Below, piece by piece: positions 1-64,000 of a stretch of DNA of 64,000 nt (its first letter is position 1; each line of letters starts with the position of its first letter). Location of the stretch: the NCBI GenBank assembly GCA_964385685.1, contig CAYLQD010000002.1, positions 20,704-84,703 on the forward strand, in the 5' to 3' direction. The position numbers and the translations under genes were made by a program. This stretch comes from an uncultured Planctomycetota bacterium (GTDB taxonomy: Bacteria; Planctomycetota; PUPC01). The notes under the pieces are model-generated. The model searched no databases and had not been told where the DNA came from. It worked only from the letters and a program-made list of their open reading frames with translations.

Positions 1-1
1 G

Positions 2-331
2 GTGAAGACGCATCGCGCGACGGCCGCGGGCGCGCCCGCCGCGCACGCGAGCGCCGCGGAGGCGTTCCTCAAGCAAATGACGGCCTACTCCAACGACGCC
101 GGCGACACGTGCGACGAAAAGAACGCCAGCTTCCCGTACGGGCCCTACATCAAGAGGAAGCTCCCGGACAACCCGCTGCCGGCCGCCACGGCGACGGGCG
201 ACCCGGACGGTGTGAGCGTCGTGACCGACACGACGCCCATCACCGCAGACGGCACCCCGACTGTCGGTTGGAAGTACAGCAGCGCACGCGGCGAGTTCAT
301 CGCAAACAGCGCGACCTACGCCTCGTACTAG
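2..331 (+). CDS. GspG/type IV pilin-like pseudopilin, C-terminal fragment (5' end outside window)
   Basis: C-terminal region 'TAYSNDAGDTCDEKNASFPYGPYI..NPLPAATA..TGW.YSSARGEFIAN' is clearly paralogous to the C-termini of the next two pilin genes (459-1055, 1083-1652). Confidence 0.6.
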   Translation: MKTHRATAAGAPAAHASAAEAFLKQMTAYSNDAGDTCDEKNASFPYGPYIKRKLPDNPLPAATATGDPDGVSVVTDTTPITADGTPTVGWKYSSARGEFIANSATYASY

Positions 332-488
332 CGGCTGCCTCTGCCTCCAGCGGACATAACCTGACCCGGAAGGGCGCGGGGTCGGCGCAGGACGCGCCGG
401 CTCCGCCTCCGGGTTTTCAAGCGGCCGCCTCTTGGCGGCCTTGGCGTGGTGAGGCCTTGTGCGAGCGGCCAAGACAGGGAGTGATGGG

Positions 489-1055
489 ATGACGCGTCAC
501 GTGTTTGAGGGGCAAACAGATCGCCCGGCGATGGGGAGCGGATTCACCCTCGTCGAACTTCTCATCGTGATCGTCATCATCGGCATCCTCGCGGCCGCCG
601 CCGTGCCGCACTTCGGCGAGTCGTCGGCCGACGCGAAACTCGCCGCGCTCAACCAGACCCTGGCGGGCGTTCGGAGCGCGATCGAACTGTATCACCACCA
701 GCACGATAAGGCGTTTCCCGGCCAGGTCCGGAGTCATCGCGGAGGCGCCAGCGACGCACAGGCCGCACACGCCGATGCGAACACCGCGTTCGCCCTGCAA
801 CTGACCATGTACTCGAACGCAAACGGCGACACGTGCGCCGAGAAAAGCTCCAGCTTCCCGTATGGGCCGTACCTCAGAAACGAAATCCCGGCGAATCCGC
901 TGCCCGCGGCGACAGCCGAGGCCGCGGCCAACGTGGTAAACGTGACAACCGATACGACGCCGCTGGCCGTCGACAACACGCCCGCGACCGGATGGAAAGC
1001 CAGCTCGGAGACAGGCCAGTTCATCGCCAACAACGGCGATCACGCCTCCCGATAG
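489..1055 (+). CDS. Prepilin-type (type II secretion pseudopilin G / type IV pilin-like) protein, tandem paralog 2
   Basis: Class III signal peptide and N-terminal methylation motif 'GSG|FTLVELLIVIVIIGILAAAAVP'. AGGGAG RBS 7 nt upstream of ATG 489 (the track ORF starts at 459). C-terminus conserved with neighbours ('SSETGQFIANN'). Confidence 0.75.
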   Translation: MTRHVFEGQTDRPAMGSGFTLVELLIVIVIIGILAAAAVPHFGESSADAKLAALNQTLAGVRSAIELYHHQHDKAFPGQVRSHRGGASDAQAAHADANTAFALQLTMYSNANGDTCAEKSSSFPYGPYLRNEIPANPLPAATAEAAANVVNVTTDTTPLAVDNTPATGWKASSETGQFIANNGDHASR

Positions 1056-1082
1056 CGGCCGGGGCAGAGCGCACCGACGCGT

Positions 1083-1652
1083 ATGGCCCCTCGAGACAGA
1101 CACCGCGAGCGCTCGGCCTTCACGCTGGTCGAGTTGCTCGTTGTCATTCTCATCATTGGCACGCTGGCCGCCGTCGCGATCCCGCAGTTCGGCGACTCCT
1201 CCGCCGACGCGAAGATGGCGGCGCTTGACCAGAACTTGGCGATCGTCCGAAAGGCCATCGACAGGTATAGGGCCGAGCACGGGGGCAACTGCCCCGGGAA
1301 AGTCGTTGACGTCCACGAGCACACGAGCGGGTCTGACGGAGCCGGCACGCTGGAGATCGAGGTTCATACCGATGGCGTGGATGCGTTCACCAAACAGATG
1401 ACGATGTACTCGAACGCGGGGGGCCGCACCTCGACGAAGAAGGACGCGCGGTTTCCTTACGGGCCCTACGTTCGGACCGGCGTGCCGCCCAACCCCCTGC
1501 CCTCTCCCGGCGCGGTCGGCGCCGAGGCGACCGTCACCGTTGCGGCGGAGACCAAGCCGCTCCAGGCCGCCGCGAATCCGACGACCGGCTGGATCACGAG
1601 TTCGGAAACCGGGCAGTTCATCGCGAACAATGCGGAGTACGACGAGCGATGA
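1083..1652 (+). CDS. Prepilin-type pilin/pseudopilin, tandem paralog 3
   Basis: 'RSA|FTLVELLVVILIIGTLAAVAIPQF' prepilin motif. C-terminal 'TGWITSSETGQFIANN' is shared with gene 489-1055. Confidence 0.75.
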   Translation: MAPRDRHRERSAFTLVELLVVILIIGTLAAVAIPQFGDSSADAKMAALDQNLAIVRKAIDRYRAEHGGNCPGKVVDVHEHTSGSDGAGTLEIEVHTDGVDAFTKQMTMYSNAGGRTSTKKDARFPYGPYVRTGVPPNPLPSPGAVGAEATVTVAAETKPLQAAANPTTGWITSSETGQFIANNAEYDER

Positions 1653-2173
1653 TGGACGCTCGCGACAGCGGGAAGCGACTTGGACCACGTCCGAGCCCCG
1701 TGCGCGCGTTCACGCTCGTCGAGATCCTGATCGTCGTGGTCGTCATAGCGACCATCGTGGTCGCGGCGTTCCCGGCCATCTCGTCGACGCTCGACGAAAT
1801 GAAGGCCACGTCGCTTGCCCGCGAAATCGCCGCCGCGATCCGCTACGCCCAGACAATGGCCCTCAAGACGGGCGACGATCATCGGGTGCAATTCCTCGTG
1901 GGGTCCCAGGAGTACAGCGTCCAGACGAACGCAACCGGCCCGTGGGGAAAGTGCGATCATCCAATCACCAAGACGACCTGGGAATACACGCTTGAAAACC
2001 ATCGCCGCTACGCGGGGATCCGCTTGACGGCCGCCAGTTTCAACGGCGGCAATAGCGTCCAGTTCGACGCATATGGAGCGCCCCAGAACGGCGGCTTCGT
2101 GACGCTCACTCTCGGCGACGTGACGCGGACGATCCGTGTCGCGCCCCTCTCCGGCAAGATCACGGTGGAGTAA
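1649..2173 (+). CDS. GspH/FimT-like minor pseudopilin
   Basis: 'VRA|FTLVEILIVVVVIA' prepilin N-terminus followed by a 'REIAAAIRYAQTMAL' GspH-like helix. ATGA overlap with the upstream pilin stop. Confidence 0.6.
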   Translation: MMDARDSGKRLGPRPSPVRAFTLVEILIVVVVIATIVVAAFPAISSTLDEMKATSLAREIAAAIRYAQTMALKTGDDHRVQFLVGSQEYSVQTNATGPWGKCDHPITKTTWEYTLENHRRYAGIRLTAASFNGGNSVQFDAYGAPQNGGFVTLTLGDVTRTIRVAPLSGKITVE

Positions 2174-2176
2174 GAG

Positions 2177-3367
2177 ATGCGATTGCGGATTGCGGCCCGC
2201 CTTCGCCAGAGTTTCGGCGGGCAAGATGTCGGCCCGCCTTCGCCAGAGCTTCGGCGGGCAAGATTGCGGAAACGGCTCGGTCGGCGGCGTGTGTCCGCCC
2301 TGCCCCATGCCGCGGTTCGCGCCCGCCGCGCGTTCACGCTCGTCGAGGTCCTCATCGTCGTCGCCATCTCGGCCGTGCTGTTCATGTCGCTGGCCACGTT
2401 CGCGACCCGCAGCATCCAGACGACCGAGGTCTTGCAGGAGCAGAACCTGGCCTCGCACACCGGCCGGATGGCCCTCCTCCGCATCACGCGGGAGGCCGCG
2501 CTCGCCAAAGTCATCACCGCGGCGGAGGAGTATACGCTCAGCTTCACATGCACGGACGTCACGGGCGACGGCGCCGACGACGCGCTAATCTATGCGTGGG
2601 ATCCTGGAACACGGACGCTCACGCGCGTGCTCAACGGCGTCACGGAAACGTTTGCCGAGAACGTGGACCTGTTCCTGCTTGAGTACGAGTACGAGACCGA
2701 GAATCAGGTGACAATTGCGTCGGCCGGCGACGTCCTTCCGTTCACCGTAGGCAAGTTCGACGGAACCGAATACGCGATCGATGGCAACTTCTACCTCGAC
2801 ATCTGGAACAATTGGGCCGCCCACTATTTCGTTAGCGAGGCCGGACTCCCGTCGGTGGACTCGGTCACCGTGCGGGCCGCCCGCAAAGTCGAAGGCGTGC
2901 CGACGGCGGACATGATCATCGCCCTGCACGACGATGCAACCGGCCAAGCGCTGGCCCTGGGCCGGCTACATCCGTCGCAACTGACGACCTCCTTCACCGA
3001 CATCACCGTGCCGATGACGTGGATGGGCGGCGAGGGCGTCGAGATTCAGCCCGACACGATCTATCGCCTCTATACGATCCCCGACGGCTGGAGCGGAGAA
3101 TACGCCGGCTCCATCCTCGTCGCGCGGCTCGAAGAGCCGGAACTCCCGGAAGGATGCGGATGGTGGTTCGCCAATGTGGGCAGTCCCATCACGCCAAAAC
3201 GCGACTGGACCATGTACTTCAACCTGAGCGGCAACCTACCGGTCGCGACGCCGCGCCGGAGCACCGTGCCCGTGTCGATCCTCAAGAAGATCAAGCTCAC
3301 GATCACGACGACGGAAGGCGACCAGCAGACGACGGTCGTCAGGTCGTGTAAGGTGGTGAATCAGTGA
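2177..3367 (+). CDS. Minor pseudopilin (GspJ/PilW-like); true start possibly GTG at 2291
   Basis: 'ARRA|FTLVEVLIVVAISAVLFMSLA' prepilin motif, 396-aa ORF. The 5' end contains a 35-bp tandem duplication (2193-2264) that makes ATG 2177 doubtful. Confidence 0.55.
   Translation: MRLRIAARLRQSFGGQDVGPPSPELRRARLRKRLGRRRVSALPHAAVRARRAFTLVEVLIVVAISAVLFMSLATFATRSIQTTEVLQEQNLASHTGRMALLRITREAALAKVITAAEEYTLSFTCTDVTGDGADDALIYAWDPGTRTLTRVLNGVTETFAENVDLFLLEYEYETENQVTIASAGDVLPFTVGKFDGTEYAIDGNFYLDIWNNWAAHYFVSEAGLPSVDSVTVRAARKVEGVPTADMIIALHDDATGQALALGRLHPSQLTTSFTDITVPMTWMGGEGVEIQPDTIYRLYTIPDGWSGEYAGSILVARLEEPELPEGCGWWFANVGSPITPKRDWTMYFNLSGNLPVATPRRSTVPVSILKKIKLTITTTEGDQQTTVVRSCKVVNQ
2193..2264 (+). repeat. Perfect-but-one 35-bp direct tandem repeat (period 37)
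   Basis: cggcccgccttcgccagag[t/c]ttcggcgggcaagat at 2193-2227 and 2230-2264, flanked by gattgcgg on both sides. Confidence 0.85.
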
Positions 3368-4590
3368 AGCGACGGAATGCCGAGTCCGGGATGATCTTTA
3401 TCGCCGCCCTCGTCCTGCTGGCGGGGATGTCGGTCGTCGTCATCGCCATCGCCCACGAGGTCTCGCTCGACCTCAGGATGACGGGAGGGCTGATCGACAA
3501 CGATCAGTCGCTCGAGATCGCGAAAGTCGGAATCGACAAGATCGTCTACGCGATCAACAACGACCCGAACTGGCGGACGACGTACACGAGCGGCACGACC
3601 TACGGGCCGTTCGGGCTCGAACTCGGGACGTTCGAGGTGACCCTCACCGACGAGGACGGCGACCTGACGGACTCGCTCGTCGACTCCGTCACGGTTGAGT
3701 CCGTCGCCGAGTACCAAGGCACCACGCAAGCGGTCTCCGCTGTCCTCCGCCCGCCCGCCGGCGACTCGATGATGTACCTGGCGGCGATGTGGGACACGGG
3801 CAAGAAGATCGAACTCAAGAATGGTCCCCGGGTCTACGGCGACCTGATGTCCGCCGACGACGTCTCCGTCAACGGGCCGTTACCCGACTTCCGCGGCGAC
3901 ATCTACTGCCGCGACCCCAACACGGTCGACCCACAACTGATCGACGCCGATACAAGTGTGATCACGATCTCGCCAACGCCGGCCGACCCCAATCCCGACT
4001 TCGACTGGTTCATCGCGCGCGGGCAGCGGATGATGCCCCCTGTGTTCGGCGACAAGTACGTGATTGCCGACAAGGTCATCTCGCCGACGTCCAATCCCTA
4101 CGGCTTCACGAGCGCGAACGGCATCTACTACATCCAGGCCAACAAGGAGACGCGTTTCGTCCGGTGCCACATCACGGCCACGATCGTGGTGGTCACAAAC
4201 CACGAGGTGTGGTTCGACGAAGCGTGCGTCCACTCGCCGGCCTCGCCCGAGTACCCGGCCCTTCTGTCGGACCGGAAGGTTCACTACGACCTCGACCGGA
4301 ACCTCTCGGAGCCGCAGAGCGGCGTCGACTTCAACGGCGACGGCGACCAGCAAGATGTGTTCACCCCCTCGGTGAACGGGGTCATCTATGCGAAGGAGAG
4401 GTTCACGGGACTTCAGGAGGACGGCGGGACGAACACAGTCCGTTTCAAGGGAACGATCATCGCCAGGGAGATCATCATGATCGGCTCCGGCTGCATCTTC
4501 GAGCAGGACCCGGCCCTGTCGACGGGCCTCGTCGAGCAGTTCCAGGGCGAGGGCGTCAAGCTTGTGCCGGGCACGTTCAAGATCGAATGA
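3364..4590 (+). CDS. GspK-like minor pseudopilin
   Basis: N-terminus 'MKRRNAESGMIFIAALVLLAGMSVVVIAIAHEV' (charged leader plus hydrophobic helix, as in GspK). About 400 aa. ATGA overlap with the upstream gene. Confidence 0.5.
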   Translation: MKRRNAESGMIFIAALVLLAGMSVVVIAIAHEVSLDLRMTGGLIDNDQSLEIAKVGIDKIVYAINNDPNWRTTYTSGTTYGPFGLELGTFEVTLTDEDGDLTDSLVDSVTVESVAEYQGTTQAVSAVLRPPAGDSMMYLAAMWDTGKKIELKNGPRVYGDLMSADDVSVNGPLPDFRGDIYCRDPNTVDPQLIDADTSVITISPTPADPNPDFDWFIARGQRMMPPVFGDKYVIADKVISPTSNPYGFTSANGIYYIQANKETRFVRCHITATIVVVTNHEVWFDEACVHSPASPEYPALLSDRKVHYDLDRNLSEPQSGVDFNGDGDQQDVFTPSVNGVIYAKERFTGLQEDGGTNTVRFKGTIIAREIIMIGSGCIFEQDPALSTGLVEQFQGEGVKLVPGTFKIE

Positions 4591-4599
4591 GGACGACGC

Positions 4600-5130
4600 A
4601 TGTTTGCTGACGCGCCAACACGCAGACGGCCGCACGGCTTCACGCTCGTCGAGGTCGTCCTGACGGTCTTCATCGTCGGGGTTGGGCTCGTGGCCTCGCT
4701 GCAGGTGCTCCCGGTGCTGATTCGGACGTCCGAGGCGGCAAGCGAGCGTCTAGTCGCTCAGGGGCTCGCGACCGAACTCCTCGCCGAGATCGCCATGCTC
4801 CCCTTCGAGGACCCGGACGGGAGCGTGAAGTTCGGGCCGGAGGACAACGAAGACCCGACCACGAGGGCCGATTTCGACGACATCGATGACTACGTGTTCT
4901 GGCAGGCCTCGCCGCCGCAGAAGAAGGACGGGAGCCCCGAACCGGACGCCTCCGGCTACACCCGCGCCGTGATGGTCAACAGCGTCGAACATGACGACTT
5001 CAACCAGTACAGCGCCCCGGACACGAACAAGCCGAAGCGAATTGCCGTTATCGTCACGCGGCCCGACGGGACGCCAATCGTCATAACCACCGTCCGGCTC
5101 AAAGGTTCCAACCGAGAGGACCTGGAGTAG
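4600..5130 (+). CDS. GspI-like minor pseudopilin
   Basis: 'PHG|FTLVEVVLTVFIVGVGLVASL' prepilin motif, small (176 aa) protein. Confidence 0.6.
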   Translation: MFADAPTRRRPHGFTLVEVVLTVFIVGVGLVASLQVLPVLIRTSEAASERLVAQGLATELLAEIAMLPFEDPDGSVKFGPEDNEDPTTRADFDDIDDYVFWQASPPQKKDGSPEPDASGYTRAVMVNSVEHDDFNQYSAPDTNKPKRIAVIVTRPDGTPIVITTVRLKGSNREDLE

Positions 5131-5259
5131 CCCCGCCCCGCCCCGGCTGCGCCGCTGCATATAAACTAACTCCCCTGAATGCCGATACGTAGAGCAGGTA
5201 CGACCACGGGCCGCGGGCGGTCTCCGCGCCGCGTCCGCTCGGGATAGAAGGGGCACGTT

Positions 5260-6348
5260 ATGCCGTTCGGCAGCAAGGTTTCGCCCATTGGCGTCGACCT
5301 CGGCGGCACGGTCAAACTCGTGCAGTTCCGGACGAAGGGCGACACGTCCCCGCCGGAACTCCACGCCACGGGACGTGTCGAGGCCGGCGTTCCTGTGGAC
5401 GCCGCGGGCCCGGCCGAGCCCGACGAGTTTGTCAGCGCCCTCAAGAAGGCCCTTTCCGCGGGCAAGTTCGGCTCGCGCCGCGCCGTCGTCGCTCTGCCCG
5501 CGTCCGAGGTGGACTTCCGTCCCCTCACGCTCCCGGTCGACGAGCATGACATCGGCAAGAAGGTGCGCTGGGAAGCCGAATCCTACCTTGCCGGATCGGC
5601 CGACGACCATCTCATCGACCACGTCGTTCTGGGCGAGGCCCGGACCGCAGGCGAACGACGACTCGAGGTGCTCGCCGTCTCCGCCGACAAGCAGCGCGTG
5701 CTCCCCCTGCTTGATCTGCTGGGGCGCGCCGGACTCACCGTCGACGTGATCGACATCGTGCCGCTGGCCCTGTGCCGCTTCCTGGGAGCTACCCGGAACG
5801 GGTCCGACGAGCCGATCGCCGCGATCGATATCGGCGCGCAATCCACGAGCGCCGTCATCATGGGCGGCGATGACTTGCGAATGGCCCGCCCCATCGACAT
5901 CGGCGGCAACACGTTCACCGAGGCGATCCAGACCGCGCTCGAGATCAACATCGACGAAGCGGAGGTCCTCAAGTGCCAGCACGGCGCCGGGGCGCCGCGT
6001 AACACATCGCCCGACGCCGGTGGCCCGCCCGCGGCGGACGACGGCAGTAAGATCGTCAGCATCGTACACGACATCCTGCGGGAGAAGCTCGACCTGCTCG
6101 CGTCGGAGCTGCACAAGCTGTTCCGGTACTTCGCGGCCCAGAATCAGGGCCGCACGGTCGAGAAGGTCTTCCTTGTTGGCGGCGGCGGGGCGCTCAAGCG
6201 CCTCGACGCGCTGCTCACCGAACGACTCGGCACGCCGGTCGAAGCCGGCAAGCCTTTGACGCAGATCACGGGGCACGAGCCGGAACTGAAGCGCGGACAC
6301 GAAGGGGCGTTCGCCGTCGCTGCCGGGCTCGCACTGAGGAGCGCGTGA
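5260..6348 (+). CDS. pilM: PilM/GspL-like actin-fold pilus/secretion assembly ATPase-like protein
   Basis: 'IGVDLGGT' and 'AIDIGAQSTSAVIM' acetate/sugar-kinase-fold motifs typical of PilM. GGGG-rich RBS upstream. Confidence 0.65.
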   Translation: MPFGSKVSPIGVDLGGTVKLVQFRTKGDTSPPELHATGRVEAGVPVDAAGPAEPDEFVSALKKALSAGKFGSRRAVVALPASEVDFRPLTLPVDEHDIGKKVRWEAESYLAGSADDHLIDHVVLGEARTAGERRLEVLAVSADKQRVLPLLDLLGRAGLTVDVIDIVPLALCRFLGATRNGSDEPIAAIDIGAQSTSAVIMGGDDLRMARPIDIGGNTFTEAIQTALEINIDEAEVLKCQHGAGAPRNTSPDAGGPPAADDGSKIVSIVHDILREKLDLLASELHKLFRYFAAQNQGRTVEKVFLVGGGGALKRLDALLTERLGTPVEAGKPLTQITGHEPELKRGHEGAFAVAAGLALRSA

Positions 6349-6349
6349 G

Positions 6350-7087
6350 ATGCAGAGCGTCAACCTGATGCCCCAGGGTTACGCGCAGGCCGAGCGGTCG
6401 AAGCGCCGCCTCCTCATCTCGTCGGCGGTCGTGATCGCCGTCGTCCTCGCCATGATCGGCTGCGCCCGTCTGATCGGCCAGCGGGTCGGCCAGAGAGAAG
6501 AGATGAGCGGGCTGCTCGAAGAGCGGCTGGCCGACCTGAAGCTCAACCAGACCGAACTGGCCAGGTACAACCACACGCTCGAGCAGCTCGCCCGACGATA
6601 CGTGGTCGTGCAGACCGTGAACCGCAATCGCCGGTGGGCGTCCTATCTTGCGAAGCTCGCCGCCGCGGCCAACGACGAAATCGTTCTGACACGCGCCGAC
6701 ATCCGGCCCGTTGAACCGACCGTCGAGGCGCCGAAGCCGGGTTCGCTGATCCCCGATCCCGCGGCGAACGAAGAGGCGCCCGACAAGGTCAAGCCGAGAA
6801 AGCTCGTGCTTCGTCTTGAGGGCCTCGCGGCGTCGGCGACGGACATCACACGCTTCATCGGCGCCCTCAACGAGGCGGGTATCTTCGAGAAGGTCACGTT
6901 CAAGGGGTCGCGAACCGCCCAGCTCAACGGGAAGTCGCTGAGCAAGTTCGAGCTGGAATGCCCGATCCGCTACACCCCGCGTCGCCCGGCCGTTCGGCCC
7001 GCGGGTCCGCCCTCGATTCCGCTTGCCGCCAACACGCCGACGGTACTCTCGAAGGTGGCGCCCGCGATGACAGGAGGCGATGAATGA
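6350..7087 (+). CDS. pilN: PilN-like inner-membrane assembly protein
   Basis: 'VNLMPQ' (INLLP-type) N-terminal motif, a single TM, then a coiled coil. Start overlaps the pilM stop. Confidence 0.55.
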   Translation: MQSVNLMPQGYAQAERSKRRLLISSAVVIAVVLAMIGCARLIGQRVGQREEMSGLLEERLADLKLNQTELARYNHTLEQLARRYVVVQTVNRNRRWASYLAKLAAAANDEIVLTRADIRPVEPTVEAPKPGSLIPDPAANEEAPDKVKPRKLVLRLEGLAASATDITRFIGALNEAGIFEKVTFKGSRTAQLNGKSLSKFELECPIRYTPRRPAVRPAGPPSIPLAANTPTVLSKVAPAMTGGDE

Positions 7088-7635
7088 AGCTCACACGGTT
7101 CGATATCATCACCATTGCCCTCGTCGTCGTCGTGCCCGCGGCCGCTTACCTCGGCTACTTCAAGGGCCGCGTTGCGCGGCTGAACGAATTGAAGGGCAAG
7201 GAAGCGGAACTTGAGCAGCAGACCGCGAACGACCACCAGACCGCCGCCGACATCCGTGACGCGCGGCGGAATATCACCCGGCTCGAAGAGCGGCTCGACC
7301 GCTTCTTCGGGTCCGTGACCGGCCAGGACGAGGCCCACAAGGCCGTCGACACGATCCTTCAGAGCGCCAAGGAAGCCGGCGTCCGGATTGAGGCCGTGCG
7401 GCCGAGCCCGGCGATCGAGGGGCAGACGCTCAACTGCCTGCCCATCTCGCTGACGGCCTCGGCCGAGTTCCCGAAGCTCTACGACTTCCTTCGCCGGGTC
7501 GAACACAGCAAGGTCATCATCACGGTCCATCAGATGGAGCTGGGGAGCGACCCCGTGTCAACTGTGTGCTCCGTCCGGCTCGAACTGCGCGTCTACTTCG
7601 CCAAGCCAACCACCGCCGGAGGAACGCACACGTGA
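7084..7635 (+). CDS. PilO/GspM-like protein
   Basis: N-terminal TM 'IITIALVVVVPAAAYLGYF', coiled coil, position between the PilN-like and PilP-like genes. ATGA overlap upstream. Confidence 0.45.
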   Translation: MKLTRFDIITIALVVVVPAAAYLGYFKGRVARLNELKGKEAELEQQTANDHQTAADIRDARRNITRLEERLDRFFGSVTGQDEAHKAVDTILQSAKEAGVRIEAVRPSPAIEGQTLNCLPISLTASAEFPKLYDFLRRVEHSKVIITVHQMELGSDPVSTVCSVRLELRVYFAKPTTAGGTHT

Positions 7636-8327
7636 GCGATCTCAACGCCACACCTCCGGCGCGCTCGAAGCCGGCCGTCTTCAAGAGCAAGAAGGAGCTC
7701 GTTGCTTTGGTCGTGGCGGCGTCCGTCTTCGCAGTGGTCATCTACCTGATGTACTTCAGGAAGAAGGGACCGGAGGTCCAGGTGGCTGAGCTGGCGGAGC
7801 CCGCCGCCGTCGCTGTCGCACCGGTCGACGCCGCAGCTCCCGCCCCCGTCGTGTTGGGGCCGTCGGTGCAGAACGTGCTTGCGTCCCTCAGCGAGGAGAC
7901 CGATGCAGGGGCCGATGCCACGGCCGAGCCGGTCCGGAATCCGTTCCAGATGACCGCCGCGTTCCGCACGGTCGTCTATGGCGTCAAGGCGGTCCCGACG
8001 GTCGATAAGGGCCCCTCGAAGCCCGTCGTGCTGACGCCTGCGAACGCGCGCTCCGTGCTCAGCGGGATTCCGGGCGCACAGCAGGCGGCCGCAGCCGGCC
8101 TCGTCCTCGACGCCGTCATGATCACGGAGACCTGGCGTGGCGCCTCGATCAATGGAGAGATCATCCCGCTCGGCGAGACCTTCCTCGGCTTCACGCTGAC
8201 GGATGTCGCCGAGGACCGCGTCACGCTGAAGCGCGGGAAACACCGCATCCAGGTGCTCGTGCGGCCGCCCGTCGGCCTGCACGGGCCCGGCGGCAAGCGC
8301 AATCGTGCATGGAGACTACCGAAATGA
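7632..8327 (+). CDS. PilP-like lipoprotein/periplasmic protein (GTG start overlapping pilO stop)
   Basis: GTGA start/stop overlap at 7632-7635. TM, then an Ala/Pro-rich linker, then a C-terminal beta-rich domain. Immediately upstream of the secretin. Confidence 0.4.
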   Translation: MSDLNATPPARSKPAVFKSKKELVALVVAASVFAVVIYLMYFRKKGPEVQVAELAEPAAVAVAPVDAAAPAPVVLGPSVQNVLASLSEETDAGADATAEPVRNPFQMTAAFRTVVYGVKAVPTVDKGPSKPVVLTPANARSVLSGIPGAQQAAAAGLVLDAVMITETWRGASINGEIIPLGETFLGFTLTDVAEDRVTLKRGKHRIQVLVRPPVGLHGPGGKRNRAWRLPK

Positions 8328-9838
8328 TCACGACACACTTCTCCGACAGCCAATTGATGCGGGCAGGCGTTCTGGCGGCAGCCGCTGCCGTCGCCCTGCT
8401 GCTGGCCGGGCCTGCGGCGGCCCAGGATGCGCCGGCACCGGTGGACCCGGTTGCTCCGCCGACGCCCCCGCCGGCTCCCCCGGGCGATGACGCTCCGGTG
8501 GCAGGAGGCAATGATGCCGCCGCGAACGACAATACCCCGGCCGCGCTGGACGGGGCGCGCAACGTCACGATCTCGACCCGCAACATGGACCTCGTGGCGT
8601 TCCTCGAACTGCTCTCCGTCAGCTACAAGCTGAACATCGTCTCGCCCAAGGACATCACGGGCAAGGTCTCGGTGAACTTCTACGACGTGCCGCCGCTGGA
8701 CGCGCTCGCCGCGGTGCTCGAAGCCAACGGCTATCAGTACGTGCTCAGCAAGACGGCCGGCCGGCCCATCGTTCGAATCCAGGCGATCCCGAAGATCGAG
8801 GGCGAGGTCCCCGTCATCATGCGGACGTTCGTGCTCAGCTATGCGTCGGCTGAGGACGTGAACAAAGCGGCCGCGTCGCTCCTGAGCAAGAACGGGACGA
8901 TCACCGTCGCGGGCGGCCGCAACGCCTTCGTCGTCCAGGACCTTGCGGAGCGCGTCGAGCGCATCGTCGAGTTGGTGGCGGTGCTCGACGAGGCGCCGAA
9001 GCAGGTGATGATCGACGCCAAGCTGGTCGAACTCAGTGAGACCGACCTCGAAGAACTGGGCTTCAACTGGTCGATGTTTCAGAGCATGAATATTGCCGAC
9101 ATCACGGCGGAGGCGTCGTATGCGCGGGCGGCAACCTGGACGGACACGAAAATCACCGGCGTGCCGGACGCGGACACGCGCAACATCGTCACGACGACGG
9201 GCACGAACGTGGACCTGCGAGCCGGCATCCTGGCCGAGAACAACGCCCAGCTCATCCTCGACTTCTTCGACACGATGACGAACAGCCGCATTGTGTCGCG
9301 GCCCAGCATCCGGACGGTCGACAACAAGCCGGCCCATATCCTCTCCGGCCAGGTCGTTCCGATTCCGCTCTACGACTTCGCGAAGGATACGGGCGTCCGA
9401 ACGCTCAGCGGCTTCCAGGACGAGCAGGTCGGCGTCGAACTGACGGTCACGCCGCACATCAACAAAGACGGCTACATCACGCTCGACGTGATTCCCAAGG
9501 TCGAGACCATCGACCGGTTCATCACCGTCGACGGCGACGAGCAGCGCCCGGTCACAAACACCCGTCTGGCCGAGACGACCATTCGCATCAAGGACGGAAA
9601 CACGGCCGTCATCGGCGGGCTGACGCAGGCCAGCACGACGATCACGCGAACGGGCCTGCCCGGCCTCATGAACCTCCCCTTGATCGGCTGGTTCTTCAGC
9701 AACAAAACGACCGACATGGTCAACAGCGAACTCATCATCTTCCTGACGCCCCGGATCGTGGATACCGAGGAGGAGCCGATGAGCGGCGGCCAGAGGAAGC
9801 TCCACGAGGAGACCGAGGAGAGGCCGCTCCTCAAATAG
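8309..9838 (+). CDS. Secretin (GspD/PilQ family outer-membrane channel)
   Basis: Signal peptide 'MRAGVLAAAAAVALLLAGPAAAQ'. Secretin C-domain motifs 'NAFVVQDLAERVERIVELVAVLD', 'SRPSIRTVDNKPAHI', 'AVIGGL', 'LIIFLTPRIV'. Confidence 0.85.
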   Translation: METTEMITTHFSDSQLMRAGVLAAAAAVALLLAGPAAAQDAPAPVDPVAPPTPPPAPPGDDAPVAGGNDAAANDNTPAALDGARNVTISTRNMDLVAFLELLSVSYKLNIVSPKDITGKVSVNFYDVPPLDALAAVLEANGYQYVLSKTAGRPIVRIQAIPKIEGEVPVIMRTFVLSYASAEDVNKAAASLLSKNGTITVAGGRNAFVVQDLAERVERIVELVAVLDEAPKQVMIDAKLVELSETDLEELGFNWSMFQSMNIADITAEASYARAATWTDTKITGVPDADTRNIVTTTGTNVDLRAGILAENNAQLILDFFDTMTNSRIVSRPSIRTVDNKPAHILSGQVVPIPLYDFAKDTGVRTLSGFQDEQVGVELTVTPHINKDGYITLDVIPKVETIDRFITVDGDEQRPVTNTRLAETTIRIKDGNTAVIGGLTQASTTITRTGLPGLMNLPLIGWFFSNKTTDMVNSELIIFLTPRIVDTEEEPMSGGQRKLHEETEERPLLK

Positions 9839-9890
9839 GCGACCCGTCCGCACCGTTCGCACAGCTCCGCCCTGCCCCGCCCGCCTCAAC

Positions 9891-9920
9891 TTGACACGGC
9901 GCGCGCCGATGGACTAGAAT
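9891..9920 (+). promoter_or_regulatory. Sigma70-like promoter TTGACA-18-TAGAAT upstream of rnpA
   Basis: TTGACA at 9891-9896 and TAGAAT at 9915-9920, read directly. Confidence 0.45.
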
Positions 9921-9927
9921 GCGCTCG

Positions 9928-10299
9928 ATGGAGCGTCCGGCCCGCCACACCCTGTCGCAAGAGGAACGACTGCGCGCTCGCGCCGATTTCCGTCGATGCA
10001 TCCAGGGTGGAGCGAGGTCGGCCGGCAGGTCGGTCGTCGTGTGTGTGTCGCCGAACGGATTGGGACGGACGCGCCTCGGCGCCGCATCCACACGCCGGCT
10101 CGGCAACGCCGTCCAGCGCAACCGGCAGAAACGGCTCGTTCGGGAGGCCTTCCGCCTGACCAAGCACGAGCTGCCGCAGGGACTGGACATCGTCGTCCTG
10201 CCCAAAGTGCCCTGGCGGGACCCGACGCTCGACGAACTCAAGACCGAGCTGCTGGAGAACGCACAGCGCGCGGCGTCGAAATTGCCGGAGGAGGCATGA
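9928..10299 (+). CDS. rnpA: Ribonuclease P protein component
   Basis: '[18 protein letters not shown]' RnpA signature. The track ORF starts at 9919, but that ATG overlaps the -10 box, so ATG 9928 is more likely. Confidence 0.8.
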
Positions 10300-10598
10300 C
10301 GGAGGTGACGGCGGAACATCTGAATGAGCCGAACGGCGGCCCCGGCAAAGCCGAAAGGGGCGGCAGGCCGCGGGGCCTGACCGCTTTCCCCCGGCACGCG
10401 TTGATCGGCCTCGTCCGCGTCTACCAGTGGACACTCGGCGTCGTCCTGCCGAACTCCTGCCGCTTCAGCCCGACGTGCTCGCAGTACTTCATCGAAGCCG
10501 TTCGCAAGCACGGAGCGATCAAGGGCGCCTGGCTCGGCGTCCGCCGAATCCTGCGATGCCATCCGTATCACAAAGGCGGTCATGACCCGGTTCCCTGA
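10296..10598 (+). CDS. yidD: Membrane protein insertion efficiency factor YidD
   Basis: '[44 protein letters not shown]' matches the YidD haemolytic-domain motif. ATGA overlap with rnpA. Confidence 0.8.
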
Positions 10599-11877
10599 CG
10601 AGGAGACTCCGATGCCCATCGAAGGCAACTGCATCGTCGCACAGTCCGGCGGCCCGACGGCCGTCATCAACGCGAGCGCCTGCGGCGTCATCCAGGAGGC
10701 GGTGAAGACCGACTGTTTCACCGGCGTCTTCGCGGCTCACAACGGCATCCTCGGCGTCCTCGAAGAAGACATCTTCGACCTCGGTCAGGAGGACCCCGAG
10801 CAGATCGACGCGCTCAAGCGCTCGCCCTCCTCTGCCCTCGGGAGCTGCCGCTATAAGCTGAAAGGCCTCGACACGAACCGAGCCGACTATGAGCGCGTGC
10901 TCGAGGTCTTCCGGGCGCACGACATCCACACCTTCTTCTACATCGGCGGCAACGACTCGATGGACACGGCCCACAAGCTGAGCTTGCTCGCGGCCGAGAT
11001 CGACTACCCGCTCACCGTGATGGGCGTGCCGAAGACGATCGACAACGACCTCGCCTGCACCGACCACTGCCCCGGCTACGGGAGCGTCGCGAAATACAAC
11101 GCGACCATCACGATGGAGGCGGGCCGCGACACCGAAGCCCTCTACACGCACGACACCGCCTGTGTGATGGAGGTGATGGGCCGCAACGCCGGCTGGATCG
11201 CGGCCGCGATGGGCGTCGCACACCGCTCGCCGGAGGACGCTCCGCACCTCATCTACCTGCCCGAGATCCCGTTCAGCATCGAGCGGTTCGCCGCCGACTG
11301 CAAGAAGGTCCACGCGGAGCTGGGGCGTGTGTTCGTCATCGCGGGCGAGGGCATCAACGACGGCCGGGGCAACTACGTCGCCGAGCAGAAGGGCGACTTC
11401 GCCAAGGACGCGTTCGGCCACACGCAGCTCGGGGGCGTCGCCGAGACACTCAAGAGCATCATCCAGGACGAGGTCGGCATCAAGAGCCGCTACGTCAAGT
11501 GCGGGATCGCCCAGCGGAACGGGATGCACTTCGCCAGCCGGACCGACCGCGACGAAGCATATCTCGTCGGGCAGCGGGCCGTGCAGCACGCCGCCGAGGG
11601 CACGAGCGGACTCATGGTGACGCTCGAGCGGAAGTCGAGCGATCCCTACGTGTGCGAGACGGGGCTCGCGCCGCTCGAAGAAGTCGCCAACGGCGAGAAG
11701 AAGGTCCCGCGCGAGTTCATCAATGAGGAGGGGAACGGCGTCACGCAGGCGATGATCGACTACGTCGCGCCGCTGATGCAGGGCGAGGTCGAGATCAAGG
11801 TCGCGCCCGATGGCCTGCCCGAGTACGCTCGCTTCGAGCGGCACAATCTCAAGCAGAGGACGGCGCCCAGGACATAG
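10582..11877 (+). CDS. pfk: 6-phosphofructokinase (ATP- or PPi-dependent PFK family)
   Basis: '[10 protein letters not shown]', '[12 protein letters not shown]', 'MGRNAGWIA', 'PKTIDNDL' PFK motifs. Start may be the ATG at 10612 (MPIEGN). Confidence 0.8.
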
Positions 11878-12036
11878 CCGAGCCGGGGTATGAAGCCCCG
11901 CCCACCCACGCGGCATAGGCCGAAATCAAACTGGCGCCCGCCGATTGTGCCGAATAGAATATTCCGTCGTGTGGCGCATCTACGAAAGCGCCACCTTCGT
12001 TCGCGGGATACCGGGCAAGGAGCGGAGGAGCGCGGC

Positions 12037-12267
12037 ATGTCGGAGAATCGAACGGGCGCCGGCATCACGGTGCCCCAAGCGGCCATCATCGTCGGTATCG
12101 TGCTTCTGCTCGTCTGTCTGACCACCCCGTTCTATTGCGCCGCCAAGATCACTTGGGTGGTCCAGCTTCTGACGCGTGGATGGGGAGGCATGCTGCTGAT
12201 TCTCGGGGGGCTGGGGATCTGGCAAGAACGCCTCCGCCGACGCATGCTCGTAGAGGGCGAGGGCTAG
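12037..12267 (+). CDS. Small two-TM membrane protein (hypothetical)
   Basis: AGGAGCGGAGGAG RBS then ATG 12037. 'GITVPQAAIIVGIVLLLVCLTT..WVVQLLTRGWGGMLLILGGLGIW'. Confidence 0.3.
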   Translation: MSENRTGAGITVPQAAIIVGIVLLLVCLTTPFYCAAKITWVVQLLTRGWGGMLLILGGLGIWQERLRRRMLVEGEG

Positions 12268-12303
12268 GCCGGCGCGGTCGCGAGGCCCCTGCTCCGCCGG
12301 ACC

Positions 12304-13497
12304 TCATTCCACTCTCGGTTCCGTTGCCTGGAAATAGTCGCGGACGAGGCGCGCGCGGTGCCGGGGAACGGCGCCCGTCGTGATCTGCCTTTCGGCGGCG
12401 CGGGCCGCAGCGTCGTAGGTGCGCCAGCCGTCGGCCGGGGGCGTCTGGCTGTCGCGCGGGAGATACAGGATGCCGGTCGCGGGTTCGCCCGAGTCGGCCG
12501 GCCGCCGCGCCGACGCGGCCACTTCAACGAGGTCCTCATCCGGCTCGGCGGCCCCTTCAATGGCTGGCCGTGCGGTGTCGGCGGCGCCCGCCATAAGCTC
12601 GGCCCGTGTGCGCGCGGCGATCCGCCCGGCGTATTCGTCTTGAAACTCGTGCTCCTTCAGCGCCGCATCAATCCGGTCAAGCTCGGCCTGCGTCGCACGG
12701 AGCAGAGCCACCGCGTTTTCGTCGGGATTCGCGAGCGTGTCGGCCGCGGCCTGGATGGCGCGCGTCAACTTCGCGTCGGCGCCCTCCTTCGCCATCTGCG
12801 CGGCCAGCGCCCGAAGCTTGTCGCTCAACTCGATTCGCCGCGCCCCATCGAGCGAGCCGTCGGCGAGCGCCTTTTCGACGTTGACCAGAGCGACACGCAG
12901 GGCGCCGACCCCACCCGACGCATCAGCGGCGGGCGTCGGCAGATCGGCGCCGGCCAGGATCCCCGCCGTCCGCTCTGCGTCGACCTGGACCGCCACCTGC
13001 CTGGCGACCGAGCGCTCCATTCGCCCGAGCAGGTCGAGCGGCGGGACGAACCAGACCGCAGCGAGGATGATGGCGGCCGGCGCGAGCAGCCGCATCGGCC
13101 AGGTGGCCGTCAGCGGGAAGACGTCGGCGGGGCGACTCCGCCGCGAGCGTTCGTCGGCGTCCCGTGCAATCGCTTCGGCCCACGCGTCGCGGCCAGCCAG
13201 TTCGACGGCGCTGGCGAGCCGGTCGCTCAGCCCGAGCCGGCGGTCGGCCTCGGCGGCTGCCCGGAGCCGGCCGATCCGGCCTCGCCAAACGAGCAGAACG
13301 CCGGCAGCGGGCAGCGCCGCCACAAACAACGCACCGACAGCGGCAGGCACATCCAGCGCGAGGAAGATGAGCTTATCGCAGAGGACGACGAAGGTCGCGG
13401 CGACCAGCGCAGCCAGGAGGCACACGGCCGCGAGCCGCGCGAACGCCACTGCACGCAGCCGCCACACGAACCGTCTGATTCTCCCTCGCAGGGCCAT
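12304..13497 (-). CDS. Hypothetical membrane protein
   Basis: 397-aa ORF with N-terminal TM helices and an Ala-rich periplasmic/coiled region. No family recognised. Confidence 0.45.
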   Translation of the reverse strand: MALRGRIRRFVWRLRAVAFARLAAVCLLAALVAATFVVLCDKLIFLALDVPAAVGALFVAALPAAGVLLVWRGRIGRLRAAAEADRRLGLSDRLASAVELAGRDAWAEAIARDADERSRRSRPADVFPLTATWPMRLLAPAAIILAAVWFVPPLDLLGRMERSVARQVAVQVDAERTAGILAGADLPTPAADASGGVGALRVALVNVEKALADGSLDGARRIELSDKLRALAAQMAKEGADAKLTRAIQAAADTLANPDENAVALLRATQAELDRIDAALKEHEFQDEYAGRIAARTRAELMAGAADTARPAIEGAAEPDEDLVEVAASARRPADSGEPATGILYLPRDSQTPPADGWRTYDAAARAAERQITTGAVPRHRARLVRDYFQATEPRVE

Positions 13498-13591
13498 TCA
13501 AATCTCCGAGTCGCCTGATTCTGTAAACGATTCTGCCACGCCGAAGTTCGCAGTCAAGCTTGATTCTGCGGGATCCAGCGGCCGTAACGTC

Positions 13592-13620
13592 TTGCGGCCG
13601 GGGCGCGTGGGCGCTAGAAT
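13592..13620 (+). promoter_or_regulatory. Promoter-like TTGCGG-17-TAGAAT upstream of nifS/iscS
   Basis: Read directly, 59 nt upstream of ATG 13679. Confidence 0.35.
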
Positions 13621-13678
13621 CCATAGTTGAAGGGACGGTTATGACCGGCCCCGGAAGAGAAGATAACGGAGCAATCCG

Positions 13679-14890
13679 ATGCCGCATACAAACGAGACCA
13701 TCTACCTCGACCACGCGGCCACCACGCCCGTGCGGCCCGAGGTCCTCGATGCCATGCTCCCGTTCTTCACGGAGCAGTTCGGCAATCCCTCGACGCTCTA
13801 CTCCGTCGGGTCCGATGCGAGAGCCGCGGTCGAGACGGCCCGCGAGCAGATCGCGGCCCTCATCGGCGCCAGCCCGCGCGAGGTCTACTTCACGAGCGGC
13901 GGGACGGAAGCGGACAACTGGGCCATCCGCGGCGTCGTGGTTCGTGCGAAGGGCCGCCACGTCATTACGTCGAAGATCGAACACCACGCCGTGCTCGAGA
14001 CGTGCCACGACCTCGAACGCGACGGCGTCGAAGTCACGTGGCTCGACGTGGACGGAGACGGCCTCGTCGGCTCGGACGATGTCGCGGCGGCCATCCGCGA
14101 CGACACGGCGCTCGTGACCATCATGCACGCGAACAATGAGGTCGGGACGATCGAGCCGATCGCGGAGATCGCCGCCGTCGCGAGCGCACGCGGCGTGCCG
14201 CTCCACACCGACGCGGTCCAGGCCGTCGGCAAGATCCCCGTCGACGTCGCAACGCTCGGCTGCGGCCTGCTGTCGATCTCCGCGCACAAGATCTACGGGC
14301 CGAAAGGAGTCGGCGTTCTCTACATTCGCAAGGGGACGCGGATCGCGAGGTTCATGCACGGTGGCGAGCAGGAGCACCGCCAGCGATCGGGCACGCTCAA
14401 CGTGCCCGGGATCGTCGGGCTCGGCAAGGCGGCGGAGTTGGCGCGGCTCGACCTCGACGCGGAGCAGGCACGCCTCACCGCCCTCCGCGACCGCCTCATC
14501 GGCGAGATCGAGCGGACCATCCCGGATTCGCTGCTCAGCGGGCCGCCCGACCGACGCCTGCCGAACAACGTCCACTTCTGCTTCAAGGGGATCGAAGGCG
14601 AAGGCATCATCCTGCGGCTCGACCACGCCGGCATCTGCGCTGCGACCGGCTCGGCCTGCACGAGTTCGACGCTCGACCCGTCGCACGTGCTGCTCGCGAT
14701 GGGCCGCCCGCACGAGATCGCGCACGGCTCGCTCCGGCTCACGCTCGGCCGCAGCACGACGGACGCCGACGTCGACCGCGTCCTCGACGTGCTTCCCAAG
14801 ACGATCCAACAACTCCGGGCGATGTCGCCCCTGTACACGCCCGGCGAATGCGACTGCGAAGGCGGCTGTTCGACCAGCGAGAATAACTAG
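13679..14890 (+). CDS. nifS: Cysteine desulfurase (NifS/IscS, class V aminotransferase)
   Basis: 'IYLDHAATTP', 'FTSGGTEADN', 'SAHKIYGPKGVGVLYIR', 'TGSACTS'. Confidence 0.9.
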   Translation: MPHTNETIYLDHAATTPVRPEVLDAMLPFFTEQFGNPSTLYSVGSDARAAVETAREQIAALIGASPREVYFTSGGTEADNWAIRGVVVRAKGRHVITSKIEHHAVLETCHDLERDGVEVTWLDVDGDGLVGSDDVAAAIRDDTALVTIMHANNEVGTIEPIAEIAAVASARGVPLHTDAVQAVGKIPVDVATLGCGLLSISAHKIYGPKGVGVLYIRKGTRIARFMHGGEQEHRQRSGTLNVPGIVGLGKAAELARLDLDAEQARLTALRDRLIGEIERTIPDSLLSGPPDRRLPNNVHFCFKGIEGEGIILRLDHAGICAATGSACTSSTLDPSHVLLAMGRPHEIAHGSLRLTLGRSTTDADVDRVLDVLPKTIQQLRAMSPLYTPGECDCEGGCSTSENN

Positions 14891-14910
14891 GCACTGGCCA
14901 TTGGAGCATT

Positions 14911-15414
14911 GTGATGAGCGAACAATACACCGAAGAGGTGATGAAGCACTTCCTTGAGCCCCATAACGTCGGTCAACTTGAAGCGCCCGACGGCATCGGC
15001 AAGGTCGGCAACCCGGTGTGTGGCGACATCATGGAGATCCAGATCAAGGTCGAGGACGAGCGGATTGTTGATGCGAGATTCCGTACGTTCGGGTGCGGCG
15101 CCGCCATCGCGACGTCGAGCATTCTGACCGATATGGTCAAGGGCAAGACGCTCGTCGAGGCGCTCGAGATCACGAACGAGGATGTGACGCAGGCGCTCGG
15201 CGGCCTGCCCGCGCGGAAGCGTCACTGTTCGGTGCTTGCCGAAGAGGGCCTGCACGCGGCGGTCAAGGACTACCAGGAACGCCGCCAGGGCAGGATCAAG
15301 AGCGGCGACGAACCGGCGAGCCGCTGCTGCCTCGACGAGACCTGCGACCTCTGCAAGCTCATCGCCGAACGCGGCGAGGAGATCGCGAAGAAGCACGAAG
15401 CGGAAGACCATTGA
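14911..15414 (+). CDS. nifU: Fe-S cluster scaffold NifU/IscU-like with C-terminal Cys-rich extension
   Basis: 'VGNPVCGDIMEIQIKVED', 'FGCGAAIATSS', 'HCSVLAEEG'. C-terminus 'CCLDETCDLCKL'. Confidence 0.85.
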   Translation: MMSEQYTEEVMKHFLEPHNVGQLEAPDGIGKVGNPVCGDIMEIQIKVEDERIVDARFRTFGCGAAIATSSILTDMVKGKTLVEALEITNEDVTQALGGLPARKRHCSVLAEEGLHAAVKDYQERRQGRIKSGDEPASRCCLDETCDLCKLIAERGEEIAKKHEAEDH

Positions 15415-15416
15415 GC

Positions 15417-16937
15417 ATGCAAGCCGACGGGACCCTCCTCGGCCTCTGGCGCGCCGCCGTCGCGGACAGCGTCCCGCGTACCTTCGCCATCCACAACGAC
15501 CGCGAGTACACCTACGGCGAGATCGACATCGCGTCGAGCGCTCTGGCGGGAGCGCTGCGCGCGGACATCGGCCTCGAGCCGGGCGAGCGGATCGCCTTCG
15601 TCGTCCCGAACTGCATCGAGTTCGTCATTGCCTATGTCGCGGCGATGAAGGCCGGGCTGACGGCGGTCCCCGTCAACGTGCGCCTGGCAGCCGACGAAAT
15701 GAAGTTCATTCTGTCCGACGCGGGCGCCGCCGCGGTCTTCGTCCACGCCGACACGCGGGGACCGGTCGAGGCCATCCTCGACGGCGTGCCCGACGTGCGC
15801 CGCCGCATCGCCGTTGGGTTCTCATCGGACCTATGCGACTCATACGATGCGTTGGTCCGATCCGCTCCGCTCGCCCACCCGGCCGAGCCGGCCCCTGATG
15901 ACGTCGTCGCCATCATCTACACCTCGGGCACGACGGGCCGCCCGAAGGGCGCGATGATCACGCACGCCAACGTGGCCTTCAACGCGAAGTCGGCCGAACT
16001 CGGCCTCGGCTTCAGGCCCGACGACCGCCACATGCTCGCCGTGCCGCTTTTCCACGTGACCGGGCTCAACACGATCCTGCCCGCGGTGCTCCTGCATCGC
16101 AGCAGCGCCGTCATCACGGCGAGCCCCAGCCCGCTTGAGCAACTTCGCCTCGTCGAGCGGCATGCCGTCACAACCCTCCTCGGCGTTCCGACGCTCTACA
16201 TTATGATGGCCGGGCTCAAGAACATCGCCGAGATGAACCTCGACTCGCTCCGCCTCATCGGCTACAGCGGCGCACCGATGCCGGCCGAGGCGGTCGAGAA
16301 GCTCCGCGATCGCTTCCCCGGCACCGACCTCCACAACTTCTACGGCCTGACGGAGACAACGTCGATCGCTAGCGTGCTGCCCGCGAAGAACGCCCTCTCC
16401 CACGCCGCGTCCATCGGGAAGCCCGTCGACCGGGTCGAGTTCATGATTGCCGGCGACGACGGAAGCGAACTCCCGGCCGACGAGGTCGGCGAGCTGTGCA
16501 TCCGCGGCGGCAATATCTTCAAGGGATACCTCGACCGGCCCGAGGCGACGGCCGAGGCGTTCTTCGGCGACTGGTTCCGGAGCGGCGACCTCGCCCGGAT
16601 GGACGACGGCGGCTTCGTCTTCCTTCAGGGCCGCGCGAAAGAAATGATCATCGTCGGCGCCGAGAACGTCTACCCGGTCGAGGTCGAGAACGTGCTCTGC
16701 TCGCACCCGGCGGTCCGCGAGGCCGCCGTCGTCGGCGTGCCGAGCAAGGTCTTCGGGGAGTTGGTTCGCGCCGTCGTCGTGCTGCGAGAGGGCGCGGAGG
16801 CAGGTGAGTCCGAGATTCGGAAGCACTGCTCGAAGCGGCTGGCCACGTTCAAGGTGCCGCACAAGGTCGACTTCACCGACGCCCTCCCCCGCAACCCCTC
16901 CGGCAAGGTCGTCAAGCGCTGGCTTGCGGACCGATAG
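15417..16937 (+). CDS. AMP-dependent synthetase/ligase (acyl-CoA synthetase family)
   Basis: 'IIYTSGTTGRPKGAMITH' AMP-binding motif, 'YGLTETT'. ATG 15417 lies in frame inside the longer track ORF. Confidence 0.8.
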   Translation: MQADGTLLGLWRAAVADSVPRTFAIHNDREYTYGEIDIASSALAGALRADIGLEPGERIAFVVPNCIEFVIAYVAAMKAGLTAVPVNVRLAADEMKFILSDAGAAAVFVHADTRGPVEAILDGVPDVRRRIAVGFSSDLCDSYDALVRSAPLAHPAEPAPDDVVAIIYTSGTTGRPKGAMITHANVAFNAKSAELGLGFRPDDRHMLAVPLFHVTGLNTILPAVLLHRSSAVITASPSPLEQLRLVERHAVTTLLGVPTLYIMMAGLKNIAEMNLDSLRLIGYSGAPMPAEAVEKLRDRFPGTDLHNFYGLTETTSIASVLPAKNALSHAASIGKPVDRVEFMIAGDDGSELPADEVGELCIRGGNIFKGYLDRPEATAEAFFGDWFRSGDLARMDDGGFVFLQGRAKEMIIVGAENVYPVEVENVLCSHPAVREAAVVGVPSKVFGELVRAVVVLREGAEAGESEIRKHCSKRLATFKVPHKVDFTDALPRNPSGKVVKRWLADR

Positions 16938-16948
16938 GCCGCGTTGAA

Positions 16949-16972
16949 GGCGTCCGGCGGAGAGGGGACGCC
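16949..16972. terminator. Hairpin between convergent genes (GGCGTCC-10-GGACGCC)
   Basis: 7-bp GC stem, located between the acyl-CoA synthetase (+) and the DUF1080 gene (-). Confidence 0.25.
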
Positions 16973-16980
16973 GATCGGAC

Positions 16981-17691
16981 TCAGGGCGCCTTCTTCGCGG
17001 CGGGTGGCGGGCCGAGCTGGAGATTGCGGATCAGGAGCGGGCCGCCGGCCTCGAGGAAGATGCCAAGCCGCCCGTTGGCACGCTGGTCGACCTGCAGAGC
17101 GCCCTTGTCGGGCTCGTCGTTGATTCGGAAACTGACCTTGCCCCCGTCGACCGTGACCCGCATGCGGTTCCATGTGTTCGGCTTGACGCGCACGTCGCGC
17201 ACGGCACGGATCCGGACGCCCGTGCGGCCGTCCTCGAGGAAGCTCTCATACCAGACGCCGTCGAGCACCTTGTAGCCGCGGGACTTCTTGTCGCGCCGCA
17301 ACTGCACGTCGACCACGGTGTCGAATTTCCAAAGCTGCTCGGGCGGAAGGTCTTTGCCGAGCACGAACGTCTGATCGCCGATCTTGACGCGAGTGTCTCG
17401 AAGGGCCTTCCGTCGGCCCTCGCTGAAGACGGTGTCGAGCAGCCGAATCCCCCACGCCAGGTCGCGGCGGTCGAGGAACTCGAACTGAAACTCGGACTCG
17501 GCCCATCGGAAGTCCTTGTTCACGAGCATTCCGCTTCTCAGAATGATCGTGGTGCCCTTGGCCTGGCGGTCGTATTCCAGACTCGGGCCGCCCCAGCCGT
17601 GCCGGTCGAATTTCATCTCGTGGGACTTGCAGCCGACGGCGGTCGCGAGGAGCGCCGCACAGGCCGCCAGCAGGAATACGTGTCGGTTCAT
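16981..17691 (-). CDS. Lipoprotein with DUF1080-type (3-keto-disaccharide hydrolase / LamG-like) domain
   Basis: Signal/lipobox 'FLLAACAALLATAVGC'. 'NTWNRMRVTVDGGKVSFRINDE' is typical of DUF1080. Confidence 0.55.
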   Translation of the reverse strand: MNRHVFLLAACAALLATAVGCKSHEMKFDRHGWGGPSLEYDRQAKGTTIILRSGMLVNKDFRWAESEFQFEFLDRRDLAWGIRLLDTVFSEGRRKALRDTRVKIGDQTFVLGKDLPPEQLWKFDTVVDVQLRRDKKSRGYKVLDGVWYESFLEDGRTGVRIRAVRDVRVKPNTWNRMRVTVDGGKVSFRINDEPDKGALQVDQRANGRLGIFLEAGGPLLIRNLQLGPPPAAKKAP

Positions 17692-17759
17692 CGGTCTCTC
17701 CCTGTGAATCAGAACACGAACCACCCGATTCTACGGTGGGCGCGATGCCCGAACAAGCA

Positions 17760-18060
17760 CGATTTCGCCTGGCCCGCCCCCACTTGCCGCCGCCGTTCAG
17801 GCCCGTTCACGGGCCTTTGCGAGGAGCTTTAGCTCCGAGTCCAGGCCCGGCCTTTGAGGCCGGGTGAGGCGGACGGGCGCTTCCCTGCGGCCAAAGCCCC
17901 GTTCACGGGGCTTTTCCGGCATCACGGGGTAGCGGCTTGAGCCCGTCGGGGAAGCCCCGTGAACGGGGCTGCATCGGGGGGGGACGGCCCCACGTGCGAC
18001 CCCCGCTCAAAGCGGGGGCCTGGACTCGGCCCTGAAGGGCCTCGCGAAGCGGCGTGAACG
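17760..18060. repeat. Cluster of at least 6 consecutive GC-rich short hairpins plus a long-range inverted repeat (CCGAGTCCAGGCC ... GGCCTGGACTCGG)
   Basis: Read directly: ggcccgTTCAcgggcc, agccccgTTCAcggggct, agccccgTGAAcggggct, cccccgcTCAAAgcggggg. 17806-17818 is the reverse complement of 18019-18031. Confidence 0.6.
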
Positions 18061-18133
18061 CCGCTGAAACAATGGTTCACGAAAATGAGGGCGGGTCAGC
18101 ATTTCGCCCCGCACGGGCACGCGCGACTAACCT

Positions 18134-26346: not shown

Positions 26347-27288
26347 CTAGCTGACGGTTTTCTCGGCGAGGAAATCGATAATCGCCCGGTAGGGCGAGAC
26401 GTCTGGAGCCGTGTCGGTCACGAGCCCGTAGAAGAACGGGACGGCGAACAACAGCATCACGAAAGTCAGAATCGAGATTATCAGGAACACAGGCGACACA
26501 GAGACCGCGGCCGCTTCCCGGTACTGCTGCGACCGCCTGGGCGCCGTGACTCCGGCCGTGACCGATGCCGAGACCTCATCCGTGGTGATGTCCAGCTCGT
26601 CGGTCGCGACGCCGGTATCCTGGAAGCGCAGGGGCTCCTCAGTCGCGACCGTATCAGCATCCGGCGGAGCGACGGGCTCGGTGGGCGACCCAAGGTCGTC
26701 CGGGCGGATTTCCTGCGTCGCCATCTCGGTGGCCTCGTCCTCCTCGAGGAGCGTCGGCGGCGGTGGCGGCACGAGGGTCTCTCCCTCACCCAGGATGTCG
26801 GTGTCATCCTGCTCCCCGCCGACCGTCGGCACAATCGTCTGCGCGGTGTCGTCGATCGTGTCCTCATCGGCGATTTCAATGGTGGGCACGACAGTCTGTG
26901 CGGTGTCGACTCCGGCGGCATCGCCGCCGGCCGCATCGTCGAGCCCGAGGAAGTCGGCCCCGGTTTCCTGTCCGATCCCGGTCAGGAGCTCGGTCTCCTC
27001 GGTCTCGTGCTTCGCGGGCTTGACCTCCGGCCCCGGCATGACCTCCTCGATCTCCGGCTCGGCAGACGGCACGGTGTCCGCGCCGATGTCGTCGGAGTCG
27101 ATGACCATCCCGCCGACGTGCGTCTCGCGGCTCTTCTTGAGATCGAGCACGTCCGTGCGGCGGAACTTGAGGGAATCGTCGTCACGGAAGGCGCGAATCT
27201 CGCCCTGTGCGACGAGCGACCGGAGTTCGTGTGTTGCCATCTGAAGCTCGGCGAGAGCTTCGTCGAAACTGAGGAGTTCACCACCCAC
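26347..27288 (-). CDS. HTH (excisionase/MerR-like) - acidic repeat - C-terminal TM protein, hypothetical
   Basis: N-terminus 'LLSFDEALAELQMATHELRSLVAQGEIRAF' resembles an HTH_17-type motif. Acidic low-complexity region with internal repeat TAQT[VI]VPT. C-terminal TM 'VSPVFLIISILTFVMLLFAVPFFYGLV'. Confidence 0.4.
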   Translation of the reverse strand: MGGELLSFDEALAELQMATHELRSLVAQGEIRAFRDDDSLKFRRTDVLDLKKSRETHVGGMVIDSDDIGADTVPSAEPEIEEVMPGPEVKPAKHETEETELLTGIGQETGADFLGLDDAAGGDAAGVDTAQTVVPTIEIADEDTIDDTAQTIVPTVGGEQDDTDILGEGETLVPPPPPTLLEEDEATEMATQEIRPDDLGSPTEPVAPPDADTVATEEPLRFQDTGVATDELDITTDEVSASVTAGVTAPRRSQQYREAAAVSVSPVFLIISILTFVMLLFAVPFFYGLVTDTAPDVSPYRAIIDFLAEKTVS

Positions 27289-27351
27289 CTTAATGCCCTC
27301 ACATCTAGTGCGGTTCGGCCGACGTCGCGCGTCAGGCCCGGCCCGCCGTCA

Positions 27352-27777
27352 TTACTTCTCCGATCGCTTCTCGAAGCGCTTCTTGACCTGCGCCGGCGTG
27401 TGCACGCTCGACGGCACTCGCCGCCCCTCAAGCTCATACGGGTACGGCGTCAACTGCGAATAGAGAGCGTCCCACCGACAATGCCGCCCGGCCAGGAATT
27501 CGAGGTCGCCGCGGTAGCGGCTCGTGCTTCGCCCCGTCCCGGCGCGCCGGTAGAAGGCATAGACCAAGAGCACCTCTTTGTCCGTATTGAACATGTAGAG
27601 AAGACTCTCGCCGGACTGGATCGTCGACGTGACCAGAATCCAGCTGCCCGAAGCGCTTCCGCCGCCGCCTTGGGCCCGCGCGACCGATTGCTCGCTCGAG
27701 AGCCACGAGGCAAGCGCGGCGACCAACGAGACCACAAGAACAATCATGAGCATCCTGAGCAGCCGTTCGATCTTCAT
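27352..27777 (-). CDS. Hypothetical membrane-anchored/secreted protein, tandem paralog A
   Basis: Internal ATG 27777 is preceded by a TAGGAG RBS and a TTGCCT-18-TATAAT promoter. Core 'WILVTSTIQSGESLLYMFNTDKEVLLVYAFYRR' is shared with 28036-28455. Confidence 0.5.
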   Translation of the reverse strand: MKIERLLRMLMIVLVVSLVAALASWLSSEQSVARAQGGGGSASGSWILVTSTIQSGESLLYMFNTDKEVLLVYAFYRRAGTGRSTSRYRGDLEFLAGRHCRWDALYSQLTPYPYELEGRRVPSSVHTPAQVKKRFEKRSEK

Positions 27778-27823
27778 GGCAGGACTCCTAGCTTGCGGGC
27801 CGCGCAGACGCGCCGCCCTGGGG

Positions 27824-27853
27824 ATTATAGCGCACATCACGGAAACGAGGCAA
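27824..27853 (-). promoter_or_regulatory. Promoter-like TTGCCT-18-TATAAT for paralog A
   Basis: Read on the minus strand. Confidence 0.35.
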
Positions 27854-28035
27854 GCCCTTTTGTCAACCTTTCATTCTCGGGCGTGGCCCGCCCCTCCACT
27901 CCCTTATACACGGGCGCACGGTCTTTCTAGCATTGTTTCCGGCGGCGGGACGCGAAAAGGGCGCACGGCCCCCGCGTCGCGAGCGCGAGGCCCGCGGCAC
28001 GAGGGCGGCTCCCCCGCTTCAATCGCTGTTGCGAG

Positions 28036-28455
28036 CTAGTGTTCCGACACCTTGCCGTAGGCGTCCTTGAGTTCGGCCGGCAAATGGAGGTCCTTCGGCG
28101 GGGCCTCCTTTTCCAGCGGGTAGGGATAGGGCCTCACCCTCGAGTAGAGCGCGTCCCACTTGCAGTGGCGGCCGGCGAGGAACTCGAGATCACCGCGGTA
28201 ACGACTCGGGCCGCGCCCGGTGCCCGGGCGGCGGTAGTAGGCGTAGACGAGCAGCACCTCTTTGTCGGTATTGAACATGTAGAGCAAGCTCTCTCCGTTC
28301 TGGATCGTGGATGTGACGAGTATCCACTGGCGCGCGGCGCCGCCCGTGTCGGCCTGCGCCACGTTCCCTTCGCTCGACCACCACGCAGTGAACACTGCAA
28401 GCACTCCAACGACAAGCATCACCAGCACGATTCTCGTCAGGGTCTCCAGCTTCAT
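28036..28455 (-). CDS. Hypothetical membrane-anchored/secreted protein, tandem paralog B
   Basis: About 65-70% identical to paralog A over the core. AGGAGG RBS 8 nt before the ATG. Confidence 0.5.
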   Translation of the reverse strand: MKLETLTRIVLVMLVVGVLAVFTAWWSSEGNVAQADTGGAARQWILVTSTIQNGESLLYMFNTDKEVLLVYAYYRRPGTGRGPSRYRGDLEFLAGRHCKWDALYSRVRPYPYPLEKEAPPKDLHLPAELKDAYGKVSEH

Positions 28456-28603
28456 CGCACTTCCTCCTACCAGACCCGCCCATATCTTGCACGGCCCGGC
28501 GCCGTTCGCCGGCCTCTACCCTCCTATACACCCGAAAGGGGCGCGGACATGCATCCGAAGGAGTGCGCAGCAGTTACGTGTTCGGGGTGTGTTGCCGAAC
28601 GAT

Positions 28604-29977
28604 TCAGGCGGACGACGATTTCGCCATCAGGTAGTCGTGCATGGCACGTGCGCACCGCAGCCCTGCGCCCATGGCGAGGATGACGGTCGCCGCGCCGGTG
28701 ACGATGTCGCCGCCGGCATAGACGCCCTCGCGTGACGTGCCCCCCGTCTCGGGGTCGACGCTGATATACCCGTACTTGTTCGTGTCCAGGCCCGGGGTCG
28801 CGCCGGTGAGAAGCGGATTGGCTCGGTTCCCGACCGCGACGATCACGGTCCCGGCCTCGATCGTGAACTCCGAGCCCTCGATGGGAACGGGCCGCCGCCG
28901 CCCGCTGTCATCCGGCTCGCCCAACTCCATCCGGAGGCATTCCACGGTCCGGACGCGGTGACCGTCGTTGCCAATGAAGCGGACGGGGTTCGTGAGGAGT
29001 TCGAAGACGACGCCCTCTTCCTCCGCGTGGCCGACCTCCTCCACGCGGGCGGGCATCTCGGTTCGCGACCGGCGGTAGACGAGCCGGACCTCGTCGGCTC
29101 CGAGCCGCACGGCCGTCCGGGCGGCGTCCATGGCGACGTTGCCGCCGCCGATAACGACCACCCGGCCGCCGCGGGCGATCGGCGTGTCGTGCGTGTCCAG
29201 ATACGCCTTCATGAGGTTCGACCGCGTGAGGTACTCGTTCGCCGAATAAACCCCGAGCAGATTCTCGCCCGGAACGCCCAGGAACGTCGGCAGGCCGGCA
29301 CCGACGCCGATGAAGATCGCCTCGTGGCCCCGGTCGAACAGGTCGTCGATCGTCAGCGTGCGACCGACGACGACGTTCGTGCGAATCTCCACACCGAGCT
29401 GCCGCACAAAATCGAGTTCCCGCTCGACAATGGCCTTTGGCAGACGGAACTCGGGGATCCCGTAGGCCAACACGCCGCCCGCCTTGTGGAACGCTTCGAG
29501 GATCGTCACGCTATGCCCGCGCCGCGCGAGTTCGGCCGCGGCCGTCAGCCCGCCGGGCCCCGAGCCGATAACGGCTGCGCGATGTCCCGTCGGCGCGGCC
29601 CTCTCGATATCGGCGACTGCCCCCTGCTTCGCCTCCCAGTCCGCCGCGAACCGCTCGAGCCGCCCGATGGCGACGGGCTCGCACTTCTTGCCCAGCACGC
29701 AGACATCCTCGCATTGCGACTCCTGCGGGCACACCCGCCCGCACACGGCGGGCAGGCAGTTCGATTCCTTGATGATTCGAATCGCCGCGGCGATGTCGCG
29801 GTCAGCTATCTGCTTGACGAAGCCGGGGATGTCGATCTCGACGGGACAGCCGGCGACACAGGGCTTCTTCTTGCACGCCAGACACCGCGACGCCTCGCAG
29901 ACGGCGGTCTCCTCGTCGTACCCCAGAGCCACCTCATCGAAGTTCTTCACCCGCTCTTCAGCCGGCCGATGCGGCAT
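28604..29977 (-). CDS. Glutamate synthase small-subunit-like NAD(P)H oxidoreductase (GltD family)
   Basis: N-terminal Fe-S Cys cluster 'CLACKKKPCVAGCPVE', 'CGRVCPQESQCEDVC'. FAD/NAD Rossmann 'AVIGSGPGGLTAAAELARRGHSVTILE'. Start likely the internal 'MPHRPAEE'. Confidence 0.75.
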   Translation of the reverse strand: MPHRPAEERVKNFDEVALGYDEETAVCEASRCLACKKKPCVAGCPVEIDIPGFVKQIADRDIAAAIRIIKESNCLPAVCGRVCPQESQCEDVCVLGKKCEPVAIGRLERFAADWEAKQGAVADIERAAPTGHRAAVIGSGPGGLTAAAELARRGHSVTILEAFHKAGGVLAYGIPEFRLPKAIVERELDFVRQLGVEIRTNVVVGRTLTIDDLFDRGHEAIFIGVGAGLPTFLGVPGENLLGVYSANEYLTRSNLMKAYLDTHDTPIARGGRVVVIGGGNVAMDAARTAVRLGADEVRLVYRRSRTEMPARVEEVGHAEEEGVVFELLTNPVRFIGNDGHRVRTVECLRMELGEPDDSGRRRPVPIEGSEFTIEAGTVIVAVGNRANPLLTGATPGLDTNKYGYISVDPETGGTSREGVYAGGDIVTGAATVILAMGAGLRCARAMHDYLMAKSSSA

Positions 29978-30269
29978 GCGGTGCCGGTCGGGTCTCGCTT
30001 TGCCCAATCTCCTTCGCCTCCTCCCCCACCAGAGGGGGCGACATTCTACCCGAAACGCCGACGAGCGCAAGGCCCGTCACCGCGCGAGGGGTCTTTCAGG
30101 CGGTTCGCGCCGCTCGGCACGGCTCGGCGGCGCCGGGGCGCTTGGGGCGCCTGTGTTTCAAAATGAGACGCGGAGCAGGTCGAATTCATAACCGCACTAC
30201 TCGGCGTATGTTGCGGCCCGAGTATGAGGGCTTGCCGGCGACCGAGACGCTGCCCGGACGGCCGCGGCG

Positions 30270-30298
30270 TTGACAGCCGCGGGCCTGGCACCTAGAAT
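30270..30298 (+). promoter_or_regulatory. Promoter TTGACA-17-TAGAAT upstream of the glycoside hydrolase
   Basis: Perfect -35 and 17-nt spacing, read directly. Confidence 0.45.
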
Positions 30299-30354
30299 CC
30301 CCGCAGCCGTCAGGAGATGCGGCTCCTTCCCAAACATAGACCAGGGAGAATGCC

Positions 30355-33300
30355 GTGGCGCTGATAGACCAGTTCAAGAGGGCCGGGGAGAACGGCAAGG
30401 GGTTCCGCGCCCTGCCCTTCTGGTCGTGGAACGATGAGCTGGATCCCGAAGAGCTGGCACGACAGGTGCGTGACATGGCCCGTGTGGGCCTGGGCGGCCA
30501 CTTCATGCACGCCCGCAGAGGGCTCATCACCGAGTACATGGGCTCCGAGTGGCTCCGATGCATCAAAGAGACCGTGCGTGCGTCGAAAGAGGCCGGCGTT
30601 CAGGCATGGCTGTACGATGAGGACTGCTGGCCCAGCGGCTCCGGCGGCGGCGCGATCCCCGCGATGGGCGAGGAGTTCGTGGCTAAGCGTCTCCGATGGG
30701 AAACGATTCCGCCCGCGGGTTTCAAGCCGACCGACCATACCGTCGCCACGTTTCTGCTCGGCGAGAACGAGCTTACCCTCGAAGCGGAGCCGGTCGACCC
30801 GAAGAACGCGGCGCGGCGCGCCAAGGGCGATGAGCGCCTCCTTCATTTCTTCTACGAGCCCTGGGCCGCCTACACCGACCTGCTCAATCCGAAAGCCGTC
30901 AAGGCATTCATTCGCCACACCTACGGCGCATACAGCAAGGCCGTCGGCCGCGAGTTCGGCAAGACGATCCCGGGCATCTTCACCGACGAGCCGATGTGGA
31001 GCGGCGTGCCCTGGTCGGCGGCTCTGCCCAAGTTCTTCCGCTCTCTCCACGACTACGATCTTCTGCCGGCGCTCGCGGGCCTCGCATACCAGATCGGCGA
31101 CTACCGCGCCCTTCGCTACGATTTCTGGCGCGCGGCGACCGAGTTGTTCGTCCGATCATTCACAGAGCAGATCGGCACGTGGTGCGGACGCCACAAGCTC
31201 GCCCTGACCGGTCACCTGATGGCCGAAGACAACCTGTCGTCGCAGCTCCACGCGACCGGAGCGGCCATGCCGCACTACGAGCACATGCAGGTCCCCGGGA
31301 TCGACCACCTCTGCCGGCGCATCACCGACCCACTCCTGTGCAAGCAGGCAAGCAGCGTCGCCCATCAGATGGGCGGGCGCCGCGTCCTCTCCGAGATGTT
31401 CGGCTGCTCCGGCTGGAACGTCAGCCTGGAAGAGCTGAAGTGGATGGCCGACTGGCAGTTCGCTCTCGGCGTCGACCTCGTCTGCCCGCACCTCTCGCTC
31501 TACTCCGCGCGCGGCTGCCGCAAACGCGACTACCCGCCGTCCCTCCACCACCAGCAGCCGTGGTGGGATGACTACGGCGTGCTCAACGACTACATGGCGC
31601 GAGTGACCTTTATGCTGACTCGCGGCAAGCACGTCGCCGACGTGCTCGTCATCCACAGCATCGAGAGCGCGTGGGCGGTCTACGAGCCGGGGCGCACGGC
31701 GGCCATCGACGGCCTGAGCCGAGCCCTGTCGTCGGTCGCAGAGACTCTCCTCGGGAGCCACGTGGACTTCGATTTCGCCGACGAGGGAATGCTGGCCCGG
31801 CACGCGCGGGTGGCGTCGAAGCGGCTCCGCGTCAGCCACGCCGAATACCGCGTCGTCATTGTGCCGCCGTGCGTGACCTTGCGCTCCACGACCCTCGACG
31901 TGCTCAAGCGATTCATACGGCGGGGCGGAAAAGTCATTGTCGCGGGGCCGGTGCCGCGCCTCGTCGACGGCCGCTCGTCGGACCAGCCCGAGCAGGTGCT
32001 CGAGGCGGCCCACCACATCGCGACGGAACCGGCTGAGATCAAGGCCGCCGTCGAGGCCGTCCTGCCGCCCCGTATCGCAGTGCTCGACGACGACCGCGAG
32101 GATGCGCGACATATCTACGTGCAGGAACGCGACGCCGGCGATCACCGCATCTACTTCCTGGCGAACACCAGCCGGACGGAAGCCACGTCGGCGCTCGTGC
32201 GCCTGGCTGCGAGCGGCCGGCTTGAGGAGTGGGACCCCGAGACGGGCGAGTCCGAGCCGATCCGAACGCGGAAGCGAGGCAAGGTCATCGAGGCGACGCT
32301 CGATTTCGCCCCGATGGGCTCACGTCTGCTCGTCCTTGCGCGGCGGCGGCGCGCCCCGGCGATCCGCACGCGCCGGCAGAGGCCCGCCGCCCGCATCGAG
32401 CTGTCCGAGGCGTGGGAGCTGGAGGCAGCCGAGCCAAACACCCTGACGCTCGACACCTGCTCTTATCGCGTCGGAGACGGCGAGTGGTCGAAGCCGACGC
32501 CCGTGCTCGATGTCCAGGATGCCATCAAGGCGGTCGAGCCGGCGCAGATCTGCGAGTTCTGCTACCGGTTCCGCGCGGACTTCGCAGCGAAGCGCCCGCA
32601 GGAGCTGTTCGTCGCCGTCGAGAACCCCGAGATGTACGAGATCCTGATGAACGGGGTGCCCGTGCCGGTCGGGGCCGGGGAGCAGGAGCTGCCGTGGTGG
32701 AAGGACATTTCGTTTCGCCTTGTCGACGTGCGGAATCTGCTCAAGCCACAGGATCGGAATGAGATCGTGCTCCGCCGCGGGATCGCAGGCGCGCAGGCCC
32801 GAAGGGAACGACTCGAGCAGCCCGCCGTCACCCGGACGGAGAAGAACCGCCTGCGCTACGGCCCGGAGATCGAGAGCATCTACCTCGTGGGCGACTTCCT
32901 CGTCCGGTCGCGCTCACCCTACGAATCGCTCGACCGCGGCGCTCTCCGTACCGAGGGCGAGTTTGCGCTCGTCGATACCTGGCACCATGTCACCACGGGC
33001 GACCTCGTGCCCCAGGGCTTCCCGTTCTACGCGGGCCCCATCCGCCTCCGGCAAACCGTGACCATCCTCGAGAAGCAACTGAAGTCGGCGAAGAGAGCGA
33101 CCGTGCACCTCGAACCGCCCGATGCGATCACCACGAAGATCATCGTCAACGGCGCGGTGGCCGCCCTGCGGGGATGGCGGCCGTATGAAGTGGAGGTCGG
33201 TCAGTTGCTCGTGCCCGGCCGCAACGACGTCGAAGTCCAGTTGACGGGCAGTTGCCGCAACCTCCTTGGCCCGCACCACCACGTTGACGGCGAACTCCAC

Positions 33301-33438
33301 GCCGTCGGGCCCGGGAGCTTTCGCCGCCAGAAGTCCTGGACCGACGCCTCCGGCACGCCGGAGGCGATCTGGACCGATTCCTACAGTTTCGTTCGCTTCG
33401 GGCTGACCGGCCCCGTCACGCTCACCCTCTGGAAATAG
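30355..33438 (+). CDS. Large putative glycoside hydrolase (GH106-like N-terminal 'WxWN..LD.EEL....M...G.GG' motif; family unverified)
   Basis: GTG start after a GGGAGAA RBS. 'RALPFWSWNDELDPEELARQVRDMARVGLGGHFMH', 1027 aa. Confidence 0.5.
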   Translation: MALIDQFKRAGENGKGFRALPFWSWNDELDPEELARQVRDMARVGLGGHFMHARRGLITEYMGSEWLRCIKETVRASKEAGVQAWLYDEDCWPSGSGGGAIPAMGEEFVAKRLRWETIPPAGFKPTDHTVATFLLGENELTLEAEPVDPKNAARRAKGDERLLHFFYEPWAAYTDLLNPKAVKAFIRHTYGAYSKAVGREFGKTIPGIFTDEPMWSGVPWSAALPKFFRSLHDYDLLPALAGLAYQIGDYRALRYDFWRAATELFVRSFTEQIGTWCGRHKLALTGHLMAEDNLSSQLHATGAAMPHYEHMQVPGIDHLCRRITDPLLCKQASSVAHQMGGRRVLSEMFGCSGWNVSLEELKWMADWQFALGVDLVCPHLSLYSARGCRKRDYPPSLHHQQPWWDDYGVLNDYMARVTFMLTRGKHVADVLVIHSIESAWAVYEPGRTAAIDGLSRALSSVAETLLGSHVDFDFADEGMLARHARVASKRLRVSHAEYRVVIVPPCVTLRSTTLDVLKRFIRRGGKVIVAGPVPRLVDGRSSDQPEQVLEAAHHIATEPAEIKAAVEAVLPPRIAVLDDDREDARHIYVQERDAGDHRIYFLANTSRTEATSALVRLAASGRLEEWDPETGESEPIRTRKRGKVIEATLDFAPMGSRLLVLARRRRAPAIRTRRQRPAARIELSEAWELEAAEPNTLTLDTCSYRVGDGEWSKPTPVLDVQDAIKAVEPAQICEFCYRFRADFAAKRPQELFVAVENPEMYEILMNGVPVPVGAGEQELPWWKDISFRLVDVRNLLKPQDRNEIVLRRGIAGAQARRERLEQPAVTRTEKNRLRYGPEIESIYLVGDFLVRSRSPYESLDRGALRTEGEFALVDTWHHVTTGDLVPQGFPFYAGPIRLRQTVTILEKQLKSAKRATVHLEPPDAITTKIIVNGAVAALRGWRPYEVEVGQLLVPGRNDVEVQLTGSCRNLLGPHHHVDGELHAVGPGSFRRQKSWTDASGTPEAIWTDSYSFVRFGLTGPVTLTLWK

Positions 33439-33539
33439 CCCCGCCGCGCTCTTCCCCGCTCGCGGCCCCTCCGTCGCCGACGGCTCACGCCCGCAGGGGA
33501 GCGCACCGGAGGGCGTCTCGTGTCGGGAATGGGGTAAAG

Positions 33540-33579
33540 AAAACGGGGCGGCCCGCGAAAGGCCGCCCCGTCGTTTGTT
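33540..33579. terminator. Bidirectional rho-independent terminator
   Basis: gaAAACGGGGCGGCCcgcgaaaGGCCGCCCCGtcgTTTgtt: 10-bp GC stem, 7-nt loop, A-run before and T-run after. Lies between convergent genes. Confidence 0.7.
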
Positions 33580-33597
33580 AGCGAAGCACGCCCCGCC

Positions 33598-35142
33598 CTA
33601 GATGTCGAGGTCGTCCGGGTCATTGAACTCGGCCCACGAGCCGGGGGCGATGACGGATTTGATGAACTCGACCAGCGACTCGCCGGTGAACCCGGCCTCC
33701 CCCCCCTCGAGATCGTTGTTGTCCTCGCTGAAGATGTCGTCCATATCGTCCACGTCGAGGTCCGCATTGCTGATGGCCTGGACGTTGGGTTTGAAGTTGC
33801 GGAGGTCGACGGTCAGGTCGGTCACGTCGTAGAACCGCGTGACGGTCTTCTTCGACTTCCCGATCTTCTCCTCCGTCGAGATGTAAATCGCTCCGTTCTC
33901 GAGCGTGTAGTTGAGGTCGAGCAGCCGCAGAATCCAGCTGAGCGCGTCCCCGAACTTGACCTTTTGCAGCCGCAAGGTCACGTCGAGGTTGTCGCGGCGA
34001 TCCTCGATCGCGGCCTTGTCGACGACGATGTTGACGCGCTTGAGACCGTGAAGGAACGCAACGACGTCGTCGAGCGGGGTGGCAACGAAGTCGAACGATA
34101 CGGGCTCCTCCAGCTTGGCCTCAAGCACCTTCTTCCACTCCGCATCCTCCTCCGTCTCCGCTTCGATCTGGATGCCGGCCGTACGCTTCCGAATCTCCTC
34201 CCAATTGTCGGGATACTTGGGGCGCCAGTCGGTATACGGGACGGCCTGCTCGCGCACGCGGCGCCACGTCGTCGCGGTCTCGTCCTTCATGTCCCGCTCG
34301 TAGCGTTTGATGTCTTTCGCCGTTTGCGCATCGAGGCACTGGTCGCGGAACTGGGCCGCCTCCTTGTGTCGCGGCTCGATCTTCATGACCTCGTCGCACT
34401 TCCGGACCGCGTCGAGATAGCGCGTGTCGTCGTAGAGGCTTTTCGCGTCTTCGAACAGGCGCGTGACGCGCTGGTCCTGGAGGTCGCGAACGCGCTCGAG
34501 TTCGGCCTTGACCATGGCCTCGGACTCCGCCTTCTGCTTCTCAATCTTCGCTTCCCTGGCCGCCTCCTTGGACTCCCTGGCTTCCTGAAGAAGTGCCCCG
34601 ATCTCCGTCTGCTCACGGGCGACGTCAACACGGGTCGCGAGGACCCGTCCGATGTTGTGGGCCTCGTTGAGCTTGTCGATCGCGTCCTGATAGTGGTCCT
34701 CTTCGAGCAGGCCGCGGCCTTCGCCAATCAACTGGAGCATCTTGGCCTTCTGGCGCCCGACCCTCACCCGCTCCTCAATGCGAACGTTCTTCAATACCTG
34801 CTGCTCCGGCGTGTCGCCGAGCATCTTCTTCACGTTTTCCATGTAGCGCTTCGCCTGCGTGTGGTTCGGGTTGAGTTGGAGCGCGGAGGCGAAGTCCTCT
34901 TTGGCCTTCTCGTAGTTGCGCTCCTCGAACCGCTTCTTGCCGCTCTGGAAGAAGCGCTCGGCCGAGAGCAGTTGGTGCTGCGCCTTCACCGCGGCCTTGC
35001 GAATCTCTTCCTCCAGGAACGACTTCGCCTCGTCCTCCTTCGGAGTTCCCTCGGCTTCTGCGGCCAGGGCGAGCGGCACGAGGTTGCCAAACACAAGCGC
35101 CGCGCACAGCAACACAGCCAACATTCTGATCGCGCGTGTCAT
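33598..35142 (-). CDS. TPR-repeat lipoprotein/secreted protein with C-terminal secretin-N/STN-like domain
   Basis: Signal 'MLAVLLCAALVFGNLVPLALA', TPR-like helices. C-terminus 'VSFDFVATPLDDVVAFLHGLKRVNIVVDKAA..VTLRLQKVKFGDALSWILRLLDLNYTLENGAIYIS' fits the secretin N0/STN pattern. Confidence 0.5.
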   Translation of the reverse strand: MTRAIRMLAVLLCAALVFGNLVPLALAAEAEGTPKEDEAKSFLEEEIRKAAVKAQHQLLSAERFFQSGKKRFEERNYEKAKEDFASALQLNPNHTQAKRYMENVKKMLGDTPEQQVLKNVRIEERVRVGRQKAKMLQLIGEGRGLLEEDHYQDAIDKLNEAHNIGRVLATRVDVAREQTEIGALLQEARESKEAAREAKIEKQKAESEAMVKAELERVRDLQDQRVTRLFEDAKSLYDDTRYLDAVRKCDEVMKIEPRHKEAAQFRDQCLDAQTAKDIKRYERDMKDETATTWRRVREQAVPYTDWRPKYPDNWEEIRKRTAGIQIEAETEEDAEWKKVLEAKLEEPVSFDFVATPLDDVVAFLHGLKRVNIVVDKAAIEDRRDNLDVTLRLQKVKFGDALSWILRLLDLNYTLENGAIYISTEEKIGKSKKTVTRFYDVTDLTVDLRNFKPNVQAISNADLDVDDMDDIFSEDNNDLEGGEAGFTGESLVEFIKSVIAPGSWAEFNDPDDLDI

Positions 35143-35185
35143 CGGTACACCCTCCTCTTCCACGAGTTCCACTGGGAATCCACTG

Positions 35186-35638
35186 TCACTCCGTCTCTCT
35201 TGTCAGCCACCGAATCGCGTTCTCGACATCATCGAGTTCGATGTCCGTTTCGTTGCAGGGCCCGTTCGGCCGGGTGTTCGCAAGAGCCAACACCGGCTTC
35301 GGCAAACAGGCGAAGATGCCGCTTCGCAATTCCTTCTCGCACGCGACGGCCACGACGGCTTTCACCTCCGGCTGCCGGGTCATCTCGACCGCGGCTCGTC
35401 CGCCCTTGGCGATCCCGACCCGCACACCCAACCCGTCGCACAGGTCGAGCAGCGGCCCGATCTTGCAGCGGCCGCACCGCTTGCAGTGCTCGAGGTCGCC
35501 CACGACGTTCTGCTCGCACACCGCGGCCTGGAGGCACGACGGAATCAGCACGAGAATCTCGCCCCGCTGCACCCGCGTCCGCCGTCCCTTGACGGTCAGA
35601 TTGTTCAGGCCGATCACGGCCCGATCAAGAGCGTCCAC
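35186..35638 (-). CDS. Cys-rich small protein (possible metal-binding, DUF116-like)
   Basis: 'CKRCGRCKIGPLLDLCDG', 'RPNGPCNET'. Family assignment weak. Confidence 0.35.
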   Translation of the reverse strand: MDALDRAVIGLNNLTVKGRRTRVQRGEILVLIPSCLQAAVCEQNVVGDLEHCKRCGRCKIGPLLDLCDGLGVRVGIAKGGRAAVEMTRQPEVKAVVAVACEKELRSGIFACLPKPVLALANTRPNGPCNETDIELDDVENAIRWLTRETE

Positions 35639-36599
35639 ACCAACAACCTCCGCCCTCCCCCGAGCCGTCCTTCAAAGCCGAACACCCTCGGGCAAACGAC
35701 GCGGCCGGCATCGCCTTGCGGCTCGCGGGCTGGACCTCGAGCAGTTCGACGGCGCCTTGCCCGGCCGCGATAACCAGCCGGTCGCCCGGCATCATGCAGA
35801 CCTGCCCGGCCTCGGCCTCGGGGGCCTCGACCGGTTCAGCCCGCAAGACCACGATCCGAATCGGCTCGGCCTCCGGCACGTGCAGCTCCGTGTGGGCGCC
35901 CGGCCAGGGCGTCATCGCCCGAATGTGCCGCACGATCTCGTCCGCCGGCTTCGCCCAGTCGATCAGGCCGTCCGCCTTGCTGAGCATCGGGGCGTACGTC
36001 GCTCGAGCGTCGTCCTGCAACTCGTATGTCACAGAGCCATCGGCAAACGCCCGCAGCACGTCGGCCAGGAGTTCGCCGCCAATCGTCGCCAGCCGCTCCG
36101 CGAGTTCACCGGCCGTCTCATCGGGCCCGATCGGCGTTGCCGCCTGGGCTCGCCGGTGCTCGTCGCCGCAGCGAATGATCTCGCCCGCGTCGAGTTCGGG
36201 CCGCAGCCGCATAAGGGTCACGCCGGCCTCTGCGTCGCCGGCGAGGATGGCGGCCGCGATCGGTGCCGCGCCGCGATGCCGCGGCAGGAGCGACGCGTGA
36301 ACGTTGATGCTGTCCACCCGCGCCGCGCCGAGCGCCTCCGGCGGAAGCAACTCGCCGTAGGCCGCGACGACCGTCAGGTCGGGCGCCAACTCGCGAAGCT
36401 GGTCGGAACATCGTTTGTCAAACCGCTCGGGCTGCTCGACGCGCAGCCCGCGTGTGAGCGCCAGCGCTTTGACCGGCGACGCGGCCGATTGCTTCCTGCC
36501 GCGGCCGCTGCGCCGATCCGGTTGTGTATACACCGCAACCACGTCGGACCGCGCCAGGCAAATCGTCAAACTCGGCACGGAAAAGAGGTCCGAGCCCAT
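35625..36599 (-). CDS. fmt: Methionyl-tRNA formyltransferase
   Basis: 'VVAVYTQPDRRSGRGRKQSASPVK', 'HASLLPRHRGAAPI' Fmt motifs. Confidence 0.85.
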   Translation of the reverse strand: MGSDLFSVPSLTICLARSDVVAVYTQPDRRSGRGRKQSAASPVKALALTRGLRVEQPERFDKRCSDQLRELAPDLTVVAAYGELLPPEALGAARVDSINVHASLLPRHRGAAPIAAAILAGDAEAGVTLMRLRPELDAGEIIRCGDEHRRAQAATPIGPDETAGELAERLATIGGELLADVLRAFADGSVTYELQDDARATYAPMLSKADGLIDWAKPADEIVRHIRAMTPWPGAHTELHVPEAEPIRIVVLRAEPVEAPEAEAGQVCMMPGDRLVIAAGQGAVELLEVQPASRKAMPAASFARGCSALKDGSGEGGGCWCGRS

Positions 36600-36753
36600 G
36601 AAGACGACGGTTTGCCTCGAACTCTCTCTCGACTCCAGAGGCCTGCCCTCGGCGCTAAATGGGCGCAGTCCCTCGCCGCTCTGCTAATTATACACCTGGC
36701 GCAGATCAATACAAACAGATTTCGTGCCCCATTTTCAGCGTCTGAGCCCTGTC

Positions 36754-36782
36754 TTGAAAGCCGACCGCGCGTCCTGTACCAT
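36754..36782 (+). promoter_or_regulatory. Promoter-like TTGAAA-17-TACCAT upstream of the M50 protease
   Basis: Read directly. Confidence 0.3.
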
Positions 36783-36811
36783 GAGTCGGTCACTGCGAGC
36801 AGGAGTCGTCG

Positions 36812-37717
36812 ATGGGCCGTTCGATCTTCATCTGCCGCGTCGCCGGAGTGCCCTTCAAGCTCCACTGGGCCTATTTCATCATCCCGATCTCCTGGATATT
36901 CCCCGCCCTGCTCGACGTTCGCGCCGACCCGAGCGGGCTCCTCGACGCCGTCGTCATCGTGCTGCTGCTGACCGTGTCGATTCTCCTCCACGAACTGGCC
37001 CACGCGATGACGGGCCGCGCGTTCGGAGCGCGTGTCGACAGCATCACGCTCTGGGCGCTCGGCGGTTTCACGGAGTTGTCGGGCATGTCGACGGCGCCCC
37101 GCGCACACGTCCTGATGGCGCTGGCCGGGCCCGCGTGCACCTGGGCGCTCGCGGGCCTCGGATATGCTCTCTCCGGAATGCCCGAGCCGGTGGGCCGGTA
37201 CATGTCAGCGGTCGCGTTCTTCGGCACCTGGATGGGCGTCCTCAACCTCGTGCCCGCGTATCCGCTCGACGGGAGCCAGGCCCTCGGGGCCGCCCTCCGC
37301 GCCCGCATGGGACAGGCCCGCAGCGACCTTCTGACCGCGCGCATCGGAATAGTCGCGGCCGCCGGCATCGTCCTCTACGGACTTCTCCAGGGGCAACCCT
37401 TCCTTGTCATCATCGGCATCATGTCGGCCCTGTTCTCCTATGACCTCCTCCAGCGGAATCGCTTCGCGGGCTACGCCGGCGGCCCCGGAACGTCTGCGGC
37501 CGGCGGCGACGACGTCCGCCTCTGGCGGCTTAAGAAGAGCGAACTCGACGCCGAGATCAAGCGCCGACGTGCGGCCGACCGCGCCGACCGGGAGGTCCGT
37601 GAGCGCGTCGACGAGCTTCTGAGGCAGATCAACGAGAAGGGAATGGACTCCCTGACCGAGAAGGACCGCTCGTTCCTCGACGCCGCAGCCCGGCGATTCC
37701 GGAAGCAGGGCCGCTAA
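36812..37717 (+). CDS. Site-2 protease family (peptidase M50) membrane metalloprotease with C-terminal coiled coil
   Basis: 'HELAHAM' HExxH in a TM helix, multiple TM segments, 'LDGSQA'. Confidence 0.7.
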   Translation: MGRSIFICRVAGVPFKLHWAYFIIPISWIFPALLDVRADPSGLLDAVVIVLLLTVSILLHELAHAMTGRAFGARVDSITLWALGGFTELSGMSTAPRAHVLMALAGPACTWALAGLGYALSGMPEPVGRYMSAVAFFGTWMGVLNLVPAYPLDGSQALGAALRARMGQARSDLLTARIGIVAAAGIVLYGLLQGQPFLVIIGIMSALFSYDLLQRNRFAGYAGGPGTSAAGGDDVRLWRLKKSELDAEIKRRRAADRADREVRERVDELLRQINEKGMDSLTEKDRSFLDAAARRFRKQGR

Positions 37718-37757
37718 GTACCTGAATCCAAACGAGAAACAGCCGAAACGGCATGGG

Positions 37758-39416
37758 ATGGCCGCGCGCGTTGACACGGCGCCCGACCGCCCCTATAATT
37801 CCACGTCTGCCGGAACCTTTGAGGGTCCCGCATCTGTGAACATATCGCTCTTCTACGACTGGGTCGAGGAGGGGCTTTTCGGGGAGGGTGAACTCGCCCA
37901 CCTGGCGGCCGACATCGTCGACGAAGCGACCGCCCGCGATGCGCCCGGCGAGTTCGAGCCCGGTGAACGCGTCGAAGAAGCCCTGCTCGAATCCGCCTGG
38001 CGCGCCGCCGAAGACGAACAGCCCCTTGTCCGCGCCCGGACGGCCGTGCTCCTCGGCCGCCTCGGCTATGCACCGGCCGCCCCCGCGCTCGACCAGGCCG
38101 AGCAGTCCGACGACGGGATCGTCGCCAACGCGGCCGCCATCGTCCTCGGCCGGCTCCGCGGCGTTGATGAGGAGCGACTCGCCAAACTCATCGCCGTCAC
38201 GAAGGATCCAGCAGCCTCACGCGAGCTGCGGACCGCGGCCGCGCAGTCCGTTGCGCTCACGCACACGCCCGAAGCCATCGCGGAACTCATCCGCATCGCC
38301 ACGTCCGAAGACTCTGACCTGGCGCAGTACGGCCTCGAGGGTCTCGGCCACGCGAAGATCGACCCCGTGTCGCCGGACCACGACCGCGCCTTCGAGGCGT
38401 TGATGGCCGCCCTCGAAGTGTCCGATTCGGCACTCCAGAGCGCCGCCGCCGAGGCGCTCGGCCAGTTCGGCGATACCTCCGCCATCAAGCCGCTCGAGGC
38501 CGTGCTCATCGAACGCGACCCGACCGTCCGGCGCCGCGCCCTCTTCGCGCTGGCCAAGCTCGGAGCCGAGAGCGCCAAGCCGCCGCTCATCCGGATGGTG
38601 CGCGATTTCTCCGTGCCCGCGCGCTGGGAGATCATCGACCTGCTCGGCCGATACTACGGCGAGATGATGGCCGAGACCGTCGCCGTTGCCGCCGAGGACA
38701 AGGACCCCGAGATCCGCGATCACGTCGTCGCAGCGCTCGGCCGGATGAAAGGGCCCGGGTCTCTTCAGCTTCTCGAGAAGATTGCGCAAGCGGACAAGGA
38801 TGACTTCGTTCGCGAGCAGGCGGAAAACGCCCTCGACCGGCGCCGCGAGCAGATGGCCGCCGGGCCGGAGCCCGCCGACGTGCTGATAGAGGAGTTGGCC
38901 GAGCCCGAGGGAGCCGCGCCCCCGCCGCCGGAGCCCGCGCCCGTCGAGGCGGCGCCTCCGCCGCCGCGCCCAACAAGCCGGCTGCGCCCCCTGTTCGCCG
39001 GAGAGGCGGAGCCCGAGCCGGCCGCGGAGCCCGGGGCCGAGGAATCGAAGACCGCGCTGGAGCAGGCCCTCGAATCGATGGAGTGCTCGTGGTGGCTCGA
39101 CGGAGCCGGCTATCAGGTCGACCTCTCCATCGGGAGGGACAAGGTCAAGGCGAGCATTCTGCTCGGCGAAGTCGACTACGACGACGCCCCCCTCTACCGC
39201 TTCCTCATCAACTGCGGGCGGGTCCGCCCCGGGTCGTTCGAGCCGGCGCTGCGGAACAACCGCGACCTCGACTACGGGTCGCTCGCCATCGCCGACATCA
39301 ACGGCGCCCCCTGCTATATGCTCGTCGACACGTTGCTCGTCACCGAGGCATCCACGACGAGCGTCCGAAAGACCCTGACGTCACTCGCCCACTCCGCCAT
39401 CGCCCTTCGCGGCTAG
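37758..39416 (+). CDS. HEAT/PBS-lyase-repeat protein, hypothetical
   Basis: Repeated 'VRARTAVLLGRLG', 'VRRRALFALAKLG', 'IRDHVVAALGRM' HEAT-like units. Acidic/Pro-rich linker. C-terminal globular domain. Confidence 0.5.
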   Translation: MAARVDTAPDRPYNSTSAGTFEGPASVNISLFYDWVEEGLFGEGELAHLAADIVDEATARDAPGEFEPGERVEEALLESAWRAAEDEQPLVRARTAVLLGRLGYAPAAPALDQAEQSDDGIVANAAAIVLGRLRGVDEERLAKLIAVTKDPAASRELRTAAAQSVALTHTPEAIAELIRIATSEDSDLAQYGLEGLGHAKIDPVSPDHDRAFEALMAALEVSDSALQSAAAEALGQFGDTSAIKPLEAVLIERDPTVRRRALFALAKLGAESAKPPLIRMVRDFSVPARWEIIDLLGRYYGEMMAETVAVAAEDKDPEIRDHVVAALGRMKGPGSLQLLEKIAQADKDDFVREQAENALDRRREQMAAGPEPADVLIEELAEPEGAAPPPPEPAPVEAAPPPPRPTSRLRPLFAGEAEPEPAAEPGAEESKTALEQALESMECSWWLDGAGYQVDLSIGRDKVKASILLGEVDYDDAPLYRFLINCGRVRPGSFEPALRNNRDLDYGSLAIADINGAPCYMLVDTLLVTEASTTSVRKTLTSLAHSAIALRG

Positions 39417-39423
39417 CCGTTCC

Positions 39424-40167
39424 TCACAGGTGCCTCAGCGTTCGCAGCTCCTTCCCCAGCGTATAGGTCTCGTATTGATTGAGGAACCTGCGGATGCGCT
39501 TCGCCGCCGCCGGCGAGAGCCGGATGCGGTCCAGGCGCGTCGTCTTCCCGACCGCGAGCCGCTCGAGCAATCCCAACGCGCCGGGCGAGACCTTCTCGAT
39601 CAGGTCCGGCTCGCCGGGCGCGCACTCGCGGCACATGATCCCGCCGCGCGCCGGCGAAAACGCGACCCCCCTCCCCCGCCGCTCCTTCCCACACGACACG
39701 CATCGGCCAAGCTCCGGCAGGAACCCGCACAGCGCCAGCAACCGCGCCTCGAACGCGAACAGCGCCAGCGCCGGATCAACGCCCTTGTTCAGCCGCCGCA
39801 TGACGAGCAGCAGTTCCTCGAACAGCTCCTCGCTCGGATCCTCCTGAGCGGTCATGTTCTCGACAAGCGCGGCCGCGTGGCACGCGGCGTAGTAGCTCGG
39901 GAGCGACCGGCGGATGCGCGGAAACGTCTCCTGCGCGGCCGCTTCAGAGAAGATGTGCATCCGGTCACGCCGACCGCGCGACACGAACACCAGCTCGCAG
40001 TGCGAGAAGAGGTCGACGTGGCCGATCGCCCGGCTGTACTTGCGCTTCACGCCCTTCGCGAGCACGACGAGGCGGCCGTGCCCGCGCGTGAAGAACGTCA
40101 TCACGCGGCTCGTCTCGCTGTACTCCGCATAGCGGATCGTGATCGCGTCAGTCCGTTCGTACGGCAT
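39424..40167 (-). CDS. recO: DNA repair protein RecO
   Basis: N-terminal OB fold 'DAITIRYAEYSETSRVMTFFTRGHGRLVVLAKG', zinc finger 'CVSCG...CREC'. Confidence 0.8.
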   Translation of the reverse strand: MPYERTDAITIRYAEYSETSRVMTFFTRGHGRLVVLAKGVKRKYSRAIGHVDLFSHCELVFVSRGRRDRMHIFSEAAAQETFPRIRRSLPSYYAACHAAALVENMTAQEDPSEELFEELLLVMRRLNKGVDPALALFAFEARLLALCGFLPELGRCVSCGKERRGRGVAFSPARGGIMCRECAPGEPDLIEKVSPGALGLLERLAVGKTTRLDRIRLSPAAAKRIRRFLNQYETYTLGKELRTLRHL

Positions 40168-41950
40168 CCCACCAGCATCCGTTTCGGGGCGTGAAGTTCG
40201 CCTTGAGCAACTCGGTCGCGTCGCGGAAACTCAACTCGACGGGCGTGCCCGCCTTGAGCAGTTCGCCCGTCAGCCGCGCGTGCAGATAGCGGGCGGAGCG
40301 CTCGCGGCACGTCGTCGGCGGCGCCTCGGCGAGCAGCGAACGAAGAATGTCCACCGGCCGCGCCGCGGCCCGCCGGCGGCGCCGCCTCGTCTCCTTCCGG
40401 CAATTGACGACAACATCGTAGCCGACGGCGCCCTCGGCCGTGACCTGCTTGAACGTCTCGTGCTGCTTGTCGAGCGTCTGGATCGCGGCGACGTGAAATC
40501 CGGCCGCCTCGACGCCCCGCTGGATGGCCGCCCAGACGTCGGCCCGCGTGTTGTGGAAGACGAGCGTCATCCACCGCCCCGGCCGGAGCGCACGGTGAAT
40601 CTCGCCGAACGCCGCCGCCATCAGATCGCCGTACTCCACGACCCCCTTCGCCTGGCTCCGGCTGACGACCGCCTCGTCCCGGACACGCGTCCGCCACCCG
40701 AGCCAGCTCTCCCAGAGGAAGTTCAGCTCCGAATACATGATGTTCTGCCCGAACGGCGGGTCCGTGAAGACGTAGTCGATCGAGGCATCGGGGATGTTGG
40801 ACAGGTCGGCGGCGCTTTGCGTCGAGATGCGTAGCCGCGCGGCGGAGTCGGGCGGAACCTCGGCCGCCGCGCGGCAGAGGGCGCCGATCCGCCGCGCGAA
40901 CATCTCGAGCACGTTGATCTCGGCGCTGAAGCTCGGCAGGTACATCGTGCCGAGGATCGGGCCGGGGGCCATTCGCCGCGACGGGATGTACTTGATGAGC
41001 CGGGACGCGCGGACCATGATGGCGGTGACCGCGAAGAGCGCCCGGGCGCGGAACCTGACGGGGCGCAGCGTTGTCGCCGCGGCCCACAGCGCGCTCACGG
41101 CCTGGCGGTTTCGCGGTGTGAAGAGATCGGCCACGGTGCGGACTCCGCTCCGGCGCACGCGGCTCAACTCATCGAGCCCGAGCGGAATCTCGTCGGTCGG
41201 GAACCACAGGCCGTTGAGCGACGGCCTGGCCAACCGGACGCCGCTGCGCCCGCCGACGGGCGCCTCGGGCAAGTCGCAGCCATCGGGACAGCAGACGGCG
41301 GCCGCGACCGGACGGCTGCCGACGCGATCCTTGAGCTTCTTGACGACCTTCTTCCCGCAGGCGGGGCAGCGATAGCTCGAACGGACGCAGCGCTTCGAAT
41401 CAACCGCCGCGTCCCACAGCGTGTATCGCCTGGCACAGCGCGGGCAACGTAGCACGTCGCTCCAGATGACATACCGGACGGTCGCGTCGGCCCGGCACTC
41501 GGGGCAGCGTGTCCGGTAGAGCGGCTCGAGCGCCGGCCGCACCGACTCGAGCAGACCCTCGAGTACGGCGCGAAGTCCGTCCACATCGACGCCATCGCAG
41601 TTGTTGTATGCGAGGAATGTCGCGAACGGCGAGAGGTCGGAGAGGAGCGCCCGCCGGCCGCTCTTGAGCGCGGCGACGCCCGTCATGCCGGAGCCGCAGA
41701 ACGGGTCAAGCACGGTGTCGCCCGGCCGGGTGTAGTGCTCGATGTACGGCTCGATGGCTTCGGGCGGGACCTTGGTGTGGTACATGTGGGCGCGGTAGGC
41801 GGGCGAGCCCTTCGTCCCGCGGACGTCGCGCGCGAACGGCTCGGCCACGGAGCGCGCCCCCCGCCCCGGCACGGCGAAATCCTCGAAGTGCGGGTTCCGC
41901 CGAGGCGTCCACACCGGTTGCGTGTCGAGTCGGAGCCGCGGTCGCTTCAT
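40148..41950 (-). CDS. DNA amino-methyltransferase (N6-A/N4-C, alpha-class motif order) with zinc-ribbon-rich insert
   Basis: Motif I 'VLDPFCGSGMTGVAA'. About 300-aa insert with CPEC, CPRC, CPAC and CCPDGC pairs. Motif IV 'TDPPFGQN'. ATG 41950 overlaps the recD2 stop (ATGA). Its 3' end overlaps the recO start. Confidence 0.7.
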   Translation of the reverse strand: MKRPRLRLDTQPVWTPRRNPHFEDFAVPGRGARSVAEPFARDVRGTKGSPAYRAHMYHTKVPPEAIEPYIEHYTRPGDTVLDPFCGSGMTGVAALKSGRRALLSDLSPFATFLAYNNCDGVDVDGLRAVLEGLLESVRPALEPLYRTRCPECRADATVRYVIWSDVLRCPRCARRYTLWDAAVDSKRCVRSSYRCPACGKKVVKKLKDRVGSRPVAAAVCCPDGCDLPEAPVGGRSGVRLARPSLNGLWFPTDEIPLGLDELSRVRRSGVRTVADLFTPRNRQAVSALWAAATTLRPVRFRARALFAVTAIMVRASRLIKYIPSRRMAPGPILGTMYLPSFSAEINVLEMFARRIGALCRAAAEVPPDSAARLRISTQSAADLSNIPDASIDYVFTDPPFGQNIMYSELNFLWESWLGWRTRVRDEAVVSRSQAKGVVEYGDLMAAAFGEIHRALRPGRWMTLVFHNTRADVWAAIQRGVEAAGFHVAAIQTLDKQHETFKQVTAEGAVGYDVVVNCRKETRRRRRRAAARPVDILRSLLAEAPPTTCRERSARYLHARLTGELLKAGTPVELSFRDATELLKANFTPRNGCWWDAVRTD

Positions 41951-44142
41951 CGTCCTCGCAACCTCTCCGCGAGCCGTGTGCACCGCCGCCGGATGCGGTC
42001 GTTCCGCACGGCCATCCCCAGCGCCTTCTTGTCCCCGACGATCACCACGAGCCGGATGCCGCGCGTCACCGCCGTGTAGAGCAGGTTGCGTTGAAGCATC
42101 ACGTAGTGCTGCGAGGCGAGCCCGATGACGACCGCGGGGTACTCGCTGCCCTGCGACTTGTGCACGGAGATCGCGTACGCCGACTGCAAGCTGTCGAGTT
42201 CGTCGAACCCGTACGTGACGTGCCGGTCGTCGAACCGCACCGTGACCTTTTCGTCGATGCGGTCGATCTCCGCGACCCGCCCGATGTCACCGTTGAACAC
42301 GTCCTTCTCGTAGTCGTTCCGAATCTGCATCACCTTGTCGTTGGGCGCGAACGCGTTGCCGAACCGGTGGATCTCCGGCCCGGCACCGGGATTGAGACAG
42401 CGCCGCAGCTCGTCGTTCACGTTCGTCACGCCGGCGACGCCGCGGTACATCGGCACCATCACCTGGATGTCGTCGGCCGGGTCCATCTTGAACCGCTTCG
42501 GGATGCGATTGGTGCACAACTCCTTGATCGTCTCGAGCACGTCCTCGGGCGTGTTCCGCTCGATGAAGTAGAACCCCTCGGCCTCGGCGGGCCGCCCCGA
42601 GAGATCGGGCATCTCGCCGTGGTTGATGTGGTGCGCGTTCGTGATGATCGGGCTCCGCTCGGCCTGGCGGAAGATCTGCTCGAGCCGCTTCACGGGGAAC
42701 GCGCCGGACCGGATGATATCGCGGAGCACGTTGCCGGGCCCGACGGACGGGAGCTGGTCGACGTCGCCAACGAGCACGAGCACGGCCGTCAGCGGCACGG
42801 CGAGCAGCAAATCGCGCATCAGCGCGATGTCGATCATCGACGTTTCGTCGACGATCACGGCGTCGGCCTCGAGCGGATTCTCGGCGTTCATCGAGAACTC
42901 GCCCGTCGACGGGTTCCACTGGAGCATGCGGTGGATGGTCTTCGCCTCGTGCCCGGTTGTCTCGGCGAGGCGCTTGGCCGCCCGGCCGGTCGGCGCGGCC
43001 AGGAGAACCCGCATGCCCTTCTTCCGCAGGATCGGGATGATGCAGTTGACGATCGTCGTCTTGCCGACGCCGGGCCCGCCGGTGATGATCGTCACCTTGC
43101 TCGTCAGGACGGTCGAGACGGCCTCGCGCTGCGTCGGGTCGAGGTCGATCTTGTTCCGCTGCTCGGCCCAGCGGACCGCGGCGGGCGCGTCGATCTCCCG
43201 AAGCTCCGAGTCCGCCTGTCCGATGGCGTGGAGCAGTTGGGCCGCCTGCCATTCGGCGTCGTGGAGCGCGCACGCATAGACGGGCTCGTCGTCGAACGTT
43301 CGCTCGACCACGATACGGCCGTCGCGCTCTTCGTCGGCCAGCGCCGCCTCGACGACGTCGAACTCGACCTGGAGGAGTTCCGAGGCCTTGTGCACGAGGC
43401 GTTCGAGCGGAAACGCGACGTGCCCGTCGCTCGCGAGCTGTCCGAGCACATATTCGAGGCCGGCCCGGGCCCGTTCGAGCGAGTCGTGCGGGAAGCCGAG
43501 GTGTCGAGCGATCGCGTCGGCCTTCTTGAACCCGATGCCGCGGACCTCCGACGCGAGGCAGTATGGGTTCTGCTTGATGGCCTCGATCGCGGCGGCCCCG
43601 AACGTCTTGTAGACGCGCGAAGCGTAGGCGGCGCTGATCCCGAGCCCTTGCAGGAAGACCATCACGTCGCGGGCCGAGCGGTGCTCGCCCCACGACCGCA
43701 CGATGCCATCGAGCCGCCCGCGCCCGATGCCCTCGACCTCGAGCAGCCGCTCCGGGCTCTCGTCGATCACGTCGAGCGTCCGCTCGCCGAACTTCCGGAC
43801 GATCCGGCGCGCGAACTCCGGCCCGACGCCCTTGATGAGCCGCGACGCCAAATAGCGTTCGAGTCCCTTGAGCGTGGGCGGGGCGATCGAGCTGTAGCGC
43901 TCGACCGCGAACTGCCGGCCGAAACGTTTGTGGTTCGTCCATCGCCCCTCGACGAGCAGCGCCTCGCCCTCGCAGAGCGAGACGAACGCGCCGACGACGA
44001 TGATCGGCTCGCCGAGGCGGGTGGCGTCGTCGGGGAGGAGTTGTGCCACGGCGTAGTGCGTCTCGTCGTTCGAGTAGATCACCCGCTCGACAGTGCCGCG
44101 GATGGTCTCGGTCGGGCCTGATTGCTTGGCTGCGTTCGCCAA
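41947..44142 (-). CDS. recD2: RecD2-type SF1 ATP-dependent DNA helicase
   Basis: N-terminal OB/HhH ('LIKGVGPEFARRIV', 'VEGIGRGRL'), Walker A 'ITGGPGVGKTT', 731 aa as in RecD2/YrrC. Confidence 0.85.
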   Translation of the reverse strand: MANAAKQSGPTETIRGTVERVIYSNDETHYAVAQLLPDDATRLGEPIIVVGAFVSLCEGEALLVEGRWTNHKRFGRQFAVERYSSIAPPTLKGLERYLASRLIKGVGPEFARRIVRKFGERTLDVIDESPERLLEVEGIGRGRLDGIVRSWGEHRSARDVMVFLQGLGISAAYASRVYKTFGAAAIEAIKQNPYCLASEVRGIGFKKADAIARHLGFPHDSLERARAGLEYVLGQLASDGHVAFPLERLVHKASELLQVEFDVVEAALADEERDGRIVVERTFDDEPVYACALHDAEWQAAQLLHAIGQADSELREIDAPAAVRWAEQRNKIDLDPTQREAVSTVLTSKVTIITGGPGVGKTTIVNCIIPILRKKGMRVLLAAPTGRAAKRLAETTGHEAKTIHRMLQWNPSTGEFSMNAENPLEADAVIVDETSMIDIALMRDLLLAVPLTAVLVLVGDVDQLPSVGPGNVLRDIIRSGAFPVKRLEQIFRQAERSPIITNAHHINHGEMPDLSGRPAEAEGFYFIERNTPEDVLETIKELCTNRIPKRFKMDPADDIQVMVPMYRGVAGVTNVNDELRRCLNPGAGPEIHRFGNAFAPNDKVMQIRNDYEKDVFNGDIGRVAEIDRIDEKVTVRFDDRHVTYGFDELDSLQSAYAISVHKSQGSEYPAVVIGLASQHYVMLQRNLLYTAVTRGIRLVVIVGDKKALGMAVRNDRIRRRCTRLAERLRGR

Positions 44143-44221
44143 TACGAATCCCTGATAGCCACGTCGGTCGGAGCGATTCTAGTTGGCCCCGCGGGCGCAG
44201 TCAAGCGCACCCGCCGCGGGC

Positions 44222-45706
44222 CTACAGAATTCCGGAGAGAAGCTGCGCGACGGACTGCGCGAGCTTGACGATGCGCGGGCGGCGGCGGAACCGGTCGAGG
44301 TTGATCTCCTCACACACGGTGATGTCCGCCTCGAACTGCTCCCGTAGCGCCCGCGCGAACGCCTCGTTGTAGACGAACGCCGAGACCTCGAAGTTGAGGA
44401 GGAACGATCGCACGTCCATGTTGGCCGAGCCGACGCTCCCATAACGGCGGTCGACGGCGAGGGTCTTCGAGTGGAGGAAGCCGTCGGTGAGTTCGAAGAT
44501 CCGAACGCCCGCTTCGAGCAGCTCTTCATAGTACGAGCGGGCGGCGCTGGTCACGATGCGGACGTTGGACTTGCGCGGGAGCATGACGCGCACGTCGACG
44601 CCGCGCAATGCTGCCGTCTGAAGGGCCGTCACCATCGACCGGTCGGGCACGAAGTACGGCGTGGCGATCAGGATCTCCTCCTCGGCGGCGGTGAGGGCCT
44701 GGAGGTAGAGCTGCTGGATGGTCGGCCAGCGGCAGTCGGGCCCGGACGCGACGATCTGAACGAGCGCCTCGCCGCCGTGATCGATGTCGGGGAAATACGT
44801 CGCGTCCGCCGTCTGCCGCCCGGTCGTGAACATCCAGTCGGTCAGGAAGATCTGCTGGAGCGCGGCGACGACGGGCCCTTGGATCCGGAGATGGGCATCG
44901 CGCCAGCGGCCGGTGTCGGGGTCGAGGCCGCGGTACTCGTCGCCGATGTTCATTCCGCCGACGAACCCGAGGGCGCCGTCGACCACGGCAATCTTGCGGT
45001 GATTTCGGAAGTTGACGCGAGCGATGATGCGGCCGAACCGCGGCGGCTGAAACACGGCGACCTCGCCGCCCGCTCGGGCGAGCGGCTGGAAGAATCCCGA
45101 GCGGCACGCGCGCAGCGAGCCGACGCCGTCGACGAGGACGCGCACCTCGACCCCGGCGGCGGCGCGCTCGGCCAGCAGGTTGCGGATCTCGGTGCCGGTG
45201 CCGTCGGCGTTGAAGATGTAGTAGCCGAGATGAATGTGCGACTGGGCGGAGCGGATGGCTTCCTTGAGCGATTCGTACTTCGCGTCGGCGTCGAAGAAGA
45301 GCCGGACGTTGTTCCCCGGGAACGGATGGCCGGCGCCGCGGAACTGCGCGCTGTTCGCTCCCAGTTCGATGAGGGCCTGCTGCGGCGGCCGGACGGAACG
45401 CAGGACGGACTCGTCGAAGTCGGCAAGATGCTGCTCGAGGTACATCGTGAGCACCTCGTCGGCCTGTCGGTTGACCGCGGCGCGCGCGCGGAACTGCCGC
45501 CGGAAGCGCGTGCGGGCGAGCGCGTAGTAGGCGACGATGCCGACGAGCGGGAGGAAGGTGACGGTCATCAGCCAGGCGATTGTGGCGGCCGGCTCGCGGC
45601 GTTCGCTGAGCACGGCGAGCGCGACGGACCCGGCCTGGAGCACGATGACGGCGGACAGGAGCGTGTGCCAGTGGTCGGCGAGGAAGCTGAGGAGGTGCTG
45701 GAGCAT
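44222..45706 (-). CDS. cls: Cardiolipin synthase (PLD superfamily)
   Basis: Two N-terminal TM helices. Two HKD motifs 'NHRKIAVVDG..GGMNIGDEY' and 'LHSKTLAVD'. Confidence 0.85.
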   Translation of the reverse strand: MLQHLLSFLADHWHTLLSAVIVLQAGSVALAVLSERREPAATIAWLMTVTFLPLVGIVAYYALARTRFRRQFRARAAVNRQADEVLTMYLEQHLADFDESVLRSVRPPQQALIELGANSAQFRGAGHPFPGNNVRLFFDADAKYESLKEAIRSAQSHIHLGYYIFNADGTGTEIRNLLAERAAAGVEVRVLVDGVGSLRACRSGFFQPLARAGGEVAVFQPPRFGRIIARVNFRNHRKIAVVDGALGFVGGMNIGDEYRGLDPDTGRWRDAHLRIQGPVVAALQQIFLTDWMFTTGRQTADATYFPDIDHGGEALVQIVASGPDCRWPTIQQLYLQALTAAEEEILIATPYFVPDRSMVTALQTAALRGVDVRVMLPRKSNVRIVTSAARSYYEELLEAGVRIFELTDGFLHSKTLAVDRRYGSVGSANMDVRSFLLNFEVSAFVYNEAFARALREQFEADITVCEEINLDRFRRRPRIVKLAQSVAQLLSGIL

Positions 45707-45742
45707 GCGGTTCTCCAGTCTCGCGGGCGGACCGGACCCCGG

Positions 45743-47677
45743 TCAGTCGTCTTCGCGCGCCGGCTTCGGGGCGTCCTTCGCGGCCTCGAGCGCCTTCAGG
45801 ACCGCTGCGTCGTCGGGGAACGAGTCGCGGAGCAGATCGCTCGCCGCCCTCCGCATATGCTCGTCCTTCGCGCTCTTGAGCTTGGCGAGGAGCATGTCAC
45901 GCGCGGCGGTGCCCGCGATGCCGGTCGGACTGCCGGCCCGGAGCTTCGGGTCGGTTTGCGCGATGCCGGTGAAGCGTAAGGTGCGGTAGGCGAAAATGGG
46001 CTTCGACGATTCCTGTGCTCCGGCGTCCCAGGCCTCCTGCATGGTCTTGGCCGCGGCCTTGAAGTCGCCCGCGGTCGCCTGGGCGCAGGCAAGCGTGTCC
46101 ATGCAGCCCGCGAGGAAATCGTCATCGGCGGGCAGCGTGTCGACCGCCTTCTGCGCCAGCTCGAGGCCGAGCTTCTTGTCACGGGCCTCCGGCCGCCACG
46201 CAGTTGCCAGCTTCCACGCGATGTTGTTGAACTCCATCGCATCGTCGATGGTGCCCGCGATCCGCCGGACCTCGTCCCGCTTGCCCTGCATCATCGCGAG
46301 CGCGAGGGCGGCGGCCTTGCTGCGGGGCATCTCCTCCACAAGCTGCTTGGCTATCTCGAGCGCCCGCTTCGGGTTGTGAATGGCGGGGTCCGGATTGGCG
46401 AACATCTGCCACGCGACGAACTTCCGCTCCCCGTAGCTGAGCGTGTCCATCGACTCGAGCAGCAGGATGCGTGTCACCCAGGCGAGGTCTTCGGGCCAGT
46501 AGTACGAAACGTAGTCGAGGGCCAGCACACTCGAGGCGTAGCCGATGCCGCGCCGCAGCAGCGCGAGCCGGTAGAAGAGCGGGAGCCGCTCTTTCCGTGG
46601 GAGCGCCTGGACGAACACGTGCATGGGCCCGGTCGGCTCGGTCCGCGGACCCCACCGCATCGCGAAGTCGACGAGGTCCTCGGTCAGCTCGGTCCGCTGA
46701 AGCATGCAGGCGAGAAGATACACCCGCCATCGCTGGTCGGAGTCTCCGACACGGAGGGCGCGGCGCAGGGCCGCGAAGTCGGGCCTCGTCTCGAGCATCA
46801 GGCGGTCGGTCTCGTCCATCGCATCGCCATCGCCCCCCTCGCCGCCCTCGCGCCCGATCAACGTGAGTGCCTTCATCCACCGGCGCAGGCGCTTCTCGTA
46901 GTCGTTCGCCGGGGCGTCGGGCTCGGGCGTGTACGTGATGCCGATCGGCGCCGCCGCGAGTTCGACCTGCTCAAGTTCCCATGCCTCCGCGTTCAATTCC
47001 TCCTCGTCGTGGTCGGGCGCCCGTTTGCCGCTGTAGAATCGGAGATGCGCCACGACCTTGGCCGGTGTTGCCGCGGGATCGCTGGGGTCGGCGTCCATCA
47101 GCACCGAGAAGCTCTCGCCCGGCTTGACTTCCCGGCCGAACGGCTTGCCCTTCCTCGCATACAACGGCCGTTCCGGCAGAACGTCTTCGTCTGCCTCAAA
47201 GGCCGGCCCTTTCGCGCCGGGCGGTCGGGCGACAAGTTCCCACCCGAACGGCAGCACGTAGACGGAGCGCTTGCTCGCGTTTCGCAGGGAGATCCAGAGC
47301 GTGACGACGTCGCCCTTGCGCGGGCTGCCGACCGCGAGCGCCGACAGCGTCACGCCCGACACCGGTTCGCCCGGTTTGCCCGCGATCTTCTGGAGCGCGG
47401 CCTGCGCCGCCCGGACAAGTCCCAGGTCCTGACCGTGCAGGACTTTCATCAGCGCGGGCAGCGCTTTGTCGCCGAGCCCCGCCAGCCGGCGCTCGGCCGA
47501 CGCGCGGACCGCGGGCTCATCGCTGTTGAGAAGCCGCAGAAGGCGGACGATGGATGAGCCACCGCGCGAGCCGCCCGGCCGGCCCCGCGGCCCGCTCCAC
47601 GCGGGCGCCGTCGCAGCACCGAAGACGAGAACGATGAGCAGCCCGAGCGTCAGCAACTTCGATGGCGAGCGTGACAT
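45743..47677 (-). CDS. Hypothetical secreted protein (HEAT/TPR-like helical repeats)
   Basis: Signal peptide 'LLTLGLLIVLVFGAATAPAWS'. 644 aa. No catalytic motif recognised. Confidence 0.45.
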   Translation of the reverse strand: MSRSPSKLLTLGLLIVLVFGAATAPAWSGPRGRPGGSRGGSSIVRLLRLLNSDEPAVRASAERRLAGLGDKALPALMKVLHGQDLGLVRAAQAALQKIAGKPGEPVSGVTLSALAVGSPRKGDVVTLWISLRNASKRSVYVLPFGWELVARPPGAKGPAFEADEDVLPERPLYARKGKPFGREVKPGESFSVLMDADPSDPAATPAKVVAHLRFYSGKRAPDHDEEELNAEAWELEQVELAAAPIGITYTPEPDAPANDYEKRLRRWMKALTLIGREGGEGGDGDAMDETDRLMLETRPDFAALRRALRVGDSDQRWRVYLLACMLQRTELTEDLVDFAMRWGPRTEPTGPMHVFVQALPRKERLPLFYRLALLRRGIGYASSVLALDYVSYYWPEDLAWVTRILLLESMDTLSYGERKFVAWQMFANPDPAIHNPKRALEIAKQLVEEMPRSKAAALALAMMQGKRDEVRRIAGTIDDAMEFNNIAWKLATAWRPEARDKKLGLELAQKAVDTLPADDDFLAGCMDTLACAQATAGDFKAAAKTMQEAWDAGAQESSKPIFAYRTLRFTGIAQTDPKLRAGSPTGIAGTAARDMLLAKLKSAKDEHMRRAASDLLRDSFPDDAAVLKALEAAKDAPKPAREDD

Positions 47678-47765
47678 CGGAATTCCCCCTGAGAATGGAA
47701 GCGTCCTGATCCCTTAAGAGTAGCCGCTTTGCGGGGCGCGGTCAATCAGAAATCGCGGCGGGATA

Positions 47766-48488
47766 TCAGGCGTCCGCGCCGGCGCCCGCAAGCAGATCGT
47801 CGAGATCGAGCAGCGCGTCGAGCGTGTCGATCACCGGCACCGAGGGCTCGCCCGCCGGCCAATGCCGTCGGAGCGCGCGATGCTTGAGCCAGACAGGCCG
47901 GATGCCGGCGCCCTGGGCGCCGACAACGTCGATCCGCCAATCATCGCCGACATGAACGGCCTCGGCGGGCAGAAGGCCAAGCCGCTCGAGGCAGAGCCGG
48001 AAAGGGGCCGAATCGGGTTTCGAGGGCACGCCGCCCTCCCCCGCAACGACGACCACATCGAAGAACTCGCGAAGCCGCGGCAAGCGATCGATCCCATGAT
48101 CCTCCGACACGCCCGGCCCCTGGCAGTTCGTGACAAGAGCGAGCTTGAACTGCTCCGCCAGCCGGCCAAGCACGCGGATCGTCTCCGGGAAGGGCCGCGT
48201 CGCGTCGCGGACCTGCCCCCAATACTCCCGCTCCCAGAGCCCGAGCGCCGCGGGGTCGGGCTCGCGCGCGTAACGGCTGTAGACGGCTTCCCACATCTCG
48301 GACCGGGAGAAGTTGGGCGCCCGCTCGTCAAACTGCGACCGGAGGGCGCGGTAGTCGGAGAGGAACGTCTCCCACGGTGCGCCGAGATCTTCGCAGATGC
48401 GGACCTCGGCCTGCTTCTCGGCCGCGCGAAACCCGGCGGACGAGTCGACGAGTGTCTGCGTGAAATCGAACAGAACCGCCTTGGTCAT
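47766..48488 (-). CDS. HAD-superfamily hydrolase (subfamily IA; possibly phosphonoacetaldehyde hydrolase PhnX-like)
   Basis: Motif I 'AVLFDFTQTLVD' (D-x-T, compare PhnX D-x-A-G-T-T), 'LVTN', 'KPDSAPF', 'GDDWRIDVVGAQGAG'. Confidence 0.6.
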   Translation of the reverse strand: MTKAVLFDFTQTLVDSSAGFRAAEKQAEVRICEDLGAPWETFLSDYRALRSQFDERAPNFSRSEMWEAVYSRYAREPDPAALGLWEREYWGQVRDATRPFPETIRVLGRLAEQFKLALVTNCQGPGVSEDHGIDRLPRLREFFDVVVVAGEGGVPSKPDSAPFRLCLERLGLLPAEAVHVGDDWRIDVVGAQGAGIRPVWLKHRALRRHWPAGEPSVPVIDTLDALLDLDDLLAGAGADA

Positions 48489-48503
48489 ACCGTGCGGAGG
48501 CGC

Positions 48504-49892
48504 CTAATCGCGGCCCCACTTCGCCAGATACTCGCCGAACAACTCCTCGTCGCTCGGAACGTGCTCCGGGATGGGGACCGACAGTCGCGTGTAGTTGAGG
48601 AACTGGCGCCAGTTGATGTTGTCGCTCGTCATGTTGCCCGCCCACGTGCCGCAGCCGAGGGTGTCCGTCGTCGGCTGGCCGTTGAACCAGCTTCCGCTGT
48701 TGGCGGCCGCGTGCGGCATGTTGCAGTTGACGCGGCCGACGTTAAGCCGCCGGGCGAGTTCGAGCTGGCGCTCGCGGATCTCGCTGTGGATCGAGGCCGA
48801 ATGCCCCTCGCCGGAGAACGCGAGGATCTTCTCCGTCCGGTCGACCATCTCATCGAAGTCGGTCCATTTCCACACGGTGAGCGTGAGGGATATTTTCTCG
48901 CCGGAGAAACGGTCTTCGGGGCCGATCTTCTCGCCGACGACCATGAGGAACCGCGTGCCCTCGGGGATGTCGATCTGCGCCTGCTCGGCGATGGTGGCGA
49001 CCGGCTTGGCGACGACGTCGCGGTTGAGCGCGTGCCCGTCGGGCCACATGTAGGTCCGCAGCCGCTCGCGTTCGTCGGCGCTGCAGAGGTGCCCGCCGAC
49101 GCCCCTGAGCGCCTCGAGCATCTCGTCGTAGACCGTGTCTTGGATCGCGACCGCGTTTTCCGACGAGCACGACGCGGAGTTGTTCGCCGTCTTCGACTTC
49201 ATGATCTTCTCGGCCGCGGCCCCCAGGTCGGCCGTGTCGTCGACGATCGAAACGACGTTGCCGGCTCCGACGGTGTGGGCCGGCTTGCCCGCCTCGTAGA
49301 CGACCTTGATGAGCGCGGCCCCGCCGGTGGCGACCGCGAAATCACAGACGCGCATCAACTCCTGCGTCTTCTCCTTGCTCGTCTCCTTGATGCACTGAAG
49401 CAGGTCCTCGGGCGCTCCGATCTTCTTCAGCGCCTTCCGGCCGTGCTCGACCGCGAGATACGAGCTACCCTGCGTCCGCGGGTGCGGCGAGACGATCATC
49501 GCGTTCCGCGTCTTCAGGATGTTGACGCCGAGCGCGCAGACGGTCGACTCGGGGTTCGTGCACGGGACGACGTTCGCGATGACGCCGATGGGCTTGGCGA
49601 ACTTCGTGATGCCCTTCTCCGGGACTTCCTCGACGATCCCGCACGTCTTCGCGCCCTTCATGTCGCGCAGGCTGCCGCGCGTCTTCGCCTGAATCTTCGC
49701 AACCTTGTCCTCGTAGACGCCGATGCCGGACTCGTCGACGGCGAGCCGCGCGAGCGCCTCCGCCGTCTCGGGCTTCTGCCACTCCCAGCCGACGGCCTGG
49801 ACCATCTCGTCGACCTTGTCCTGCGGCCAGAACTCGACCTCCTTGAACGCCTTCCGCGCGCGTTCGTACATCTCCTGGATGTTGTCAGTCAT
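48504..49892 (-). CDS. CoA-acylating aldehyde dehydrogenase (EutE/PduP/AdhE-N family, acetaldehyde dehydrogenase (acetylating))
   Basis: 'VPCTNPEST', 'KTRNAMIVSPHPR', 'ATGG', 'GKPAHTVGAGN', 'SCSSENA', 'LGCGTWAGN'. GGAGAAG RBS before ATG 49892. Confidence 0.75.
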   Translation of the reverse strand: MTDNIQEMYERARKAFKEVEFWPQDKVDEMVQAVGWEWQKPETAEALARLAVDESGIGVYEDKVAKIQAKTRGSLRDMKGAKTCGIVEEVPEKGITKFAKPIGVIANVVPCTNPESTVCALGVNILKTRNAMIVSPHPRTQGSSYLAVEHGRKALKKIGAPEDLLQCIKETSKEKTQELMRVCDFAVATGGAALIKVVYEAGKPAHTVGAGNVVSIVDDTADLGAAAEKIMKSKTANNSASCSSENAVAIQDTVYDEMLEALRGVGGHLCSADERERLRTYMWPDGHALNRDVVAKPVATIAEQAQIDIPEGTRFLMVVGEKIGPEDRFSGEKISLTLTVWKWTDFDEMVDRTEKILAFSGEGHSASIHSEIRERQLELARRLNVGRVNCNMPHAAANSGSWFNGQPTTDTLGCGTWAGNMTSDNINWRQFLNYTRLSVPIPEHVPSDEELFGEYLAKWGRD

Positions 49893-49894
49893 CG

Positions 49895-50920
49895 TCACTT
49901 CTTCTCCCGTTTCGTGCCTTCGTACTTCGCCTTCGGGGGCTTGACCTCTTCGACGATCGCCCAGCCGGTGCCGACCATCTTCTGGCGCTCGTCGAAGGCC
50001 TTCTTCCACTCCTCCGGCGTGTGGGCCTGGCCGGGGACGGCGTGCTGGTCCCGCTCGGCGAGCGGGGGCACCGGCCGGTCTTCGGGCCCGTCATACCATT
50101 CCTTCGGCGTGAGCGCCCGGCCCTGCCGGACAAAACCTTCGCGCTCGATCTCCTCGCAATAGTGGGCGCCGGCCGCGAACGCGCGGGAGATCGCGAGGAT
50201 CGCCCATGTCGCCTCGCCCGAGAACCCGAGATCGAGCATCACGGCGCCGGACGCGCCGAGCAGATCGATATCGACCGGCTCGGGACTCGCCGCCCCCGCG
50301 GCCTTGACGACCTCCTTCATGAAGGCGACGTGCTCGCCCGCCACGCCCAGCTTCTCGGCTCGCGCCATCATCCGCTTCGCGGCCGGATCCTTGAGCATCA
50401 GGTCCGAAACGCCGAGCGCCTCGTCGTCCTTCTTGTGCTCGACGACGAGCTTCGCGGCCTCCTCGAGCGACATCTCGCCCTCGTCGACCTTGTGCAGGTA
50501 CTCGTCCATGATCGTGCCGAACGCGCAGTAGGCGCCGAAGGCGTGGCCGAATGCGAGGATCGACGCGCCCGCTCCCTGCGTGAGGAGCGTCTTCGACTGC
50601 GCGACGAGCCGCGAGATCGCGGCCGGAGCCGACAGCCCGTCCTCCATGCCGAGGATCATCACGTAGTTGAGCATCTGATTCTCTTCTTCCGTGGGGATCC
50701 GCGCCTGGAAGTCGACGAAGATCACGTCCGCGAGCCCGTACCCCGCCTCGGCCAGTTCGGTCGTGTCGTAGCCGCGGGCCACGATCCGGTGCACGTTCTT
50801 GTAGGCCACTTCGGACAGCCAGCGGAACGGCTCCCGCCCGTCGTTGGTGTCACGCTCGACCGTTCCCCACTCGCGGTCGTGGTAGTCGTAGCGGAGCCGC
50901 GGATCGTCTAGATTACCCAT
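49895..50920 (-). CDS. Citrate synthase-family protein (short, citryl-CoA lyase-like), paralog 2
   Basis: 'ARGYDTTELAEAGYGLADVIFVDFQARIPT' citrate-synthase N-motif. AAGGAG RBS before ATG 50920. Confidence 0.5.
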   Translation of the reverse strand: MGNLDDPRLRYDYHDREWGTVERDTNDGREPFRWLSEVAYKNVHRIVARGYDTTELAEAGYGLADVIFVDFQARIPTEEENQMLNYVMILGMEDGLSAPAAISRLVAQSKTLLTQGAGASILAFGHAFGAYCAFGTIMDEYLHKVDEGEMSLEEAAKLVVEHKKDDEALGVSDLMLKDPAAKRMMARAEKLGVAGEHVAFMKEVVKAAGAASPEPVDIDLLGASGAVMLDLGFSGEATWAILAISRAFAAGAHYCEEIEREGFVRQGRALTPKEWYDGPEDRPVPPLAERDQHAVPGQAHTPEEWKKAFDERQKMVGTGWAIVEEVKPPKAKYEGTKREKK

Positions 50921-51804
50921 TGGAGGTATTCTCCTTCTTCCTTCTGTTTCCTGGCGTGCTCCTGACGCGCCTCGGCCGGAGGCACCTCGCGCTGATCCGG
51001 CCCGACGTACTTGATCATCGAGAGGTCGAGCATCTGGATCATCGGCTCGGCCTTCGACGCGGCCCACGCCCGCCCCTTCTTCATGTGGAACAGCGCGTGT
51101 GCGGCGCAACTGAACCCGCGGCAGACGCAGCCGATGCACCACGCGGCGTTCGGCGAAAAACCGAGGTCGGCGAGCGCCGTGTTGCCGGCGCCGATCATGT
51201 TGACGGCGACGTAGGAACGGCCCTCGCTCTCACGGCGGCCGTGGAAGTACTTCTCGACGGCCCGCTGGAACTGCAGGTACACGCCGCCGAGTCCCAGTTC
51301 CTCCTGCTTGAGGTGCGTCGGCTCCGCACGTGGATCGCCGTCGGTGTGCTGCGGCTGCCCCATGCCCATCACGGGCTGCTTCGCGTCGAGGTGCTCGTCG
51401 ACAAGAATCTTGCCCATCTCGTCGAGCGTCTTGCCCTCGACACGGGCGCGCTCGATGTGCTGATTCATCATGTACCCGTGCGCGGCGCCCGGGCCGTGGG
51501 CCCCGCCGAACGTCATGACCGACGCAGCGATGGCCGCCGGCAGGTTCGGCCGGCCGCTGATGACGGCGACGGCCGACGCGGCCGAGGGTGACATCGAGTG
51601 CTCCAGAAACTCACCCATCTCGTACTCGAGCATCTTGTGCTCGGGCGTCGTCGGAATCCGGCCCTGAAAGAGCACGAAGAGCGCGTCGCAGAACGAATAT
51701 CCCTCCTCGGCCAGCTCGCTCAGATCGTAGCCGCGGACGACGGTCTTGTCCTCCGTCTTGTACGAGATACTCGTCTTCCTCTTGATTGGCGGCTCTCTAT
51801 TCAC
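50908..51804 (-). CDS. Citrate synthase-family protein (short, citryl-CoA lyase-like), paralog 1
   Basis: 'VRGYDLSELAEEGYSFCDALFVLFQGRIPT', 'FGGAHGPGAAHG' (compare GPLHGGA), 'GMGQPQHTDGDPRA' (compare GFGHRVYK.DPRA). Confidence 0.55.
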   Translation of the reverse strand: MNREPPIKRKTSISYKTEDKTVVRGYDLSELAEEGYSFCDALFVLFQGRIPTTPEHKMLEYEMGEFLEHSMSPSAASAVAVISGRPNLPAAIAASVMTFGGAHGPGAAHGYMMNQHIERARVEGKTLDEMGKILVDEHLDAKQPVMGMGQPQHTDGDPRAEPTHLKQEELGLGGVYLQFQRAVEKYFHGRRESEGRSYVAVNMIGAGNTALADLGFSPNAAWCIGCVCRGFSCAAHALFHMKKGRAWAASKAEPMIQMLDLSMIKYVGPDQREVPPAEARQEHARKQKEEGEYLQWVI

Positions 51805-51849
51805 ACTTGCACCTCCGTTTCAGGCATCCACTGGGGCGGTCGAGACAGT

Positions 51850-52100
51850 CCATTCCTTGCCCCGAAGGGGCAAAAGCGGCAGCTTGGCTGCCGTCGCAGT
51901 TTGCCCAAGGCAAACTGCCAGGCGAGCGACGCTCGCCCATCAGCCCAGGGCGAAGCCCTGGGTAACAGAACACGTACCGATCAAGCCCTGAAGGGGCGTT
52001 AGAGGATTCCTATCGCCCCTTCAGGGCTTCCGAGCCTGCCTGACCCTTTCTCCCAGGGCTTCGCCCTGGGCTGATGAATTCGAGCCTTTCAGGCTCAGCA
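51850..52100. repeat. Hairpin-cluster repeat element (copy A): at least 8 consecutive GC-rich hairpins
   Basis: ttgccccGAAggggcaa, gcggcagcTTGgctgccg, gtttgccCAAggcaaac, gcgagcgACGctcgc, cccagggcGAAgccctggg, and a 16-bp IR aagccctgaaggggcg/cgccccttcagggctt. 51875-51945 is about 93% identical to the reverse complement of 62230-62300. Confidence 0.65.
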
Positions 52101-52144
52101 CGCCACTTTTTCAACGTGTCTGAGCGAGCGTGTAACCCAGCTCT

Positions 52145-53527
52145 TCACATCTTCACCGACAGGGCCGGGAAGCCCGAGTTGGACAGATGCTTCAGCGTCT
52201 TCGCGACGAAATCCACATGCTCGTCCGTCGGACGCCCGGACGCGAGGTCGAAACACTCGGTGTAGCTCTTGCCGATCGACGCGGTCGCGAGCCCATCTTC
52301 GTATTTCGGGAGCAGCGCGTTGGCGAGGTCGCTCGCCTCGGCCCGCGTCATGCCCGCGCTCGCGAGCGCCATGTCCGTCGTGACGCGCATCTCCATCGGC
52401 GTCACGTAGTCCGCCACGGTCGCCTTCGCCGGATGCGGCGTCTGAATCGACACGCCCGACGCGATCATCGCCGGAATGAACGCGGCGCTCTCGTAGTAGA
52501 ACGACTCCGTCATCGGGCCGCCGGCGTTGTAGGCGAGAGTGAGCGTCGGCATCGTCGTGTTTCGCGAGATCGCCTGCGAACTGGCGGCCGTCGCCCAGAT
52601 CACGTCGCGTGTGGTTGAGCAACTGGTGTTGACGTGCACCGGGAGCGAGAGGTAGTAGTTGCACTGATAGACGAGCATCCCGAAGAAGACGTAGGCCGTG
52701 TTGAGGATGGCGGTGCCTTCGGGGCCGCCGGCGTATCCGCCCAGCATCGGGGCGCTCGCCAGCACGACGTTGTATTCCGAACTCAGGCCCCAGACCGCCT
52801 TGGCCATCATCTCGCGGTTGGTCTTGAACTCGGCCAGTGAGCCGATGATGATGCAGTCGCTCGGCCGGAGCACAAACTGTGCGGCCGCGGCGGCAATGGT
52901 CGCCGTTGCGCTGCCGGCGGTCGCGATGCCGTTGATGATCGGCAGGCCAGGCCGGCCGGCGTCGCGGCACGCCGCGCGGGCAATCTTGAGCGACCGAATG
53001 GCTCCGAGAATCTCCGTCGGTTGCCCCGTGACAATCGCCCGCCCGTCGATCCTGTCGAGCGCGTTCACACTCATCGAATCGGCCGCCCGGATCAAGGCAT
53101 TCCCTCGGACGATCTTGTACGCGATCTCCTCGCTCGACGCGACGATGCCGGAGCCGACGTGGCACCACGGCCGCGCGCTGCTGTCGGGCTTACGCGAGCG
53201 GAAGATGCGGGCCTCCTTGCCCTCGCCGAAACGGCAGTCGCCGTTGTACGTCGCGACGGCTTCGAGCACCTCCTCGCGGGTGAAGCGGATGACGCTCTGT
53301 GTGTCCTGGAAGTACACACCGCACTCGACGAAGAAATCGACGGCCGCGTCGAAGACCTTGTCGGCGAGCGCGTCGTCCGACGGGACGGGCGTGTCGGGGT
53401 CGTAGCGGATGTCGTACTTCCCGACGAGCCGCTTCAGGGTCGCGTAGACGTTACCGAGGTCGAACGTTTCGACCGGCAGCTCCGGGCCCTTCTGCGCCCG
53501 GTCGCATACCTCAAGAAGACTGATCAT
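52145..53527 (-). CDS. MtmB-family (monomethylamine methyltransferase-like) protein, no in-frame UAG, paralog 1
   Basis: 'FVECGVYFQDTQSVIRFTREEVLEAV' (compare MtmB LVECGVYCTDTERVCKFTEEEIWDAI), 'GRPGLPI', 'PMLGGYAGG', 'IGKSYTECFDL'. 460 aa, uninterrupted. Confidence 0.7.
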   Translation of the reverse strand: MISLLEVCDRAQKGPELPVETFDLGNVYATLKRLVGKYDIRYDPDTPVPSDDALADKVFDAAVDFFVECGVYFQDTQSVIRFTREEVLEAVATYNGDCRFGEGKEARIFRSRKPDSSARPWCHVGSGIVASSEEIAYKIVRGNALIRAADSMSVNALDRIDGRAIVTGQPTEILGAIRSLKIARAACRDAGRPGLPIINGIATAGSATATIAAAAAQFVLRPSDCIIIGSLAEFKTNREMMAKAVWGLSSEYNVVLASAPMLGGYAGGPEGTAILNTAYVFFGMLVYQCNYYLSLPVHVNTSCSTTRDVIWATAASSQAISRNTTMPTLTLAYNAGGPMTESFYYESAAFIPAMIASGVSIQTPHPAKATVADYVTPMEMRVTTDMALASAGMTRAEASDLANALLPKYEDGLATASIGKSYTECFDLASGRPTDEHVDFVAKTLKHLSNSGFPALSVKM

Positions 53528-53536
53528 TGCGGCCCC

Positions 53537-54913
53537 TCACTGGTGCTTCAGTGCGAAACCCATCGAGCGGAGTTCTCCCATTGCCTCGCCGTAGAGGTCA
53601 ACGTATTCCTGGCACGGCCGCCCGGTGACGACGTCGTGGCAGTCATGGTACTTCTTCCCGATGGGGGCGTCGTCGATCGTGTCCTCGTACATCGTCAGGA
53701 GCTTCTTCACGATCCCGTTGGCGTCCTCGCGTTTCATCCCGACCGTCGCTTCGGTGATCTCGACCGAACCGCGCATTTCCATCGGGGTGATGTAGTCGTT
53801 GAGGACGGCCTTTGCCGGGTGCGTGGTCTGGACGGACAGCCCCGACGGTATCGCGGTCGCGATGTAGGCGGCGCTCTCATAGAAGAACTGCTTGGTCATC
53901 GGCCCCGCAGAGATGTAGCCCAGCGACCAAACGAGTTCCTTCGTGTTGCGGCTGATGGCCTGCGAACTCACGGCCGTGCACCAGAGGACGTCGCGCATCG
54001 TGGAGCAGCCCCGACTGATGTGCACGGGGAATGTCAGATGATAGTCGCAGTTGAGCAGCACAAGCCCGACCAGCCGGTACGCGACGTTCACCACGGCCGT
54101 GCCCGCAGGGCCGCCGGCATAGCCACCGACGAGCGGGCCCGACTCGTTGCCGATGTTGGCGCCCCAGCTCTGGAGATACGTCGCTTTGTTGAGCGTGCCC
54201 ATGTCGAACTTCATCTCGGCCATCGCACCGACGAGCCAGCCGTCGGATGGGCGAAGCCCGAACTGCGGACCACTGGCCGCAATCGCCGCCATCGACGTTC
54301 CCGCGGTCGAGATGAGGTTGCCGATGGCCAATCCCGGCCGGCCGGCGTGTTGAAGCGCATCACGGGCCACCTCGATTCCGCGGATCGCACCCATGATCTC
54401 CGTCGGCATGCCGGACGTGACCATGTAGCCGTGGACGGTCTCCAGCGCGGGCACGCTGATGGAGTTCGCCTGCCTGATGCCGGCATAGTCTCGAACCAGG
54501 TTGAAGGCAATCCGTTCTTCCGTGTTGACGATGCCGCTGCCAACGTGGTACCACGGCCGCGTGTCGCTGTCGGGCAAGCGGGGCGTCCACTCGAAGCGAT
54601 CTTTCCCTTCCCCCATGATGCAGCGGCCGCGAGCGTTCGCGACCGCGTGGAGAATCTCTTCGCGCGTGAACTTGATGATCCTGTGGGTATCGGTGCAGTA
54701 GACGCCGACGGCGGCAAGAAAGTCGACGGCCGCCTGATACGTGCGGTCGGCGAGGTCGTCGTCGGCCGGGACCGGCGTCTCGGGGTCGTACACGATGCCG
54801 TATTTCTCGCGCAGGTTTCGCGCGTTCGCGTAGACGACATCGAGGTCGAACTCATCCGACGTCATGGCCGGGCCGTCCTGCGCCCGCCGGCAGATTTCGG
54901 GCATTCCGATCAT
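53537..54913 (-). CDS. MtmB-family methyltransferase-like protein, paralog 2
   Basis: 'AVGVYCTDTHRIIKFTREEILHAV', 'GRPGLAI', 'PLVGGYAGG', 'IGKKYHDCHDV'. 458 aa, uninterrupted. Confidence 0.7.
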   Translation of the reverse strand: MIGMPEICRRAQDGPAMTSDEFDLDVVYANARNLREKYGIVYDPETPVPADDDLADRTYQAAVDFLAAVGVYCTDTHRIIKFTREEILHAVANARGRCIMGEGKDRFEWTPRLPDSDTRPWYHVGSGIVNTEERIAFNLVRDYAGIRQANSISVPALETVHGYMVTSGMPTEIMGAIRGIEVARDALQHAGRPGLAIGNLISTAGTSMAAIAASGPQFGLRPSDGWLVGAMAEMKFDMGTLNKATYLQSWGANIGNESGPLVGGYAGGPAGTAVVNVAYRLVGLVLLNCDYHLTFPVHISRGCSTMRDVLWCTAVSSQAISRNTKELVWSLGYISAGPMTKQFFYESAAYIATAIPSGLSVQTTHPAKAVLNDYITPMEMRGSVEITEATVGMKREDANGIVKKLLTMYEDTIDDAPIGKKYHDCHDVVTGRPCQEYVDLYGEAMGELRSMGFALKHQ

Positions 54914-54934
54914 GCTGAGCGTCTCCAGACAGAG

Positions 54935-56065
54935 TTACTTGAGCGTCACGTCCATCTCATCGATCACGTCCCGGATGGCGGCGAGGAGGTCCTTGACGTC
55001 CGGCTCGAAGATCCGCCCGATGTTGCCGATTCGGAAGCAGTCGGCGCTGCTGACCTTCCCGGGATAGATGACGTAGTCGCGCTCGTTAAGCCCCTCGTAG
55101 AACTTCTCGAACGTGAAGTTCGGGTCCTTGGGGAAGCGGAACGAGGTGATGATGACGCCCTGGTCTTCGGGCGCGAGGTACTCCTCGAACCCCATCGCAC
55201 GCATGCCGGCGACGAGGGTCTCGTAGTTTGCCTTGTAGCGCGCGTGGCGCGCGGCGACGCCCCCCTCGGCCTCAAGCTCCGCGAGCGCCTGGCGGAACGC
55301 GACGAGCGAGTGCGTCGGTGGCGTGAACCGGAATTGCCCGTTCTTCTCGAACCCTTCGTACTGCGCCAGCAGGTCGAAGCTCAAGCTCCGTGCGTAGCCC
55401 TTCGTCTCCCGAAGCGAGCTGATCTTCGCCAGCACGAACGAGAAGCCGGGCACGCTCTCGATGCACTTGTTCGCCGACGAGACGAGATAGTCGATCCGGC
55501 AGGCGGGCAGATTGACGGGCACGGCCCCGAAGCTGCTCATCGCGTCGACGAAGAACTTCGCCCCGGCGGCGTTGACGACCGCGCCGATCTCCTCGAGCGG
55601 ATTCATGATGCCCGTCGTCGTCTCGCAGTGCGTGAGCGAGACGGTCGTGATGGCCGGGTCGGCCTCGAGCGCCGCCTCGACCGCGGCCGGGTCGGGCGTC
55701 GTGTTCTCTGCGAACTCGAGCCGGGCGACGTCGACCTTGAGCACCTCGGCCATCGTCGCGATCCGCTTGCCGTAGGCGCCGTTGATGATAACGAGCAGCT
55801 TGCCGCCGGGCGGAACGGTCGAGCCGACGACGGCCTCGAGCCCGAACGTGCCGCTGCCCTGCATGAGAACTGCGGTGTATTCGTCGGTGCCGGCCTCGCC
55901 CAGTTCGACGAGCCCGTCGCGGATTTCGCGGATGATGCGGATGAACTCGTAGTCGCGCGAGCCGAGGTCCCGCAGCATGGCTTGTTTGACGGCTCGGCTG
56001 GTGGTGAGCGGGCCGGGCGTGAAGAGGAGCTTGTCCTTGGCTCCGGGGATCCTGGCGGCTGTCAT
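54935..56065 (-). CDS. phnW: 2-aminoethylphosphonate:pyruvate aminotransferase
   Basis: 'LLFTPGPLTTSRAVKQAML', 'SSANKCIESVPGFSFV', 'GGVAARHARY', 'VIYPGKVSSADCFRIGNIG' are near-identical to enterobacterial PhnW blocks. GGAG RBS before ATG 56065. Confidence 0.85.
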   Translation of the reverse strand: MTAARIPGAKDKLLFTPGPLTTSRAVKQAMLRDLGSRDYEFIRIIREIRDGLVELGEAGTDEYTAVLMQGSGTFGLEAVVGSTVPPGGKLLVIINGAYGKRIATMAEVLKVDVARLEFAENTTPDPAAVEAALEADPAITTVSLTHCETTTGIMNPLEEIGAVVNAAGAKFFVDAMSSFGAVPVNLPACRIDYLVSSANKCIESVPGFSFVLAKISSLRETKGYARSLSFDLLAQYEGFEKNGQFRFTPPTHSLVAFRQALAELEAEGGVAARHARYKANYETLVAGMRAMGFEEYLAPEDQGVIITSFRFPKDPNFTFEKFYEGLNERDYVIYPGKVSSADCFRIGNIGRIFEPDVKDLLAAIRDVIDEMDVTLK

Positions 56066-56360
56066 TCGCGCGTCTCCAAGGCCGCTGCTGGCCCTGATTG
56101 AAGGGCACAGCTTACATAGTCGGTCTTGGCGGCGCAACAGAATTCCGCCGCGCACGGGCGATTTGCGGAAGTCTGGCGGGGGCGGGCGTTGATCTAGCGG
56201 AAATTGTCACGTGGGCGGCCGAGAAGCATGCCGCGCGCGTTGTTGACGCGGACCTCTCCCGTGGTGTGGACGTTCGGTCGGCGCCTTGGGCGCTTGCATT
56301 AGGTGCGCCGACGATGTACGCTGGGGCCGACACGCCAACTTTGCAGAGGGAGGAGACACG

Positions 56361-56792
56361 ATGAGATGCCCCCGCGACGGCACGGCTCTGGCGAAGGTCG
56401 AGCTCTTCGGCCTCGAACTCGACAAGTGCCACAAGTGCGACGGCCTCTGGTTCGACCGCGGTGAACTCGACAAGATCCGCGACGCGAACGTGCGGGACGT
56501 CGAGGAGGTGCTCGAGGACAAGTACGGGGACCCCGAGTTCGAGGAGGGAACCGTCGACGGCTACATGCAGTGCCCCCGCTGCGACGGCCGGCTGCGGCGG
56601 CAGAACTACACGTACGATGACCCCGTCGAGATCGATTGCTGCCTGAAGTGCTACGGAGTCTGGATCGACAACGAGGAACTGAACGCCATCCTCTCGGCCA
56701 AAGCCGAACTCGACGAAGACGACGAGCAGGTGCGCACAGGCATGCTCAAGCGGTTCCTGGGCAAGATCTCCGGCCGCAAGCCGGGGGCCTGA
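56361..56792 (+). CDS. Zinc-ribbon protein with duplicated 'CPxC...C.C.G.WFD..EL' modules (zf-TFIIB-like)
   Basis: GGGAGGAG RBS then ATG 56361. 'CPRDG..CHKCDGLWFDRGEL' and 'CPRCDG..CLKCYGVWIDNEEL'. Confidence 0.5.
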   Translation: MRCPRDGTALAKVELFGLELDKCHKCDGLWFDRGELDKIRDANVRDVEEVLEDKYGDPEFEEGTVDGYMQCPRCDGRLRRQNYTYDDPVEIDCCLKCYGVWIDNEELNAILSAKAELDEDDEQVRTGMLKRFLGKISGRKPGA

Positions 56793-56890
56793 CGATGTTC
56801 CGCAAATTCCGGGCCCGCTGATGCGTCTAACCCATCGACGCCGCTTGGTGAAGGCGCACGCCGTCGCTCCTTGCCGTGTCATTGCCCACT

Positions 56891-56918
56891 TTGCGCGATG
56901 GGTTTCGCGCTGTATAAT
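56891..56918 (+). promoter_or_regulatory. Promoter-like TTGCGC-16-TATAAT upstream of the pseudokinase gene
   Basis: Read directly. Confidence 0.3.
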
Positions 56919-57009
56919 GGGCCTGTTCGGAATCAGTCGCCCGCGAGGAAGGGGACGCGGGGGTTGTGACCACGGTCGGCTGGGGCTGACGAATCTTGGG
57001 GGGACTGAC

Positions 57010-60000
57010 ATGTCCACAGGACCAGTTGCGGCGACGCCGTCCGACGGCGGCCCGACCACGGTCGCCGGCTATGAGATCATCTCCAAGATCGGCGAGGACG
57101 CCGTCGGGACCGTCTTCAAGGCGCGGCAGCTCTCAACGGACCGCCTCGTCGCGCTGAGAGTCGTCAACGCGAAGATGGCGGCCGACAAGCCGTTTATGGA
57201 CAGCTTCCTGCGCGACGCCCGGGTCGCGGCCGGGCTCAAGCATCCGAACATCATCGAGGTGTTCGACGCGGGGACGGCCGAAGGCCAAGCGTACCTCGCG
57301 ATGGAGCTCGTTGCCGGGCGGGACCTCAAGAAGCTTCTCGCCACGACCGGCGCATTGGAGCAGCAGCGGGCGCTCGAGATCTCCCGCGACATCGCCCAGG
57401 CGCTCGACTGCATCCACCAGGCGGGCGTGGTCCATCGCAACGTCCGGCCCGAGAACATCTTCGTCGGAAGCGACGGCGCCGCGCGGCTCACGGGTCTGGG
57501 CGCCGCCCACCGGCCCAATGTCGGTGTCCTGGGCCAGCCGGGTTCCGGCGCCGCGCGCGAAGCCGCCGACTATGTGTCGCCGGAGGAGGCGCGGGGCGGC
57601 GAGGGCATCGACGCTCGCGCCGACATCTACTCCGTCGGCGCCACTTTGTACCACATGTTGACAGGCGACCCGCCCTTCACGGGCAAGGCGGCCGCTGACG
57701 TGCTGTCCAAGCACGCGACGACCCCCGCGCCCAATCCCTGCGCGGCCGCGCCCGGCGTCTCGGCGCACGCGGCTGCCCTCATTCACAGGACGATGGCGAA
57801 GGATCCCGCGAACCGCTACGGGAGCGCCCACGAGCTGCTGGCCGACCTGAAGCTGTTGCTCGGATGGGCGGCCGAGCCGGCCGCTCCGCGATCGAGTGCG
57901 CCCGACACCCGCGCGGACCTCGGCCTGAGGGACAAAGAGCCGCCTCGCAAATCGAGTGCGCCCGACATCCGCGCGGACCTCGGCCTGACGGACGAAGAGC
58001 CGCCTCGCAAACGGCGCGGCCTGGTCGTCGGCGTCCTCGGGCTCGTCCTGCTCGCGGCGGCCGTGGGGCTCGGAGTCATGTTCTTCCCCGAATCGACACC
58101 GGAACAGAGCCCCGAGGAACAGGAGTTTGCAGCCGTCCGGAAGTGGGTCGCGGACAATCCGGGCAAATACCACGCCGCCCAGGAGAAGTACCGCCGCCTT
58201 CAGAGCACCGTCACCGATCCCGACCGCAAACGCCGAATCAAGGAGACCCTGCTCGAACTCGAGGTCGAGCGCGGCCGGGCCGCGGACGCATTCTTCGCCG
58301 AACTCGAGTCGACGGCAAACAAGCTGGCGGAGCGCCGCGACTATGGCAAGGCCGTCGGTCTCTATCGGAATCTTCCGCCGCAGTTCAAGGACGGCCTCCT
58401 TCCGCGGGCCAGCGAGGCGATCGCAGCGCTCGAGGCCGCATCCAAATCGGCCCTGGCGATGCACATCAAGCGCGCCCGCCTGCTGCTCGAAGAGGAAGAC
58501 CCGATCGCGGGCCTCGAAGAGCTTGGCCGCGCCGACGACCTGATCCGCGGCGAGCCGCCGCGGGAGGTGGACGAACTCCGGGCCAACCTCGAGCGGGCCA
58601 TGGTGTGGCGGGCGCTGATCGCCAAGGAGCGCCTGGAGAAGGTGCTGGACGCCGTGGACGCGCTCGTTGCCGAGGGGAAGCTGGCCGACGCGGCCGGCAA
58701 GGCCCTGGCCGTTGCGAAGGACGCGGAGTCGGCTTACGCGCCGGCCACCGCGAAGAGCATCGCGGGAATCGGGGCCGCGCTGCGGCAGGCCGCGTCGGAC
58801 TCGAAGAAGCAGGTCGAAGCTCTCACGCCCGACGGCCATATGGCCGCCGCCATTCTCGCGCTCGCGGCGGGCCGGCCTGCCGAGATGGGGACGGCGATCA
58901 CCCGTGCCGACGCCCACGAGTTTCGCGTCCGCTACCTCGACAAGCTCGACGTTCTGAAGAAGCAGATCGCGCGGCGCGAGGCCGAAGAACGCCGGCGGCA
59001 GCTTGTTCAACTCACGGCGTTTCGGGCGACCCTGCCCGGCGAGTTGAAGAAGCGCAACTACAAGCCCCTGCTTGCCAGGTTGGATCAGATCATCGCCGAC
59101 CCCGATCTGTCGGCGATTCGCGAACACGCCGAGGCCGACCGGCGGATCCTCGCGCGGCTCGCGGCGACGCTCGACCGCATCCGGCTGAACGTCCGCACCG
59201 AGGCGGGCAAGGCGAAGAAGACCCCGACACGCCGCCGAGGCATCCCGGCGACGATCACGAAGTATGATCCCGCGACCGACACGGTGACGTTCAGCGCCGG
59301 CGCGCCGGAGGCGATCGCGTCGATGCGGGCCGTCGACCTGGCGAGCTTGCTCGGCCTCGACCCGGGCCCGGCCGAGCAGCACCACGAGAGCGTCGCGCTT
59401 CTCCTCATCGCGTCCGGCGAGCCGAAGGCGGCCGAATCCCACGCCGCGAAGGTCGCACAGCGCACCAACCTCGACCGCCTCAACACGATGCTGGCCCCGC
59501 CCGGACGCGCGGATGACGAGATCGACGTCGCCGCCGCAGTCGAGGACGACACGACCGACGAGGCGGCCTCGACCGAGAAGGTCGTGAAGAAGGTGCTGGG
59601 CGAGGACTGGAAGCCGGCCGAGGAGCCAGAGCAGTTCAAGGGCTCGCTCATCCCCGGCTACGACGACGCATTCCTGAAGCAGGGGAGGTGGGCGGAGGGG
59701 CGGGCGTACTACACGGAGCAGTTGACCGGGGTCCTCTCAGCCAAGAAGCCCGACCTGCTCGCCGCTCAGCGGTTGCTGTACGCCCAGGACGTGTGCCAGC
59801 TCTTTCCCGCGGTCGCGGGCGGGGCGCCGTCGCCCGAGGACCGCCCCTTCGCACAGTGGCTCCTGGCGCATCCGAGCCTCGTAAGGAAGCTCGTCGCGGC
59901 CGTTCGGCCCGGCGACAATCCCGCGGGGATCTTCCGCATGCTGTACCTGATCAAGACCAAGGCCCCGGTGAAGAAGGTGACGCATGAGAATCTGATGGTG

Positions 60001-61329
60001 GCCTTCGCGATCGTCTATGACGACAAGGTGAAGAACCTCGACGTCAAGGGCGACGCCGGAAAGGCCGTGAGCCATTTCCGGTATTGCGTGAGGAACGCCG
60101 AGCGGTTTCCGGGCGATCCCCGGACGATCCCCGTCGTGCTGCTCAAGTACATGGTGAACAACGTGGTGTCATCGGAAGAGCGGAAGTGGGCCACGTCGCG
60201 CCACGGCAGAGGCACCAGCCCGACCTTGCTCTACTCGGGCATCAAGTATGACATGAAGGCATTCAAGAAGGGGGCGAGCGAGAGCCGGAACTGGCAGCTC
60301 CGTGAGAAGGCAGGATACACGCTCAAGAGCATCAAGAATTACGGCGGCATATGCGTCGATCAGGCGTACTACACCGTCGGCGTGTCCCGGAGTTGGGGGA
60401 TTCCGGCGACGGTCTTCAGCGGGCGAGAGGTCGAGAAGGGCATCGGACACGCGTGGGCCAGCACGGTCAAGCGGCGCGGCTCGCGGTGGACGTGGATCGA
60501 CGCCGGCCGGTACGGGGGCCGCAGGGGCTACGTCACCGGCACGACCGTCAACCCTCAGACCGGGCACCGCGTGTCGGACCGCGACTGCTGGCTGGAGGCG
60601 CAGGCGGCCGGGCTCTCGGAGGACCGCCGCCAACGCTCACGCCTTTTCCTTCAGGCCGCCCTGCTGATGGAGGGGCAGAAGAACGACGCCCAGGCGATCA
60701 AGTACCTCCGGCTCGCCGTCGCGCTCAACCCCTACTCGGCCGACGCGTGGAAGACCGTGGCCCGCTTCTGTGCGGAACGAAAGCTCAAGCCCGCCGCCGG
60801 CGCCGCTCTCTACCGGATGATGCTCGTCCGATTCAAGAACCATCCCGTCCTCACGAAGCAGGTCCTCGATCAGGTGCGCTCGCTCGCGCCCAAGTCCGAC
60901 GCGAAGCGACATCTGATGCTCTTCGAGATCACCTGGGACCAATACCGGCGGCGGCACCCGGATGTCGCTGCCGTTGTGATGGCCGAGAAGGCCGATTACC
61001 TGATGACGCTCGGGAAGCCCGGGATGGCGCTCGAGGCGTACCGCGACGTCGTGATGAGGTACCGGAAGAACGGCCCGGTCGTCGAGATGCTTCTGCCTCG
61101 CGCGGAAGAGGCCTACCGGTCCCGGAAGAAGGTCAAGAGATACATCGACCTGGTCGAGCGCGTGATGGGCGCGTACAGCAGACTCCGAAACTCGTCGATG
61201 CGCAACATGGCCTACCAGAGAACGACCTACTACAAGGTCGCGACGCACCTGCGGGATTTGTATGGGGAGGTCGGAAATGACAAGAAACGCCGCCGTTACG
61301 AGGAGTTGACCGAGCCCATCCACAAATGA
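57010..61329 (+). CDS. Ser/Thr protein kinase-like (predicted pseudokinase) - TM - helical/TPR-like - transglutaminase-like fusion protein (1440 aa)
   Basis: Kinase fold 'YEIISKIGEDAVGTVFKA', 'LVALRV' (VAIK K->R), 'HRNVRPENI' (HRD D->N), 'GLG' in place of DFG, 'SPE'. TM 'GLVVGVLGLVLLAAAVGLGVMFF'. C-terminus 'GICVDQAYYTVGVSRSWGIPA...GHAWAS' is a transglutaminase-like Cys-His core. Confidence 0.7.
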   Translation: MSTGPVAATPSDGGPTTVAGYEIISKIGEDAVGTVFKARQLSTDRLVALRVVNAKMAADKPFMDSFLRDARVAAGLKHPNIIEVFDAGTAEGQAYLAMELVAGRDLKKLLATTGALEQQRALEISRDIAQALDCIHQAGVVHRNVRPENIFVGSDGAARLTGLGAAHRPNVGVLGQPGSGAAREAADYVSPEEARGGEGIDARADIYSVGATLYHMLTGDPPFTGKAAADVLSKHATTPAPNPCAAAPGVSAHAAALIHRTMAKDPANRYGSAHELLADLKLLLGWAAEPAAPRSSAPDTRADLGLRDKEPPRKSSAPDIRADLGLTDEEPPRKRRGLVVGVLGLVLLAAAVGLGVMFFPESTPEQSPEEQEFAAVRKWVADNPGKYHAAQEKYRRLQSTVTDPDRKRRIKETLLELEVERGRAADAFFAELESTANKLAERRDYGKAVGLYRNLPPQFKDGLLPRASEAIAALEAASKSALAMHIKRARLLLEEEDPIAGLEELGRADDLIRGEPPREVDELRANLERAMVWRALIAKERLEKVLDAVDALVAEGKLADAAGKALAVAKDAESAYAPATAKSIAGIGAALRQAASDSKKQVEALTPDGHMAAAILALAAGRPAEMGTAITRADAHEFRVRYLDKLDVLKKQIARREAEERRRQLVQLTAFRATLPGELKKRNYKPLLARLDQIIADPDLSAIREHAEADRRILARLAATLDRIRLNVRTEAGKAKKTPTRRRGIPATITKYDPATDTVTFSAGAPEAIASMRAVDLASLLGLDPGPAEQHHESVALLLIASGEPKAAESHAAKVAQRTNLDRLNTMLAPPGRADDEIDVAAAVEDDTTDEAASTEKVVKKVLGEDWKPAEEPEQFKGSLIPGYDDAFLKQGRWAEGRAYYTEQLTGVLSAKKPDLLAAQRLLYAQDVCQLFPAVAGGAPSPEDRPFAQWLLAHPSLVRKLVAAVRPGDNPAGIFRMLYLIKTKAPVKKVTHENLMVAFAIVYDDKVKNLDVKGDAGKAVSHFRYCVRNAERFPGDPRTIPVVLLKYMVNNVVSSEERKWATSRHGRGTSPTLLYSGIKYDMKAFKKGASESRNWQLREKAGYTLKSIKNYGGICVDQAYYTVGVSRSWGIPATVFSGREVEKGIGHAWASTVKRRGSRWTWIDAGRYGGRRGYVTGTTVNPQTGHRVSDRDCWLEAQAAGLSEDRRQRSRLFLQAALLMEGQKNDAQAIKYLRLAVALNPYSADAWKTVARFCAERKLKPAAGAALYRMMLVRFKNHPVLTKQVLDQVRSLAPKSDAKRHLMLFEITWDQYRRRHPDVAAVVMAEKADYLMTLGKPGMALEAYRDVVMRYRKNGPVVEMLLPRAEEAYRSRKKVKRYIDLVERVMGAYSRLRNSSMRNMAYQRTTYYKVATHLRDLYGEVGNDKKRRRYEELTEPIHK
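57891..58010 (+). repeat. Near-perfect 60-bp tandem duplication inside the pseudokinase gene (encodes SSAPD[TI]RADLGL[RT]D[KE]EPPRK x2)
   Basis: Copy 1 is 57891-57950 and copy 2 is 57951-58010, with 4 mismatches. Confidence 0.8.
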
Positions 61330-61366
61330 GCCCGAACGGGCGCCGACCCGGCCCCATCACATGAAG

Positions 61367-61392
61367 CGGGCGGGCCCGCAAGGACCCGCCCG
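61367..61392. terminator. Hairpin CGGGCGGG-10-CCCGCCCG between convergent genes
   Basis: 8-bp GC stem, followed by 'tgactttcc'. Confidence 0.35.
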
Positions 61393-61404
61393 TGACTTTC
61401 CGCC

Positions 61405-61905
61405 CTACTCCACTTCGAAGAACCGCTCTCTCGGCGACGCGCAGATAGGACACTTGTCCGGCGCCTCGCCGCAGACCGTGTTGCCGCACACGCTGCAGAC
61501 GAACATCGTCGCCTCGGGGATGTCGTTGCCACCCTGCACGGACTTGAGCGCGTCGGTGTAGAGCGCGTGGTGAATTTCCTCGACGGCCATCGCGTTCCGG
61601 AACGACATCGCGGCCCCGCTCTCGCCCTCGGCGTCGGCCTCGGCGATGAACTCGGGATACATCTCGCGGAACTCGGCCCCCTCGCCCGCGACCGCCGCGT
61701 CGAGGTTCGCCGCCGTCCCCTGGACGCCCTTCATCACCTCCAGGTGCGCGTGGGCATGCACCGTCTCGGCCGCGCCCGCCGCGCGGAACAGCCGGGCCAC
61801 CTGCGGGAAACCCTCCTCGTCGGCCCGCTTCGCAAACGCGAGATACTTCCGATTCGCCTGACTCTCGCCCGCGAACGCCTCCTTCAGATTGTTACTCGTC
61901 GCCAT
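61405..61905 (-). CDS. rbr: Rubrerythrin
   Basis: Ferritin-like diiron ExxH motifs ('EAETVHAHAH', 'MAVEEIHHALY') plus a C-terminal rubredoxin 'CSVCGNTVCG...CPIC'. Confidence 0.85.
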   Translation of the reverse strand: MATSNNLKEAFAGESQANRKYLAFAKRADEEGFPQVARLFRAAGAAETVHAHAHLEVMKGVQGTAANLDAAVAGEGAEFREMYPEFIAEADAEGESGAAMSFRNAMAVEEIHHALYTDALKSVQGGNDIPEATMFVCSVCGNTVCGEAPDKCPICASPRERFFEVE

Positions 61906-61945
61906 GCCACCACCCTCCTTTCACTGTGTCCGAGCCGAACACCGC

Positions 61946-62167
61946 CTACTCGGCCTGCGGCCACTCGGCCGCCTCCTCCTCTCCGGCAAGATAGGCAAAG
62001 CGGTTCCACTCGAACTCCCGGCCTGAAATCGGACACCGCAGCGTCACCTTCCGCTCCGTCACGCCGACGACTTCCCAGTCGCCCGCGCGCGGCCCGCCCT
62101 CGATGCGGATCTTCTGCCCCACCGCGTGCGGGTACGGGCGGAACACCGTCACCTTCTCTTCTGCCAC
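61946..62167 (-). CDS. Small hypothetical protein (73 aa)
   Basis: ORF only. No motif recognised. Confidence 0.3.
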   Translation of the reverse strand: MAEEKVTVFRPYPHAVGQKIRIEGGPRAGDWEVVGVTERKVTLRCPISGREFEWNRFAYLAGEEEAAEWPQAE

Positions 62168-62184
62168 GTTCCACGCCTCCGTCT

Positions 62185-62480
62185 ATCTCGCCCTTTCAGG
62201 GCTTCGCCGTTTCGACATCCCGTTCCCGGGGCGTTGCCCTGGGCTGTTGGGCGAGCGTTGCTCGCCTTGCAGTTTGCCTTGGGCAAACTGCGACGGCAGC
62301 TTTGCTGCCGCTTCGGCCCTTTCAGGGCCAACGGCTACGGCCAAGCGCTCCTTGGTCCGTTGAGAAGCTCCTCCTTCGGGGTGGCCCCGACTCTGTCGGG
62401 GTCGCCGGAGGCGACAAGAGGAAGTCGCTTCGTCCTCTTGTCCGCTTCGCGGACCCGGACGGAGTCCGGGCCACCCGACG
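62185..62480. repeat. Hairpin-cluster repeat element (copy B, inverted relative to copy A)
   Basis: gcgagcgTTgctcgc, cagtttgccTTGggcaaactg, gcggcagcTTTgctgccgc, ggccctTTCagggcc, accccgacTCTgtcggggt, gacaagagga..tcctcttgtc. Confidence 0.65.
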
Positions 62481-62521
62481 ACGAGCTCTGAACAGACGCT
62501 TTTCAACACAGCAAGCGCTCG

Positions 62522-63463
62522 TCAGTAATGGACCTTGCCGATCTTGAGGCGGAGGGCTCGCTCGACCCCGCTCGTCAGCACGGCCGCCGCGATCGAGTAG
62601 AACTTGCTCTCGGGCGAGTCGGCCCGCGACGTGAGCACCACGGGCGCCGACGCGCCGATCACGACCCCGGCGACTTTCGCGCCGGCCGCGTAAACGAACG
62701 ACTTGGTCAGGATATTGCCCGCCTCGATATCGGGCACGAGCAGCACGTCGGCGAGGCCCGCGACCGGCCCGCCGATCTTCTTGTGCTTCGCCGCCGCCAG
62801 CGACATGGCGTTGTCGAACGCGAACGGGCCGTCGACTATGCAGTGCGGCGCGTACTGCCGGCGGTCGGCCATCTTCGCCAGGCACGTCGCGTCGACGGTC
62901 GCCGACATCGCGGGGTTCAGCAGCTCGACGGCGGCGAGGCAGGCGACGCGCGGCTCCGGAATGCCGATCACGTCGCAAAAGTAGTCGGCGTTGAGGATGA
63001 TCTCCGCCTTGGCCTCGAGGTCGGGCGCGATGTTCATCCCCGAATCGGTCACCATGATCAGGCGGTCGTAGCCGGGCATCTCGCACGCGAAGATGTGGCT
63101 CATCCGGTAGCCGGTCCGGAGGCCCACCTGCTTGTCGAGCACGCCGCGCAGGAAGTCATCGGTGTGGATGTGGCCCTTCATCATCACGTCGGCCTTGCCC
63201 GTGCTGACCAGCTCGGCGGCCCGCATGGCCGCCCGCTCGGGCGCGGGCTCGTTGACGACATCGTCCTTGCCGAGCGCCAACCCGGCCTGGTCGGCCAGCT
63301 CGCGGATGCGGGGCTCGTCGCCCACGAGGGTCGCCTCGGCGATGGTCGCCTCGCGGGCGAGCTTCACCGCTTCGACGACCGTGTGGTCGGCCGCCGCGGC
63401 GACGGCGACGCGCTTGATCGGATAGCCGGCCACCGCGTCAACAATTTCGGATAGCTTCTTCAC
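62522..63463 (-). CDS. Phosphate acyltransferase (phosphate acetyl/butyryltransferase family)
   Basis: 'IHTDDFLRGVLDK', 'SHIFACEMPGYDRLIMVTDSGMNIAPDLE', 'VLLVPDIEAGNIL' are typical of Ptb/Pta-type proteins. Confidence 0.75.
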   Translation of the reverse strand: MKKLSEIVDAVAGYPIKRVAVAAAADHTVVEAVKLAREATIAEATLVGDEPRIRELADQAGLALGKDDVVNEPAPERAAMRAAELVSTGKADVMMKGHIHTDDFLRGVLDKQVGLRTGYRMSHIFACEMPGYDRLIMVTDSGMNIAPDLEAKAEIILNADYFCDVIGIPEPRVACLAAVELLNPAMSATVDATCLAKMADRRQYAPHCIVDGPFAFDNAMSLAAAKHKKIGGPVAGLADVLLVPDIEAGNILTKSFVYAAGAKVAGVVIGASAPVVLTSRADSPESKFYSIAAAVLTSGVERALRLKIGKVHY

Positions 63464-63502
63464 CGTAATCTCCCAGTCAGTTCGTCTGTCAGGCCCGGCG
63501 GC

Positions 63503-64000: not shown

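What the first reader, a model, noticed from the sequence alone, without database searches (positions are those of the whole stretch)
47766..56065. Candidate novel aminophosphonate/methylamine catabolic gene cluster: phnW + two non-Pyl MtmB paralogs + two citrate-synthase-like paralogs + acylating aldehyde dehydrogenase + PhnX-like HAD hydrolase
All genes are on the minus strand and are tightly spaced or overlapping within two blocks split by a hairpin-repeat island.

- Block 1 is phnW (very strong match to 2-aminoethylphosphonate:pyruvate aminotransferase) followed by two MtmB-family genes.
- Block 2 is two short citrate-synthase-family genes, a CoA-acylating aldehyde dehydrogenase and a HAD hydrolase whose motif I (FDFTQTLVD) resembles PhnX (FDWAGTTVD).

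The route PhnW -> phosphonoacetaldehyde -> (PhnX-like) acetaldehyde + Pi -> (acylating ALDH) acetyl-CoA is biochemically coherent. A phosphate acyltransferase lies about 6.5 kb further downstream on the same strand, outside this span, and could carry acetyl-CoA on to acyl-phosphate. The combination with MtmB-like and citrate-synthase-like enzymes is not a described phosphonate operon. One testable idea is that the MtmB-like proteins demethylate N-methylated aminoethylphosphonates (or another methylamine) feeding PhnW.
Basis: partly seen in the sequence, partly recalled or inferred. Interest (0 to 1): 0.8.

Follow-up and report, generated by a model that had tools for sequence, protein, structure and literature searches.

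The report
Unusual aminoethylphosphonate breakdown gene cluster
This is a real, widely conserved gene cluster for breaking down the natural phosphonate 2-aminoethylphosphonate, but after the first step it uses enzyme families (citrate-synthase-like pair, CoA-acylating dehydrogenase, MtmB-like pair) never linked to phosphonates, so it probably encodes an undescribed way of cutting the carbon-phosphorus bond.

Summary
All seven minus-strand genes are present at the stated coordinates and belong to the stated families. The context is phosphonate catabolism. Related loci carry AEP or phosphonate ABC transporters, PbfA, PbfF-like and PbfG-like genes, and sometimes true PhnX or PhnA.

The cluster is two separable modules.

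Module 1 is CS1-CS2-ALDH(-HAD). It is very conserved across phyla: CS2 follows CS1 in 63/63 loci and ALDH follows in 35/37. It usually sits beside a PhnW, and 17 of 21 well-flanked loci hold no known C-P hydrolase. One relative has PhnX plus an acylating ALDH in its place. The ALDH is SauS/SucD-like and keeps the residues that bind an anionic acyl group. The HAD is not PhnX. My best reading is phosphonoacetaldehyde -> phosphonoacetyl-CoA -> acetyl-CoA + Pi, with the citryl-CoA-lyase-like CS1/CS2 pair (possibly helped by the HAD) cutting the C-P bond. This step is inferred, not shown.

Module 2 is the non-Pyl MtmB pair. This Planctomycetota clade always lies beside phnW or pbfA. Unlike 55 of 63 other MtmB-homolog loci, it never has a corrinoid protein nearby, so N-methyl-AEP demethylation is possible but unsupported.

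The phosphate acyltransferase is upstream and unlinked. No paper found describes either module.

The parts
54935..56065 (-). phnW, 2-aminoethylphosphonate:pyruvate aminotransferase (376 aa)
   Evidence: NF010006 scores 487 bits (cutoff 296) and TIGR02326 scores 473 (cutoff 401). The ATG start at 56065 follows a GGAG motif and matches the JGI gene call.
53537..54913 (-). mtmA, a non-pyrrolysine MtmB-family protein (458 aa)
   Evidence: PF05369 scores 316 bits. It matches M. barkeri MtmB (1L2Q) at E = 2e-60, and the Pyl202 position is Gly. Glu259 is kept and Glu229 is Leu. Orthologs are almost all in Planctomycetota MAGs.
52145..53527 (-). mtmB2, a second non-Pyl MtmB paralog (460 aa), 50% identical to mtmA
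   Evidence: PF05369 scores 276 bits. In place of Pyl202 it has Asn in the pairwise phmmer alignment to MtmB, or Ile in the family alignment, which may be offset by one column there. Glu259 is Ala. The 50% identity comes.
51805..52144 (.). Intergenic island of nested GC-rich palindromes between the two modules
   Evidence: It contains 25-nt perfect inverted arms and other hairpins. The RNA fold is -196 kcal/mol with z = -9.5. Related palindromes occur at 62190-62330 and 18029. There is no Rfam match. In orthologous loci the spacer is 51-271 nt, or the modules are inverted.
50908..51804 (-). CS1, a short citrate-synthase/citryl-CoA-lyase-like protein (298 aa), probably the catalytic subunit
   Evidence: PF00285 scores 65 bits. 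The best PDB match is citryl-CoA lyase 6HXP at E = 5e-19. The active-site His of the citrate-synthase signature is replaced by an invariant GQPQH. The top 120 homologs are 76-87% identical across phyla, apart from the identical source sequence.
49895..50920 (-). CS2, a divergent paralog of CS1 (341 aa), translationally coupled by a 13-nt overlap
   Evidence: It matches 6HXP at E = 3e-18 and is 31% identical to CS1. It lacks both conserved His motifs. It lies directly downstream of CS1 in 63 of 63 loci.
48504..49892 (-). CoA-acylating aldehyde dehydrogenase of the SauS/SucD type (462 aa)
   Evidence: NF047625 (SauS) scores 518 bits, below its cutoff of 600, while AdhE scores 376. The best PDB match is SucD 8CEI. 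SucD Lys70, Cys242 and Ser243 are conserved in 43 of 43 orthologs, whereas AdhE has Ala at the Lys70 position (PMC10249356).
47766..48488 (-). HAD-IA hydrolase (240 aa), not of the PhnX family and without the Asp+2 general acid

Best explanation
The span is a catabolic cluster for 2-aminoethylphosphonate (AEP) in an uncultured, probably planctomycete, bacterium. It is built from two separable modules.

Step 1 (family shown, substrate inferred from it): PhnW converts AEP plus pyruvate to phosphonoacetaldehyde (PnAA) plus alanine.

Step 2 (inferred): the SauS/SucD-like acylating dehydrogenase oxidises PnAA with CoA and NAD(P)+ to phosphonoacetyl-CoA.

Step 3 (inferred): the CS1/CS2 heteromer binds phosphonoacetyl-CoA and cuts the CH2-P bond, giving acetyl-CoA and phosphate.
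- CS1/CS2 is derived from citryl-CoA lyase.
- Phosphonoacetyl-CoA is a close steric mimic of citryl-CoA, with the tetrahedral PO3 group in place of C3.
- The leaving group is the acetyl-CoA enolate, the same one that citryl-CoA lyase and citrate synthase stabilise.

The HAD hydrolase has a Mg-binding motif but no Asp+2. It is a frequent but dispensable helper. It either takes over or hydrolyses the phosphoryl group, or is itself the C-P hydrolase for the thioester.

The net reaction is AEP -> acetyl-CoA + Pi + NAD(P)H. This is the same outcome as PhnX plus an acylating acetaldehyde dehydrogenase.

The MtmA/MtmB2 pair is an accessory 'funnel' module in the manner of the Pbf enzymes. It acts on an AEP-related amine, and N-methylated AEP is the leading candidate. 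This clade has lost its dedicated corrinoid protein, so it either uses one encoded elsewhere or has a corrinoid-independent activity.
For: Phosphonate context:
- The 91%-identical ortholog locus L003 has divergent PhnS2/T2/U2 genes, all above their cutoffs.
- L001, L002 and L084 have PbfA at 700-716 bits against a cutoff of 525.
- L116 has PhnE above its cutoff, with PhnD-type binding-protein and ABC ATPase genes seen by tblastn, plus below-cutoff matches to the PhnX-like hydrolase, HpnZ-like ADH and phn_DUF6 models in this group of loci.

Module conservation:
- CS2 follows CS1 in 63/63 loci, ALDH follows in 35/37 and HAD in 21/28.
- In 21 well-flanked loci, a PhnW is present in 15. It is either the NF010006 type or the TIGR03301 type embedded between CS2 and ALDH.
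- Only 4 of those 21 loci hold a known C-P hydrolase.

Module swap:
- L083 reads phnW-MtmA-MtmB2-PhnX (TIGR01422 340 bits, cutoff 220)-MMSDH-type acylating ALDH. These two genes sit where the window has CS1-CS2-ALDH-HAD.

ALDH:
- SauS is the best model at 518 bits, against 376 for AdhE.
- SucD Lys70 and Ser243, which bind the distal carboxylate (PMC10249356), are invariant in 43/43 orthologs. AdhE has Ala at the Lys70 position.

CS1/CS2:
- Both are homologous to citryl-CoA lyase 6HXP.
- The 13-nt overlap between them is conserved.
- CS1 is the most conserved gene in the module: median identity is 75%, against 63% for CS2, 72% for ALDH and 49% for HAD.

HAD:
- Asp+2 is absent in 26 of 28 orthologs.

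MtmB pair:
- It always lies next to phnW or pbfA, whichever C-P module is present.
Against: - There is no biochemical evidence. Phosphonoacetyl-CoA is not a known catabolic intermediate.
- CS1 and CS2 both lack the canonical active-site His, so even binding of a CoA thioester is inferred from homology alone.
- Bona fide PhnA follows the HAD in four loci. Six or so loci also carry a PhnX-like hydrolase. Either could do the C-P cleavage instead.
- Genes elsewhere in these genomes could not be inspected.
- A member of the HAD family occurs alone in a Desulfobacterales genome.
- The CS1 structure model was too poor to examine the pocket.
- For the MtmB pair, no methyl acceptor system lies within 10 kb in any of 26 loci.
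Confidence: 0.45

Rival explanations
1. The HAD is a functional PhnX that hydrolyses phosphonoacetaldehyde to acetaldehyde plus Pi. The acylating ALDH then makes acetyl-CoA. The CS pair and the MtmB pair are accessory, or have an unrelated role.
For: - The net chemistry equals the PhnX plus MMSDH-type ALDH pair found at the same position in L083.
- The HAD has an Asp nucleophile and a Mg-binding GDDxxxD motif. Like PhnX, it lacks Asp+2.
Against: - The HAD is not in the PhnX family.
- No Lys is invariant in the cap domain that could form the Schiff base PhnX needs.
- The HAD is absent from 7 of 28 modules.
- The ALDH keeps the SucD-type anion-binding Lys and Ser that acetaldehyde enzymes lack.
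- This route leaves the invariably present and most conserved CS1/CS2 pair without a function.
Confidence: 0.2
2. The module replaces PhnY. The ALDH makes phosphonoacetyl-CoA. CS1/CS2 uses the thioesterase half-reaction of citrate synthase to release phosphonoacetate. PhnA, encoded adjacent or elsewhere, then cleaves it. Alternatively the phosphonoacetate is excreted while nitrogen is kept, as in the taurine-to-sulfoacetate route.
For: - Bona fide PhnA (TIGR02335 542 bits, cutoff 408) lies directly after the HAD in L114. L120 and L122 have clustered orthologs in the same position, and L098 has a weaker, below-cutoff PhnA homolog there (204 bits).
- Citrate synthases hydrolyse citryl-CoA (established knowledge).
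- SauS works in sulfoacetate and sulfoacetyl-CoA pathways (PMC10413351).
Against: - PhnA is absent from 19 of 21 well-flanked loci and from the 64-kb window.
- Making and then hydrolysing a thioester wastes energy compared with PhnY.
- This route gives the HAD no role.
Confidence: 0.12
3. The MtmA/MtmB2 pair is a corrinoid-dependent N-methyl-AEP demethylase (for trimethyl-, dimethyl- or monomethyl-AEP) that feeds PhnW. It uses a corrinoid protein and a methyl-acceptor methyltransferase encoded elsewhere in the genome.
For: - Both proteins belong to the MtmB family.
- The only characterised non-Pyl MtmB, MtqB, demethylates tetramethylammonium and choline, and choline is a structural analog of trimethyl-AEP (PMC13044021).
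- No non-oxygenase route for trimethyl-AEP is known (PMC10590968).
- The pair always lies beside phnW or pbfA.
- The nearest outgroup locus, L067, is a classical methylamine demethylation cluster with a corrinoid protein, MttB and a DMG-dehydrogenase-like gene.
Against: - None of 26 Planctomycetota-type loci, nor the window, has a corrinoid protein. Among other homolog loci, 55 of 63 do (Fisher p = 9e-16).
- No MtbA-type or THF methyltransferase lies nearby.
- Known non-Pyl enzymes remove only one methyl group from quaternary amines, and that would not produce a PhnW substrate.
- MtmB2 lacks Glu259.
Confidence: 0.3
4. The cluster degrades a sulfonate (taurine or sulfoacetaldehyde) rather than a phosphonate, or it is biosynthetic.
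For: - The best NCBIfam model for the ALDH is the acylating sulfoacetaldehyde dehydrogenase SauS.
Against: - PhnW scores above its equivalog cutoffs.
- The neighbours are AEP and phosphonate transporters, PbfA, PhnX and PhnA.
- No Xsc, sulfite exporter, PEP mutase or phosphonopyruvate decarboxylase was seen in any locus.
Confidence: 0.03

Closest known systems
PhnW-PhnX 'phosphonatase' pathway, with an acetaldehyde dehydrogenase
   Same: - The first enzyme, PhnW, is the same.
- The predicted net products, acetyl-CoA plus Pi, are the same.
- The kinds of neighbours are the same: AEP transporters and the PbfA, PbfF and PbfG accessories.
- In L083 the PhnX-ALDH pair occupies the exact position of the CS1-CS2-ALDH-HAD module.
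   Different: - The window has no PhnX.
- The HAD present belongs to another subfamily and has no Schiff-base Lys.
- Two citryl-CoA-lyase-like proteins are always present.
- The ALDH is of the anion-binding SauS/SucD type.
PhnW-PhnY-PhnA pathway (through phosphonoacetate)
   Same: Phosphonoacetaldehyde is oxidised before the C-P bond is cleaved. PhnA is adjacent to the module in four loci.
   Different: - The oxidation is CoA-acylating, by an AdhE/SucD-type ALDH. PhnY is non-acylating.
- PhnA is absent from the window and from most loci.
Citryl-CoA lyase (H. thermophilus CCL, PDB 6HXP) and the CCL module of ATP-citrate lyase
   Same: - It is the best structural homolog of both CS1 and CS2 (E about 1e-18).
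- It has the same short architecture, without the N-terminal part of citrate synthase.
- The proposed chemistry is the same kind: cleavage that expels the acetyl-CoA enolate.
   Different: - CS1 and CS2 form a pair of diverged paralogs, whereas CCL has a single subunit type.
- The signature active-site His is Gln in CS1 (GQPQH) and is lost in CS2.
- Scores are below all NCBIfam CCL cutoffs.
- The genomic context is phosphonate catabolism, not the reductive TCA cycle.
SauS (acylating sulfoacetaldehyde dehydrogenase) and SucD (succinyl-CoA reductase)
   Same: - They give the best HMM and PDB matches.
- The catalytic Cys is conserved.
- Lys70 and Ser243, which bind the distal anionic group, are conserved.
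   Different: - The score is below the SauS cutoff (518 against 600).
- The neighbours are phosphonate genes, not sulfoacetate or succinate genes.
- The predicted substrate carries a phosphonate group.
MtmB (pyrrolysine monomethylamine methyltransferase) and MtqB (non-Pyl tetramethylammonium/choline methyltransferase)
   Same: The match to PF05369 covers the full length, and identity to M. barkeri MtmB is about 30%. Like MtqB, the proteins have no pyrrolysine.
   Different: - There is no adjacent corrinoid protein or partner methyltransferase.
- There are two diverged paralogs in tandem.
- The pair is embedded in AEP and HAEP catabolic clusters of Planctomycetota.
Pbf accessory enzymes of AEP clusters (PbfA, PbfB/C/D, PbfF, PbfG)
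   Same: These are recurrent genes of unexpected families inside phnW clusters. They are presumed to widen the substrate range of the cluster.
   Different: Neither the MtmB family nor the citrate-synthase family has been reported among them.

Membership tests
PhnW (AEP:pyruvate aminotransferase) | Score above the curated equivalog cutoffs | tested here: met
   NF010006 scores 487.5 (cutoff 296), TIGR02326 scores 472.9 (cutoff 400.8) and TIGR03301 scores 462.9 (cutoff 360.8).
PhnW (AEP:pyruvate aminotransferase) | Transaminase activity on AEP | not testable with these tools
   This needs an enzyme assay.
MtmB (Pyl-dependent monomethylamine:corrinoid methyltransferase) | Full-length match to PF05369 and to the MtmB structure sequence | tested here: met
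   The two proteins score 316 and 276 bits. They match 1L2Q at E = 2e-60 and 5e-49 over residues 9-453.
MtmB (Pyl-dependent monomethylamine:corrinoid methyltransferase) | In-frame UAG encoding pyrrolysine at position 202 | tested here: not met
   The ORFs are uninterrupted. Position 202 is Gly in MtmA. In MtmB2 it is Asn in the pairwise alignment or Ile in the family alignment.
MtmB/MtqB-type methyltransferase systems | Cognate corrinoid protein encoded beside the methyltransferase | tested here: not met
   No corrinoid protein was found in 26 Planctomycetota-type loci or in the 64-kb window, by motif search or by tblastn with 65 corrinoid proteins. Among other homolog loci, 55 of 63 have one. 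Pfam confirmed the corrinoid protein in L067.
Citrate synthase / citryl-CoA lyase | Sequence homology to the family | tested here: met
   PF00285 scores 65 bits for CS1 and 28 bits for CS2. Both match 6HXP at E about 1e-18.
Citrate synthase / citryl-CoA lyase | Active-site His of the G-x-G-H signature (pig His274 equivalent; recalled from PROSITE PS00480) | tested here: not met
   CCL has GYGHRYY. CS1 has an invariant GMGQPQH with Gln at the His position. CS2 has LGVSDLM.
Citrate synthase / citryl-CoA lyase | Score above the NCBIfam citryl-CoA lyase cutoffs | tested here: not met
   The best scores are 118 (cutoff 212) for CS1 and 96 (cutoff 193) for CS2.
SauS (acylating sulfoacetaldehyde dehydrogenase) | Score above the NF047625 cutoff | tested here: not met
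   The score is 518 against a cutoff of 600. It is still the best model by 142 bits and covers the full length.
SucD/SauS-type acylating ALDH | Catalytic Cys plus the Lys70 and Ser243 that coordinate the distal anionic group | tested here: met
   All are invariant in 43 of 43 orthologs. AdhE has Ala at the Lys70 position. The residue roles come from PMC10249356.
PhnX (phosphonoacetaldehyde hydrolase) | Match to TIGR01422, or similarity to bona fide PhnX | tested here: not met
PhnX (phosphonoacetaldehyde hydrolase) | Schiff-base Lys (Lys53) in the cap domain | tested here: not met
   No Lys is invariant or at least 90% conserved between residues 14 and 100 in 24 orthologs.
PhnX (phosphonoacetaldehyde hydrolase) | HAD core with an Asp nucleophile, a Mg-binding motif IV and no Asp+2 general acid | tested here: met
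   D8 is present, residue +2 is Thr/Gly/Cys, K157 is present and the motif G181-D-D-x-x-x-D187 is present.

The most novel reading that the evidence does not exclude
CS1/CS2 is a new class of carbon-phosphorus bond-cleaving enzyme, evolved from citryl-CoA lyase. It acts on phosphonoacetyl-CoA, a previously unknown metabolite made by a SauS-like dehydrogenase. This would be a fifth 'hydrolytic' phosphonate route, widespread in anoxic-sediment bacteria. In addition, the planctomycete MtmA/MtmB2 pair would be the first MtmB-family enzyme that works without a dedicated corrinoid protein, on an AEP-type amine.
Probability: 0.3. Interest if true: 0.9.

Novelty: new variant of a known kind. Interest (0 to 1): 0.8.

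Why it matters
AEP is the most abundant natural phosphonate, and its breakdown feeds the marine and sediment phosphorus cycle. Surveys count only PhnX, PhnA, PhnZ, PalA and C-P lyase. They therefore treat phnW genes without those partners as orphan or biosynthetic.

A CoA-dependent route would have several consequences:
- It would explain many such orphan phnW genes.
- It would add a new C-P cleavage chemistry that conserves the thioester, which is useful to fermenting anaerobes.
- It would give a function to a very conserved family that is annotated as citrate synthase.

The MtmB pair matters for two reasons. It would give the large group of non-Pyl MtmB homologs a second biological context. 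It could also fill the gap for anaerobic use of N-methylated AEP.

Tried and rejected
- CS1 structure: the AlphaFold model had pLDDT 58.5 because the alignment was shallow. I did not use it for a fold search.
- HAD fold search: it gave only generic HAD neighbours and no specific lead.
- Rfam scan of the whole window: no match.
- Sigma-70 promoter and terminator scan: nothing above the shuffled background.
- Janus/Ocnus (phosphohistidine phosphatase family) gene near the HAD: I considered it a hint of a phospho-His intermediate. It is convergent and confined to six closely related loci, so I dropped it as lineage synteny.
- Phosphate acyltransferase as part of the pathway: rejected, because it lies upstream behind plus-strand genes.
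- Sulfonate pathway and biosynthetic cluster: rejected on context.
- Mapping the remaining citrate-synthase catalytic residues (His320 and Asp375 equivalents): I abandoned this because I could not place them reliably without a structure-based alignment.
- Literature searches for MtmB + phosphonate, phosphonoacetyl-CoA, citrate synthase or citryl-CoA lyase + phosphonate, and acylating + phosphonoacetaldehyde: nothing relevant.

Full report
**Observation**

The window is about 67% G+C. A GC3 frame analysis and the ORF list show seven consecutive minus-strand genes between 47766 and 56065.
- PhnW scores above three equivalog cutoffs.
- There are two full-length MtmB (PF05369) proteins with no in-frame stop.
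- There are two short citrate-synthase/citryl-CoA-lyase-like proteins, which I call CS1 and CS2.
- There is a CoA-acylating aldehyde dehydrogenase.
- There is a HAD-IA hydrolase.

The start codons I chose by ortholog alignment and ribosome-binding sites match the gene calls on the source contig. That contig is the JGI metagenome contig Ga0118727_1000526, 95.9 kb. Spacing along the cluster is 21 nt, 9 nt, 340 nt, a 13-nt overlap, a 4-nt overlap and 15 nt.

The 340-nt gap is a stack of GC-rich hairpins. Its fold energy has z = -9.5 and it matches no Rfam family. Similar palindromes occur in two other intergenic regions, so it looks like a dispersed REP-like element rather than a regulatory part of the pathway.

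A Zn-ribbon gene, a large Ser/Thr kinase gene and a rubrerythrin gene separate it from the cluster. I do not count it as part of the cluster.

**The context is phosphonate catabolism**

Homologs of the first MtmB gene are nearly all from Planctomycetota MAGs. Related loci show the following:
- A 91%-identical ortholog locus (L003) has the same seven genes. It also has, divergently, PhnS2, PhnT2 and PhnU2, the AEP ABC transporter, all above their cutoffs.
- Other relatives carry PbfA, the (R)-1-hydroxy-2-AEP ammonia-lyase, at 700-716 bits against a cutoff of 525.
- They also carry a PbfF-like 2-hydroxyacid dehydrogenase, an HpnZ/PbfG-like Zn-ADH, PhnCDE, and in some cases bona fide PhnX or PhnA.
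- No locus contains PEP mutase.

**Two modules, not one operon**

In L013, L014 and L101 the block CS1-CS2-ALDH-HAD is inverted relative to phnW-MtmA-MtmB2 but still adjacent.

CS1 is extraordinarily conserved. Apart from the identical source sequence, its top 120 database hits are 76-87% identical and all about 298 aa long. The labels range over Planctomycetia, Spirochaetota, Chloroflexi, Proteobacteria and others.

I scanned metagenome contigs with CS1 and recovered 80 loci. The counts, for loci with enough flanking sequence, are:
- CS2 follows CS1 in 63 of 63 loci.
- The ALDH follows in 35 of 37.
- The HAD follows in 21 of 28.

In 21 loci with at least 4 kb upstream and 7 kb downstream:
- A PhnW is present in 15. 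Five of these are a second PhnW type (TIGR03301, 411 bits against a cutoff of 361) embedded between CS2 and the ALDH.
- A Zn-ADH or PbfA, the other known sources of phosphonoacetaldehyde, accounts for most of the rest.
- MtmB genes occur in only 8.
- A known C-P hydrolase occurs in only 4.

The conserved core is therefore phnW + CS1 + CS2 + acylating ALDH, commonly with the HAD. It usually stands without PhnX or PhnA.

The most telling comparison is L083. It reads phnW-MtmA-MtmB2-PhnX-MMSDH-type acylating ALDH, with PhnX at 340 bits against a cutoff of 220. A classical 'phosphonoacetaldehyde to acetyl-CoA plus Pi' pair sits exactly where the window has CS1-CS2-ALDH-HAD. This argues that the four-gene module does the same job.

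**How the module most likely works**

The ALDH:
- Its best model is the acylating sulfoacetaldehyde dehydrogenase SauS, at 518 bits. That is below the 600 cutoff but 142 bits above AdhE.
- Its best solved relative is the succinyl-CoA reductase SucD.
- In SucD, Lys70 and Ser243 hold the distal carboxylate of the acyl group (PMC10249356).
- Both residues, and the catalytic Cys, are invariant in 43 of 43 module ALDHs. The acetaldehyde enzyme AdhE has Ala at the Lys70 position.
- The enzyme is therefore built for an aldehyde carrying an anionic group. In this context that is phosphonoacetaldehyde, and the product would be phosphonoacetyl-CoA.

CS1 and CS2:
- Both are homologs of citryl-CoA lyase, PDB 6HXP.
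- Both have lost the signature active-site His. In CS1 it is replaced by an invariant GQPQH. They are not ordinary citrate synthases or citryl-CoA lyases.
- Their conserved 13-nt overlap and unequal divergence suggest a heteromer with CS1 as the catalytic subunit. Median identity is CS1 75%, CS2 63%, ALDH 72% and HAD 49%.
- Phosphonoacetyl-CoA is nearly isosteric with citryl-CoA, with a tetrahedral anionic PO3 in place of C3.
- Cutting its CH2-P bond would expel the acetyl-CoA enolate, which is exactly what this enzyme family stabilises.
- I therefore propose that CS1/CS2 is the C-P cleaving enzyme. This step is inference.

The HAD:
- It is not PhnX. There is no TIGR01422 hit.
- No PhnX appears among the PDB sequence hits.
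- BLASTP finds no similarity to the L083 PhnX.
- No cap-domain Lys is conserved that could act as the Schiff-base residue.
- It does combine a Mg-type motif IV with the absence of the Asp+2 general acid. Motif I reads FDFGQTL in 23 of 28 orthologs.
- That combination suits a carbanion or enolate leaving group. It may assist the cleavage, for example by accepting or hydrolysing the phosphoryl group, or it may itself be the hydrolase for the thioester.
- It is absent from a quarter of the modules, and one family member occurs alone in a Desulfobacterales genome. I therefore rank it as a helper.

**Rivals for the module**

It fits the net chemistry. The HAD and ALDH evidence above weakens it, and it leaves CS1/CS2 unexplained.
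- A PhnY-substitute route runs through phosphonoacetyl-CoA to phosphonoacetate. Bona fide PhnA directly after the HAD in L114 (542 bits against a cutoff of 408) suggests it. L120 and L122 have clustered orthologs in the same position, and L098 has a weaker, below-cutoff homolog. PhnA is missing from most loci and from the window.
- I could not inspect the rest of these genomes. A C-P hydrolase encoded elsewhere cannot be excluded.

**The MtmB pair**

- MtmA and MtmB2 are 50% identical to each other and about 30% identical to M. barkeri MtmB.
- MtmA has Gly in place of pyrrolysine. MtmB2 has Asn there in the pairwise alignment, or Ile in the family alignment.
- MtmA keeps Glu259 and MtmB2 does not.
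- The first function for any non-Pyl MtmB was reported only in 2026: MtqB, which demethylates tetramethylammonium and choline together with its corrinoid protein MtqC. All other non-Pyl MtmB proteins remain of unknown function (PMC13044021).

Among 63 loci of more distant homologs (Chloroflexota, Desulfobacterales, Thermoleophilia, Spirochaetota), 55 have a corrinoid protein of about 220 aa immediately next to the gene. Pfam confirmed this in L067. There the neighbours are a corrinoid protein, a dimethylglycine-dehydrogenase-like gene, MttB and ETF.

In contrast, none of the 26 Planctomycetota-type loci, nor the 64-kb window, has one. This holds both for the motif search and for tblastn with 65 corrinoid proteins against 438 kb (Fisher p = 9e-16). 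No partner methyltransferase lies nearby either.

The pair always sits beside phnW or pbfA, whether the downstream module is CS1-CS2-ALDH-HAD, PhnX, or absent. It behaves like an accessory 'Pbf' enzyme that converts an AEP-related amine.

N-methylated AEP is the obvious candidate. Trimethyl-AEP in particular has no known non-oxygenase route (PMC10590968). A corrinoid-independent activity is equally open.

**Comparison with what is known, and novelty**

The papers I could search that systematically examined AEP clusters list PbfA-G and PhpC. They do not mention MtmB-family or citrate-synthase-family genes. A marine survey recognises only PalA, PhnA, PhnX, PhnZ and C-P lyase. Phosphonoacetyl-CoA appears only as a hypothetical, unobserved product in one biosynthesis preprint. 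Searches that combine phosphonates with citrate synthase, citryl-CoA lyase or acylating dehydrogenases found nothing relevant.

The cluster is thus a new variant of the known AEP hydrolytic catabolic clusters, with two uncharacterised modules.

**Verdict**

- Interest is high, because a testable and widespread candidate for a new C-P cleavage route emerges, together with a new biological context for non-Pyl MtmB proteins.

Noticed in passing
window 51805-52144; also 62190-62330 and about 18029: Dispersed GC-rich palindromic (REP-like) repeats lie in intergenic regions. The island between mtmB2 and CS1 folds with z = -9.5 and matches no Rfam family.
   Followed up: partly
window 62522-63463 (-), 63503-63934 (-): A PTA_PTB phosphate acyltransferase lies next to a SpoIIE-type phosphatase. 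It is upstream of the cluster and separated from it by plus-strand genes, so it is not part of the cluster.
   Followed up: partly
window 56247-56792 (+), 56821-61329 (+): A Zn-ribbon/TackOD1 protein and a 1,500-aa Ser/Thr kinase with a weak, below-cutoff match to a transglutaminase-like domain lie divergent from phnW. The same neighbours occur in the close relative L003, but not in more distant loci.
   Followed up: no
window 45743-47677 (-), 44222-45706 (-): A HEAT/TPR protein and a cardiolipin synthase follow the HAD. The cardiolipin synthase is also downstream in L003. This is probably lineage synteny rather than pathway membership.
   Followed up: no
L114 4989-6305; also L098, L120, L122: Bona fide phosphonoacetate hydrolase PhnA (542 bits, cutoff 408) lies directly after the HAD in L114. 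L120 and L122 have clustered orthologs in the same position, and L098 has a weaker, below-cutoff PhnA homolog (204 bits).
   Followed up: partly
L090, L091, L099, L102: In this variant the CS1-CS2 pair is followed by a NUDIX hydrolase instead of the ALDH.
   Followed up: no
L119, L132, L136, L139-L141, L145; also 21 loci such as L151 4888-5760: A 204-aa HDIG-domain protein (7 loci) and an EamA-type permease resembling the 'phosphonate utilization associated' TIGR03340 family (21 loci) lie just upstream of CS1.
   Followed up: partly
P0185 (427 aa): A cytidylyltransferase-like domain (PF01467) is fused to the N-terminus of a CS1 ortholog.
   Followed up: no
L135, L154, L159-L162: A Janus/Ocnus (phosphohistidine phosphatase family) gene lies convergent just after the HAD in six closely related loci.
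   Followed up: partly
L086 15384-20897: Two class-III aminotransferase genes and MttB-family (PF06253) fragments lie beside phnW-CS1-CS2-ALDH. They are interrupted by several transposases.
   Followed up: no
L002/L012 7712-8440; L105, L113, L116, L130, L151: A 'PhnX-like' hydrolase with its best match to TIGR03351 (170 bits, below the 219 cutoff), distinct from true PhnX and of unknown function, co-occurs with a Zn-ADH upstream of the CS1 module in several loci.
   Followed up: partly

What the first reader, a model, noticed from the sequence alone, without database searches (positions are those of the whole stretch)
51850..52100. Novel family of hairpin-cluster repeat elements at three loci, with an inverted near-identical copy pair and flanking of the mini-peptide array
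Three intergenic islands (17760-18060, 51850-52100, 62185-62480) each consist of 6-10 back-to-back GC-rich hairpins with 7-10-bp stems and 3-5-nt loops.

- The 51.9-kb and 62.2-kb copies share a segment of at least 70 bp at about 93% identity in inverted orientation (aagcggcagcNNNgctgccgtcgcagtttgcccaaggcaaactgc[c/a]aggcgagc[g/a]acgctcgccc), and similarity continues for about 130-200 bp.
- The 15-mer gaacacgtaccgatc is shared exactly between 51968-51982 and 18647-18661.

The structure is REP/BIME-like or MITE-like, but the sequence is not one I recognise. Each copy sits at the 3' side of minus-strand genes or between operon halves, so it may act as a terminator/attenuator, an mRNA stabiliser, or a structured ncRNA.
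Basis: seen in the sequence. Interest (0 to 1): 0.6.

Follow-up and report, generated by a model that had tools for sequence, protein, structure and literature searches.

The report
Palindromic hairpin repeats inserted inside operons
Three gaps between genes in this planctomycete-like metagenome contig are filled with arrays of short perfect DNA hairpins, which behave like the selfish "REP/BIME" repeats known from other bacteria; their core unit resembles the orphan Rfam motif Acido-Lenti-1, so this is real but a known kind of thing.

Summary
Three intergenic islands (17796-18068, 51857-52096, 62184-62480) each carry 5-6 perfect hairpins with stems of at least 7 bp, against about 0.1-0.2 in shuffles. 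Islands A (51.9 kb) and B (62.2 kb) share a 140-nt module in inverted orientation (78 nt at 92%).

**What it is:** mosaic arrays of short DNA palindromes of the REP/BIME kind.
- Both strands fold about equally well, with few G-U pairs.
- Between A and B, stems differ at 6% of columns, loops and linkers at 35-39%.
- The shared module sits in opposite orientations in two same-direction operons.
- In relatives with 76-89% identical flanking proteins, the same spacers are 15-77 bp. A and B are therefore lineage-specific insertions of about 290-340 bp.
- One relative (L086) carries the core unit in a different spacer (47 nt, 94%).

**Closest known family:** the core unit (52052-52096) matches Rfam Acido-Lenti-1 (RF01687) over its full length at 29.5 bits. 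That is significant but below the 37-bit cut-off.

**Not supported:** no hairpin has a T-run terminator, and no TIR/TSD or transposase was found in the window. The shared 15-mer is at chance level.

**Caveats:** genome-wide copy number, the mobilising enzyme and any RNA-level effect could not be tested. Verdict: a new member of a known kind, of modest interest.

The parts
51857..52096 (.). Island A: array of perfect hairpins filling the 340-bp spacer between the MtmB-like gene and the citrate-synthase-like gene.
   Evidence: RNA fold -180.7 kcal/mol, z = -10.3.
51857..51937 (.). Four back-to-back hairpins, part of the module shared with island B: hp0 TTGCCCC-gaa-GGGGCAA (51857-51873), hp1 CGGCAGC-ttg-GCTGCCG (51877-51893), hp2 GCAGTTTGCC-caa-GGCAAACTGC (51896-51918), hp3 GGCGAGC-gac-GCTCGCC (51921-51937).
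   Evidence: Between A and B, stem columns differ at 6% and loop columns at 35%.
51929..51962 (-). Partial Acido-Lenti-1-like unit: 8-bp hairpin CCCAGGGC/GCCCTGGG followed by the CTGATG linker start, then hp3 in place of the second hairpin.
   Evidence: Rfam 19.7 bits. Own model R2 gives 18.0 bits, E=0.007.
51938..51998 (+). Unit U, left copy: CATCAG, CCCAGGGC-gaa-GCCCTGGG, 21-nt variable spacer, AAGCCCTGAAGGGGCG.
   Evidence: Alignments A4/A5. Model R1 gives 81.4 bits, but this copy was part of the training set, so the match is by construction.
51983..52029 (.). Central long hairpin formed by the tails of two inverted U units: 16-nt arms, 100% complementary, 15-nt loop.
52012..52078 (-). Unit U, right copy, inverted. 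With the left copy it forms a tail-to-tail (REPIN-like) dimer whose outer 25-nt arms, 51938-51962 and 52052-52076, are 100% complementary.
   Evidence: (pair I21).
52052..52096 (+). Full-length Acido-Lenti-1-like two-hairpin unit: CCCAGGGCttcGCCCTGGG, CTGATGAATTCG, AGCCTttcAGGCT, C.
   Evidence: Rfam RF01687: 29.5 bits against a gathering score of 37, model positions 1-46 of 46, E=6e-5. Model R2, built from the published alignment, makes this the best hit in the whole window with filters off: 28.3 bits, E=2e-5. The copy in the relative L086 is 93.6% identical over 47 nt.
62184..62329 (.). Island B, shared module, inverted relative to A. It comprises a linker plus GCCCTttcAGGGC (62184-62202), CCCGGGGCgttGCCCTGGG plus CTGTTG (62225-62249), hp3 (62250-62266), hp2 (62269-62291), hp1 (62294-62310) and GGCCCTttcAGGGCC (62315-62329).
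62341..62480 (.). Island B, private part: an imperfect long hairpin (GGGTGGCC...GGCCACCC) enclosing five mini-hairpins. No copy was found elsewhere.
17796..18068 (.). Island C: eight hairpins with mostly TTCA/TGAA loops. The island is itself a large imperfect palindrome (arms 17796-17865 and 17999-18068, 74%). It shares only the GCCCTGAAGGGCC mini-palindrome (18029-18041) with A and B.
   Evidence: (pairs I2, I24).
52145..53527 (-). Upstream flanking gene of island A: MtmB family, 460 aa.
   Evidence: Pfam PF05369, E=7e-82.
50908..51804 (-). Downstream flanking gene of island A: citrate-synthase-like, 298 aa. In relatives it sits 48-77 bp after the MtmB gene.
62522..63463 (-). Upstream flanking gene of island B: phosphate acetyl/butyryl transferase.
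   Evidence: Pfam PF01515.
61946..62167 (-). Downstream flanking gene of island B: 73-aa ORF. In relative L089 its 80-aa counterpart starts 15 bp after the transferase gene.

Best explanation
The islands are mosaic arrays of short, perfectly complementary DNA palindromes. They are dispersed repeats of the REP/BIME kind that have inserted into short spacers inside operons (A and B) and into a divergent promoter region (C) of an uncultured, GC-rich Planctomycetota (Phycisphaerae-like) genome.

**Building block.** The recurrent unit is a two-hairpin element: CCCAGGGC-loop-GCCCTGGG, a CUGRUG... linker, then a 5-bp hairpin with a UUC loop. It is a divergent relative of the Rfam candidate RNA Acido-Lenti-1. 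Units occur singly, as inverted (REPIN-like) dimers, and joined to other private hairpins.

**Shown here.**
- The repeat family is real.
- It is strand-symmetric.
- Stems are conserved while loops and linkers diverge.
- The shared module occurs in both orientations.
- The islands are lineage-specific insertions.
- A copy of the core unit lies at another locus in a relative.

**Inferred.**
- Spread happens at the DNA level, through a single-stranded hairpin intermediate handled in trans by a transposase of the RAYT/HUH type, or through recombination between palindromes.
- Once inserted, the arrays are co-transcribed with the operon. There they would act, if at all, as very stable RNA stem-loops that block 3'-5' exonucleases or partly attenuate read-through. 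That would shift the ratio of upstream to downstream gene products, as REPs do in E. coli operons (my own knowledge of that literature, not tested here).
For: 1. **Enrichment.** The islands hold 5-6 hairpins with stems of at least 7 bp, against 0.1-0.2 in shuffles.
2. **Strand symmetry.** The + and - strands fold within 4-8% of each other, and only 0-8 of about 100 pairs are G-U.
3. **A versus B.** They align over 140 nt in inverted orientation. Stems differ at 5 of 84 columns, including one compensatory C-G to T-A change. Loops differ at 7 of 20 and linkers at 14 of 36 (Fisher p=4e-6).
4. **Orientation.** Both A and B lie in minus-strand operons but carry the module in opposite orientations.
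5. **Insertion polymorphism.**
   - The MtmB-to-citrate-synthase-like spacer is 340 bp here. It is 191 bp in L038 (different hairpins, tagged GTAG/CTAC), 48 bp in L086, 77 bp in L087 and 49 bp in L040.
   - The transferase-to-small-ORF spacer is 354 bp here and 15 bp in L089.
6. **Dispersal.** L086 (flanking protein 83% identical) carries the core unit in a different spacer, MtmB1 to MtmB2, which is 9 bp here. The match is 47 nt at 93.6%, E=2e-13.
7. **Dimer.** In A, two units form a tail-to-tail pair with 25-nt arms 100% complementary (pair I21).
8. **Link to a known multi-copy family.**
   - The unit matches RF01687 over its full length at 29.5 bits here and 26.2 bits in L086.
   - With a model built from the published alignment, the ten best hits in the window all fall in A or B.
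   - 278 kb of other loci, including hairpin clusters from other phyla, give no further hit at E<=1 beyond L086 and L091, the window's own contig.
   - The published alignment itself shows tandem arrays and alternating orientations within a few hundred bases.
9. **Clade context.** Close relatives carry canonical GTAG-tagged REP doublets (L038, L088, L089), so REP-type elements are active in this clade.
10. **Assembly.** One metagenome contig (L042) breaks inside the A/B module.
Against: - **Copy number is unknown.** Only the 64-kb window plus about 7 kb of the same contig could be read, and they hold three copies of the core unit. A six-frame peptide search for further copies found nothing.
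- **No tag.** There is no GTAG or clear CGTC tag on the core unit; CAYCAG takes its place.
- **No enzyme.** None of the 40 of the ~50 called window genes scanned with Pfam hit a transposase family; annotation of the near-identical contig covers most of the rest, and one (40148-41983) was not checked.
- **Private hairpins.** Most hairpins (hp0-hp3, the right half of B, all of C) were found only here, so 'family' is shown only for the core unit and the A/B module.
- **Selection on RNA cannot be excluded.** The element's 93.6% identity across relatives whose flanking protein is only 83% identical could reflect selection for an RNA function rather than for mobility.
- **No expression data.** Nothing shows whether the islands are transcribed or where transcripts end.
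Confidence: 0.65

Rival explanations
1. The core unit is what Rfam lists it as: a structured small RNA (Acido-Lenti-1) with a trans- or cis-acting function. The islands would then be arrays of such RNA genes, for example a multi-hairpin RNA that binds or titrates a protein.
For: - The unit is a full-length, significant match to RF01687.
- Weinberg et al. 2010 rated the motif as probably RNA, with covariation (PMC2864571, Additional file 2).
- The unit is more conserved than the flanking protein between the window and L086.
- The full-length copies in the window and in L086 are both antisense to the surrounding operon.
Against: - The score is below the gathering threshold. The first loop is one base short and lacks the conserved U-N-A-C. 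Near-invariant positions C32 and U46 differ.
- Copies occur in both orientations relative to transcription within one island.
- No sigma-70-like promoter or terminator is associated with the unit.
- Pairing is almost entirely Watson-Crick on both strands.
- The elements are absent from orthologous spacers in relatives.
Confidence: 0.12
2. The hairpin clusters are U-tract-independent intrinsic terminators or attenuators, placed to end or throttle transcription after the MtmB genes and after the transferase gene.
For: - A and B begin 50-60 nt after a stop codon.
- A published computational and RNA-seq study proposes that clusters of hairpins terminate transcription without a U-tract (Gupta & Pal 2021, PMC8355165).
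Against: - No island hairpin is followed by a T-run on either strand.
- No promoter-like site precedes the downstream genes.
- In relatives, A and B split operons whose genes are 15-77 bp apart, so strong termination would silence conserved downstream genes.
- Island C lies upstream of both neighbouring genes.
- The module is used in both orientations.
Confidence: 0.1
3. The islands arose in place, by local duplication, inversion and template-switch 'perfecting' of quasi-palindromes. The A/B similarity would then be a single segmental copy event rather than the work of a mobile family.
For: - Islands A and C are themselves large palindromes (pairs I2, I21, I24).
- Most hairpins are private to one island.
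- In unrelated orthologous loci of other phyla, loops of conserved stems are sometimes exact reverse complements, which is the signature of intra-palindrome template switching.
Against: - The core unit occurs in a different spacer in a different organism at 94% identity.
- It matches a multi-copy family described in other phyla.
Confidence: 0.08
4. The A/B module is a miniature inverted-repeat transposable element (MITE) derived from an insertion sequence.
For: Its size (about 140 bp), its two copies in opposite orientation, and the assembly break inside it.
Against: - The module ends show no terminal inverted repeats and no target-site duplication.
- The internal structure is a chain of independent mini-palindromes.
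- None of the window genes scanned with Pfam (40 of about 50) matched a transposase family.
Confidence: 0.05

Closest known systems
Acido-Lenti-1 RNA motif (Rfam RF01687; Weinberg et al. 2010, PMC2864571)
   Same: - Same architecture: an 8-bp hairpin of the form CCyAG..C/G..CUrGG, an invariant GCU after it, a 12-nt linker, then a 5-bp hairpin with a UUC loop.
- The match covers the whole model (positions 1-46) in the window and in L086.
- Hairpin 1 is almost identical to metagenomic members of the family: CCCAGGGCUUACGCCCUAGG there, CCCAGGGCUUCGCCCUGGG here.
- The window's mini-palindrome GCCCCUUCAGGGC equals the second hairpin of several members.
- Both are multi-copy, clustered, and found in both orientations within a few hundred bases.
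- The published alignment includes two copies from NC_005027. I take this to be the planctomycete Rhodopirellula baltica, from memory of the accession.
   Different: - The scores (29.5 and 26.2 bits) are below the 37-bit gathering cut-off.
- The first loop has 3 nt instead of 4 and lacks the U-N-A-C consensus.
- Near-invariant C32 and U46 are not kept, and G33-C45 is replaced by A-U.
- Here the unit is embedded in larger arrays with other, unrelated hairpins.
- The family's function is unknown, so the match names the element but does not explain it.
REP elements, REPIN doublets and BIME mosaics (E. coli and Pseudomonas; GTAG/CGTC super-families of Di Nocera et al. 2013, PMC3733652; REPINs of Bertels & Rainey 2011, PMC3116915)
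   Same: - Short (17-23 bp) extragenic palindromes.
- Inverted dimers able to fold into a longer hairpin.
- Mosaic clusters of different units.
- Location mostly between same-direction genes.
- Lineage-specific presence.
- Occasional intragenic copies: the hp2 stem with the same CGTC...CA flanks lies in frame inside an ORF of another Planctomycetota MAG, L016.
- Canonical GTAG-tagged doublets exist in close relatives.
   Different: - The units in this window carry no GTAG tag.
- Only hp2 has a CGTC 5' flank, and its stem (10 bp, GC at the base, 3-nt loop) does not fit the four described CGTC families.
- High genome-wide copy number and an associated RAYT gene could not be checked.
- Stems are perfect and loops are triloops, unlike the bulged 35-bp E. 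coli REP.
Hairpin-cluster intrinsic terminators (Gupta & Pal 2021, PMC8355165)
   Same: Several adjacent hairpins, less than 15 nt apart, shortly after a stop codon. Average stem (about 7-8 bp) and loop (about 3.5 nt) lengths are similar.
   Different: - The islands here hold 7-8 hairpins, far beyond the usual two.
- They lie inside conserved operons or upstream of genes.
- They are repeated elsewhere as sequence copies.
- They are absent from orthologous positions in relatives.

Membership tests
Acido-Lenti-1 (RF01687) | Score at or above the curated gathering threshold (37 bits). | tested here: not met
   29.5 bits (window 52052-52096), 26.2 bits (L086) and 19.7 bits (51929-51962). The match is nevertheless significant for a search of the window: E=2e-5 with model R2.
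Acido-Lenti-1 (RF01687) | A 5' hairpin with an 8-bp stem (CC....../......GG), followed by the invariant G20, C21, U22. | tested here: met
   CCCAGGGC/GCCCUGGG followed by CU.
Acido-Lenti-1 (RF01687) | A 4-nt first loop starting with U (consensus U-N-A-C or UGAA). | tested here: not met
   The loop is UUC, 3 nt. Only the first U is kept.
Acido-Lenti-1 (RF01687) | A 12-nt linker, then a 5-bp hairpin with a 3-nt loop, with near-invariant C32, G33, C45 and U46. | tested here: inconclusive
   Linker length (12 nt), stem (5 bp) and loop (UUC) are met. C32 becomes G, G33-C45 becomes A-U (compensatory), and U46 becomes C.
Acido-Lenti-1 (RF01687) | Several copies per genome, often clustered. | tested here: inconclusive
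   The ~71 kb readable from this contig (window plus ~7 kb) holds one full and two partial units plus several isolated second-hairpin copies, all within 10.5 kb of each other. The whole genome is not available.
REP / REPIN (GTAG super-family) | A short palindromic unit of 20-40 bp, located outside genes. | tested here: met
   Units of 17-23 bp lying in spacers.
REP / REPIN (GTAG super-family) | An unpaired GTAG tag at one end of the hairpin. | tested here: not met
   No island hairpin carries a GTAG/CTAC tag, and the relatives' GTAG-REP pattern has no match in the window. The core unit carries CAYCAG instead.
REP / REPIN (GTAG super-family) | Inverted doublets able to form a long hairpin. | tested here: met
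   51938-51962 and 52052-76 are 100% complementary. The whole dimer 51938-52076 folds as one hairpin.
REP / REPIN (GTAG super-family) | Tens to thousands of copies dispersed over the genome. | not testable with these tools
   The source genome is not in the collections scanned. Only about 71 kb of the contig was readable.
REP / REPIN (GTAG super-family) | A cognate RAYT (Y1 HUH transposase) gene flanked by the repeats. | not testable with these tools
   No scanned window gene matched a transposase family, and there are no such Pfam hits in the contig annotation. The rest of the genome is unavailable.
CGTC-tagged REPs (Di Nocera 2013) | A CGTC tag, an 8-9-bp stem starting with A/T pairs, a 4-5-nt loop and a CCA tail. 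| tested here: not met
   hp2 has a CGTC flank and a CA tail, also seen in L016. But its stem is 10 bp starting with GC and its loop is 3 nt.
Intrinsic (rho-independent) terminator | A GC-rich hairpin immediately followed by a U-run. | tested here: not met
   None of the terminator-like sites found falls on an island hairpin, on either strand.
MITE | Terminal inverted repeats and a target-site duplication. | tested here: not met
   Neither is seen at the ends of the A/B module or of the unit shared with L086.

The most novel reading that the evidence does not exclude
These islands could be one local example of a much wider, undescribed class: clusters of perfect-stem, triloop mini-hairpins that insert into operon spacers, open reading frames (in frame) and even rRNA genes in many uncultivated phyla. 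Such clusters would be made by a hairpin-inserting or palindrome-perfecting mechanism that does not depend on the GTAG/RAYT system. On this reading, Rfam's 'Acido-Lenti-1 sRNA' would be a family of such mobile DNA palindromes rather than an RNA gene.

The lead is as follows. A search for the hp2 stem alone returned 33 loci from about ten phyla. Many were embedded in similar clusters, including one inside a 23S rRNA gene and one in frame inside a 1004-aa ORF. However, control stems were about as frequent in viral contigs (19 loci against 16 and 8). The shared stem itself is therefore probably coincidence.
Probability: 0.12. Interest if true: 0.65.

Novelty: new member of a known kind. Interest (0 to 1): 0.33.

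Why it matters
**Limited direct value.** The finding adds a REP/BIME-type repeat family to a poorly studied lineage (GC-rich Phycisphaerae-like Planctomycetota).

**It bears on an orphan Rfam motif.** Acido-Lenti-1 has had no function since 2010. Here a close relative of it behaves like insertion-polymorphic, orientation-independent palindromic DNA. That gives a concrete, testable alternative to the 'small RNA' label.

**Practical consequences.**
- Such arrays break metagenome assemblies (contig L042 ends inside the module).
- They can be miscalled as ORFs or ncRNAs.
- They mark operon positions where very stable RNA structures are tolerated, which is useful when interpreting expression in these organisms.

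Tried and rejected
- **Rfam at gathering thresholds, whole window:** nothing.
- **tRNA/tmRNA scan:** none.
- **Terminator and promoter scans of the three islands:** no island hairpin has a T-run. The only promoter-like site is at 18134-18162(+).
- **Scans of the genome and metagenome collections for the hp2 hairpin, meant to count copies in the source genome:**
  - The source genome is not in either collection.
  - The scans returned 33 loci from many phyla instead.
  - I first took this as a cross-phylum family. I dropped that after two control stems of the same composition gave similar counts in viral contigs (19, 16 and 8 loci), and after the Acido-Lenti-1 model found none of those loci.
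- **Six-frame peptides of the module searched against 5.8 billion proteins, to catch copies miscalled as ORFs:** no hit.
- **Model R1 of unit U:** searched over 172 kb, it found only its four training copies.
- **Extending the contig to the left:** the look-up failed because the start codon I chose is not on record.
- **The relatives' GTAG-REP pattern:** absent from the window.
- **blastn of island A against plasmids and phages:** no match.
- **The shared 15-mer:** at chance level.
- **Pfam scan of 40 of the ~50 called window genes:** no match to a transposase family.
- **Sub-threshold Rfam microRNA and frameshift-element hits on the long hairpins:** disregarded as generic hairpin matches far below their cut-offs.
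Full report
**1. The observation**

A scan for perfect stem-loops (stem of at least 7 bp, loop 3-6 nt) over the 64-kb window finds 54 hairpins. Three tight groups stand out, at 17799-18065, 51857-52070 and 62250-62470.

- With stems of at least 5 bp, island A has 7 hairpins, B has 8 and C has 8.
- Mononucleotide shuffles of the islands give 0.1-0.2 hairpins of at least 7 bp (maximum 2), against 5-6 observed.
- 27-38% of island bases lie in such hairpins, against 1.5% elsewhere in the window.
- Folding energies are 5-10 standard deviations below dinucleotide shuffles.
- A and B share 140 nt in inverted orientation at 81% (pair I1), with a 78-nt core at 92.3%, E=9e-26.
- The 15-mer shared by 51968 and 18647 is exact. 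But more than 60 (about 75) locus pairs in this 67%-GC window share an exact 15-mer, so it carries no weight, and 18647 is not in island C.
- Island C has no alignable similarity to A or B. It shares their architecture and one copy of the mini-palindrome GCCCTGAARGGGC. That pattern occurs 7 times (up to 1 mismatch) against 0.2 expected, and 6 of the 7 lie in the islands.

**2. Context**

The window is a near-identical copy of a 95.9-kb metagenome contig, JGI 3300009128 Ga0118727_1000526. Four further contigs from other samples differ by one base in island A and by none in island B. Homologues of the flanking proteins that carry names are labelled Planctomycetota, Phycisphaerae or Sedimentisphaerales.

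- **Island A** fills the 340-bp spacer between the second of two MtmB-family genes (52145-53527, minus strand) and a citrate-synthase-like gene (50908-51804, minus strand).
- **Island B** fills the 354-bp spacer between a phosphate acyltransferase gene (62522-63463, minus strand) and a 73-aa ORF followed by rubrerythrin.
- **Island C** lies in a divergent region. On one side is the start of a lipoprotein-like gene (16981-17691, minus strand). On the other is a good sigma-70-like promoter (18134-18162, plus strand) that precedes three mini-ORFs.

**3. Anatomy**

Read on the + strand, island A runs as follows:
- hp0 to hp3, four different hairpins 2-3 nt apart;
- a unit I call U: CATCAG, CCCAGGGC-gaa-GCCCTGGG, a 21-nt spacer, then AAGCCCTGAAGGGGCG;
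- a 15-nt loop;
- a second U in inverted orientation;
- the hairpin GAGCCT-ttc-AGGCTC.

The two U units form a tail-to-tail dimer whose outer 25-nt arms and inner 16-nt arms are each 100% complementary. The result is a palindrome made of palindromes.

Island B carries hp0-like, hp1, hp2, hp3 and one U in the opposite orientation. It also has a private 140-nt compound hairpin. Island C is itself a large imperfect palindrome of eight hairpins with TTCA/TGAA loops (pairs I2 and I24).

**4. DNA palindromes rather than an RNA gene**

- Both strands of each island fold about equally well, with MFE differences of 4-8%. Only 0-8 of about 100 predicted pairs are G-U.
- Between A and B, stem columns differ at 6% (5 of 84, including a compensatory C-G to T-A change). 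Loop columns differ at 35% and linker columns at 39% (Fisher p=4e-6).
- The module is inverted between two operons that are transcribed in the same direction. The RNA copies would therefore be reverse complements of each other.
- No island hairpin is followed by a T-run, and there is no promoter-like site in or after A or B.

**5. The islands are insertions, and the core unit is dispersed**

I fetched orthologous loci from relatives. The table gives the length of the same spacer in each.

| Spacer | Locus | Flanking protein identity | Spacer length | Content |
|---|---|---|---|---|
| MtmB to citrate-synthase-like | window | - | 340 bp | island A |
| | L038 | 84% | 191 bp | different hairpins flanked by GTAG/CTAC |
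| | L086 | 83% | 48 bp | no cluster (one 5-bp hairpin) |
| | L087 | 80% | 77 bp | no hairpins |
| | L040 | 76% | 49 bp | no hairpins |
| Transferase to small ORF | window | - | 354 bp | island B |
| | L089 | 89% | 15 bp | no hairpins |

Sources. A and B are therefore lineage-specific insertions of about 290-340 bp into short operon-internal spacers.

L086 carries GAGCCT-gaa-AGGCTC plus a U unit in a different spacer, between the two MtmB genes, which is 9 bp in the window. The match to the right end of island A is 47 nt at 93.6%, E=2e-13. So the same element sits at different places in related genomes. A model of U finds only its four training copies in 172 kb.

Relatives L038, L088 and L089 carry canonical GTAG/CTAC-tagged REP doublets (GCCSGCTY-nnn-RAGCSGGC), which are absent from the window. 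More distant relatives with 50-58% GC have almost no such hairpins.

**6. A known relative**

At relaxed thresholds, the segment 52052-52096(+) matches Rfam RF01687 (Acido-Lenti-1) over the whole model. This segment is the hairpin CCCAGGGC/GCCCTGGG, a 12-nt linker, and the hairpin AGCCU-UUC-AGGCU.

- The window copy scores 29.5 bits against a gathering score of 37, E=6e-5. The L086 copy scores 26.2 bits.
- I rebuilt a model from 43 sequences of the published alignment (Weinberg et al. 2010, PMC2864571, Additional file 5) and searched the whole window with filters off. The best hit is the same segment, at 28.3 bits and E=2e-5.
- The ten best hits all lie in islands A and B, including several 'linker plus second hairpin' fragments.
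- The same model finds nothing else (E<=1) in 278 kb of other loci, apart from L086 and L091, the window's own contig. This holds even though many of those loci are hairpin clusters from other phyla, so the match is specific.

The differences are: the first loop is one base shorter and lacks the conserved U-N-A-C, and positions C32 and U46 are not kept. I therefore treat the unit as a divergent relative, not a member.

The published alignment itself shows many copies per genome, tandem spacing of 74-192 nt, and alternating orientations within about 400 nt. The authors noted only that the motif is sometimes near group II introns. That behaviour is what one expects of REP-like DNA.

**7. Mechanism**

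*Shown:* this is a repeat family of perfect palindromes, indifferent to orientation, polymorphic by insertion, and forming inverted dimers and mosaics.

*Inferred, on the spread:* the family spreads as DNA. The likely route is single-stranded hairpins handled in trans by a RAYT-like enzyme, the mechanism proposed for REP/REPIN elements (PMC3116915, PMC8266576, PMC3733652). The alternative is recombination or template switching between palindromes.

*Inferred, on the effect:*
- Relatives show that A and B sit inside operons, and no promoter follows them. The arrays are therefore probably transcribed as part of the polycistronic mRNA.
- There, chains of 7-10-bp GC stems would be strong barriers to 3'-5' exonucleases, or partial attenuators.
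- This is the role established for REPs in E. coli operons (my own knowledge; not tested here).
- Island C, upstream of both neighbouring genes, fits 'inserted where tolerated' better than any single RNA function.

**8. The detour**

Scanning the genome and metagenome collections for the hp2 stem did not find the source genome. It did return 33 loci from about ten phyla.

- Many lie in similar clusters of perfect hairpins.
- One lies inside a 23S rRNA gene.
- One lies in frame inside a 1004-aa ORF of another Planctomycetota MAG, with the same CGTC...CA flanks as in the window.
- Some lie between tandem repeats whose sequence includes a tRNA T-arm-like GGTTCGAGTCC motif (my reading of the sequence; no tRNA was called there).

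Two control stems of the same composition were about as frequent in viral contigs (19 loci against 16 and 8). The Acido-Lenti-1 model does not hit those loci either. I therefore take the shared stem as coincidence within a very large population of such hairpins. The breadth of that population is recorded as the speculative reading.

**9. Verdict**

It is best explained as REP/BIME-type palindromic repeats whose core unit is a divergent relative of Acido-Lenti-1. It is a new member of a known kind.

Genome-wide copy number, the mobilising enzyme and any RNA-level effect remain untested.

Noticed in passing
window 18225-18305, 18413-18490, 18550-18627 (+): Three tandem mini-ORFs of 25-26 aa. Each has its own ribosome-binding site, a hydrophobic signal-like N-terminus and a G-(G)-C lipobox-like motif near the C-terminal third. 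They are preceded by a near-consensus promoter (TTGGTA, 17 nt, TATAAT at 18134-18162). After them comes the hairpin CCCCTTCCG...CGGAAGGGG at 18662-18686.
   Followed up: partly
window 52145-53527 and 53537-54913 (-): Two adjacent full-length MtmB-family (monomethylamine methyltransferase) genes without an internal stop codon, so they do not use pyrrolysine. They sit in an operon with a class-V aminotransferase, two citrate-synthase-like genes, an aldehyde dehydrogenase and a HAD hydrolase. The operon is conserved in several Phycisphaerae-like metagenome contigs.
   Followed up: partly
window 57891-58010: A 60-nt tandem duplication (95% identical) inside the 1502-aa Ser/Thr kinase ORF. It encodes a repeated 20-aa segment, SSAPD.RADLGL.D.EPPRK.
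   Followed up: no
window 2188-2261: Two tandem copies (92%) of a 37-nt unit containing the inverted repeat GCCCGCC...GGCGGGC. They lie in the spacer before a pilin-like gene of a type IV pilus / type II secretion-like cluster. The fold is not better than shuffles.
   Followed up: partly
window 27428-27676 and 28112-28360: A 249-nt direct repeat at 74% identity. It corresponds to two neighbouring paralogous small ORFs (27352-27840 and 28036-28455, minus strand) with no Pfam match.
   Followed up: no
L013 5855-5925 and L017 5026-5096 (Candidatus Promineifilaceae MAG): Three adjacent perfect hairpins (stems GTAAACC, GCAGTTTGCC, CAAACC) lie inside the 23S rRNA gene. Rfam places the LSU rRNA at 3526-6619(-), a span of 3094 nt against a 2925-position model. 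The hairpins are present in both rRNA operon copies, like an intervening sequence made of mini-palindromes.
   Followed up: partly
L016 3614-3665 (uncultured Planctomycetota MAG): The hp2 hairpin with the same CGTC...CA flanks as in the window, plus a second hairpin (CGCCGTTCG), lies in frame inside a 1004-aa ORF. It encodes ...GPSQFAGGKLPRRSLPNG... and so looks like an intragenic palindromic insertion.
   Followed up: partly
L010, L025, L032, L037 (one is an Anaerolineae MAG; the others are unnamed metagenome contigs; orthologous loci): Two adjacent hairpins keep identical stems (GCGGAAAGC and GCAGTTTGCC) across four related contigs, while their loops differ. In some pairs the loops are exact reverse complements (CAA/TTG, TGC/GCA), as expected from inversion within a palindrome. 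Extra hairpins are inserted at different points of what looks like the start of a gene.
   Followed up: no
L038 14908-14979; L088 about 2995-3075; L089 about 7440-7520: Close relatives of the window's organism carry canonical GTAG/CTAC-tagged REP doublets (GCCSGCTY-nnn-RAGCSGGC, head-to-head). None occurs in the window or in the extra 7 kb of its contig.
   Followed up: yes
L042 (ENA ERZ23498658 scaffold_41428), end of contig: This contig, from a sample holding the same strain, stops inside the A/B shared module, at the loop of hp3. That is consistent with the repeat breaking the assembly.
   Followed up: yes
Published Acido-Lenti-1 alignment (PMC2864571, Additional file 5): Many Lentisphaera copies have an A-C mismatch at pair 4-17 on the annotated strand (CCUAGC...GCCAGG), which would be a G-U pair on the opposite strand. 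Copies on contig NZ_ABCK01000016.1 alternate in orientation within about 400 nt. Both points suggest the motif's strand and nature deserve re-examination.
   Followed up: no

What the first reader, a model, noticed from the sequence alone, without database searches (positions are those of the whole stretch)
52145..54913. Tandem MtmB-family paralogs without pyrrolysine codon and without an adjacent corrinoid protein
Both ORFs (460 and 458 aa) are uninterrupted, so there is no in-frame UAG where archaeal MtmB carries Pyl. They retain the MtmB core blocks (ECGVY[FC].DT..[VI].[RK]FT.EE[VI]). No MtmC/MttC-type cobalamin-binding protein, MtbA-type methyltransferase or pyl genes are seen within 64 kb. 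Non-Pyl MttB homologs are known quaternary-amine demethylases. The substrates of non-Pyl MtmB-family proteins are, to my knowledge, essentially uncharacterised, so this pair is a candidate for a new activity, possibly corrinoid-independent.
Basis: partly seen in the sequence, partly recalled or inferred. Interest (0 to 1): 0.7.

Follow-up and report, generated by a model that had tools for sequence, protein, structure and literature searches.

The report
MtmB-like pair in aminoethylphosphonate operon
Two pyrrolysine-free relatives of the methanogen methylamine methyltransferase MtmB sit in a conserved operon for breaking down 2-aminoethylphosphonate in an uncultured planctomycete, and most likely remove N-methyl groups from methylated aminophosphonates without oxygen, a route that has not been described.

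Summary
Two uninterrupted minus-strand ORFs, 53537-54913 (458 aa, here called MtmA) and 52145-53527 (460 aa, MtmB2), are full-length MtmB-family proteins (Pfam E 6e-94 and 7e-82). The AlphaFold model of MtmA matches M. barkeri MtmB with TM 0.95. Pyl202 is replaced by Gly in MtmA and Ile in MtmB2. No corrinoid protein, MttB, MtaA-type, pterin-type methyltransferase or pyl gene lies in the 64 kb.

The pair is the middle of an operon: PhnW (AEP:pyruvate transaminase), MtmA, MtmB2, two degenerate citryl-CoA-lyase-like proteins, a SauS-like acylating aldehyde dehydrogenase and a HAD hydrolase.

- In 44 related Planctomycetota loci, PhnW is adjacent in 31 (13 of 15 well-flanked loci), often with PbfA or PhnX.
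- Sister clades, seen in Anaerolineae, carry an adjacent corrinoid protein in 17 of 19 well-flanked loci. Some also carry MttB, a second-step methyltransferase (MT2), PhnW and PhnX.
- One MtmA-clade locus (L038) has the complete system beside the pair.

Best reading (about 0.5): these are N-methyl-AEP:corrinoid methyltransferases that feed AEP to PhnW, with the corrinoid protein encoded elsewhere. Corrinoid independence is not supported but is not excluded. This would be a new variant of a known kind.

The parts
54935..56065 (-). PhnW, 2-aminoethylphosphonate:pyruvate transaminase (376 aa). First gene of the sub-operon; its stop is 21 nt before the MtmA start.
   Evidence: NCBIfam equivalogs NF010006 at 487.5 bits (cut-off 296) and TIGR02326 at 472.9 bits (cut-off 400.8). 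The called gene is 376 aa.
53537..54913 (-). MtmA: non-Pyl MtmB-family TIM-barrel protein (458 aa) with Gly198 at the Pyl202 position. It keeps E257 (E259 in M. barkeri MtmB) and H292 (H294). Predicted N-methyl-AEP:corrinoid methyltransferase, the constant member of the pair.
   Evidence: Pfam E 6.4e-94. PDB phmmer E 1.9e-60. Model pLDDT 96.5 and Foldseek TM 0.95 to 1NTH. Residue statistics. Synteny.
52145..53527 (-). MtmB2: paralog of MtmA (460 aa, 50% identical) with Ile198 at the Pyl position, A257 and Y292. It is an accessory member: present in 19 of 44 MtmA-clade loci and missing in several otherwise complete operons.
   Evidence: Pfam E 6.9e-82. Homologs. In the NJ tree it forms the sister clade of MtmA. 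Residue statistics. Loci without it: L014, L031, L035, L006.
51805..52144 (-). 340-nt intergenic gap that splits the cluster into phnW-mtmA-mtmB2 and ccl1-ccl2-sauS-like-HAD.
   Evidence: ORF coordinates. No Rfam hit. No convincing promoter or terminator. The gap is 43-263 nt in relatives.
50908..51804 (-). CCL1: citryl-CoA-lyase/citrate-synthase-like protein (298 aa) that keeps only one of the three catalytic residues.
   Evidence: Pfam Citrate_synt E 8e-18. NCBIfam citryl-CoA lyase models all score below their cut-offs. Alignment to 6HXP: the AHG His is kept, the GYGH His is Gln and the following Arg is Pro in 14 of 14 orthologs, and the NVDG Asp is Val or Ile.
49895..50920 (-). CCL2: a second, more degenerate citrate-synthase-like protein (341 aa) whose start overlaps the CCL1 stop by 13 nt.
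   Evidence: Pfam E 1.2e-6. None of the five reference catalytic or binding residues is kept in 13 of 13 orthologs. Called as 341 aa.
48504..49892 (-). SauS-like CoA-acylating aldehyde dehydrogenase (462 aa). Candidate phosphonoacetaldehyde (or acetaldehyde) dehydrogenase, acylating.
   Evidence: NCBIfam AcylSulfactDhSauS at 518 bits, below the cut-off of 600. Next best hits are AdhE N-terminal half at 376 bits and EutE-type at 297 bits.
47766..48488 (-). HAD-family hydrolase (240 aa), last gene of the conserved block. It is not PhnX by profile.
   Evidence: Pfam HAD. No PhnX or PhnX-like hit in NCBIfam. Motif I reads D-F/Y-x-Q-T with a variable residue (T/G/D/C) at Asp+2 across orthologs. Syntenic in L007, L027, L032, L035, L037.

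Best explanation
MtmA and MtmB2 are the substrate-specific first components (MT1) of a corrinoid-dependent methyl-transfer system. It has been recruited to aminophosphonate catabolism in anaerobic Planctomycetota.

Proposed pathway:
1. N-methylated 2-aminoethylphosphonates (N-methyl-AEP, perhaps N,N-dimethyl-AEP or their 1-hydroxy forms) are taken up. PhnW cannot use these compounds.
2. MtmA, with MtmB2 as a second specificity or as a partner subunit, transfers the N-methyl group to the Co(I) form of a corrinoid protein encoded elsewhere in the genome.
3. A pterin-binding or MtaA-type methyltransferase passes the methyl group on to tetrahydrofolate.
4. The demethylated product, AEP, is transaminated by the co-transcribed PhnW to phosphonoacetaldehyde.
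5. Phosphonoacetaldehyde is handled by the downstream block (SauS-like acylating dehydrogenase, two degenerate citrate-synthase-like proteins, HAD). That block takes the place held by PhnX plus an acylating aldehyde dehydrogenase in sister operons.

Shown: family and fold membership, loss of Pyl, the conserved linkage to PhnW, PbfA and PhnX, and the linkage of sister clades to corrinoid, MttB and MT2 genes.

Inferred: the substrate, the direction of the reaction, the use of a corrinoid protein in trans, and the division of labour between the two paralogs.
For: (1) Family and fold.

(2) Operon: PhnW is an equivalog-level hit. Intergenic gaps are 21 nt and 9 nt.

(3) Conserved synteny across Pirellulales, Sedimentisphaerales, Phycisphaerae and Planctomycetaceae MAGs. 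Among 44 MtmA-clade loci, PhnW occurs in 31, PbfA in 12, PhnX in 10 and MtmB2 in 19. Among the 15 loci with at least 3 kb on both sides, PhnW occurs in 13. PbfA (700-722 bits, cut-off 525) and PhnX (328-334 bits, cut-off 220) pass their curated cut-offs. A 56%-identical homolog sits next to a PhnCDE-type phosphonate ABC transporter.

(4) Sister clades are corrinoid-linked: 39 of 55 loci, and 17 of 19 well-flanked ones.

(5) Anaerolineae loci combine both worlds.
- L021: PhnW, PbfA, then MttB, MtmB-like, MtmB-like, MFS and a corrinoid protein.
- L022: PhnW, PhnA-like, PhnX, MttB, MtmB-like, HpnZ-like ADH, MtmB-like, corrinoid protein (TIGR02370, 218 bits, cut-off 215) and URO-D.
- Three MT1 genes per corrinoid protein would fit stepwise removal of the three methyl groups of trimethyl-AEP.

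(6) Direct links inside the MtmA clade.
- L038: MtmB2 (63%), PhnX, MtmA (72%), PhnW, MttB, MFS, corrinoid protein, MtmB-like (45%), Pterin_bind methyltransferase.
- L029: MtmB-like (43%), pterin methyltransferase..., PhnW, MtmA, MtmB2, PhnX.
- L013: MtmA, PhnW, MttB.

(7) Core residues are shared by MtmA and the corrinoid-linked clades: R192, N199, D224, E233, K235, the GGYxGG motif, R322, N323, E346.

(8) Need in nature: N-methyl-AEP is common, can approach AEP in abundance and is not a PhnW substrate. The known routes are FAD oxidases (PbfB/C/D) and, for trimethyl-AEP, the oxygenases TmpA/B, described there as the only known trimethyl-AEP pathway (PMC10590968). The window also encodes rubrerythrin and phosphate butyryltransferase, which suggests an anaerobe.

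(9) Precedents: the non-Pyl MtmB homolog MtqB demethylates tetramethylammonium and choline with MtqC (PMC13044021). The MttB-family enzyme MthB demethylates phosphocholine, a close analogue of trimethyl-AEP (PMC12155760).
Against: - No corrinoid protein, second-step methyltransferase or activase lies in the 64-kb window or in the 10 kb beyond its start. Within the MtmA clade a corrinoid protein is adjacent in only 1 of 44 loci (1 of 15 well-flanked), against 17 of 19 in sister clades. That contrast is systematic.
- N-methyl- and N,N-dimethyl-AEP are secondary and tertiary amines. All characterised non-Pyl members of the MttB and MtmB families act mainly on quaternary amines; MtqB shows only a small activity on monomethylamine (PMC13044021).
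- The Arg residues that distinguish these proteins from M. barkeri MtmB (R221, R322, R395) are common to most non-Pyl homologs, so they say nothing about phosphonate binding.
- Some loci have the pair with no phosphonate gene within 10 kb (L036).
- No biochemical data exist. The rest of the genome could not be searched.
Confidence: 0.5

Rival explanations
1. The MtmA/MtmB2 clade has become independent of a dedicated corrinoid protein. It would carry out a different reaction on an AEP-related phosphonate: direct methyl transfer to another acceptor, use of free cobamide, or a non-methyltransferase (lyase or hydrolase) reaction in the TIM barrel that supplies PhnW.
For: Corrinoid adjacency is lost exactly at the base of this clade (1 of 15 well-flanked loci, against 17 of 19 in sister clades). 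The nearest outgroup loci, L086 and L087, still have it. The loss coincides with the gene duplication and with tight fusion to phnW. No partner genes lie in 64 kb plus a further 10 kb.
Against: The conserved core and pocket-candidate residues are shared with the corrinoid-linked clades. MtmA keeps E257 and H292 as M. barkeri MtmB does. L038 and L029 place the pair beside parts of a corrinoid / MtmB-like / pterin-methyltransferase module. Several MT1 enzymes sharing one corrinoid protein encoded elsewhere has a precedent in Eubacterium limosum, where MtcB, MtpB and MtyB use MtqC (recalled knowledge, not checked here). No alternative cofactor or partner gene is consistently adjacent.
Confidence: 0.17
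2. They are corrinoid-dependent MT1 enzymes, but for a methylated compound that is not a phosphonate (for example N-methyltaurine, N-methylated ethanolamine phosphate or choline derivatives, or other anionic methylamines). The link to PhnW would then reflect a shared downstream amine or aldehyde pathway, or shared regulation.
For: Most sister-clade loci have a corrinoid protein but no recognisable PhnW (5 of 55) and instead carry other class-III aminotransferases. The aldehyde dehydrogenase is closest to the sulfoacetaldehyde enzyme SauS (518 bits). L023 and L024 show non-phosphonate neighbours.
Against: In the MtmA clade the neighbours pass curated cut-offs for phosphonate-specific enzymes: PhnW 487 bits (cut-off 296), PbfA 700-722 bits (cut-off 525), PhnX 328-334 bits (cut-off 220). 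A PhnCDE-type transporter also occurs. PhnW adjacency is found in 13 of 15 well-flanked loci.
Confidence: 0.15
3. Biosynthetic direction: the pair methylates AEP (made by PhnW from phosphonoacetaldehyde) using a methyl-corrinoid, to build N-methylated phosphonate head groups for lipids or glycans.
For: PhnW also hits the biosynthetic/catabolic PhnW-AepZ equivalog (463 bits). Methyl transfer to and from corrinoids is reversible in principle.
Against: No PEP mutase or phosphonopyruvate decarboxylase is seen in the window or the related loci. The recurring partners are catabolic: PbfA, PhnX, PhnCDE-type uptake, GntR/UTRA regulators. Known N-methylations of phosphonates use SAM (recalled knowledge).
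Confidence: 0.05
4. The database annotation is right: these are genuine monomethylamine:corrinoid methyltransferases.
For: Source annotations read 'monomethylamine:corrinoid methyltransferase'. Fold and family membership hold.
Against: There is no Pyl codon. E205 and E229 are replaced by neutral residues and E324 by Arg. No MtmC or pyl genes are present. The clade lies far from Pyl-MtmB in the tree. The gene context is phosphonate catabolism.
Confidence: 0.03

Closest known systems
MtmB, monomethylamine:corrinoid methyltransferase of Methanosarcina barkeri (PDB 1L2Q/1NTH; Pfam PF05369)
   Same: Same family and fold: full-length alignment at 29% identity, TM 0.95, rmsd 1.6 A. The GGYAGG motif, R192 (R196), D224 (D226), E233 (E235), K235 (K237) and Y333 (Y335) are conserved. 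MtmA also keeps E257 (E259) and H292 (H294).
   Different: No pyrrolysine: Gly or Ile at position 202, followed by an inserted Asn. E205 and E229 are replaced by neutral residues and E324 by Arg. The host is bacterial (Planctomycetota). There is no adjacent MtmC. The genes are embedded in an aminoethylphosphonate operon. The clade is distant in the tree.
MtqB, tetramethylammonium/choline:corrinoid methyltransferase of Methanococcoides methylutens Q3c (PMC13044021)
   Same: A non-Pyl member of the MtmB family. It is the only member with a demonstrated function, and it shows that the scaffold can work without Pyl on other methylated amines together with a corrinoid protein.
   Different: MtqB is archaeal, is encoded next to MtqC, acts on quaternary amines without an anionic group, and is reported to branch near the Pyl-MtmBs. 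The proteins here belong to a separate bacterial subfamily linked to phosphonate genes.
MthB/MthC/MthA phosphocholine:THF methyltransferase system of Eubacterium limosum, and other non-Pyl MttB systems such as MtgB (PMC12155760, PMC13080624)
   Same: The same three-component logic: MT1, corrinoid protein, second-step methyltransferase (MT2). Phosphocholine is the phosphate-ester analogue of trimethyl-AEP. MttB homologs co-occur with the MtmB-like pair in L021, L022, L038 and L013.
   Different: A different MT1 family (MttB/COG5598 rather than MtmB; Foldseek TM about 0.5). Those systems stop after one demethylation and are not coupled to C-P bond cleavage.
PbfB/PbfC/PbfD and PbfA, ancillary enzymes of the hydrolytic AEP pathways (PMC10590968, PMC8154272)
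   Same: The same genomic logic: recurrent accessory genes in phnW clusters that funnel AEP-related compounds (N-methyl-AEP, (R)-1-hydroxy-AEP) into the PhnW/PhnX route. PbfA itself sits between PhnW and MtmA in 12 loci.
   Different: PbfB/C/D are FAD oxidoreductases that release methylamine and phosphonoacetaldehyde, and PbfD needs O2. The MtmB-like pair would remove the methyl group non-oxidatively, leave AEP, and conserve the methyl group as methyl-THF.

Membership tests
MtmB family (Pfam PF05369) / MtmB TIM-barrel fold | Full-length match to the family profile | tested here: met
   315.8 and 276.1 bits (cut-off 25), covering profile positions 3-449 of 450.
MtmB family (Pfam PF05369) / MtmB TIM-barrel fold | Three-dimensional similarity to solved MtmB | tested here: met
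   AlphaFold pLDDT 96.5. Foldseek to 1L2Q/1NTH: E 1e-43, TM 0.94-0.95, rmsd 1.6 A. Done for MtmA only.
Monomethylamine:corrinoid methyltransferase sensu stricto (EC 2.1.1.248) | In-frame UAG-encoded pyrrolysine at position 202 | tested here: not met
   Uninterrupted ORFs with Gly198 and Ile198 at that column.
Monomethylamine:corrinoid methyltransferase sensu stricto (EC 2.1.1.248) | Adjacent cognate corrinoid protein (MtmC) and pyl genes in the genome | tested here: not met
   None in the 64 kb, nor in a further 10 kb.
Three-component corrinoid-dependent methyltransferase systems (MT1 / corrinoid protein / MT2) | MT1 homolog co-located with a B12-binding corrinoid protein | tested here: inconclusive
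   Not met in the window or in 43 of 44 MtmA-clade loci. Met in L038 and in 39 of 55 sister-clade loci (17 of 19 well-flanked).
Three-component corrinoid-dependent methyltransferase systems (MT1 / corrinoid protein / MT2) | Methylcorrinoid:THF or thiol methyltransferase (Pterin_bind or URO-D) present | tested here: inconclusive
   Absent from the window. Pterin_bind is present in L038 and L029, and URO-D in L022.
Three-component corrinoid-dependent methyltransferase systems (MT1 / corrinoid protein / MT2) | Substrate-dependent methylation of Co(I) corrinoid | not testable with these tools
   Needs an enzyme assay.
MtqB clade (non-Pyl MtmB acting on tetramethylammonium and choline) | Membership of the MtqB branch, with its conserved Met/Cys and aromatic pocket residues | not tested
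The paper places MtqB near the Pyl-MtmBs (PMC13044021), whereas this subfamily lies far from M. barkeri MtmB in the NJ trees.
Ancillary enzymes of hydrolytic AEP catabolic clusters (Pbf-type logic) | Recurrent presence inside phnW/phnX-type gene clusters across taxa | tested here: met
   PhnW in 31 of 44 loci (13 of 15 well-flanked), PbfA in 12, PhnX in 10. Also seen in the Anaerolineae loci L021, L022 and L065.
Ancillary enzymes of hydrolytic AEP catabolic clusters (Pbf-type logic) | Converts an AEP-related compound into AEP or phosphonoacetaldehyde | not testable with these tools
   Inferred from context only.
Citryl-CoA lyase / citrate synthase (for the downstream CCL1 and CCL2) | Catalytic His/His/Asp triad and oxaloacetate-binding Arg | tested here: not met
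   CCL1 keeps only the first His (Gln, Pro and Val/Ile elsewhere; 14 of 14 orthologs). CCL2 keeps none. All NCBIfam CCL models score below their cut-offs.

The most novel reading that the evidence does not exclude
The whole minus-strand cluster (47766-56065) would encode a fully oxygen-independent and PhnX-independent route from methylated aminophosphonates to acetyl-CoA and phosphate, containing two undescribed enzyme activities.

(a) Pyl-free MtmB-type proteins that demethylate secondary or tertiary aminophosphonates, possibly without a dedicated corrinoid protein.

(b) A new C-P cleavage module. Phosphonoacetaldehyde would be oxidised to phosphonoacetyl-CoA by the SauS-like enzyme. The C-P bond would then be broken by the degenerate citrate-synthase-like heterodimer, with or without the atypical HAD protein, using the retained enolate-stabilising His.
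Probability: 0.15. Interest if true: 0.85.

Novelty: new variant of a known kind. Interest (0 to 1): 0.66.

Why it matters
As of 2026 only one of about a thousand 50%-identity clusters of MtmB-family proteins outside the Pyl enzymes has a known function, namely MtqB. This finding gives a large bacterial subfamily, found in Planctomycetota and Anaerolineae in sediments, a concrete and testable substrate hypothesis.

It would also link two fields that have not met: corrinoid-dependent methylotrophy and the phosphonate part of the phosphorus cycle. N-methyl-AEP and trimethyl-AEP are frequent natural phosphonates. Their known degradation uses FAD oxidases or oxygenases, so an anaerobic route would fill a gap for anoxic sediments.

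If secondary or tertiary amines are demethylated here without pyrrolysine, that bears on the long-standing question of why methylamine methyltransferases need Pyl at all. The downstream module, which never co-occurs with PhnX, is a separate lead to a possible new C-P bond cleavage chemistry.

Tried and rejected
- **Partner genes in the window.** tblastn, a custom HMM built from 42 corrinoid proteins, phmmer, and Pfam on all genes found no corrinoid protein, MttB, URO-D or pterin methyltransferase. Extending 10 kb past the window start found only signalling and type II secretion / pilus genes. The attempt to extend past the other end returned a shorter contig and added nothing.
- **Cobalamin riboswitch or other RNA.** No Rfam hits in the window. 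The promoter and terminator scan was uninformative.
- **Phosphonate-binding charge reversal.** I first read the Arg residues R221, R322 and R395 (T, E and I in M. barkeri) this way. I rejected it because the same Arg residues occur in 66-78 of 110 representatives of other non-Pyl clades. Only H123, S153, N199 and H365 are subfamily-specific.
- **CCL1/CCL2 as true citryl-CoA lyases.** Rejected on catalytic residues.
- **The window HAD as PhnX.** No profile support.
- **Naming the organism.** Exact-sequence cluster look-ups returned no names. Taxonomy rests on named relatives at 62-74% identity.
- **Literature.** Searches for any link between MtmB and phosphonates or Planctomycetes found nothing relevant. 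Phosphonoacetyl-CoA appears only as an unrealised prediction in a biosynthesis preprint.
- **Limits of the tools.** Model coordinates are not returned, so pocket mapping and docking were not possible.

Full report
**Observation.** The two ORFs are exactly as described: 53537-54913 (-) of 458 aa and 52145-53527 (-) of 460 aa, both uninterrupted and 9 nt apart. I call them MtmA and MtmB2. Both match Pfam PF05369 (MtmB) over the whole profile, with E 6.4e-94 and 6.9e-82. No NCBIfam model claims them. MtmA aligns to M. barkeri MtmB1 (1L2Q/1NTH) over residues 9-453 with E 1.9e-60. An AlphaFold model built on 98 homologs has pLDDT 96.5 and pTM 0.94. It superposes on 1L2Q/1NTH with TM 0.94-0.95 and rmsd 1.6 A at 29% identity. 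The MttB-family structures come next, at TM about 0.5.

The column of Pyl202 holds Gly198 in MtmA (Gly in 106 of 115 clade members, Ala in 8) and Ile198 in MtmB2 (65 of 68). An inserted Asn199, invariant in both clades, follows. MtmA keeps E257 and H292, which correspond to E259 and H294 of M. barkeri MtmB. MtmB2 has Ala and Tyr at those positions.

**Absence of partners in the window.** tblastn with four corrinoid proteins, two MttB and one URO-D protein taken from related loci found nothing. An HMM built from 42 corrinoid proteins, an MttB HMM, and phmmer with a pterin-binding methyltransferase found nothing in the six-frame ORFs at E<=1. Pfam or precomputed Pfam annotation of essentially all ~52 genes shows no B12-binding, URO-D, Pterin_bind, MTTB or pyl-type gene. 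Rfam finds no riboswitch. The window is part of a 95.9-kb metagenome contig, JGI 3300009128 Ga0118727_1000526. The 10 kb beyond the window start hold only signalling and type II secretion / pilus genes. The factual part of the finding is therefore confirmed.

The pair is flanked on the same strand by other catabolic genes.
- Upstream lies PhnW (54935-56065), an equivalog-level 2-aminoethylphosphonate:pyruvate transaminase at 487 bits against a cut-off of 296.
- Downstream, after a 340-nt gap, lie two citrate-synthase/citryl-CoA-lyase-like proteins (50908-51804 and 49895-50920).
- Next comes an acylating aldehyde dehydrogenase closest to the sulfoacetaldehyde enzyme SauS (48504-49892; 518 bits, below the cut-off of 600).
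- Last is a HAD hydrolase (47766-48488).

**Conservation of the context.** A genome scan gave 13 loci, a metagenome scan gave 79 loci, and contig look-ups added more. I annotated them by tblastn with the window proteins and with reference proteins validated by NCBIfam. Named relatives are MAGs of Planctomycetota: Pirellulales, Sedimentisphaerales, Phycisphaerae/Phycisphaerales and Planctomycetaceae.

Among 44 loci whose focal protein is at least 60% identical to MtmA, the neighbours are as follows.

| Neighbour | Loci of 44 |
|---|---|
| PhnW | 31 |
| MtmB2 | 19 |
| PbfA, (R)-1-hydroxy-AEP ammonia-lyase (700-722 bits, cut-off 525) | 12 |
| PhnX (328-334 bits, cut-off 220) | 10 |
| CCL/SauS-like module | 12 |
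| Corrinoid protein | 1 |
| MttB homolog | 3 |
| Pterin-binding methyltransferase | 2 |

With at least 3 kb on both flanks (15 loci), PhnW is present in 13 and a corrinoid protein in 1. A 56%-identical homolog sits divergently from a PhnCDE-type phosphonate ABC transporter, with PhnW and a PhnX-sized HAD protein 8 kb away. The operon comes in several architectures.
- PhnW, MtmA, MtmB2, CCL1, CCL2, SauS-like, HAD: the window, L025, L027, L032.
- The same with PbfA inserted: L007, L008, L037.
- Without MtmB2: L014, L031, L035, L006.
- With PhnX and an MMSDH-like acylating dehydrogenase in place of the CCL module: L005, L020, L029, L039.

MtmA is therefore the constant member and MtmB2 the accessory one.

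**The decisive comparison.** A whole-library HMMER search finds 987 clusters at 50% identity with E<=1e-3. NJ trees place MtmA and MtmB2 as sister clades, a lineage-specific duplication. They sit inside a subfamily that is far from Pyl-MtmB. These are quick NJ trees, so deep nodes are not robust.

The sister clades of that subfamily include loci that sources name as Anaerolineae or Chloroflexota. They have an adjacent corrinoid protein in 39 of 55 loci, and in 17 of 19 well-flanked ones. Several of these loci also carry phosphonate genes.
- L021: PhnW, PbfA, a second class-III aminotransferase, NUDIX, GntR, then PHO4, PhoU, MttB, MtmB-like, MtmB-like, MFS and a corrinoid protein.
- L022: GntR, PhnW, PhnA-like, PhnX, MttB, MtmB-like, HpnZ-like ADH, MtmB-like, corrinoid protein (TIGR02370, 218 bits, cut-off 215), PHP, URO-D and HAD.
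- L065: PhnW, PhnX, MtmB-like, MtmB-like, corrinoid protein.

Inside the MtmA clade, three loci link the pair to methyl-transfer genes.
- L038 carries MtmB2 (63%), PhnX, MtmA (72%), PhnW, MttB, MFS, a 223-aa ORF, a corrinoid protein, a third MtmB-like protein (45%) and a Pterin_bind methyltransferase. That is a complete MT1 / corrinoid / MT2 system beside the pair.
- L029 has MtmB-like (43%) and a pterin methyltransferase upstream of PhnW, MtmA, MtmB2 and PhnX.
- L013, from a Planctomycetaceae MAG, has MtmA, PhnW and MttB.

**Interpretation.** The simplest reading is that this subfamily consists of substrate:corrinoid methyltransferases whose substrates are N-methylated aminophosphonates. PhnW cannot use N-methyl-AEP, although that compound is common and can approach AEP in abundance. 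Its known entry routes are the FAD oxidoreductases PbfB/C/D. For trimethyl-AEP, that paper describes the oxygenases TmpA/TmpB as the only known degradation pathway (PMC10590968).

A corrinoid-dependent demethylation would give AEP directly to the co-transcribed PhnW and would work without oxygen. That fits organisms encoding rubrerythrin and phosphate butyryltransferase. Three MT1 genes per corrinoid protein in L021 and L022 (one MttB plus two MtmB-like) would match stepwise removal of three methyl groups. This parallels MttB, MtbB and MtmB for trimethylamine. Precedents exist for both scaffolds without Pyl: MtqB (PMC13044021) and the phosphocholine-specific MthB (PMC12155760). By the order of conservation, I infer that MtmA handles the monomethyl compound and MtmB2 a second methylation state, or that MtmB2 is a partner subunit. 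That assignment is speculative.

**Caveats.** The near-total lack of an adjacent corrinoid protein in the MtmA clade is systematic (1 of 15 against 17 of 19). It arose at the base of the clade, because the nearest outgroup loci L086 and L087 still have one. A corrinoid protein shared in trans has a precedent (recalled: MtqC serves several MT1 enzymes in E. limosum), but I could not search the rest of any genome.

Demethylating secondary or tertiary amines without Pyl would itself be unusual. I also withdrew one argument. The Arg residues that distinguish these proteins from M. barkeri MtmB (R221, R322, R395) are common to most non-Pyl homologs, so they do not indicate phosphonate binding. Only H123, S153, N199 and H365 are subfamily-specific. 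I put the main explanation at about 0.5, corrinoid-independent new chemistry at about 0.17, a non-phosphonate substrate at about 0.15, a biosynthetic role at about 0.05 and the database annotation at about 0.03.

**Downstream module (noticed, partly followed).** CCL1 retains only one of the three catalytic residues of citryl-CoA lyase or citrate synthase, and CCL2 retains none; this holds in all orthologs. The HAD protein lacks a conserved Asp+2 (T/G/D/C across orthologs), as PhnX does. The CCL/SauS-like module and PhnX never co-occur: 12 loci, 10 loci and 0 with both in the MtmA clade, and 14, 14 and 0 over all 99 loci. This suggests the module replaces PhnX plus an acylating dehydrogenase. 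One possibility is a route through phosphonoacetyl-CoA, which is not an established catabolic intermediate.

**Novelty and verdict.** No paper in the searchable library connects MtmB-family proteins with phosphonates. The finding is real and more interesting in context than as an orphan pair. It is a new variant of a known kind, a corrinoid-type methylamine methyltransferase recruited to aminophosphonate catabolism. All functional statements are inferences from sequence, a predicted structure and gene context. None has been tested biochemically.

Noticed in passing
window 47766-51804 (-); L005-L010, L014, L020, L025-L053: The block CCL1, CCL2, SauS-like acylating ALDH and HAD never co-occurs with PhnX: 12 loci, 10 loci and 0 with both in the MtmA clade, and 14, 14 and 0 over all 99 loci. 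It occupies the position held by PhnX plus an MMSDH-like dehydrogenase in sister operons. It may be a PhnX-independent way to cleave the C-P bond, perhaps through phosphonoacetyl-CoA.
   Followed up: partly
window 50908-51804 and 49895-50920 (-): The two 'citryl-CoA lyase' paralogs are catalytically degenerate. CCL1 keeps only the AHG His; the GYGH His is Gln, the following Arg is Pro, and the NVDG Asp is Val or Ile, in 14 of 14 orthologs. CCL2 keeps none of the five reference residues. They look like a heterodimer with at most one active subunit and are not a citrate or citryl-CoA enzyme.
   Followed up: partly
window 47766-48488 (-): The HAD hydrolase has motif I D-F/Y-x-Q-T. The Asp+2 general-acid position varies among orthologs (Thr, Gly, Asp, Cys), so there is no conserved Asp+2. 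PhnX also lacks that Asp. No PhnX profile match.
   Followed up: partly
L038 1-15961 (SDBV01001321.1): A super-cluster on one strand: MtmB2, PhnX, MtmA, PhnW, MttB-like, MFS, an unknown 223-aa ORF, a corrinoid protein, a third MtmB-like protein and a Pterin_bind methyltransferase. That is four MT1-type genes with one corrinoid protein next to phosphonatase genes.
   Followed up: partly
L021, L022 (Anaerolineae contigs); L053: Anaerolineae-type loci combine PhnW, PbfA and PhnX with MttB, two MtmB-like genes, a corrinoid protein and URO-D. L053 holds two MtmB-like pairs, a corrinoid protein, a PhnX-like hydrolase, two class-III aminotransferases and a CCL1-CCL2-SauS-like module that is 65-81% identical to the window's.
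   Followed up: partly
L015/L016, L020, L036: Large secreted-type proteins recur near the MtmB-like genes. They combine LamG, a PQQ beta-propeller and a SAM-methyltransferase domain, or Sulfatase/Phosphodiest with TPR, or a PLC-type phosphoesterase. They may release AEP head groups from phosphonoglycans or phosphonolipids.
   Followed up: no
L022 12315-13208; L084: A PHP-domain protein sits directly after the corrinoid protein in two sister-clade loci. Its role is unknown.
   Followed up: no
window 51805-52144: A 340-nt non-coding gap lies between MtmB2 and CCL1. It is much longer than in relatives (43-263 nt) and has no Rfam match and no convincing terminator or promoter.
   Followed up: partly
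window 27352-27840 (-) and 28036-28455 (-): Two adjacent small ORFs (162 and 139 aa) encode clearly paralogous proteins that share a long block (...ILVTSTIQ.GESLLYMFNTDKEVLLVYA.YRR.GTGR...RYRGDLEFLAGRHC.WDALYS...). Neither has a Pfam family.
   Followed up: no
window 56286-61329 (+): Divergent from phnW lie a double zinc-ribbon protein (TFIIB-type zinc ribbon, two copies) and a Ser/Thr kinase with a very long C-terminal extension (1,502-aa ORF, called as 1,439 aa). No GntR/PhnR-type regulator is present here, unlike in the Anaerolineae clusters.
   Followed up: no
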